A stretch of DNA of 32,000 bases, from contig OY843585.1 of assembly GCA_963692945.1 (NCBI GenBank), forward strand, positions 1,320,001 to 1,352,000, in the 5' to 3' direction. Shown here piece after piece: positions 1-32,000 of the stretch. This DNA is from Bdellovibrionales bacterium. Lineage in GTDB: Bacteria > Bdellovibrionota > Bdellovibrionia > Bdellovibrionales > UBA1609. Numbering within the stretch: position 1 is the stretch's first letter; each line of letters opens with the position of its first letter. The notes under the pieces are model-generated. The model was not told the origin of the DNA, did not search any database, and saw nothing but the letters and a program-made list of their open reading frames with translations. The position numbers were made by a program, and so were the translations under genes.

Positions 1-1475
1 TTAGATTTGCCCCAAGCCCTACAGGCTTTCTCCATGTTGGAGGAGCAAGAACGGCTTTATTCAATTATCTATTTGCAAAAAGTCACAAAGGACAATTTGT
101 TTTAAGAATAGAAGATACAGATCAAGAAAGACATCAAGAAAATTCTATCATTTCTATTTTACAAAATTTAAAATGGCTCGGCCTAGATTGGGATGAAGGA
201 CCTTTTTTATCTTCTAAAAATAAATTGATTTATAAAGGTTCTCAGAAATCTTATCGTCAAAGTGAAAGACTAGCTATTTACCAAAAGCAAGCAGAAGACC
301 TTATCCAAAAAGGAGAAGCTTACTACTGTTTTCTATCCCAAGAAGAAGAAACACAAATAAGAAATAAGATAATAGAGGAAGGAAAAACTTACATCCCTTC
401 TAGCCCTTATAGAAATCAAAGTTTAGAAGAATCTCAAAGACGAATCAAAAATGGTGAAAAAGCTTGCATCCGTTTTAAAACGAGCCAAGTGAATAAAAAT
501 TACACTTTAAATGACCTTGTAAGAGGTAAAGTGACTTTTGCTTCTGAAATGGTCGGAGATTTTGTCATTCTCCGATCAGATGGCTACCCTGTTTACAGCT
601 TCTCTTGTGCTATTGATGATGCTCTTATGAAAATAACTCATATTTTTAGAGGGGAAGAACACTTACCTAATACTCTTAAACAAATGCTTATTCATGAAGC
701 CCTTAACTTTCCAACACCACAAACCGGTCATCTTTCTATCATTCTTGGTAAAGATAAGAAAAAACTCAGTAAAAGATCTGGAGCTCAAAGCATTGAGTAT
801 TTTAAAAATGAAGGTTACCTCGCTTCAGCTCTTATTAATTTTTTGGCTCTCTTAGGTTGGAATCCCGGAACAGAACAAGAGTATTTTTCAAAAAAAGAAC
901 TTATAAATACTTTTTCAAAAGAAGGACTCAATCTTTCTGCTGCTGTCTTTGATGAAAACAAACTCCTTTGGTTAAATAAAGAACACATGAAAACATTAGA
1001 TAATAAAGAACTTTGGGGGGATATTCTTCCTTTTTTAGAACAAGAAAAAATAGCTATTGATAAAAGTTGGAGAGAAATTAATAAAATTTTAGAATCCATT
1101 CGTTCAGGTTTTAAAACTTTTAAACAGTCTGTAAGTCTTCTTAAAAATTTTTCAAATTGTTCTGAAGATCGTTTTATCATAAGCAATAAAGCCAAAGAGA
1201 TTTTTAATTGGCCTAAAAGCATCCAAGTTGTAACAAAATGGAAAACTTCTCTAGAGAATCTCTCAAAAGAATACATGAGTCTTGAAGATTTTAAAAATAT
1301 CCAAAAAACAATTCAAACAGAAGTAAAAGTTAAAAGTAAAGAGTTTTTCATGCCTCTTCGTTGTGCTTTAGTAGGAGAACCTGAAGGAATAGAAATTAAA
1401 ATTCTAGTCACCCTTGTAGATAGAAAAGAATTGATTGAAAGAGCTGATAAAGTTTTAAAAAATTTTAAATCCTAG
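1..1475 (+). CDS. gltX: glutamate--tRNA ligase (GluRS), 5' end cut by window edge
   Basis: The ORF-track frame is open from nt 3. Translation there reads RFAPSPTGFLHVGGARTALFNYLFAK..RIEDTDQER, a class I HIGH-type motif (HVGG). It continues into the listed ORF, which has the GluRS core VILRSDGYPVYSFSCAIDD and a KMSKS-type loop KLSKRSG. The TTG at 225 is therefore internal and not the real start. Confidence 0.93.
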   Translation, partial: RFAPSPTGFLHVGGARTALFNYLFAKSHKGQFVLRIEDTDQERHQENSIISILQNLKWLGLDWDEGPFLSSKNKLIYKGSQKSYRQSERLAIYQKQAEDLIQKGEAYYCFLSQEEETQIRNKIIEEGKTYIPSSPYRNQSLEESQRRIKNGEKACIRFKTSQVNKNYTLNDLVRGKVTFASEMVGDFVILRSDGYPVYSFSCAIDDALMKITHIFRGEEHLPNTLKQMLIHEALNFPTPQTGHLSIILGKDKKKLSKRSGAQSIEYFKNEGYLASALINFLALLGWNPGTEQEYFSKKELINTFSKEGLNLSAAVFDENKLLWLNKEHMKTLDNKELWGDILPFLEQEKIAIDKSWREINKILESIRSGFKTFKQSVSLLKNFSNCSEDRFIISNKAKEIFNWPKSIQVVTKWKTSLENLSKEYMSLEDFKNIQKTIQTEVKVKSKEFFMPLRCALVGEPEGIEIKILVTLVDRKELIERADKVLKNFKS

Positions 1476-1478
1476 ATT

Positions 1479-3455
1479 ATGAAAAACTTCAAACTTAAGT
1501 CTTCTTTTAAACCTTCAGGAGATCAACCTAAAGCCATTCAATCTCTCTATGAAAATTTCAAAAAAAATCAAAAGCAACAAACTCTTTTAGGAGTCACAGG
1601 TTCTGGGAAAACTTTTACTATGGCACACATTATAGAAAAATACAATGAGCCTGCTCTTATATTAGCTCCTAACAAAACTCTTGCTGCTCAATTGTTTGTA
1701 GAATTTAAAGAATTGTTTCCTGAAAATGCTGTGGAATATTTTGTAAGTTATTATGATTACTATCAACCCGAAGCCTATATCCCATCTACAAACACATACA
1801 TTCAAAAAGATTCCTCTATCAATGAACAAATTGATTTAATGAGACACTCTGCCACTCGCTCTCTTTTAGAAAGAAAAGATGTTATTATTGTGAGCAGTAT
1901 CTCTTGCATCTATGGTTTAGGAAGTCCTGAACAATATGAAGAGTTGATTATATCTTTAGAAAAAAACCAATCTCTTTCCAGAGATTCATTTCTAAAAAAA
2001 TTAATTAATATACAATACAAAAGAAATGACATTGATTTTCATAGAGGAACTTTCCGTTGTCGTGGAGATATTGTAGAAATTTACCCTGCTTATGAAGAAG
2101 ATTATAGCATCCGCGTTGAGTTCTTTGGTGATTATATTGATTCTATAAAAATCATTGATGCTCTATCTGGCAAAGAAGTCAAAGAATGTCTTGTGATAAA
2201 AATTTATCCAGCAAATCACTATGTAAGCTCTCAAGAAAAAATCAATAGAGCCATTGAAAGCATAAGAGAAGAACTCCAAAAGCATCTTCAAGTTCTAAAA
2301 AAAGAATGTAGAATATCAGAAAAAGAAAGATTGGAACAAAGGACTCTTTATGATTTAGAAATCATTTCAGAAATGGGAACTTGCCCTGGTGTAGAAAACT
2401 ACTCCCTTCATTTCACAGGTCGTAAAACGGGAGAAGCTCCTCCTACTCTTTTGGAATACTTTCCAAAAAAGTTTTTAGCTTTTATTGATGAAAGTCATAT
2501 TACTATTCCTCAAGCTGGTGGTATGTATCGTGGAGATCGTAGTCGGAAATCAACTCTTGTAGAGCATGGCTTTCGCCTTCCTTCTGCTTTAGACAATCGC
2601 CCTCTTAACTTTCAAGAGTTTGAAAAGGCTTTAGACAAAGTCGTTTATGTTTCAGCAACACCAAGTGATTATGAATTAGAAAAAAGTTCCTCTGTAGTGG
2701 AACAAATCATCCGACCAACAGGATTGATTGATCCTAAAATCTCTGTAAGGCCTGTAAAAAATCAAGTGGATGATTTGTTAAATGAAATTAAAAAAAGAAC
2801 TAAGAAAAAAGAAAAAATTCTTGTAACCACTTTAACCAAAAAAATGGCTGAAAAATTAAGTGCCTATTATCAAGGGTTAAATATCAAAGCAAAATATCTT
2901 CATAGTGATATAAAAACGATTGAGAGAACAGAAATCATTCAAGATTTACGGTCTGGTGCCTTTGATGTTTTGATAGGTATCAATTTATTAAGAGAAGGTT
3001 TAGACCTTCCTGAAGTCAGTTTGGTGGCTATCTTTGACAGTGATAAAGAGGGTTTTTTAAGATCTTCAAGGTCTCTCATTCAAACCATTGGACGAGCTGC
3101 AAGAAATATCAATGGTCATGCTATTTTATATGCTGATAAAGTGACAAACTCTATGAAGCAAGCCATAGATGAAACTCAAAGACGAAGAGATATTCAAACG
3201 GAGTATAATAAAAAATACAATATCACACCTACCTCTGTGAAAAAAGATTTAAGAAAAGGTCTTTCTGAAATTTATGGTTTTGATAAATATTTATCAGACT
3301 CTGTAGAAACCTCTTCTTCTAAGGAGATTCATAAAAAAATAGAAGAACTTAAAAAACAAATGAAACTCTATGCTGAAAATCTAAATTTTGAAGAAGCCGC
3401 TCGCCTCAGAGATCGCATCAAAGGTCTTCAAATGAAAGAATTGGAATCAATATGA
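1479..3455 (+). CDS. uvrB: excinuclease ABC subunit B
   Basis: 658 aa. Walker A GVTGSGKT, beta-hairpin region [16 protein letters not shown] box ([10 protein letters not shown]), helicase C motifs (TIGRAARN) and a C-terminal UVR domain ([14 protein letters not shown]). The ATG lies 3 nt after the gltX stop. Confidence 0.97.
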
Positions 3456-3475
3456 GTCCCTTTAGTTTTTAAAAT

Positions 3476-4627
3476 CTATTTTTCCATTAAAAATAAGAAC
3501 TCAGTGTTTTTTTCTTCTTTTTTTTCAACCCAATCGTAAGTCCATCTCATACCAGACATAACATTGCGTTTGTAATCAATAGAAAACACCTGAGTCTTTT
3601 TACATTGCCTTTCAATGATTTCACAAATTTCTTCTTTGTTAGCCCGTCCTCCGTTACTATAGGACAGCAATATATAGGGAGACGGACACTCTGTAATCAA
3701 TCTTTCAATAGATTGTAAGGCCATAAATTTTCCATCCTTGTTTTTTCTAAATTCTTCAAAAACAGAACCTGCTATTTGATCCTTACAATCTGCTCTGCGA
3801 TTTGTTTTTCCAACTAATTCTGGTTGATCGTTTAAACAAATGGTTTTCCAAATATGATAATAAGAAGCATAACGGACACGAGACGGTGGCATTTTCTCAT
3901 TGTTTGAACCATAAGGAGGGTCAAAATAAGATAAATCCGCTTTGACTTTAGGAAGCACTTTAAAAATATCTTTATTTAGAATTTTATGATTATTCTGCTT
4001 TCTTGCAATCAAAGGCATACAAAGTTTTAAGCTATTAAAAGAACGAGGAGACCATTGTCTAAGATAAGAAGCATAATGCCCTAATGTATTATCCACCTTG
4101 TCCAAAGCAAGTATTAAGCTTGTGAGCAAAACAGAGTGTTCCACAGGATCATCAGCTATTTTATCTATTTCTAGCCTTATAGTATCCAATTTTTTTGTAT
4201 TATGGATTTGCCAGATTTTTTTCTTTCCATCCGAATGAACAGACACTCCTCCGTTGGCTTTTCCTCCATAATATTTTGTAAACCAAGCGGCCTTGCCTTT
4301 TAAGTTATTAAGATAATCTATTTTATCTTGGAGTTGATTGCTTTGCACCCCTTTTAAATAACACTCTCCAAAAACTTTTGACCAAACAGAAATATCATTT
4401 AAAGTCACTTGGTATCCACATTGAGCCAGAGCTTGACTGACTCTTGTTGTGCCTGAAAATCCATCAAAAACATGTTTGACTGGCAAAGGGCGGATAATGG
4501 ATAAAATAGAAGGCAGTAGTTTTAACTTAGAACCACTGTATTTGACTCCCTCTGTTTTAAGCTTTGGAAAATCTTTTTGTTTTGAGTCACCAAAATCAAT
4601 CTTTGTTGTTACATTTGTTTCAAGCAT
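3476..4627 (-). CDS. D12-class (Dam-like, alpha-type) N6-adenine DNA methyltransferase, apparently orphan
   Basis: 383 aa. N-terminal YSGSKLKLLPSI (Dam motif X-like YxGxK), then the AdoMet motif I VFDGFSGTTRV, about 175 aa of putative TRD, and the catalytic motif IV FDPPYGS. The late LLSYSNGG resembles the Dam-family SN motif. The order I-TRD-IV indicates the alpha class. Convergent with uvrB across a 20-nt gap. Confidence 0.85.
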   Translation of the reverse strand: MLETNVTTKIDFGDSKQKDFPKLKTEGVKYSGSKLKLLPSILSIIRPLPVKHVFDGFSGTTRVSQALAQCGYQVTLNDISVWSKVFGECYLKGVQSNQLQDKIDYLNNLKGKAAWFTKYYGGKANGGVSVHSDGKKKIWQIHNTKKLDTIRLEIDKIADDPVEHSVLLTSLILALDKVDNTLGHYASYLRQWSPRSFNSLKLCMPLIARKQNNHKILNKDIFKVLPKVKADLSYFDPPYGSNNEKMPPSRVRYASYYHIWKTICLNDQPELVGKTNRRADCKDQIAGSVFEEFRKNKDGKFMALQSIERLITECPSPYILLSYSNGGRANKEEICEIIERQCKKTQVFSIDYKRNVMSGMRWTYDWVEKKEEKNTEFLFLMEK

Positions 4628-4690
4628 AGATATAAATAAAAATCACTCCAGGAATAACCCAGAGGATGTTATGCAATTCCAACATTTACT

Positions 4691-4903
4691 TTATAATCCG
4701 TTCTTTTGTTTCAGCAATTCATTATGTGCTTGTATGGATTCTTGAACTTTTGGATCTTCCCATAGTTCTTCAGCTGTCGGCCAAGGTTCTGCAGCAGTCC
4801 CTTTTTTACGAAAAAGCCAATTCCCATAACCAGACTTTTGCTCTGTGAGATTTTCATTATCTTCAGATTTTTTTTCTAGCTTGGCTTCATCCTTATTAGA
4901 CAT
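4691..4903 (-). CDS. small hypothetical protein (70 aa), acidic/lysine-rich N-terminus
   Basis: A strong SD precedes the ATG on the minus strand (TAGGAGtttttATG). It is co-oriented between the motor operon and the methyltransferase. I recognise no family. Confidence 0.5.
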   Translation of the reverse strand: MSNKDEAKLEKKSEDNENLTEQKSGYGNWLFRKKGTAAEPWPTAEELWEDPKVQESIQAHNELLKQKNGL

Positions 4904-5017
4904 AAAAACTCCTATTTTTTTGTATATAACTATATAATAAATAAAAAATCAACTCTAACCCGTTTTCTAATCCTACTTAATAAAAATTTTTTATATTTTA
5001 AAGGCAAAATCCTACTA

Positions 5018-5593
5018 TCAATTCACAACTAAAGATTCAGGAGATTTTATAACGGCAAAGTTCATCTCTTTCACACCAGCTACTGTTAAGGTGTACATAA
5101 TTTTTTTAACATCTATAAACTCTGCTGTTTCATCCGCTTGAATTGTAACACGAAAAGGAGTCTTCTTTATAAAATCTTCATCTTTATCTTCAAGATTCAT
5201 TTTTTTCAGTTGGGCAATTAAAAAATTATCTCCACCTTCTTCAGCTCTTTTTAAAAGCTCAACCATCTTGTCTTTTAAAGGAAGAAAAACCCATTGATCC
5301 TTTGAGGTTTTATCTCTCAAAACACCTAAGTCATCTTCATTAAGACGAATCTCCCCCTTAGAAAGAATGACAACATGAGAGGGTTTTAACTCTCTAACTT
5401 CTTTGGCTTGAGGCAAAATAATCTGTTCAGAAATAGGAAGTATTTGATCTGTCACCGCATAATTTTGTAAAAGAAATACCACAAGCACTGTGAACATATC
5501 CACCATAGCTGTTAATTGCAAAATAGCAACAACATCTCTTTTTGTAGAAACAACACCTCGTCCTTTTCTTAAACCGGGAGCGTAAATAGCCAT
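5018..5593 (-). CDS. ExbD/TolR-family proton-channel subunit (AglQ/AglS-like)
   Basis: Single N-terminal TM with the conserved Asp (LQLTAMVDMFTVLVVFLL), then a periplasmic domain. The likely ATG at 5593 overlaps the upstream TGA by 1 nt, and AGGAG lies 7 nt upstream. The track's GTG at 5596 is an alternative start. Confidence 0.85.
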   Translation of the reverse strand: MAIYAPGLRKGRGVVSTKRDVVAILQLTAMVDMFTVLVVFLLQNYAVTDQILPISEQIILPQAKEVRELKPSHVVILSKGEIRLNEDDLGVLRDKTSKDQWVFLPLKDKMVELLKRAEEGGDNFLIAQLKKMNLEDKDEDFIKKTPFRVTIQADETAEFIDVKKIMYTLTVAGVKEMNFAVIKSPESLVVN

Positions 5594-6069
5594 CACTGAA
5601 CTCCTGTTGTTGTAATAGAAACTTGATCAAAACCAGCGATAAGAAGAGAATCCATAGCTTCAATCAAATGCTTATATTGAACTTCGTCTCTCACAGAAGC
5701 AACTCCATCCACTTTCTCAGGATATTTTGTTTTCACTTCTTTCAATTTATCTACAAGAACATCCTTATTATACTGTCCATCGGGACTATTAGGTATAGAG
5801 ACCATGTTCTTTCCAACTACTAAACGAAAACCTTCTGGTAAAACATCAACTCTCAAAACAACCTCAACAAAAGGTGGTGGCTTGATAACTTGTTCTTCTG
5901 TTTTGTTAGAATAAATTGAAGAGCCAAGTTGTATCATAGAAATTTGAGTCCAAACGGCTGTTATCAACAAAAAGATGATACAAACACTCATCAAATCAAT
6001 AAAGGGAACAATGTTCAGATCTACAACTTGCTGTCGTCCACCAGTATTGGGTTTTTCAATATATGCCAC
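5593..6069 (-). CDS. ExbD/TolR-family proton-channel subunit (AglQ/AglS-like)
   Basis: 158 aa. TM with the conserved Asp (LNIVPFIDLMSVCIIFLLI) and an ExbD-like periplasmic domain. GTG start, 31 nt downstream of the ExbB-like gene. Confidence 0.85.
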   Translation of the reverse strand: MAYIEKPNTGGRQQVVDLNIVPFIDLMSVCIIFLLITAVWTQISMIQLGSSIYSNKTEEQVIKPPPFVEVVLRVDVLPEGFRLVVGKNMVSIPNSPDGQYNKDVLVDKLKEVKTKYPEKVDGVASVRDEVQYKHLIEAMDSLLIAGFDQVSITTTGVQ

Positions 6070-6100
6070 AAAGCCCCACTATGATTTAATCAAAATTCTA

Positions 6101-6787
6101 TTAGGATTTCTTATCTATTTTATCTCTATTAGAAACCACAACATTCATAAGGTTCATACTACTTTCCATCATCTCTGTAATAATTCGTCCGATTAAAGTT
6201 TGGAAAACGGCATAACCAACAATAGCAATGATCGCAACAAGCAGTCCAAAGGCCGTACAATTCAAAGCTTCAGAAATACCCTTTGATAACATAGCTGCTT
6301 TTGTTGCAGCATCCGCTTCACTCACACCACTAAAGGATCGTATCAACCCCATAATTGTTCCTAATAGACCAACCAACACACTCACGTTTCCAAAAACAGC
6401 TAAAAAAGCAGTCCAACCTTCTACCTTAGGTGTTTCCCTAAGAACAGAAGCATCCATAGCAACTTGGATTTCTTCATCAGGTCTTTGATTTAAAACCTGA
6501 ACCAATCCCGCTTTCAAAGTATTAGTCAACGGCGACGGAGAACTATCACAATAAGAAATAGCTTGTTGTATATCACCCCTTAAAATCATCCCAAATAAAT
6601 TTTCACTCAGTGAATCTTTATTTATACTCATTTTCTTTAATGTTAAAGCTCGCTCTAAAATAAGAAATAAAGTCAAGAATCCAACAAAGGCAATGAGGTA
6701 CATGATTTGTCCCCCTTCGCAAAACGGTTTCCACAAACCACTTGCACTTTCACACCTCTGCATCAATTCAACTGTTTGTACATCCAT
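6101..6787 (-). CDS. MotA/TolQ/ExbB-family proton channel (AglR-like)
   Basis: Three TM segments and the signature LVGLLGTIMGLIRSF...EALNCTAFGLLVAI. AGGAGG lies 5 nt before the ATG at 6787. The track's GTG at 6790 is too close to the SD. Confidence 0.9.
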   Translation of the reverse strand: MDVQTVELMQRCESASGLWKPFCEGGQIMYLIAFVGFLTLFLILERALTLKKMSINKDSLSENLFGMILRGDIQQAISYCDSSPSPLTNTLKAGLVQVLNQRPDEEIQVAMDASVLRETPKVEGWTAFLAVFGNVSVLVGLLGTIMGLIRSFSGVSEADAATKAAMLSKGISEALNCTAFGLLVAIIAIVGYAVFQTLIGRIITEMMESSMNLMNVVVSNRDKIDKKS

Positions 6788-6805
6788 CACTACCTCCTAG
6801 TGTTA

Positions 6806-8797
6806 TTATATTGAAAAAACAAAACGAAATGCAACTCTTGCTTCCTGCCCAGACGGAGGGGCAGGAAAATTCAATCGTTGTAAAATTTTAGAAACACAAT
6901 CACTCAGTGTCCTACTCCCCACTTTATCATTAATAGGAGTAGCCGATCTCACACTACCATTTGATACAATATTCCACTGCATTGTTAGAGCCCCTTGGAG
7001 AGAAGACTGCTGTTGCAAGCTAATCTGGTAACAATTATTAAATCTAACTTGATTTTGTTTAAGCACTCGCAAAATACCAGCCCTGTCAATTTCACCTTCC
7101 ACATCAATATCATCCTCACCAAATTCAATACTCATACGACCACGACTTCCTAGACCACCCGTCCCTGTTCCAATGAGAGTCCCACCACGACCTTTAGTTT
7201 TAATTCCACTAATACCTACAAGAGAAGACCCTTTACCTCCAGAACCAACAGATTTTGTTTTTGTTCCAATCCCTTCACCTGTATAAGCATCCTTAGTTCC
7301 AGCATAGCCTGTAGAATCTTGAGCCAAACCAACCAATCCTCCAGAACCAGAAGCCCCTTTATCTAATTTATTGAGTTGACCACCACCTCCGAAAACTCCA
7401 AGTAATCCAACTTTACTTGGATCTGGAGCCACGGTTTTAGCAGAAGAACCTTTTTTACCTGTTTTAACAGATCCACCTGGTCGGGTAGAACCTATACGCA
7501 CTTTAGATGTCGTTTTTTTACCCCGACTTTGAGCGATCTTACCAGACCTTTTACCTCTTTTAGGTATACGCGTCCTTTTAACTTTTTTTACAGGAAGTGT
7601 TTTTGGAACACGGATTCGTGGTTTCGTTTTTACAACTTTAGGTTTTTTAGAAACCACTGGTTTTTTATTTTGCCGTCCTAATTTATAATCTACAACAGGA
7701 GCTTTAGGAACTTTGTTAAATTTCACAACGGCAACTCGTATATTTTTTTCTAAAAATGTATCATCCTTAAGCAAAAAAGCAGGACCATAAAATCCAGCAT
7801 AAAAAATAAGAAGAGATGTAAGTAAGATAGATAAAAATAAAGAAACTGTTTCCGAAAAATTCAAATTGAATAAACCTACAAAAGGTGGCTTGCTTGGTTT
7901 TTTAACTATTCGTACATAAACTTTAATGGAATCTTTAAAATCCAGCCGAACCATTTCATAAGGTTTTAATTGGACATTTTGAGCATTCTTAAGAGGATGA
8001 ACCACTCTCGTTGATTTATCCTTACCTTGAATCAAAGCCCCTTGAACTCCATCACTAAAACAAACTTGAGCTCCTCCTACAATATTTAACAATCTGTATT
8101 TTTGAATCCCTAACAGGTTAGGAACAGGAATTTGACAATTTTTTGCACTACCCATATAGATAGTGTCATTTTTATAAAAATGATAAGTGGATAAAACTCT
8201 TTCTTTCCAAGCCACTACAACCTCAACAAGATTACCAATGGAAGGTTCAAGATACTCATCCAAATTTGAAATTTTACTAGGTGGAGCAAAAGTCCTCCAG
8301 TAACCTTTCTTATCAGGCTTTTGGAATTGATTTTTTCCCTTATCATTCCTTAGTGGATTGATTTCTTCTGTAGAAATTTTAGAAACTGAAGGTGAATCCA
8401 GTACTGATTCTTGAGAAAAAGAATCAACTCTAACTTCTTTTTTTACAGACTTAGAAGAAGATTTTTTAGGAGAGGTTTTTTGTTTTTTAACATGGACTTC
8501 TTGAGGAGCACCAATAAAAAAATGAATTTCATAATCTCCAAGAGCGATCTTAGAACCAGAGACAATTTCCATCTCCCCAGTCACTCTATCTCCATTAAGA
8601 TAAGTCCCCTCTTCAGAACCAAGGTCAAAAACAAAATACTTATCTTCTTTTTTTTCTATCAGAACATGCCAAGGATGCAATCCTTCTAGCTGAAGGTTTA
8701 AACCTTCCCCACTTCCTATACTTATTTGATCATCTACAAAAGGTCTCGTTCTTAGAAGAGATCCATGGTGAAAAATTTTTAAAAACAAAGGTTGCAA
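6806..8797 (-). CDS. FHA-domain / TonB-C-like (AgmX/PglI-type tail) envelope-spanning protein, GltG-like
   Basis: N-terminal FHA domain (ISIGSGEG...WHVLIEKKEDKYFVFDLGSEEGTYLNGDRV). One TM (VSLFLSILLTSLLIFYAGFYGPAF). A Lys/Arg-rich then Gly-rich linker. C-terminal domain with the two-Cys pattern of AgmX/PglI tails (RFNNCYQISL...LSDCVSKILQRLNFPAPPSG..RVAFRFVFS). TTG start. Confidence 0.82.
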   Translation of the reverse strand: MQPLFLKIFHHGSLLRTRPFVDDQISIGSGEGLNLQLEGLHPWHVLIEKKEDKYFVFDLGSEEGTYLNGDRVTGEMEIVSGSKIALGDYEIHFFIGAPQEVHVKKQKTSPKKSSSKSVKKEVRVDSFSQESVLDSPSVSKISTEEINPLRNDKGKNQFQKPDKKGYWRTFAPPSKISNLDEYLEPSIGNLVEVVVAWKERVLSTYHFYKNDTIYMGSAKNCQIPVPNLLGIQKYRLLNIVGGAQVCFSDGVQGALIQGKDKSTRVVHPLKNAQNVQLKPYEMVRLDFKDSIKVYVRIVKKPSKPPFVGLFNLNFSETVSLFLSILLTSLLIFYAGFYGPAFLLKDDTFLEKNIRVAVVKFNKVPKAPVVDYKLGRQNKKPVVSKKPKVVKTKPRIRVPKTLPVKKVKRTRIPKRGKRSGKIAQSRGKKTTSKVRIGSTRPGGSVKTGKKGSSAKTVAPDPSKVGLLGVFGGGGQLNKLDKGASGSGGLVGLAQDSTGYAGTKDAYTGEGIGTKTKSVGSGGKGSSLVGISGIKTKGRGGTLIGTGTGGLGSRGRMSIEFGEDDIDVEGEIDRAGILRVLKQNQVRFNNCYQISLQQQSSLQGALTMQWNIVSNGSVRSATPINDKVGSRTLSDCVSKILQRLNFPAPPSGQEARVAFRFVFSI

Positions 8798-8853
8798 TGC
8801 GTTCTCTCTTTTTTAATCTTATTGTAGTGAATAATTCATAACTTTGTTATAAA

Positions 8854-9111
8854 TTATTGAATATCTCCTAAAGTTTCTTTCATTTCAGGTAAAAAGTTTT
8901 TTCTTGGTTTGATGAGTTTTCCATAATTAAGATTTTTCTTTTGATATAAAGTGAAAATACTAGGTCCTAACAATTTTCCTTTAATGTGCAGCTCGTCATC
9001 AAAATTAACATCTACTACTCGGTTTTTGCGTTTAGAAGATTTTTTAGGAGCTCCTTCGCATAAAAAAGGAACTGAAAATAAAACTATAAAAACAGACAGA
9101 TACTTCATCAT
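8854..9111 (-). CDS. small secreted protein (85 aa), positional equivalent of GltF
   Basis: Clear signal peptide (MMKYLSVFIVLFSVPFLCEGA). It sits 5 nt after the upstream stop, between the large TPR gene and the FHA gene. I recognise no motif, so the GltF assignment rests on position only. Confidence 0.5.
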   Translation of the reverse strand: MMKYLSVFIVLFSVPFLCEGAPKKSSKRKNRVVDVNFDDELHIKGKLLGPSIFTLYQKKNLNYGKLIKPRKNFLPEMKETLGDIQ

Positions 9112-9116
9112 AATAA

Positions 9117-12100
9117 CTATAACCTACTTTGAATTCTTTTTGATAGTCTATTTAATTTTTCCTTAAAATTCGCTGTTTTAGAATAAAGAGATAGTTCAGC
9201 AACAAGCCCTTTGGCCTCTTCCTGCAATTTTTTATCTTCAAATCCATAGGTCAAAACGATTGCATAATTTAAAAGAACTTCTGGTCTAGGGGATGGTCTT
9301 TTAGAGAATTTTTTAAACAAAGAAAAAGCCGTTTTCCATTTCTTAATACCTAATAAAGAAGCCCCATAGTTATTTAAACTTGCTTTGGATTTTAGATTTT
9401 TAACAGACCATCTTTTTAAAATTTGTGCATAAGATTTTTTATAAAGGATAAAGGCATTGTAATAGTCATAGTTTTTTATAAAGACAGTGGCTAAATTTGC
9501 TTTTGCAATGGCATAAGAACTATCTGCAGCCAAAGCCTTTTTAAAGTAAGTTACAGCTTCACGAACATCACCATATTTTAAAGCCACAACTCCCAAATTA
9601 TTCAACAACACAGGCTTCTTACTATTTTTAGAAAGAATTCGATTCATAATAAGAGAACCTATTTTCATCTTACCATGCTTCAAATAAAAGAAAGCAAGAG
9701 AGTTAATCGCTAAAACATTATTGGAATCTTTATTTAACACATTAGAAGTTGCTTCTAAAACCTCCGATTCTTTTCCAGACCGGATAGCTTGTTCAATGGC
9801 TTCAAGGTCTTCTATTGAAACATCATATTGTAAACCTGCTGTCAGAGTACTTAAAAAACCCTTATCAATAGTTCCTTTTTTGTCAAAAATTTCTAAATCT
9901 AAAACCTCTGGTAAAACAGAAGGTGCCACAAATTTCTGAAAATCATTACCCTTAAACTCCATAGAACTTAAGCCCTCATGGATGACAGTTAACCACTCAC
10001 TATAAACTTTAAATCCTTTTGACTTCTCTAATGCCAATTCATAACTTTTAACAGCCTCTTTAATATAAGGAGCAATCAATTTTTTAATACCTTCCTTATA
10101 TTTTTTTACCCCTTGTTTATCTAACCCTTTAGGAGTTGGAGTGTTATAAATGGCTTCAGCCATTTTCTGATTGGCCAATCCTATTAAAGATAAAGAGGCA
10201 ATGATTTGCTCTCCTTCATTATAACGAATAATAGGTCTTAAATTTTGCCCCAATCTTTTTAATAGTTTTATTTTTTTCTCTACAGCTGCTTTTTGTAAAC
10301 GGGATTGTTTAGGAATTTTAATATTTAAAAATTGATTATAAATTTTTTGAACAATATAAAAATGAGATCTAGCTCCATAAGATATTCCAACACCTAATCT
10401 TTTTTGAAGAGATAAAGTCTTTTTATGCCAAACATAGGATTGCGCTTTATTTCTTAATTTTTTATTGTAAATGTTTGCAACTTTAAAAGAAGCCTTAACT
10501 AAATTCAAACGATTAGAAGAGTTAGATTTAAGATATCTACTGTAATAACCTATAGCTTTTGACCAACTTCTATTTCGCTCGTAAAGAAGTCCCATTAAGT
10601 ACAAAACCTCATAACGTTCATTGCTCTTGTTTAAAGATAAAAATTTATTATAAGAGAAAACGGCATCCGCTACATTGTTGAAAGCATCAAAAATAACACC
10701 TGCGTTATACCAATAATCAACAGATTTAGAACTTTTAGGAAAACTCTTAGCATAAAAAGCATAACTATTTGCAGCCGCTTTATAAAAACCAAGCCTCTCT
10801 TGTAAAACAGGTAAAAACTCATTGGATTTTTTACGAATATTCCAACTTTTTTTTGATTTATAAGTTAGAACAGCAGAATACATGGATATCGCTTTTTTAA
10901 TATCTTTTGCTTTTTCATAGTTGATAGCCGCGTTGTAATAAGCAACAGGAGCTAAAACCCCTGATGGATTTTCTTTTGCAAACTTATAATAAAGGTCTGC
11001 ACTTTTTTTAAATTCCTTATTCACTGCTAAGTCTTGAGCCTTCTTAAAAGAAAGTTGCTCTAATATAAAGTTAGCCTCTTTCAACAACTCCTTATCTGCA
11101 TCCTTACTATTAGAAAACTGAGTGGCTAATTTGGCTAAAGCCTTATAATCTTTATTCTTATTATAAATATCTAATAATAAACTACCTACATTACTAATGT
11201 GTTTGAAGTTAGGATACTTTTCAGATAAATCTTCAAAATGCTTAACCGACAAAGAGTACTGATTAAAATTATAATACAAAACAGCAATCCGATAGAGAAT
11301 GGAAGAAGAGTTTTTTTCATTAGGAAATTTTTTTAAATATCTTAAAGACACTTGAATAAAAGCTTTGATAGTATCTGGAAACTCAACTGCAGATGTGGTA
11401 TTACCAACTATTTTATTGATTGCCTTTTGAGAAGGAAGAGTTTTTTCTAAAGCCAAAAGCTGATTGATATAGGAAGGCTTAACATATTTTGTTTTAGGAT
11501 AATTTTTAATAACATCCTCATAAGCTTTAACGGCTTGAACATATCTTTTAGAATCAAATAGCAATTCTCCATAGAAAAAAAACATTTGAGCCGCTTGTTT
11601 AGATTTTCTAAATTCAGAAAAATATATTTTATAGAAATTCAAAGCAAGAGTCTTTTCTTTAACACTCTTTGATATACGAAAAGTTTGATGATTTTTTAAA
11701 GCATAATTCCTTAAAGTCACCTCAATAAGATTAATGGATTTTTGAACCAGGTTTTTATTTCCAGAGTTGACTCTAGCCCAAGGACTTCCTATGCCATACT
11801 CCTTAACCCATTCTTGAAATTCGTTTAAAATTTGAGAGATTTTTCCAAAATCATATATCACATGAACAATTTGATATTTATAATCAAAGGCTTCTGCTCC
11901 TGTTGGATCATGAACAATTAAATCATTAAACAAAGATCTAACACCTCTCGCATTACCCGTGTCACGGTAAGCATAAGCCAGTTTCTTTAAAGACCTCCAT
12001 GCCACCTTCTCATTTAAAAGATTAAGAAAAAAAGACTTTGCTCTTTCAGGTGGTTGTTTAGAGTAAGTGTAAAATAAAATCAAATCTTGAGTGGCTTCAG

Positions 12101-13181
12101 TAGTAAATGTGAATCTCTGGGATTTTCTATATCGAGATTTTGTTTCTTTACCCTCTCTAATGATTTGTTTTAAAATATTTAAACCTTTTGTAACATAATA
12201 CATTTTATAGTTACACCAAGCCTTTTTATAAAGTGCAAAGAAGTAAAATTTACCATTTTTATTTTTAGCGACCTTATTATAATATCTTAAAGACAACTTC
12301 CATTGTTGTTTTTTAAAATAATGCTCCCCTAACTGGAACCAAGCCTCATAGAGATAAGAACTTTTTGGAAATTGCGTTTCAAGCTCTTTAAAGTAATTAG
12401 CACCTCGTTCAAATCTAGATAATTGGTAAGAGTTAAAACCTAAGAAAAATAAAACCTCATCCAAACGAGAATGTTTAGGATATCTATTCTTAAAACTTTG
12501 GAAGATCTTTAAAGCTTTTTTATTATAAACTTCTGCCATTCTCAAACTCAAATAAGGCTTTGACTTTCTAAGACCTTGCTCAAACTCAACCATTTTCTTT
12601 TCATAATCCATCTGCAGTTTAAAAGTAATAATTCTTGATTTCTCTACATATAAACTACCTAATCGTAAAGTGAGATCGGCAGTCCGTCTTTTCTTAAGGA
12701 GTCTAAAAATATGATTGATCTCTTCATTGATGATACTTTCCAATTCGGCTTCATCTGTTCCTGAAGGATAGTAAAGTTGGGAGCTAGAAGGAGGCTTTAC
12801 CTCTTTAAGAGAGATAGATTTTTTCTTTTTTTTAAAAAAAGTTTTAATCTTTGGAATCTTAATTGTATTTGATCTTTGGAATCTTGATTTTTTTGTCTTC
12901 TTCCTTTTTGCAGCCAAATCTCTTTCAAAAATAGGATCCTGTTCTATATCTCCAAGAAGTTCGGAACTTTTTTGAGATGTCTCTCGCTCAGAAACAACAA
13001 CTTCCCCTTCTCCCCAATCGGAACTTTTTTGAGATGTCTCTTGCTCAGAAACAACAACTTCCCCTTCTCCCCAATCGGAACTTTTTTGAGATGTCTCTTG
13101 CTCAGAAACAACAACTTCCCCTTCTCCCCAAGATGAAGGAACAAGAAAAACGCACAATAAAAGTAAGAAATACTTATTCAC
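9117..13181 (-). CDS. very large secreted TPR-repeat protein, GltD/AgmU-like
   Basis: 1354 aa. Signal peptide MNKYFLLLLCVFLVPSSWG, a triple 19-aa acidic repeat, then dozens of TPR-like units (recurring A..YY/F..A...Y..G.Y..A patterns). The GTG start overlaps the upstream gene by 8 nt. Confidence 0.8.
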   Translation of the reverse strand: MNKYFLLLLCVFLVPSSWGEGEVVVSEQETSQKSSDWGEGEVVVSEQETSQKSSDWGEGEVVVSERETSQKSSELLGDIEQDPIFERDLAAKRKKTKKSRFQRSNTIKIPKIKTFFKKKKKSISLKEVKPPSSSQLYYPSGTDEAELESIINEEINHIFRLLKKRRTADLTLRLGSLYVEKSRIITFKLQMDYEKKMVEFEQGLRKSKPYLSLRMAEVYNKKALKIFQSFKNRYPKHSRLDEVLFFLGFNSYQLSRFERGANYFKELETQFPKSSYLYEAWFQLGEHYFKKQQWKLSLRYYNKVAKNKNGKFYFFALYKKAWCNYKMYYVTKGLNILKQIIREGKETKSRYRKSQRFTFTTEATQDLILFYTYSKQPPERAKSFFLNLLNEKVAWRSLKKLAYAYRDTGNARGVRSLFNDLIVHDPTGAEAFDYKYQIVHVIYDFGKISQILNEFQEWVKEYGIGSPWARVNSGNKNLVQKSINLIEVTLRNYALKNHQTFRISKSVKEKTLALNFYKIYFSEFRKSKQAAQMFFFYGELLFDSKRYVQAVKAYEDVIKNYPKTKYVKPSYINQLLALEKTLPSQKAINKIVGNTTSAVEFPDTIKAFIQVSLRYLKKFPNEKNSSSILYRIAVLYYNFNQYSLSVKHFEDLSEKYPNFKHISNVGSLLLDIYNKNKDYKALAKLATQFSNSKDADKELLKEANFILEQLSFKKAQDLAVNKEFKKSADLYYKFAKENPSGVLAPVAYYNAAINYEKAKDIKKAISMYSAVLTYKSKKSWNIRKKSNEFLPVLQERLGFYKAAANSYAFYAKSFPKSSKSVDYWYNAGVIFDAFNNVADAVFSYNKFLSLNKSNERYEVLYLMGLLYERNRSWSKAIGYYSRYLKSNSSNRLNLVKASFKVANIYNKKLRNKAQSYVWHKKTLSLQKRLGVGISYGARSHFYIVQKIYNQFLNIKIPKQSRLQKAAVEKKIKLLKRLGQNLRPIIRYNEGEQIIASLSLIGLANQKMAEAIYNTPTPKGLDKQGVKKYKEGIKKLIAPYIKEAVKSYELALEKSKGFKVYSEWLTVIHEGLSSMEFKGNDFQKFVAPSVLPEVLDLEIFDKKGTIDKGFLSTLTAGLQYDVSIEDLEAIEQAIRSGKESEVLEATSNVLNKDSNNVLAINSLAFFYLKHGKMKIGSLIMNRILSKNSKKPVLLNNLGVVALKYGDVREAVTYFKKALAADSSYAIAKANLATVFIKNYDYYNAFILYKKSYAQILKRWSVKNLKSKASLNNYGASLLGIKKWKTAFSLFKKFSKRPSPRPEVLLNYAIVLTYGFEDKKLQEEAKGLVAELSLYSKTANFKEKLNRLSKRIQSRL
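12961..13131. repeat. 57-bp tandem repeat x3 (one mismatch) inside the large TPR gene
   Basis: The unit tcggaacttttttgagatgtctct[c/t]gctcagaaacaacaacttccccttctccccaa starts at 12961, 13018 and 13075. It is in frame (19 aa) and encodes (S)SDWGEGEVVVSE[Q/R]ETSQKS. Confidence 0.95.
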
Positions 13182-14682
13182 AACTATGCTGCCCCAAATA
13201 ATGATAATTTCCTACTTCATCCAACCAAGACTCCCCATTAAAAGGCCAGTACTCATAACCATTTTGTATATAATAATTACGACTGACTTTTTCATCAATT
13301 TGCAAAGTATCCACATACCTACGAGCAATTTTCTTTTTCACATACTCCCTCTTACCTCTTAACATATCATACCTTAAATACTGTTCTGAAGTAGAAAGTC
13401 TGCTTAAATCTTTTTTAACCCCCAAAAGAATGCTCTTAATAAGCTTACCAGATATTTTTTGAGTTGTTGAAATACGAGATTTTAAAATATAACTGGCATT
13501 TCTACCCACACGATTTCTCCTCCACGATGCAGGAAGAGATTGAATAACTTCCTGTTCCTTCTTTAATTTTTCTAAATAATCTAGGTAAGATTTAAATTGT
13601 GCATTTTTCATAACTCTATGCAAAACAATAGGAGGAAGAGAAGCAAAAGCCTTATTAGAATCTCCTTTATCCTTTAATCTCTTTGTTTCCATAATAGCAT
13701 TAAAGTAAGAAGTATAAAGTTTTCCCCATCTTAAAGACTGCTTCACTTTTTTCAAGGTTGGCAAATACATAGAATTAAAAAGATCTAACACTTTTTCCAT
13801 TTCATAATACTTACATATATAAAGATACACATAAGCTCTTAAAATAAGAGATTCAGGTTGATAAAAACCCCTGTAAAAACTGGAATGAAGAGATTGAAAG
13901 TTACTTAAAGCAGAACGAAACTTTCCAGATCTTAAAAAGTTCCAACTGTTCTCCAACAAAACATCGTGAAAATATTCCGTATCTTTAGGTATAGAGCGAT
14001 AAACTTTAATGGATTCATTAAATCTTCTCCCTTGATATAAAACACGAGCCAAACCCATTAAAGCGGCTACACGGTTCGTCTCTACAACATTAGAATAACT
14101 AGAAGCTAAATCTTTAAAAAGTTGAGCTGATTTACGGATTTTATTTTCTTCTGCATAACTTAGAGCTCTATAATAAATGGCACGGCTATAAAAAGATGTT
14201 CCTCTTTTTATTTTTGAAAAATAATAGTGAGATTTTTTATGCTTACCTTTATTAAAATAAACAACTCCAAAATAAAAATACAATTTATCTTTTTGTGCAA
14301 CAGGAAAGTCTCTTTCTTTAATCTGACTGACAATGTAATAAAATAAGTTGTTATCGCCCAGGTATTCAACAATATCCGTTAATTTCTCTAAAGCTTTACG
14401 CCTATAAGCTCCTCTATTTCTTTTGATCACATAAATAAATTGAAGAGAAGCTAAGTGATAAAGTTTCATTTCCATAAAAGCAATACCTAAAGTGTATTTA
14501 ATCTGGGATCTTTTGTTACTAAAAGATCTTAATCGACTCAATCTATAAAGTTCTCTGGATCCAAGATTAAAATCTCCTTTTTCTATAAGATTTATCGCTC
14601 TACGAAGCTGCGTTCTAGGTGTTAGTGCTATAGAAGCACTAGAAAAAAAGAACAGACAAATTATAAAAAATACTTTTTTCAT
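13174..14682 (-). CDS. secreted TPR-repeat protein, GltC/GltE(AglT)-like
   Basis: 502 aa. Signal peptide MKKVFFIICLFFFSSASIA and TPR-like repeats throughout. ATGA overlap with the upstream barrel gene. Its position after the two barrel genes mirrors gltB-gltA-gltC, while its size is closer to AglT. Confidence 0.72.
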   Translation of the reverse strand: MKKVFFIICLFFFSSASIALTPRTQLRRAINLIEKGDFNLGSRELYRLSRLRSFSNKRSQIKYTLGIAFMEMKLYHLASLQFIYVIKRNRGAYRRKALEKLTDIVEYLGDNNLFYYIVSQIKERDFPVAQKDKLYFYFGVVYFNKGKHKKSHYYFSKIKRGTSFYSRAIYYRALSYAEENKIRKSAQLFKDLASSYSNVVETNRVAALMGLARVLYQGRRFNESIKVYRSIPKDTEYFHDVLLENSWNFLRSGKFRSALSNFQSLHSSFYRGFYQPESLILRAYVYLYICKYYEMEKVLDLFNSMYLPTLKKVKQSLRWGKLYTSYFNAIMETKRLKDKGDSNKAFASLPPIVLHRVMKNAQFKSYLDYLEKLKKEQEVIQSLPASWRRNRVGRNASYILKSRISTTQKISGKLIKSILLGVKKDLSRLSTSEQYLRYDMLRGKREYVKKKIARRYVDTLQIDEKVSRNYYIQNGYEYWPFNGESWLDEVGNYHYLGQHSCE

Positions 14683-15482
14683 CTATATGTTGCTCCAGGA
14701 AAATAATAACTCACACCTATAGAAAAGTTTAAATCACTATGCCACTTCAAACCTTCTATACCAGACAACTGGTAAGTGTAGAAAAACCATTTCAAATTCC
14801 AAATCAACCCAACGTTTTTATTAAGTGCAAAAACTTGACCCAATCCTAAAGAACCCGTTGGAACCCAATTTTTAACAGGTGCAGGTAAAGGGCTTTCATC
14901 CTTCAGCTCAGATTGCAATGCAGGAGTGATACCACTAGTCACTTTTGTAACTCCCCCACCTAAAGTAAAAAACATATCAAAATAAACTATATTATTATTT
15001 AAAACAGCAAATTTTCCAAAGACAGGACTCCACTTGTAATAGACTCCACCATAAGTTTGAGAAACAACAAAACTATAAGGTAATATTCTATTAGGCTCAC
15101 CAATCAAATCCCCAGCGATTATCTTTGTATTATGATACATTCCATAACCTTCTAAACCAAAACCATGATCTTCTCTTACAAAAAAACCAAGATGACCCGA
15201 ACCTCCTATAAAATAAAAGAAACTATTATTGATAGTAGAAGAAAAAGAAGCACTGATTTCTCCACGAAAAGTTTTTTGCAAATATCTTTTTTGAATAATG
15301 GAAACGGATTCAAAAGGTGTAAGGCCTTTCAAATCAGAAATAGTCTTTACTTTTAATTTCTTTAATCTTTCTAAATTCGTATCAACCGATTCCTCTATAA
15401 AATCATCTCTAGGACTCTCAGAAAAGCATAAGAAAGGCACTAAAAAAAATAGAAGTGTAATTTTTAACCCGTACTTTTTCAT
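14679..15482 (-). CDS. outer-membrane beta-barrel protein, GltA/GltB-like
   Basis: 267 aa. Signal peptide (LLFFLVPFLCFSES). Gly/Tyr-rich amphipathic beta-strand pattern (GGVYYKWSPVFGKFAVL, FFTLGGGVTKV, LGLGQVFALNKNVGLIWNLKWFFYTY). ATGA overlap on both sides. Confidence 0.65.
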   Translation of the reverse strand: MKKYGLKITLLFFLVPFLCFSESPRDDFIEESVDTNLERLKKLKVKTISDLKGLTPFESVSIIQKRYLQKTFRGEISASFSSTINNSFFYFIGGSGHLGFFVREDHGFGLEGYGMYHNTKIIAGDLIGEPNRILPYSFVVSQTYGGVYYKWSPVFGKFAVLNNNIVYFDMFFTLGGGVTKVTSGITPALQSELKDESPLPAPVKNWVPTGSLGLGQVFALNKNVGLIWNLKWFFYTYQLSGIEGLKWHSDLNFSIGVSYYFPGATYR

Positions 15483-16219
15483 ATCAACAATACAACTCCC
15501 ATATTCGCTATTAAATTAAAAATCATTCTTTTATCTTCAGCTGGAATCTGATTGTATCGCATCTCTTGAACTTCTTTTCCTAAATTTATACGAGCAGGAT
15601 TTGGACCTCTATAAAAATAAAACCCAATATCTCCACGAAGAGCAAACCACTTGTTAAAATACAATTTTTGACCAAACCCCATATTACCTGCAACTTGTTT
15701 TGTCCCATGATTAAAAATCATTAAGCCAGGCCCTATATATCCATAAATAGAAAGATTTAAAACAAACTGTTTGGTTAAACTGATCTTTCCATAGTAAGGC
15801 ACATATTTATAATTTAAAAATCCCATCATTTGAGGATAAGGAACTTTCTGCACATCAAAAGTTTTTCCATCTCTCAACCCATTACCCTCTTTAAGAGCAC
15901 GACCAGAAAAAGAATAGTCAGGATAAAAATAAGTACCTGTTAAACTAAAACCATGAATTTCTGAAATATAAAAAGCCACCAACCCTGTTCCATAGATAGG
16001 GTAATAAAAAGGTTCATCTAAACCAAAACTGATAGTTGCACCTAATTCAAATCTATTTTTTAGACTAACTCTCCTATCTAAAACCATATTTCTTGGCTGA
16101 AAAATAGGAAGCACAGCCTCCGAAGCCAATTCTTCATCTGGAAATTGTATCCGTACCGCTTCTGATGTTAATACACTAAACAACAAAAGCAGTGTAAAAG
16201 TAGACTTCAAGCTGCTCAC
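15479..16219 (-). CDS. outer-membrane beta-barrel protein, GltA/GltB-like (paralog of 14679-15482)
   Basis: 246 aa. Signal peptide (TFTLLLLFSVLTSEA). Same architecture and shared motifs with its neighbour (FELGATISFG, YGKISL, GFGQKLYFNKWFALRGDIGFYFY). GTG start with no obvious SD. Confidence 0.62.
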   Translation of the reverse strand: MSSLKSTFTLLLLFSVLTSEAVRIQFPDEELASEAVLPIFQPRNMVLDRRVSLKNRFELGATISFGLDEPFYYPIYGTGLVAFYISEIHGFSLTGTYFYPDYSFSGRALKEGNGLRDGKTFDVQKVPYPQMMGFLNYKYVPYYGKISLTKQFVLNLSIYGYIGPGLMIFNHGTKQVAGNMGFGQKLYFNKWFALRGDIGFYFYRGPNPARINLGKEVQEMRYNQIPAEDKRMIFNLIANMGVVLLI

Positions 16220-16330
16220 AGTGACTATAATAAAGACTTTTTCACACTTATTGAAGTATTCCCTTACTTCTTTAAACTATAGCTCGGCTTTAGTCTTATA
16301 AAAAGACAGATTTAAGCCAAGTGTAAAATG

Positions 16331-17236
16331 TCAGTTACTTATCTTAAAATTTTTATAAAATTCTTCTGTAAATTCTTCTTTAATGTCTTTTGGTGCAGGT
16401 AACAACCATCGCTTAGGATCTTTAAAAACAAAACCCATCATTTCTTGCATAACAGCCAAACTTTTTCCATCTATATAACGATGATTTATAGTCACACAAA
16501 ATCTCAACATATCTTTAACAACAACCTCTCTATTTTCATTTACAACAGGTCTAGGTTTTACAAGTCCTATAGCAATTAAAATGGGAACCCGACCGTAAGG
16601 TATTAAAGGAATAAAAGTATTCTCAACACCAATTTGTCCTAAATTAGAAATGGCAACAGCTCCAAAGGGATCATAAGGGACTCCCTTCAAACGAATATTT
16701 AAAGTGTAAAGTAAAAAAGCAGTTAGATCTAAAAAGTAACTCATTAAAAATGTTGGTACTTTTTTTAGCAAATTATTTTGAGACTTTATACTTTCCGATT
16801 TAATCTCTTTGGTTTCAATAATTTTTTCTTTTAATTTTTGATAAAGTTCAATCAAACTTAATTTTGTTACACCATGAACAACACAGTTAGAAAGATTGAA
16901 TTTTTTTGGATTATCCTTTTTAGTTATAGCCACCATATAAGAAATACTAACCTCATCCCTTTGATAAAGAACTCCTGCTCTTAAAATAGTATTCAATTGA
17001 GGACGAACTGCAAAAATCAAAGCAACGGCTTGAGAGATTATGTAGGTAGGCGTTAGTTTAATCCCTTTTTCTTTTAACACCCAATCTGTTAACTCCTGAG
17101 CTTTTTCATAGTCCACATCAGACCAATGATAGATAGAAGGATCTTTAGCATTTTTCCAAGAACCAATAGCCAATCTTTGATAAGTGGTTAACTTTTTTAT
17201 TCTACTTAATTTAAGATGCTTCATCCTTGACAACAC
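16331..17236 (-). CDS. stand-alone 2-oxoacid-dehydrogenase-E2/CAT-fold acyltransferase catalytic-domain protein
   Basis: 301 aa. A C-terminal INHRYIDGKSLAVMQ matches the E2 catalytic DHRxxDG motif with His and Asp-Gly retained and the first D changed to N. No lipoyl or E1/E3-binding domain is present. GTG start at 17236; ATG at 17224 is an alternative. Confidence 0.68.
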   Translation of the reverse strand: MLSRMKHLKLSRIKKLTTYQRLAIGSWKNAKDPSIYHWSDVDYEKAQELTDWVLKEKGIKLTPTYIISQAVALIFAVRPQLNTILRAGVLYQRDEVSISYMVAITKKDNPKKFNLSNCVVHGVTKLSLIELYQKLKEKIIETKEIKSESIKSQNNLLKKVPTFLMSYFLDLTAFLLYTLNIRLKGVPYDPFGAVAISNLGQIGVENTFIPLIPYGRVPILIAIGLVKPRPVVNENREVVVKDMLRFCVTINHRYIDGKSLAVMQEMMGFVFKDPKRWLLPAPKDIKEEFTEEFYKNFKISN

Positions 17237-17282
17237 ATGTATTGCGTTCCTTATTTTTATTTTACACTTTTAAGATTCATTT

Positions 17283-17981
17283 TCAAGTTCTTTTATTTGT
17301 AGCTACTTGCATTTTGAGGATGCGACGAGATAGATAAGGCACGATATAGTAAATGCCTATAGCAACAAATACACCTATCAAAGCATCTAAAAGAAAATGC
17401 TGTTTTACAAAAACAGTAGATGTTGCTATTAGAATAGCTAAAAATAAATAGATTCTCTTATAGCTTCCTTTTTCCCATAAATAAAATCCAATAATAAGAG
17501 AATGCATGACATGAAGACTAGGAAAATACAAACCGTTAGGATCATGGTTATAAATCCAAGTCAAAATATCTAATAAAAAACCCTGTTCCTGATCAAAGAG
17601 AGGAATACGAGAGTTCACCGATATAGATATTGTAAAAGACAAAATGTAAGTACAAATTGAAGCTATAGCTAAACTCAATGACAGCATTTTTTCTTTCATT
17701 TTTTTCATTGGAATAAAAATAGGGATGAGTATTAAAGGACCATATAAAACATAAGGGATAACCATTGGAATAACAAGTGGAACAGAAAGATCTATCCATA
17801 ATTGAGGAGTCCACCAATGCAAATTGTAGTCCATACTTACCCTACTAAAAAAAGTATAGGTTACAAATTGAAAGACAATATATAAAGCATAACAAGGGTT
17901 AAAAGTAATCGGAATCTTGTTGTATAAAATATTATCAATATTTTTGATAGATTTATTTAACTTGGCCATTGGTTTTTTCAT
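17283..17981 (-). CDS. PAP2-superfamily integral membrane protein (PAP2_3 / sphingomyelin- or IPC-synthase-like)
   Basis: 232 aa with about 6 TM segments. C2-like motif YFPSLHVMHS (PSxH) and C3-like motif VFVKQHFLLDALIG (H[YF]xxD). An AAGGA SD lies 8 nt before the ATG. Confidence 0.62.
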   Translation of the reverse strand: MKKPMAKLNKSIKNIDNILYNKIPITFNPCYALYIVFQFVTYTFFSRVSMDYNLHWWTPQLWIDLSVPLVIPMVIPYVLYGPLILIPIFIPMKKMKEKMLSLSLAIASICTYILSFTISISVNSRIPLFDQEQGFLLDILTWIYNHDPNGLYFPSLHVMHSLIIGFYLWEKGSYKRIYLFLAILIATSTVFVKQHFLLDALIGVFVAIGIYYIVPYLSRRILKMQVATNKRT

Positions 17982-17993
17982 CTTAACATCCTT

Positions 17994-18506
17994 TCATGTT
18001 GTTTGTTGATTTATGTATGGATTGCTTGTTACTAAAGATATAAAAGAATTTGTATAAGTTTTACCTGATAACAAATGACGATAGTTATAATAAGGATAAC
18101 CCCTCCATTCTGACTTTAAATCTTTCGCTAATTTTTTATCAATTTCTCTATCCCCTATAACAAGATGGATTTTTTTATTACAAAATTTAGATACCTCTTT
18201 TGCTGTTTTTTTATGAGGGAAACTAGAATGAAACAAAACTTTAAAATTTGACAAACTTTTAAGTTTGAAATCTGTGATAGGATAAGAGGAGTAAAAAAAT
18301 ACATTGTCTTGACCAAAAAACTGAATAAGAAAATTTATTCTCTCTTTGATATGAGAAGAGTATTTAAGAAAGACTTTATCTGCATTTGCGTATAACAAAT
18401 TTGAATCTTTCAATAAACTATAAAATAAAGAAATCACATGAGCTCTTTGAGATAAAGCCAGTTCCGAATAACTGTATAAAGTGCAATCCATATCAACTAC
18501 AACCAT
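17994..18506 (-). CDS. HAD-superfamily hydrolase (putative phosphatase)
   Basis: 170 aa. N-terminal motif I VVVDMDCTLY (DxDxT) and a distal motif IV LVIGDREID (GDxxxD). Overlaps the upstream gene by 14 nt. Confidence 0.6.
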   Translation of the reverse strand: MVVVDMDCTLYSYSELALSQRAHVISLFYSLLKDSNLLYANADKVFLKYSSHIKERINFLIQFFGQDNVFFYSSYPITDFKLKSLSNFKVLFHSSFPHKKTAKEVSKFCNKKIHLVIGDREIDKKLAKDLKSEWRGYPYYNYRHLLSGKTYTNSFISLVTSNPYINQQTT

Positions 18507-19248
18507 GTAGCACTTTCCCCTTTTGCATCTTTAAAAAAATAGGATGACACCAAGATATTGTTATCAACTCATTACAGGGCTGAATATGATTTTTAAAAAA
18601 CCCAACCGTCATTTTATCTTTTTTAGATGAAAACTTATACGCTTCTTTTTTTAAAGCATAATCATTACTGTTGTTGACATCTCTAATAATATAATCACCT
18701 GTTGTTTGAGTTGATATTGTCTGAGATAAAAAACGACTTAACTTCATAGATAAAGAAGTCCCACTTAAATACGAGAGACTTTGTTCATTTTTAATCTTAG
18801 GCCAATTGAAACTAAAGTTTGTCTTCCTGATTTTCAAAAAACTAACAGGCGTACTGCACTTAGATGTAAAAAGTAATCCTAAAACCCAAACAGAAATAGG
18901 GTTAATTATTTTCCGATCTTTTAGAAAATGATAGATAGATTTAGAAAGAGAAGTAAGAACGGCCTGACCTCTAATACTCTCATCTACAACTGTTAAACCA
19001 TAATGAAATATCGGAATTTTTAAAAATTTATAAGAAGCAGTATAATATGTAAAAAAAGAAAAAGCCATTATCTCATTATTTTCTTTATTAAAAAAAAAGC
19101 CAATGATCTTATATTTTTTAAATCTATGATCTAAATACTCCTTTGTAATCGTTTGAAGATTTCTCTTTGATAGATTGTAAAAAGCATTAAAAAAATATCC
19201 CTTGTCTCTATCTGACAATTCATCAATCATTAAACTTTTAAATTCCAT
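18493..19248 (-). CDS. hypothetical protein, possible GNAT-fold N-acyltransferase
   Basis: The ATG at 19248 has AGGA 5 nt upstream; the track's TTG at 19263 is less likely. The segment MAFSFFTYY...IFHYGLTVVDESIRGQAVLTSLSKSI resembles the GNAT beta4-alpha3 (R/Q-x-x-G-x-A) region. The functional call is weak. Confidence 0.45.
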   Translation of the reverse strand: MEFKSLMIDELSDRDKGYFFNAFYNLSKRNLQTITKEYLDHRFKKYKIIGFFFNKENNEIMAFSFFTYYTASYKFLKIPIFHYGLTVVDESIRGQAVLTSLSKSIYHFLKDRKIINPISVWVLGLLFTSKCSTPVSFLKIRKTNFSFNWPKIKNEQSLSYLSGTSLSMKLSRFLSQTISTQTTGDYIIRDVNNSNDYALKKEAYKFSSKKDKMTVGFFKNHIQPCNELITISWCHPIFLKMQKGKVLHGCS

Positions 19249-19259
19249 ATTGTTCCTAT

Positions 19260-20294
19260 TCAAAAACTGGACTTTAAAGTTTGCTCTATCTTATTAAAAA
19301 GAACATCTGAAACACTAGTAACCCTCAAAAAATTCCAAGCCTGTTTACACCTCACAATAATTTTAACAGAATACAAAAATTTCACAAAAAGGTTTCTATC
19401 CTCTAAAACACCTTCCATTAAAAAGAAATTCCCACCTTTAGAATCTAAAGATGGCACCTTTAAAGACAAGCCTTTCTCACTAGATATTTTTTGAAATAAC
19501 TGAGCCAATCGTGTTCTATTGTTCCATATCTGATTCCTTTGATCTTCATAAAAACTTTTATTTCTCAAACAATCTAAAGCAATAAGTCTAGAAAAAGTTC
19601 CAACCGTTTTTTGATTGTAATCTTTTTGAAAATAATGAATGATTTTGGAATTAGCACTCAAAACAAAAGCCATTCTTAGCCCAGCCATAGGGAAAGACTT
19701 ACTAAAAGACATAACTATCACAACATTTTTATAAGCCAAAAGTCTTTGTATATAATCATCTATTTTATAATGGCTATAAAATAAATAAGTTGTATCTAAA
19801 ATCCATAAAGAATTTTCAGAAATCTTAATGTCATTTTCTAATGTCTCAGGAGAAATCTCTTCACCTGTAGGATTATTAGGAAAAGAGATATAGATTATTT
19901 TATTTTTAAATTCAGATTTTTCTGACTTTGAATCTGATTTTGAAACAGTGAAACCTAGTTTTTCTGCAAAATGCAGAAAGTGATCGTAAGTTGGAGAAAA
20001 ATAAACATGAACTTTATCATAAATTTTGTTCAATTTATTTATAAGCAAAATATGAAACAAAGCCTCATCCGCTCCATTGGCTAAAGCTAAGTTTTCAACA
20101 GGAGCATTTATAGTTTTTGATATTTCTAAAATTAAACTAGGGTCATCTACATTGGGATAATATTTTAGAAACTCTATGCTGTTTTTTAAAACAGCAACTG
20201 TTGATGGAGCCACTTCACCATGATATTCATTAAAATCCAAACAATTGTAATTCAAAAAATCAGAAGGTCTATTTTGATATTGATAGTAAGTCAT
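19260..20294 (-). CDS. class I/II PLP aminotransferase, HisC/CobD-like
   Basis: 344 aa. NGADEALFHILL, SFPNNPTGEEIS, WILDTTYLFY, and the PLP-lysine motif MSFSKSFPMAGLRMAFV. ATG with an AAGGA SD. Confidence 0.85.
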   Translation of the reverse strand: MTYYQYQNRPSDFLNYNCLDFNEYHGEVAPSTVAVLKNSIEFLKYYPNVDDPSLILEISKTINAPVENLALANGADEALFHILLINKLNKIYDKVHVYFSPTYDHFLHFAEKLGFTVSKSDSKSEKSEFKNKIIYISFPNNPTGEEISPETLENDIKISENSLWILDTTYLFYSHYKIDDYIQRLLAYKNVVIVMSFSKSFPMAGLRMAFVLSANSKIIHYFQKDYNQKTVGTFSRLIALDCLRNKSFYEDQRNQIWNNRTRLAQLFQKISSEKGLSLKVPSLDSKGGNFFLMEGVLEDRNLFVKFLYSVKIIVRCKQAWNFLRVTSVSDVLFNKIEQTLKSSF

Positions 20295-20484
20295 TGTTTC
20301 CTTTTCAATCTAAGATAAATACTACCACTATATGAAGCTAGATACATAAATTTTTTAGAAACTCTTTTAACAAAACTTCTCACCCTTGAAAAATTTAAAA
20401 GAGATTATTTAGATAGTTTGAATTTTATTTTAACAGTATCTCAACTAAGGTCTTATGATTTTTTTCTTAAAAAATCTCTTAACT

Positions 20485-21201
20485 TTAGGCTAGCTTCTCA
20501 GAATGACCATCAAAAAGTTGCGTTCTTTTCCAAAGAGGCCATAACCACTTTAAGTCTTCGTCGTACTCTAAAAAATCCCTAGTGGAAACCCCGATAGATT
20601 TCATATAATCTTCCAAGCTATTTTCATGAGGGCATAAAAAACGATAGATCTGGTTTCCCATTTTCTGATCCTTGTTTAAATCTTGATCTACATATTCCAA
20701 AATACTTTTAAAAGAACAAGAGTTCATTTTGTTTTTTAGATTTGTTAAACAAAACTTTTTTGTTTTATTATCATAATAGGATTTTATCTTGATAAGTGAT
20801 AAATTTTGCTGATGGATTTGATGGTCATTTGTTAAATTTAAGATTTCATCCTCAAAAGAACGACTGTCAGAAAGAACTGAAATCAATAAACTAGGTCCTA
20901 AAATATAGTCAGGCCATCCCATTTTTGAGATGTAACGATCATACAAACCCATGCTGACTAAAAAGTGAGCCACCTCAGTTTGAGGAGTTCCTCTTAAAGT
21001 TGTTATATCTTGAGTCAAGCAATAGACCCAAATAGGAATATTGATATTATTTTGAAATAACAATTCTCTATATTGCCTCAATCTACTTAAAACTTCAGGC
21101 ACTTTAAATAATTGTATATAAAAATCATTTCTTGTTAAAATCTGAGGTTTATTTAGGACCAATATAGAATTTTTTTCTGATATTTTTTCTAAATCTAACA
21201 A
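20485..21201 (-). CDS. hypothetical protein, remote/degenerate FabD-like (acyl-carrier acyltransferase fold?)
   Basis: 238 aa with a TTG start after GAGGG. Collinear resemblance to E. coli FabD: ILVLNKPQ vs FVFPGQGSQ; TPQTEVAHFLVSMGLY vs TWQTQPALLTASVALY; WPDYILGPSLLISVL vs APAMMAGHSLGEYSAL; LCPHENSL vs VPSHCALM. The GHSxG nucleophile elbow is not intact. Confidence 0.4.
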   Translation of the reverse strand: MLDLEKISEKNSILVLNKPQILTRNDFYIQLFKVPEVLSRLRQYRELLFQNNINIPIWVYCLTQDITTLRGTPQTEVAHFLVSMGLYDRYISKMGWPDYILGPSLLISVLSDSRSFEDEILNLTNDHQIHQQNLSLIKIKSYYDNKTKKFCLTNLKNKMNSCSFKSILEYVDQDLNKDQKMGNQIYRFLCPHENSLEDYMKSIGVSTRDFLEYDEDLKWLWPLWKRTQLFDGHSEKLA

Positions 21202-21366
21202 AGTTCCCTCTTTATTCCTGTTACTACTTTTTGTAAAATAACACCTAGTAAGAATGTCTTAAAAGATTTTTCCCTTTTCAACCACACTTAATTGACTTTT
21301 ATGAAAATTTTACAAAAAAACCCTCAAGAAAGTAAGAAAATTTTTCATCTTTCCTAACTAAAAATA

Positions 21367-21957
21367 TCAATTCTTAAGATAATTAACAGTAATCCGTGTG
21401 AAATAATCCACTTCAAAGTTTAAAAAGTCTCCCTGCTTCACCAAATGTATATTGGTTAATTTCAAGGTTTTAGGGATGAGACAGACCTCTAAATGACACC
21501 CATTGATTTCATTGATTGTAAGGCTAATACCATTTAATCCAATATAACCTTTTTTACAAAAAAACTTTTTGTATTTTATAGGAATGGTCAAACTGAGTAA
21601 TCTAGATTCACCTTTTTTCTTAATTTCTTTAACCTGAGCAAGACCATCAATATGCCCTGTCATTAAATTTCCACCTAAAGCACTTTTAAGAGTTAAAGAT
21701 TTCTCCAAATTAAAAACTTTATTCTTTAATTTTTTCTCATTCCATTTAGTGATTTTTAAAGTCTCTGCACCTAAAGCAAATAACATTTTTTTAGAATCAA
21801 AAGATTCCAAAGTTAAACAAACTCCATCCACAGCAATGCTCTCCCCTTCTTTTAAAGATTTAAAAGACTTGGGTCGGTTTAAAGCCACCCGCAACACCTG
21901 TTGTGATTTCTGAACACTTAAAAAAGAAGCTGTCGCTTCAACAAGACCTGAAAACAT
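21367..21957 (-). CDS. ribE: riboflavin synthase (alpha chain)
   Basis: It starts MFSGLVEATA, the canonical MFTGIVE type. It has an internal duplicated lumazine-binding fold (SIAVDGVCLTL / YIGLNGISLTI) and LMTGHIDG. The track's GTG at 21981 lies inside the tandem duplication, so the ATG at 21957 is preferred. Confidence 0.9.
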   Translation of the reverse strand: MFSGLVEATASFLSVQKSQQVLRVALNRPKSFKSLKEGESIAVDGVCLTLESFDSKKMLFALGAETLKITKWNEKKLKNKVFNLEKSLTLKSALGGNLMTGHIDGLAQVKEIKKKGESRLLSLTIPIKYKKFFCKKGYIGLNGISLTINEINGCHLEVCLIPKTLKLTNIHLVKQGDFLNFEVDYFTRITVNYLKN

Positions 21958-22029
21958 AAATCCACTGTGATTTCTGAACACTTAAAAAAGAAGCTGTCGC
22001 TTCAACAAGACCTGAAAACATAAATCCAC
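21902..22029. repeat. perfect 64-bp tandem duplication (2 copies) spanning the ribE start codon
   Basis: Nt 21902-21965 and 21966-22029 are identical (tgtgatttctgaacacttaaaaaagaagctgtcgcttcaacaagacctgaaaacataaatccac). Each copy carries, on the minus strand, GTGGATTTATG plus the first 18 ribE codons. Confidence 0.95.
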
Positions 22030-22061
22030 TTCATAGAATGGTTTTTTCAAAAGAGTTAAAA

Positions 22062-22092
22062 TTTTAGTGGCCTATATTATAGACCACTAAAA
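22062..22092 (-). terminator. hairpin downstream of the ankyrin gene (possible intrinsic terminator)
   Basis: ttttagtggcc-tatattata-gaccactaaaa: an 11-bp stem with one mismatch and a 9-nt loop. T/A runs are built into both arm ends. It lies 39 nt after the ankyrin stop. Confidence 0.4.
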
Positions 22093-22130
22093 AATTGTAA
22101 ATACATTATAATTTTTTTTGATTTTGAAAT

Positions 22131-22775
22131 TTATCTAATACCAAACTCTCTTAACTTCTTAATCATGGGTACATTATTTATTTCAGTAGCTATCTCTAGA
22201 GATTTTCTTGCCTCTTCACCTGTCACATCTATTACTCCCGTATTTAATAAGGTTTCAACTACATCAGTACCTATTCTATTTGTATTAACAGCATATAGAA
22301 GTGCTGTCATTCCATAATTATCTTGCAAGGTCAGATTTGCTCCCAGCCTAATTAAAGTTTCAACCATAAAGCCATTATTTGCAACAAATGCAGTTGACGC
22401 TTTCATAAGAGCTGTTCTTCCTATCTTATCTCTTGCATTCGGATCTGCTCCTGCTCTAACTAATGATCTAACAACATCTGTAGCATCATAATTTACATAT
22501 CTACTATGACTACTAGGATACAAGAAGTCCCTAAAAAAACCAATATTATTACTATTCCTAAACTGCTCAGCAGCTACCGTAATAAATGGTCGTCCATTTA
22601 TATCTCTTGCATTCGCATCTGCTCCTGCTACAATCAATTCCTGAACAAGGTTCACATCACTTTCAAAAAGTGCATTAAACATTTCTTGATTTAGACCCTC
22701 ATTATTTACAACTTCTGTCGCTTGAGTTGTTACTGAAAAAAACACAACCGACAATAACATTAAAAAACTTTTCAT
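22131..22775 (-). CDS. secreted ankyrin-repeat protein
   Basis: The ATG at 22775 is preceded by AAGGAGG; the track start at 22814 lies upstream of the SD. Signal peptide MKSFLMLLSVVFFSVTTQA. At least 3-4 ANK units (GADANARDINGRP, GADPNARDKIGRTALMKA, GANLTLQDNYGMTALLYAV). Confidence 0.85.
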   Translation of the reverse strand: MKSFLMLLSVVFFSVTTQATEVVNNEGLNQEMFNALFESDVNLVQELIVAGADANARDINGRPFITVAAEQFRNSNNIGFFRDFLYPSSHSRYVNYDATDVVRSLVRAGADPNARDKIGRTALMKASTAFVANNGFMVETLIRLGANLTLQDNYGMTALLYAVNTNRIGTDVVETLLNTGVIDVTGEEARKSLEIATEINNVPMIKKLREFGIR

Positions 22776-23006
22776 AAATACCTCCTTACTTATGTAAAAA
22801 ATTCTCCATTTCACCCCGTGTGAAATTTTAAGATAAAACTAACAAACTCTTAAAAAATTTCAAGAAAAAAACCAAAAAAAAAAAAACGATCTAAATATGC
22901 TCTAAAAAGCATTTTTTCACCTTATTTTTTGAAATTTTTACATTTTGGTTTTCAAAAAGTAAGATGCGAAAACCAGTAGGTTTTCTCTAGTTCACTATAA
23001 GTAAGA

Positions 23007-23074
23007 ATCTTTTTCTTTTTAGGAGTTTGAGGAGTATCTCTCTCACGACGAAAACCTCCTAAAAAGAAAAAGAT
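23007..23074 (-). terminator. long perfect inverted repeat immediately downstream of clpB (putative terminator)
   Basis: atctttttctttttaggag (23007-23025) and ctcctaaaaagaaaaagat (23056-23074) are perfect 19-nt reverse complements around a 30-nt loop. The structure starts 24 nt after the clpB stop. Confidence 0.5.
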
Positions 23075-23097
23075 ATTAGAATTGAACGAGAGTTTTG

Positions 23098-25755
23098 TTA
23101 ATGTATAGATTGAAATTTCTTTAAAGAATCATCTGACTTTTTTCCTACAAAGTTTTTAGAAGACTTCCCTTTCTTAAACTCTAAACCTACATCATTTGCT
23201 GTAACTTCTATTTTTGCATTAGGAAGTATCTCTCCTTTTAGTAACTTGCGAGCCAAAGGATTCAGTAACTCTTTTTGTATCACTCTTTTAATAGGACGAG
23301 CTCCATAAACAGAATCAAAACCCCTAGAAGATAAAAATTGAAGAGATTTTTTATCTAGTAGAAGTTCAATATTTTTATCTTTCAATCTTTCCTCTACATG
23401 TTGGATTTGGATTTGAACAATCTTTTCTATTTCTTCTTTTTTCAATGCATTAAACATCACTTGTTCATCCACACGATTTAAAAACTCTGGTCTAAAAGAT
23501 TCTTTTAATTTATCTAAGACTTGAGTTCTTTTTTCATTTTCTGAAAGATTCTCTTCTATAAGAATGTCTGATCCAATATTACTTGTCATAATCAAAATAG
23601 TATTTCTGAAATCAACGGTGCGACCTTGACCATCTGTCAATCGCCCGTCATCTAACACCTGAAGAAGTATATTGAAAACATCCGGATGAGCTTTTTCAAT
23701 CTCATCAATAAGTACAACACTATAAGGATGCCTTCTCACTTTTTCAGAAAGTTGCCCTCCTTCTTCATACCCAACATAACCAGGAGGAGCCCCAATTAAC
23801 CTAGAAACACTGTGTTTTTCCATATACTCACTCATATCTATACGAATAAGTGCTGATTCGGAATCAAATAAAAATTCAGCCAAAGCTTTTGCTGTTTCTG
23901 TCTTCCCAACACCTGTTGCACCTAAGAATAAAAAACTACTGATAGGACGATTAGGATCCGCAATTTCCGCTCTTGAACGACGAACACAATCACTCACTAA
24001 AGTAAGAACTTTATCTTGCCCAACAACTCTTTTTCTCAAAGATTCTTCCATAGAAAGAAGTTTTTCTATTTCTGTTTGTAACATTTTACTTACAGGAACA
24101 CCTGTCCATTGAGAAACAACTTGAGCAATTTCTTCTGACCCCACTTCTTCTTTTAATAAAGTATTGTCTAAAGATTTTGTTTCCGCCTTTTTTTCTGCCT
24201 CCTCTTTCTCTTTCAAAAGAATAGGCAATTGACCATATTGTAATTCAGCCGCTTTTTCTAAATCCCCTTCTCGCTTACATTTTTCTATTTGTGTTTTAAT
24301 GGTTTCAATCTCTTTTTTAAAAGATTTCAATTTTGAAATAGAAGATTTTTCAATCTCCCATTTTAATTTCAAAGTTTTAACTTTCTCTTCTAAAACTTTC
24401 AATTCTTTATCTAATTCTTTAAGACGCTTTTTAGAAACATCATCATTTTCTTTTAACAAAGCTTCTTTCTCTACTTTGAGCTGAACCATTTTTCTTTGAC
24501 CTTCATCAATAACACTAGGCACACTATTTATTTCAATACTTAAACGACTAGCCGCTTCATCCATTAAATCAATGGCCTTATCTGGTAAAAATCTATCTGT
24601 TATATAACGGTGAGACAATTTTACAGCTGTGATCAAAGCTGAATCTTTAATACGAACACCATGGTGAACTTCATAACGCTCCTTTAAACCACGAAGTATT
24701 GTTAAAGCGTCTTCTTTATTTGGTTCCTCTATTAAAACAGTTTGAAACCGCCTTTCTAAAGCTTTATCTTTCTCTATATATTTTCTGTATTCATCCAAAG
24801 TGGTTGCTCCGATGGCTCTCAGTTCCCCTCTAGCCAAAGCAGGTTTTAACATCTGCCCAGCATCCATGGCTCCATCCACTTTTCCAGCACCCACTAAAGT
24901 GTGCATCTCATCAATAAAAAGTAAAATTTTTCCTTCTGAAGAAGTCACCTCTGAAATAAGAGACTTTAATCTTTCTTCAAAATCTCCTCTAAACTGACTA
25001 CCAGCTACAAGAGAAGCAAGATCAAGAGATAAAACCTTTTTCCCCAATAAAACATTGGGAACATCTTGATTGACAATACGAAGAGCTAAGCCCTCAGCAA
25101 TAGCTGTTTTTCCAACACCCGGTTCCCCTATAAGAACAGGATTGTTTTTTGTTCTTCGGGATAAAACTTGTATCACTCTCCGAATCTCTTTATCCCTTCC
25201 AATAACAGGGTCTAACTTTCCCTGCTCTGCAAGTATCGTAAGATCACGAGTGTACTTTTCTAAAACATTAAGTTTTGTTTCTGGTTTTTTATCTATCACT
25301 TTTTTACCCCCTCTTAATCTTTTTAAAGCGTCCATAAAATTGTTTTTAGTCAGATGATTTTGTTCTAAAATTTTTAAAAGCCTCTTTTCAGAAGAAGAAA
25401 ATAAGGCCAACAAAATAGGCTCTGTGGAAATATAAGAATCCCCTAATTTTTCAGCCTCTTGTTCCGCTCCTTTCAACAAGCTAAGAGAAGCAGGAGAAAG
25501 AGATGGAACACAATCCTTATTACTGACTGTAGGAAGACCAGCCTTTTCTTTTTCTACCAACTGAATCAAAGAAGGAAGAGAAACATTTGACAATGTAGAT
25601 AAAACTTGAGGAACAAGACCTTCTTTTTGCCTTAAAATCTCCAGCACAAAATGAACAGGTTCTAAAGAAGGGTTTTGACTAGTTTGAGCTTCTAAAAAAG
25701 CCTCTTGAAAAGCCTCTTGGCTTTTCTGAGTCATTTTTTCAAATAATCTTTTCAT
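23098..25755 (-). CDS. clpB: ATP-dependent chaperone/disaggregase ClpB
   Basis: 885 aa. Clp N-domain, NBD1 Walker A GEPGVGKT and Walker B LFIDEMH, a long coiled-coil M-domain (EKEALLKE...LKLKWEIEK), NBD2 GATGVGKT and [11 protein letters not shown], and a C-terminal RPEFLNRVD / GARPIKR. Confidence 0.97.
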
Positions 25756-25827
25756 AAAAACAATGTGAGGACAAAATAGACGATTGTCAACTTTTCACCT
25801 TAATCTATTTAAAATGTAGAAAAAAGC

Positions 25828-26616
25828 ATGTCACAGGGTTTTCTCTATAAATTCTTGTTTAATGAAGTAATAATGTCTTTTAAAAAAATATTTTTCAATA
25901 AATATTTAAGTCTTTCCTATTTACTGCCGACATATAAAATAATGGAAGCCCGAAATTATGCTCATCAAAATGATTTGGAATCTTTTTTTGGAGATCACTC
26001 TTCTTTTAAAATTCATCAAAACATATTTACTAATACTGGTATCTCAGCAATAACCAATTGGTTCCGATATACAGGTCATATGGTTCCCAACCACTATGAC
26101 ATCAAAACCAACAGAGATGAAGTTATTGGTTCTATTACAGAAGAAAATCGGGGGTGGATTCCTTTCGTATTTAAATCGGCTTTTTTAAAAAATAGACGAC
26201 CTACTCACTTTACTATTAAGGATTCCAATCAAAATGTCATTTTAACTCTTTATCGTCCTTTTCGCTTTTTATTTTCTACCTTGATTGTAAAAGATAGTGA
26301 AGGGCAAGTTTTAGGTTCTGTATCACAAAGGTTTTCTCTTTTTCATAAATTTTATGAATTTTACACCAGAGGAGCTAAGCCTTTTGGATTTATTAAATCT
26401 TCGTTTGTCCGTTTATGGACTTTTCCTATAATGAATAATCGTAAACATCCTATTGGAGAAATTAAAAAACAATGGGGTGGAGTGGCAAAAGAAAGTTTAA
26501 CCTATGCTGATTCTTTTACAATCAAATGGGAATACAATGTTTCTCTGGAACAAAAAATCATTTTATTTGCAGGAGCTATCAGTATTGACTTTGATTACTT
26601 TGAACGCTCTGAGTAG
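25828..26616 (+). CDS. phospholipid scramblase (PLSCR/PF03803-like) family protein
   Basis: The C-terminal GEIKKQWGGVAKESLTYADSFTIKWEYNVSLEQKIILFAGAISIDFDYFE is collinear with the eukaryotic PLSCR signature G.I.KQWsG..rE.FTDADnFgIqFP.dLdvk.KAvllGA.FLIDFmfFE. The start is uncertain (candidates at 25828, 25873 and the MEARN Met), and none has an obvious SD. Confidence 0.78.
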   Translation: MSQGFLYKFLFNEVIMSFKKIFFNKYLSLSYLLPTYKIMEARNYAHQNDLESFFGDHSSFKIHQNIFTNTGISAITNWFRYTGHMVPNHYDIKTNRDEVIGSITEENRGWIPFVFKSAFLKNRRPTHFTIKDSNQNVILTLYRPFRFLFSTLIVKDSEGQVLGSVSQRFSLFHKFYEFYTRGAKPFGFIKSSFVRLWTFPIMNNRKHPIGEIKKQWGGVAKESLTYADSFTIKWEYNVSLEQKIILFAGAISIDFDYFERSE

Positions 26617-26748
26617 AATCTTTTTTTCCATGCTACTGGAGTTGGTATAGTTAGTATATTATGGTAGTAGTATGCAGATTAAGCATGCCATCAGACCCAA
26701 AAAAATGAGGGATCTATCAGTATTGACTTTGATTATTTTGAACTCTCT
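26572..26748. repeat. direct repeat: scramblase 3' end duplicated 137 bp downstream
   Basis: 26576-26611 (ctatcagtattgactttgattactttgaacgctctg) vs 26713-26748 (ctatcagtattgactttgattattttgaactctctg) match at 34/36. The match extends to about 40 bp with one more mismatch. The 101-bp spacer looks GC-richer than its surroundings. Confidence 0.9.
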
Positions 26749-26758
26749 GTATTCTCAC

Positions 26759-27622
26759 TTAGATTTTCTTTACATTGACATGCACTTTTAATTGATCTGT
26801 TACACTCCCTTTAAAAGAACCTTTATGAGGAGGCACTTCTTTATAATCTTTTCCAATAGCTATTTTAATATGTCGAACATCTACTAATTTATTGTTGGTC
26901 GGATCAAAACCTATCCAACCTAAAGAAGGCAAATAACACTCACACCAAGCGTGGCTTTCATTTGGTAAGTGAATCAGGTCATCTCCTGCTTCCCCATGAT
27001 ACAAATAACCTGAAACATATCTAGAAGGTATCCCCCAAAAACGAGCAATAGTTATCATAACATGAACATAATCTTGGCAAACTCCTTTTCTAGTCATTAA
27101 AATCTCTTCAATGTGTGAATTGGCATGAGTACTCTTTGGACTGTAAGTGAAAATAGAAAAAATTTTTGCATTCAAACTCTTTAAGCTCGTTAGAGGATCT
27201 GATTGCTTTTCTATCCCTTCATCTGTTAAAAAACTTTTTAATTTATCAGAAAATTTTGTAAAGTATCCAAACTGCAACCAATTCCAAAATAGATTACTTT
27301 GACTCATTTTTTTTAAATCCTCCCAATTTTTTTCACTCAATGAATCAGGGTATTTTTTAGGAGTTTTAACAGTCGCTTGAAATGAAGATTCAATTTTTAA
27401 ATAGATATGATCTTGTAAAATATTAAAAAAATGTTTCGTATTACCATAATAATCTTTGTAATGAAAAGTTTTAGCCGACGGAGTGATTTCTAAAAGATAA
27501 TTTTCTATTGCCTGATTTTCATCTTGTAAAGGCATCATACTTAAAACAAGAATATTTTCCCGAACAGGTTTATTATAAAAAAATTCAGTTGAGTGCTCTA
27601 TGGCATAAGAATATGTATCCAT
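26759..27622 (-). CDS. transglutaminase-like cysteine peptidase (Bact_transglu_N + transglutaminase core)
   Basis: 287 aa. Catalytic Cys in RKGVCQDYVHVMITIARFWGIPSRYVSGY, then His/Asp in ESHAWCECYLPSLGWIGFDPTNN. Confidence 0.9.
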   Translation of the reverse strand: MDTYSYAIEHSTEFFYNKPVRENILVLSMMPLQDENQAIENYLLEITPSAKTFHYKDYYGNTKHFFNILQDHIYLKIESSFQATVKTPKKYPDSLSEKNWEDLKKMSQSNLFWNWLQFGYFTKFSDKLKSFLTDEGIEKQSDPLTSLKSLNAKIFSIFTYSPKSTHANSHIEEILMTRKGVCQDYVHVMITIARFWGIPSRYVSGYLYHGEAGDDLIHLPNESHAWCECYLPSLGWIGFDPTNNKLVDVRHIKIAIGKDYKEVPPHKGSFKGSVTDQLKVHVNVKKI

Positions 27623-27624
27623 TT

Positions 27625-28611
27625 CTATTGCTCAGCTTTTACAAGGCCATCAAAACTACTTTGATTAAAATAAATTTCATTAAGAGTTTTGTCTATATTC
27701 AAAGACTCTTCATAAAGAGAATTTAAAAATTCTTTTAAATTCTGTTGATTAAAATAACCCTGTGTTAATTTTTGATCTATATCTTTTAAAGGTTTAAAAA
27801 CAGCTGTATCAGATTTTCCTTTTTTTTCAATAACAGAAAGAGATTCTCTCATCCTATCCTTACAAAACCTAAGTGAACCAGTAAATCCAGGAGAGTGAAG
27901 TAAAAACTCTGTAACTTTAGAGAGTGTTAAATCTAAAGAGTAAACTTGACGATAATTATCAAACGCTCCACAGCGAACCAAAAAACCCATTAAATCTGAT
28001 TCCTCCTCTTTGTGACCCAACAAGAAATGAATATGACTTTCAAACAAAGCCACTGTATTTTGAAATCTTTCAAGATAACGTCCTATCTGAATAAAATGCA
28101 CTACCTCGTTTTGATAAACTGAATCTTGAACTAAACCAGAAAAAAGATAACTAAATTCTAAAATATCTTTATAAAGATCAATGATTTTGCTAGGCCAAAG
28201 GTTTTGTAAATCCAATGATTTAACTCGCAAATAAATTTTATTTATAGGTGGCCACATTGATTTTGGAATTGTGGCTTGGTTCTGACGAGCATTCTCTCTT
28301 ACAAATTCCAAACAATTTAAAATAGAACCTTGATGATAAGTTTCAAATGTAAGATAATCAACTAAAGTGTAAGCATCAGCCAATAAAAAATCATCAGAGA
28401 TTTTGTTATTTTTGTCATTACTAGACAATAGATTCTCTCCTAAACTTTGTACACGTAAACTCCTAAAGAGCCCTTGCCAACTGGCAGACACAAAATCAGG
28501 AGAGTCCTCGGGTATCTCTTCAATCTGAACTAGAAGAAGACGGGAGATACAGTGAGATCTTTCCACATATCTTCCTATCCAATAAAAATCACTAGCAACA
28601 CGAGATAACAT
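27625..28611 (-). CDS. alpha-E domain protein (DUF403)
   Basis: N-terminal LSRVASDFYWIGRYVERS and a second FIQIGRYLERFQNT, the conserved ER motifs of alpha-E proteins. The ATG at 28611 is preceded by AGAGGTG. It stops 2 nt before the transglutaminase ATG. Confidence 0.85.
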   Translation of the reverse strand: MLSRVASDFYWIGRYVERSHCISRLLLVQIEEIPEDSPDFVSASWQGLFRSLRVQSLGENLLSSNDKNNKISDDFLLADAYTLVDYLTFETYHQGSILNCLEFVRENARQNQATIPKSMWPPINKIYLRVKSLDLQNLWPSKIIDLYKDILEFSYLFSGLVQDSVYQNEVVHFIQIGRYLERFQNTVALFESHIHFLLGHKEEESDLMGFLVRCGAFDNYRQVYSLDLTLSKVTEFLLHSPGFTGSLRFCKDRMRESLSVIEKKGKSDTAVFKPLKDIDQKLTQGYFNQQNLKEFLNSLYEESLNIDKTLNEIYFNQSSFDGLVKAEQ

Positions 28612-28623
28612 CAAAACACCTCT

Positions 28624-30093
28624 TTAATGATTGTTTAAAACCCAAATGTCTTTTGAACCACCGCCTTGGCTAGAGTTCACAATAAGACTATCTTTTTTTA
28701 AAGCCACACGACAAAGTCCACCTGGAACAATATCTGTTTTAAAATCTTTATTAAACAAAACAAAAGGTCGCAAATCTACATGGCGAGATTGAACCATGTT
28801 ATCAATAAAACAAGGAGTAGTTGATAGATTGAGCATAGGTTGAGAAATAAAGTTTTTTGGATCTTCCTTTAATTTTTTCTTGCAGTCCTCTATCTCTTTT
28901 TTAGATGCTCTAGGTCCGATAACCAAACCATAACCCCCTGAACCACCAACAGGTTTAACAACCAGTTGATCTAATTTTTCTAAAGTGTATTGCAAATCTT
29001 TTTTATTACGACACCTATAAGTAGGAACATTTTGCAAAAGAGGATCTTCTTTTAAATAATACTTAATTATCTCTGGAACATAACTGTAAACGGCTTTATC
29101 ATCAGCCACCCCTGTTCCTGGAGCGTTTGCAATGACTACAGAACCTGTTTTATAAGCCAAAAACAAACCTGGAACACCTAAAACAGAATCCGAACGAAAA
29201 ACAACAGGATCTAAAAAAGTATCATCTATTCTTCTATAAATTACATCCACTTTCTTGAGTTCCTTAATCTTTTTTATATAAATAGTATTGTCATTAAAAA
29301 GAAGGTCTTGCCCTTGAACCAAATCTATCCCCATCTGATTTGCTAAAAAAACATGTTCAAAATAAGCAGAATTAAAAACCCCAGGAGTGAGAAGAACAAC
29401 GGTAGGATTTTCTTTATTTGAAAGCTGTTTAAGAGATTTTAAAAGACGAAGAGCATAGTCATCCATTTTTCTTACGTTGCATTTTCTAAATAAATGAGGA
29501 AAGTTTTGCTTCATCACTTGACGACACTTCAGCATATAAGAACTCCCCGAAGGAACTCTTAAATTATCCTCTAAGACAAAAAATCCATCTGTTGTTCTTA
29601 CAATATCTGTTCCACAAAGACTCACATAAACATCAGAGGGAACAGATGCCCCTTTCATCTCTTTTAAAAAGTGAGGAGATTCATAAATTAAGTCTTGAGG
29701 AATAATTTTATCTTTGATGATTTTTTCATCTGTGTAAATATCTTTAAGAAAACAATTTAAAGCCCTCACTCTTTGAGTTAACCCTTGCTCTAAGAAATCC
29801 CAATCCTCAGCACTCATAACCCTTGGAATGATGTCCATAGGAAATATTTTATCCCCAGCACCACCTACTCCATCGTAGGTTGTAAAAGTAATCCCTTCGT
29901 TGAGAAAAAATTGACTACTTAAATTGTCTGCATTTTTAATATCTTGTGAAGAAAGTTTGTTAAATTCTTCTGCAAAATATTTAGAAAAAGGATGCAGCTC
30001 ATCTGTACGGGCAAATATTTCATCATAAAAATGAGAATTTTTTTGATAATTGTTCAACAATCTAAATAAGTTATCTTTCATTTTACTATTCAC
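28624..30093 (-). CDS. circularly permuted ATP-grasp type 2 protein (DUF404/DUF407)
   Basis: 489 aa, with the size and motifs typical of CP_ATPgrasp_2 (VLEDNLRVPSGSSYML, IANAPGTGVADDKAVY, VVKPVGGSGGYG, GGGSKDIWVL). It is the first gene of the triad. The start is either GTG at 30093 or ATG at 30081. Confidence 0.87.
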   Translation of the reverse strand: MNSKMKDNLFRLLNNYQKNSHFYDEIFARTDELHPFSKYFAEEFNKLSSQDIKNADNLSSQFFLNEGITFTTYDGVGGAGDKIFPMDIIPRVMSAEDWDFLEQGLTQRVRALNCFLKDIYTDEKIIKDKIIPQDLIYESPHFLKEMKGASVPSDVYVSLCGTDIVRTTDGFFVLEDNLRVPSGSSYMLKCRQVMKQNFPHLFRKCNVRKMDDYALRLLKSLKQLSNKENPTVVLLTPGVFNSAYFEHVFLANQMGIDLVQGQDLLFNDNTIYIKKIKELKKVDVIYRRIDDTFLDPVVFRSDSVLGVPGLFLAYKTGSVVIANAPGTGVADDKAVYSYVPEIIKYYLKEDPLLQNVPTYRCRNKKDLQYTLEKLDQLVVKPVGGSGGYGLVIGPRASKKEIEDCKKKLKEDPKNFISQPMLNLSTTPCFIDNMVQSRHVDLRPFVLFNKDFKTDIVPGGLCRVALKKDSLIVNSSQGGGSKDIWVLNNH

Positions 30094-30457
30094 TTAGGAT
30101 AGAAACTTTTATTTTATTCTACAAGTTGTCTTTACAAGATTATCCGATACTTTATAAGAATCAATTACCTTTTACTTGATAAATGGAAGAATCATCAAAA
30201 CTCCATTCCAGAAAATCTTTTAAAATAAATTTGTCTATTTTTTTATACTCAACTGTTTAATCTTTGAGCCTAGTTTTCGTACAAAAGTAGCCCCATCTAT
30301 CTGTACATAACCACAAAAACGCAACACCTAAACCTCCCTTATAAAGGTTTTATAAGTTTTTCATTTTTTTTCAATTGAAATATACAAAATAGTGTTTTAG
30401 AGTTTTCTCTAATAGTTCTAAACCAAAAAACTGTCTGTTGTTATAAACAAGGCAATA

Positions 30458-32000
30458 ATGTCATTTAAAAAACAATTTTTAATCATTTTCTCTTCCGTAT
30501 TCATCCTACTTATTAGTGGACTCATCACCTTTTATAACATCCTGCAAAATGAAAAAGCCATTGCTGAATCTGAACTCAAACGCTACGAATCCTATTTACT
30601 TGCGGATGAGCTAAGACAAAGCTCTGATGATTTAACACGAATGGCTAGAACCTATACTGTCACCTCTGATTCTAAATTTAGACAATACTTTGACAAAATT
30701 TTAGATATAAGAGATGGCAAAGCCCCTCGCCCTAATAATTACAGTGGCATATATTGGGATTTCGTAACAGCAACAGGTGTTTATCCTTCCTCTCCTGCTG
30801 ATAAACAAGTGTCCCTAGAAACCTTAATGAATGAAAAGGACTTTACTAGAGATGAGTTTAATTCTTTAAAAGAATCTAAAAACCGATCTGACTCTCTGGT
30901 GAAATTAGAAACCCAAGCCATGAACGCCATGATAGGACTTTACCCCAATGAAGATGGAAATTTTACTATAAGAAAAAAACCGGATTTGATTCTTGCTCAA
31001 AAAATTATGCATAGTCCAGAATATCACAAAATTAAAAAAGAAATTATGGAACCTATGCAGACTTTTTTCCAAGAAGTTGATCAACGTACTCGTCAAACAG
31101 TTTCTTTTTATAGAACAAAAGGCAAGAGATTGAATACTCTTATGCTATCTCTTATAAGTTTAGCCGTATTACTTATTTTTATTTCTTTTGTACTCATTCT
31201 CTTTCAAAAAGGAATAAATCAAAAAAATGACATGGAGGCATGGAAACGAAAGGAAGGATGGAAAAGAAAGTTTTTTTACATTTACACTAGCTGGCCTCTT
31301 TTGACCTTAGTTGTCGTCGCTTTTGCAATCAATTTAAGTTTTTTTTGGTGGACTAAAAAGGTTATTGAAGAACAGGTTCATTCCAACTTAAAAGCAGAAC
31401 TTCAAACCATTGTGAAAACAACTCATAAAGGTTCTATTAACTGGCTTGAAAAAGTAGAACAAGAATTAGAATCTTTTATCACTCTTTCTGCATTTAAAAA
31501 TAATTACATCCAATACAAAAGTAAAAATTTGGTAGATAAAAAGATCTCACATCATCTCTTTAAAAAAGATTTAAATCATTTCATCAAAATACATCAATTC
31601 AAAAACTACTTCCTAATAGATAAAAAAGGAAATATGCTATCTTCTAGCCAACAAAATCTTATTGGGAAAAATATTTCAAAATCTCTCCCTAAAAAAATGA
31701 TTTCTCAATTTAAAAGTCATAAAAAAACGGCTTTGATCTTCCCAGAAAATTTAAAACAAAAAAAAGAATCTCTTTTTAAAAACAACATATTTTTAGCTGG
31801 TAAACTTGTATCAAATAAAAAGGAAGAAGGATTTCTTATTTTAGAGATACCCATAAATGGAGATTTTAGCCAAGTTATACAAAATGGTCGCTTTAAAGAA
31901 TCAGGAGAAAGTTATGCTTTCAATAATGAAGGTTATCTTTTAAGTGAAAGTCGTTTTAACGATCAACTCTATAAAATTGGTCTCTTGTCTCAAGGAACAA
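30458..32000 (+). CDS. membrane-bound sensor protein with two extracytoplasmic domains (3' end outside window; output domain unknown)
   Basis: Not in the ORF track because no stop falls in the window; I translated it by hand. The frame is open from the ATG at 30458 to nt 32000 (514 codons). It begins MSFKKQFLIIFSSVFILLISGLITFYNIL (TM1). A helical domain follows (YESYLLADELRQSSDDLTRMARTYTVTSDSKFRQYFDKILDIRDGKAPRP..YWDF), typical of sensor-kinase/GGDEF N-termini. TM2 is LMLSLISLAVLLIFISFVLILF and TM3 is WPLLTLVVVAFAINLSFFWW. A Cache-like region follows, with ESGESYAFNNEGYLLSESRF. Confidence 0.75.
   Translation, partial: MSFKKQFLIIFSSVFILLISGLITFYNILQNEKAIAESELKRYESYLLADELRQSSDDLTRMARTYTVTSDSKFRQYFDKILDIRDGKAPRPNNYSGIYWDFVTATGVYPSSPADKQVSLETLMNEKDFTRDEFNSLKESKNRSDSLVKLETQAMNAMIGLYPNEDGNFTIRKKPDLILAQKIMHSPEYHKIKKEIMEPMQTFFQEVDQRTRQTVSFYRTKGKRLNTLMLSLISLAVLLIFISFVLILFQKGINQKNDMEAWKRKEGWKRKFFYIYTSWPLLTLVVVAFAINLSFFWWTKKVIEEQVHSNLKAELQTIVKTTHKGSINWLEKVEQELESFITLSAFKNNYIQYKSKNLVDKKISHHLFKKDLNHFIKIHQFKNYFLIDKKGNMLSSSQQNLIGKNISKSLPKKMISQFKSHKKTALIFPENLKQKKESLFKNNIFLAGKLVSNKKEEGFLILEIPINGDFSQVIQNGRFKESGESYAFNNEGYLLSESRFNDQLYKIGLLSQGT

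Follow-up and report, generated by a model that had tools for sequence, protein, structure and literature searches.

Bacterial ceramide synthesis relies on Spt, a GNAT-type bCerS, CerR, and an ACP together with an acyl-ACP synthetase. OlsB/OlsA and the N-acyl amino acid synthases carry out the N- and then O-acylation of a small amine to yield a membrane lipid. The HS:2 capsule of C. jejuni carries serinol/ethanolamine amides, and for its synthesis Cj1437 acts as a DHAP to serinol-P transaminase, Cj1436 as a Ser-P decarboxylase and Cj1438C as an amide ligase, after which the HAD phosphatase Cj1435 strips the phosphate (PMC11800397).

Here we describe a five-gene set from an uncultured, predatory Bdellovibrionales bacterium, within a 32,000 nt stretch of DNA analysed as a whole (the window). 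Our preferred reading, to which we give a probability of roughly 40%, is that this is a clade-restricted biosynthetic cluster with two separable parts, making an N-acylated amino-alcohol compound of the cell envelope; we infer its chemistry throughout.

Gene organization

Five co-oriented minus-strand genes occupy positions 16331-20294, and all of the overlaps and gaps that the earlier note had reported are present in the ORF list. The genes and their surroundings are as follows.

orf238, 20485..21201, minus strand: upstream neighbour, outside the conserved cluster
AT344 (AT), 19260..20294, minus strand: 344 aa, HisC-type fold-type-I PLP enzyme
orf256 (GNAT), 18493..19263, minus strand: 256 aa, GNAT-fold acyltransferase (from a structure model)
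orf170 (HAD-like), 17994..18506, minus strand: 170 aa, small HAD-like protein, putative phosphatase (motif-based)
PAP2_232 (PAP2), 17283..17981, minus strand: 232 aa, polytopic PAP2/PAP2_3 membrane protein
E2_301 (E2), 16331..17236, minus strand: 301 aa, stand-alone E2/CAT-fold acyltransferase
Spacer of 111 nt, 16220..16330, minus strand: between E2_301 and the first glt barrel gene
Gliding (Glt/Agl-type) gene cluster, 5018..16219, minus strand: context downstream of the five-gene set

Read from the ATG at 19248, orf256 is 251 aa long and equals its public-database form (P0032), and the AT/GNAT junction is then an 11-nt gap; E2_301 read from 17224 (297 aa) equals the shorter database form P0001. 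The GNAT and HAD-like genes overlap by 14 nt, the HAD-like/PAP2 and PAP2/E2 junctions are gaps of 12 nt and 46 nt, and E2 is separated by 111 nt from the first beta-barrel gene, which starts at 16219. Neither the junctions of the five genes nor the 111-nt spacer contain a terminator-like site, and the spacer can be aligned at the nucleotide level with the three closest relatives (L012, L013 and L014). Profile searches of Pfam and NCBIfam gave no family match for orf238. Its homologs (59-71% identity) sit upstream of PAP2 in these three loci, and it is syntenic only in such closest relatives, as it was not found at L001, L008, L010, L011 or L015.

The downstream gliding cluster encodes two OMP_myx_plus barrels (TIGR04565, 60.9 and 60.7 bits; cutoff 60), a GltC-like protein (125.8 bits), a 1354-aa TPR protein, a GltG-like protein (137 bits), and one TolQ-like and two TolR-like proteins (matches to the TolQ and TolR profiles). 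The adjacency to glt genes, which the earlier note took as suggestive of a role in gliding, is confined to four genomes that are fully syntenic and have diverged only shallowly; at the six more distant loci it does not occur. Thus, a gliding link of the five-gene cluster is unsupported.

Predicted functions of the encoded proteins

AT344 matches Aminotran_1_2 (PF00155, E 6.6e-22). Both its best NCBIfam match (TIGR01141, hisC, 123.6 bits vs. an equivalog cutoff of 276.55) and its nearest PDB sequence (T. maritima HisC, E 6e-16) are HisC; the CobD model scores 94.6 bits (cutoff 290.55). No match to alpha-oxoamine synthases (Spt, KBL, BioF) was found in PDB or NCBIfam. When AT344 is aligned with E. 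coli HisC (27% identity), Y20, Y55, D85, Y110, N157, D184, Y187, K214, R222, R322 and R335 are invariant in six orthologs. The PLP lysine is thus retained, as are the two C-terminal arginines matching E. coli R322/R335, which we take to bind the substrate phosphate in HisC structures. These arginines point to a phosphate-ester substrate and would tie AT344 to the phosphatase. Histidinol-P may be that substrate, because D85 and Y110 of HisC are kept. We read the protein as an aminotransferase, or possibly a decarboxylase, whose substrate is probably phosphorylated.

For orf256, there were no sequence matches in Pfam, NCBIfam or PDB. Its AF2 model (pLDDT 85.6) was matched by Foldseek to many GNATs with probability 1.0, the best PDB matches being arylalkylamine N-acetyltransferase, NatD and GNA1 (E 2.5e-5, probability 1.0), and R98-G99 falls at the expected CoA-pyrophosphate loop. 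By its modelled structure, orf256 is a GNAT-fold acyltransferase. Its family has no name and is very small, with 15 representatives among 1.84 billion proteins (E<=1e-3). The enzymes closest to it in structure acylate amines at nitrogen, GlcN-6-P N-acetyltransferase being one of them. They are acetyltransferases; the acyl donor of orf256 may be acetyl-CoA, and its product would then be soluble.

The HAD-like protein orf170 has no Pfam, NCBIfam or PDB profile match, and its comparison with E. coli HisB-N/GmhB gave a probability of 3% (hhalign). Four orthologs share DxDxT (residues 5-9), S73/S74, K100 and G118-D119...D123 without change. With all four HAD motifs, and by these motifs alone, it is a putative phosphatase. 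AT, GNAT and HAD are all without hydrophobic segments.

PAP2_232 has several hydrophobic segments and marginal matches, barely over the gathering scores, to PAP2 (32.1 bits, GA 27.2) and PAP2_3 (29.1 bits, GA 27). It also weakly matches undecaprenyl-diphosphate phosphatase (E 2.5e-4). Across nine orthologs, P154-S155-x-H157, H160 and S188-T189...H195...D199 are invariant, while the C1 motif KxxxxxxRP is missing, with only its R125 retained. The protein is a candidate lipid phosphate phosphatase or phospho-headgroup transferase. Lacking C1 and carrying the C2/C3 catalytic residues, it resembles PAP2_3 transferases, which we counted in favour of the pathway described below.

E2_301 matches 2-oxoacid_dh (PF00198, 63.4 bits); a Pfam profile search identified no lipoyl or E3-binding domains. 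Its scores fall more than tenfold short of every NCBIfam E2 equivalog cutoff (e.g., 39.6 vs. 722). The AF2 model (pLDDT 86.6) aligns to E2 cores in Foldseek (E 9e-15, TM up to 0.82), and has an extra helical hairpin (148-178) and a C-terminal helix (282-296). S197 is nearly invariant (Thr in P0029), and within the [DN]HRx[IV][DE]G motif H252 and G257 are invariant and D256 is present in 15/18 sequences (E in P0015, P0016 and P0020). The Ser/His/Asp catalytic set is kept, a feature that we also counted for the pathway.

The superfamilies proposed in the earlier note are thus borne out, including the guess of a GNAT fold (by Foldseek) and the PSxH and HFxxD motifs of PAP2, with HAD assigned by motifs. 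Its statement that the gene set belongs to no recognised pathway also stands as far as curated pathway models go: the five proteins score below every NCBIfam equivalog cutoff, and no alpha-oxoamine synthase is matched.

Conservation and loss of cluster genes

The GNAT gene was located at six loci (the window, L001, L008, L010, L011 and L015), and each of them has the order AT-GNAT-PAP2 between flanks of its own. E2 adjoins in four of these, giving AT-GNAT-PAP2-E2 (the window, L001, L008 and L015), and no adjacent E2 was found at L010 and L011. Four of the six also carry the HAD-like gene, the exceptions being L001 and L015. At L015, fragments of Transposase_31/Rpn type lie on both sides of the four-gene block. 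At L008, E2 is followed after 2 nt by the gene of a long-chain fatty-acid-CoA ligase of FadD type (569 bits); we counted this potential long-chain acyl supply for the pathway. E2 occurs alone, after fliA, in L007 and L009. No gene but PAP2 recurs in all arrangements of the cluster.

The three closest relatives have PAP2-E2-glt intact and have lost AT, GNAT and HAD together. The deletion at L012 runs from the stop codon of orf238 as far as codon 15 of HAD and leaves a truncated HAD remnant, a 39-aa remnant is left at L014, and L013 has no trace of HAD, AT or GNAT. For PAP2 and E2, dN/dS is 0.13-0.30. As both genes are under purifying selection after the loss of AT-GNAT-HAD, they are independent of those three genes.

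That the five-gene set goes beyond chance is confirmed by orthologs in the same order elsewhere and by these dN/dS values. The expectation that all five genes travel together holds for AT-GNAT-PAP2, which is contiguous in every GNAT-bearing locus, and fails for the set as an obligate unit, given the relatives without AT-GNAT-HAD, the loci without adjacent E2 and those with E2 alone. The cluster is genuine, restricted to a small group of relatives, and built from separable parts.

Proposed pathway and alternatives

In the first part of the pathway that we propose, AT would make a small amino-alcohol phosphate, either by transamination of a keto-phosphate (e.g., DHAP to serinol-P) or from a histidinol-P-like compound. 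GNAT would acylate the amine of this product with acyl-CoA as the donor, and the HAD-like protein would afterwards dephosphorylate the amide. In the second part, at the membrane, PAP2 (with its His/His/Asp catalytic set and no C1) may add or remove a phospho-headgroup, and E2, as a CoA-dependent E2/CAT-fold acyltransferase, may O-acylate a hydroxyl. Together, these steps would supply the cell envelope with an amino-alcohol lipid or head group that is N-acylated, or possibly N,O-diacylated. Because PAP2 and E2 persist without AT-GNAT-HAD, they would need a second substrate that is independent of the first part. Besides the features already counted for this pathway, it is favoured by the shared gene order between unrelated flanks, the two C-terminal arginines of AT, the amine N-acyltransferases matched by GNAT, the joint loss of AT, GNAT and HAD, and the C. 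jejuni precedent. Against it stand the acetyltransferases among the GNAT matches, the motif-based HAD call and the absence of this gene from L001 and L015, the independence of PAP2 and E2 from the first part, the loci where E2 is not adjacent or stands alone, the D85 and Y110 of HisC kept in AT, and the marginal PAP2 scores.

That persistence under purifying selection, together with solitary E2 in L007 and L009, is also what would be expected of chance neighbours, i.e., a soluble AT-GNAT-HAD small-molecule module (making, for example, an N-acetylated amino alcohol or amino-acid derivative) beside a separate PAP2-E2 housekeeping pair for envelope lipids, with no common product. The acetyltransferases among the best GNAT matches and the lack of hydrophobic segments in AT, GNAT and HAD fit as well. 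However, PAP2 directly follows AT-GNAT-(HAD) in all six loci, with short gaps and differing flanks, the four-gene block recurs in four of them, and its framing by transposase-type fragments at L015 is unit-like. We therefore consider this reading unlikely, while giving it serious weight.

Sugars are common acylation targets of GNAT and CAT-fold enzymes, and the amino-alcohol phosphate from AT could instead be placed on a surface polysaccharide or LPS, with no new lipid formed. PAP2 would then be a lipid A or undecaprenyl-diphosphate phosphatase, as its weak match might suggest, and the acyltransferases would modify the glycan. The same PLP-enzyme and HAD logic is used by Cj1435-1438 of C. jejuni (PMC11800397). 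Such decoration is improbable: in the ten loci examined, the cluster has no neighbouring gene for a glycosyltransferase, flippase, ATP-grasp ligase or polysaccharide export, and the C1 motif, which is typical of the phosphatases, is missing from PAP2.

A divergent E1alpha/E1beta pair (170 and 174 bits vs. PDH cutoffs of 411 and 321) takes the usual position of E2 in L010, and a homologous pair lies 7 kb downstream of E2 in L008. This could indicate an amino-acid-derived acyl route, in which AT deaminates to a 2-oxoacid, E1alpha/beta and the E2-like protein form an acyl-CoA, and GNAT acylates an amine; aromatic aminotransferases do occur within the HisC family (PDB 4r2n). We regard the route as quite improbable, as E2_301 has no lipoyl domain and so could not accept an acyl group from E1 by the known mechanism. 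In addition, E1 genes are missing from the window and eight other loci, those at L008 are split over at least three reading frames beside an intact E2, and AT keeps both phosphate-binding arginines.

Finally, hisC as the best match of AT and the conservation of all mapped HisC active-site positions, including D85 and Y110, might suggest a histidine-pathway remnant (AT as the genome's HisC, orf170 as histidinol-phosphate phosphatase), but this is scarcely credible considering the low score and identity of AT, the absence of other his genes from the window and every related locus, the GNAT and PAP2 genes that always follow AT, the loss of AT in the three closest relatives, and an orf170 that is unrelated to HisB-N/GmhB and missing from L001 and L015.

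Comparison with known systems

HisC (with HisB-N) is the best sequence and structural relative of AT, and all mapped active-site residues are shared. Unlike HisC, AT scores below half of the equivalog cutoff, has no his context and is dispensable in close relatives, and the HAD-like protein is no relative of HisB-N. E2_301 shares the catalytic fold and Ser/His/Asp set of 2-oxoacid dehydrogenase E2 cores. It differs from E2 in lacking a lipoyl or peripheral-subunit-binding domain, in the added hairpin and C-terminal helix, and in its usual neighbours, which are PAP2 or fliA rather than E1/E3.

With ceramide synthesis and the PAP2_3-type sphingomyelin/IPC synthases, the cluster shares a PF00155 PLP enzyme, a GNAT-fold N-acyltransferase and a C1-less PAP2_3-type membrane enzyme; L008 alone adds a neighbouring AMP-forming acyl ligase to this list. 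However, AT is HisC-type and not an alpha-oxoamine synthase, and thus could not form a long-chain base by Claisen condensation. A CerR-type reductase and ACP are also lacking here, and an E2/CAT-fold enzyme is present.

The likeness to Cj1435-1438 of C. jejuni is one of step logic, in that a PLP enzyme would provide an amino-alcohol phosphate that is converted to an amide and dephosphorylated by a HAD enzyme. The amide maker proposed here is a CoA-dependent GNAT, whereas Cj1438C is an ATP-grasp ligase; the acceptor would not be a glucuronate polymer, there being no capsule genes nearby, and the HAD assignment here is motif-based.

As in OlsB/OlsA, an N-acyltransferase followed by an O-acyltransferase would convert a small amine to a membrane lipid. 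The differences are that no NCBIfam model of those families was matched, that the candidate O-acyltransferase has an E2/CAT fold and is not PlsC-type, and that the amine would come from an on-site PLP enzyme.

Gene cluster and genomic context

The five genes, abbreviated here as AT, GNAT, HAD, PAP2 and E2, make up a small biosynthetic operon whose enzymes are of standard types. All its components fall into known superfamilies and the cluster is real, while the combination is undescribed: literature searches found no paper on this set of five genes, and no curated pathway model in NCBIfam matches it, in agreement with the earlier note, which recognised no described pathway. The open reading frames (ORFs) are:

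19260-20294, minus strand: AT344, HisC-type PLP enzyme (AT)
18493-19263, minus strand: orf256, predicted GNAT-fold protein (GNAT); the public collection stores it as 251 aa, starting at the ATG at 19248
17994-18506, minus strand: orf170, HAD-like protein (HAD)
17283-17981, minus strand: PAP2_232, membrane protein (PAP2)
16331-17236, minus strand: E2_301, stand-alone E2/CAT-fold acyltransferase (E2); 297 aa from 17224

From AT onward, the junctions are an 11-nt gap, a 14-nt overlap, a 12-nt gap and a 46-nt gap, followed by 111 nt to the first barrel gene, which reproduces the tight packing originally described. A scan of the window sequence found no terminator-like site in any cluster junction. 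The G+C content is 27-31% throughout the window, and a compositional break is absent. Downstream lies a complete Glt/Agl-type gliding cluster (glt), which encodes two OMP_myx_plus barrels, one protein each resembling GltC, GltG and TolQ, a pair of TolR-like proteins and a TPR protein of 1354 aa. On the upstream side are orf238 (no assigned function), then ribE and clpB with an ankyrin-protein gene between them. Other features of the surroundings include:

21902-22029: perfect 64-nt tandem duplication at the ribE 5' end (21902-21965 and 21966-22029)
22131-22814, minus strand: 227-aa ankyrin-repeat protein with a hydrophobic N-terminus, between ribE and clpB
25828-26616, plus strand: eukaryote-type phospholipid Scramblase family protein (PF03803, E 5.4e-30; no NCBIfam model)
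26759-30093, minus strand: three genes, for a circularly permuted ATP-grasp protein (CP_ATPgrasp_2, E 8e-156), an Alpha-E domain protein and a transglutaminase-like protein

The ribE duplication is either recent or an assembly artefact; its unit is not a multiple of three, and the longest ribE ORF (GTG at 21981) begins within the upstream copy. The Scramblase-family gene is lipid-related and lies 5.5 kb from the cluster. The region 30100-32000 is not ORF-free, as one ORF runs past the window end, and it has no Rfam or tRNA match. A defence-system reading was rejected (0 PADLOC families matched across all six proteins).

Conservation in related genomes

All relatives are uncultured Bdellovibrionales-type genomes (G+C 31-54%). 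At the other loci listed below, the proteins share 48-53% (AT), 38-45% (GNAT), 53-58% (HAD), 36-41% (PAP2) and 54-60% (E2) identity with those of the window.

Gene order at loci carrying AT, GNAT and PAP2
Window: AT-GNAT-HAD-PAP2-E2-glt
L008: AT-GNAT-HAD-PAP2-E2-FadD-like ligase
L001: AT-GNAT-PAP2-E2
L015: AT-GNAT-PAP2-E2, between Transposase_31/Rpn-type fragments
L010: AT-GNAT-HAD-PAP2, then a divergent E1alpha/E1beta pair
L011: AT-GNAT-HAD-PAP2

The flanks of these loci are unrelated in every case, so the recurring order is good evidence that AT, GNAT and PAP2, usually with E2, are functionally linked. Of the five genes whose co-occurrence the earlier note put up for checking, AT-GNAT-PAP2 do travel together, but the full five do not stand together in all loci (HAD is absent from L001 and L015, and E2 is not adjacent in L010 and L011).

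Several loci have features of their own. Fragments of Transposase_31/HTH_Rpn_C genes lie on both sides of the L015 block (8336-8563 and 12507-13918), which suggests that AT-GNAT-PAP2-E2 moved as a unit. The E1alpha/E1beta genes of L010 (12178-14299; 170 and 174 bits vs PDH cutoffs of 411 and 321) directly follow PAP2; their homologs in L008 (18266-20324) are each spread over three or more reading frames, with intact neighbouring genes. A 54-aa ORF between the HAD-like gene and PAP2 of L008 (8952-9116) is probably a small repeat element, a 20-aa stretch of it being 95% identical to 3972-4031, 5 kb upstream. Two large proteins encoded upstream of the L001 cluster (1333 aa and 644 aa) were considered as counterparts of the 1354-aa TPR protein and GltG, and rejected since tblastn shows no relation.

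Exact look-ups of the window PAP2 and E2 proteins returned no record, a genome-contig scan with the E2 alignment found only two loci, metagenome-contig scans with GNAT and with E2 found none, and a word-indexed search with PAP2 reached only six close relatives.

The suggested tie to gliding is not supported by this comparison. Only four genomes, shallowly diverged and fully syntenic from clpB/ribE onward (the window, L012, L013 and L014), have glt next to the cluster, so this adjacency is no evidence of function; homologs of the window glt genes were found in none of the seven other loci (L001, L007, L008, L009, L010, L011 and L015). E2 occurs alone in L007 (8055-10906) and L009 (8461-10888), 10-27 nt downstream of fliA (TIGR02479, 256 bits vs a cutoff of 189.6), with a FliL-like gene before fliA; in L009 a 367-aa ankyrin protein is also encoded near E2. 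The motility neighbourhoods of E2 thus comprise two independent arrangements, glt and fliA, which could easily be chance.

Natural loss in the closest relatives

The three closest relatives, L012, L013 and L014 (E2 identity to the window of 83%, 79% and 76%), share the window's gene order from clpB/ribE across orf238, PAP2 and E2 and over the entire glt cluster, and lack AT and GNAT. In L012, the orf238 stop codon abuts HAD codon 15, so the DxDxT motif is removed; the decaying remnant (8742-9203) is without its first 14 codons and has an altered C-terminus. A 39-aa HAD fragment persists in the orf238-PAP2 spacer of L014 (8974-9090), and L013 retains no remnant. The collection holding these assemblies contains no GNAT relative with >45% identity to the window protein. 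PAP2 and E2 are intact in all three, with dN/dS of 0.13-0.30, like the flanking genes (the values are approximate because dS is near saturation). Given this joint loss beside an intact PAP2-E2 pair, AT-GNAT-HAD behave as one dispensable module, and PAP2-E2 serve a function independent of it.

A reading in which AT-GNAT-HAD and PAP2-E2 are two independent units, merely juxtaposed, draws on the same pattern of loss, and the AT-GNAT-PAP2 order retained between unrelated flanks speaks against it; we consider it rather unlikely, at perhaps one chance in a few. Quite improbable is that the cluster is a decoration system for envelope glycan or lipid A.

Predicted functions of the encoded proteins

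AT344 belongs to the HisC/CobD branch of fold-type-I PLP enzymes (PF00155, E 6.6e-22), as first proposed, with scores far below the curated cutoffs for both the hisC equivalog (TIGR01141, 123.6 bits vs 276.55) and CobD, L-threonine-O-3-phosphate decarboxylase (TIGR01140, 94.6 bits vs 290.55). Its closest solved relative is T. maritima HisC, and it shares 27% identity with the E. coli enzyme. When six cluster ATs are aligned with E. coli HisC, Y20, Y55, D85, Y110, N157, D184, Y187, K214, R222, R322 and R335 (E. coli HisC numbering) are invariant; these are the PLP- and substrate-binding residues of published HisC structures. In those structures R322 and R335 hold the substrate phosphate, and since both are kept, the substrate of AT344 is likely phosphorylated. 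Alpha-oxoamine synthases (Spt/KBL/BioF) are absent from its 30 PDB matches at E<=1e-3 and from its top NCBIfam matches, so AT344 is not Spt-type, in line with the earlier note, which set the gene set apart from Spt/CerS/CerR.

The retention of all mapped HisC residues would fit a histidine-pathway remnant. This origin is nevertheless unlikely because the hisC score is below cutoff, his genes are absent both from the window and from 10 related loci, L012, L013 and L014 have lost AT, and the HAD-like protein shows no relation to HisB-N (hhalign of orf170 against E. coli HisB-N/GmhB gave a probability of 3%).

The HAD assignment of orf170 is a motif-level call. Motifs I-IV (DxDxT; S/T; K; GDxxxD) occur in order after hydrophobic strands, and D5, D7, T9, S73/S74, K100, G118, D119 and D123 are invariant in four orthologs. 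The DxDxT motif behind the proposal of a small HAD phosphatase is thus upheld; profile searches of Pfam (up to E<=10), NCBIfam and PDB gave no match.

For orf256, sequence and profile searches of Pfam, NCBIfam and PDB assigned no family, the best Pfam value being E 0.15 to Acetyltransf_10 in one member of 15. The assignment to the GNAT fold, initially offered as possible, is decided by predicted structure alone: the AF2 model (pLDDT 85.6) has 62 Foldseek matches in PDB at E<=1e-3, and each of the 50 listed is a GNAT-fold acetyltransferase or a probable GNAT protein (probability 0.99-1.0). The family is new and very rare, with 15 database proteins; an exhaustive search found 15 representatives among 1.84 billion proteins.

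PAP2_232 is polytopic, and its matches to PAP2 (32.1 bits, gathering 27.2) and PAP2_3 (29.1 bits, gathering 27) are both marginal passes. The PSxH and HxxxD motifs reported previously are present: the His/His/Asp of C2 (PSGH) and C3 (SRx5Hx3D) lie in P154-S155-x-H157 and S188-T189-x5-H195-x3-D199, invariant in nine orthologs. The C1 motif KxxxxxxRP, by which LPP/PgpB-type lipid phosphate phosphatases are recognised, is absent from the same nine (R125 alone is invariant; the Lys expected at -7 and the Pro expected after the Arg are missing). Judged by its motifs, PAP2_232 thus has the pattern of the transferase-like PAP2_3 branch, with C2 and C3 kept and C1 absent.

E2_301 consists of an E2 catalytic domain only (PF00198, 63.4 bits). 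The catalytic S197, H252 and D256 are kept, and a structure model with Foldseek confirms the E2 fold (E 9e-15), with a helical hairpin (148-178) and a C-terminal helix as modelled extras. No Pfam match to a lipoyl domain or an E1/E3-binding domain was found in the protein (297-301 aa), which bears out its description as stand-alone, and scores against E2 equivalogs are <=39.6 bits (cutoffs 378-722). The DHRxxDG motif reads NHRxxDG in E2_301 and the two proteins closest to it, with the catalytic His kept, and the D is present in more distant members of the E2 family alignment. A membrane anchor was rejected, as the hydrophobic stretch 160-180 falls below a transmembrane-like hydropathy score and is modelled as a helical hairpin. 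E1alpha/beta were likewise rejected as obligate partners, and a 2-oxoacid route involving them is a weak proposal because E2 is without a lipoyl domain and E1 is adjacent in one locus only and frameshifted, pseudogene-like, in another.

Predicted pathway and comparison with known systems

The best-supported model is formation of an amino-alcohol phosphate, N-acylation and dephosphorylation, with further lipid-level steps by PAP2 and E2; all of its chemical steps are inferred. AT would make the amino-alcohol phosphate, GNAT would N-acylate it from acyl-CoA, and orf170 would dephosphorylate the amide. PAP2 would handle a phospho-headgroup at the membrane, and E2 would carry out an O-acylation. 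Long-chain acyl groups are hinted at by the FadD-type ligase that immediately follows E2 in L008, a single locus.

A bolder proposal is a new class of envelope lipid, a serinol-type amino-alcohol mimic of sphingolipid or phospholipid made independently of serine palmitoyltransferase, with HisC-type supply, N-acylation by GNAT, O-acylation by the lipoyl-less E2 and headgroup installation or exchange by the PAP2_3-type enzyme; the adjacency of E2 to glt in one lineage and to fliA in another would then reflect a role of this lipid chemistry in motility-organelle membranes. We regard this as doubtful, a long shot. If the product of the amino-alcohol phosphate pathway is a membrane lipid, the cluster would provide a way of making amide-linked, ceramide-like lipids that begins with a HisC-type enzyme instead of serine palmitoyltransferase, a lipid-acylating role for a stand-alone E2-fold enzyme, and a new GNAT family in lipid or head-group biochemistry. 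It would also help to account for the unusual envelope chemistry that has been reported in predatory Bdellovibrionota. Practical impact is limited, since the cluster occurs in a handful of uncultured genomes, part of it is readily lost in close relatives and the gliding link is not conserved.

The likeness of PAP2_232 to sphingomyelin/IPC synthases (SMS/AUR1) consists only of the lack of C1, common to both, and the match to PAP2_3. The order of steps in the model is borrowed from capsule amidation in C. jejuni, where Cj1437/Cj1436 give an amino-alcohol phosphate, amide formation follows, and the HAD enzyme Cj1435 takes off the phosphate last (PMC11800397).
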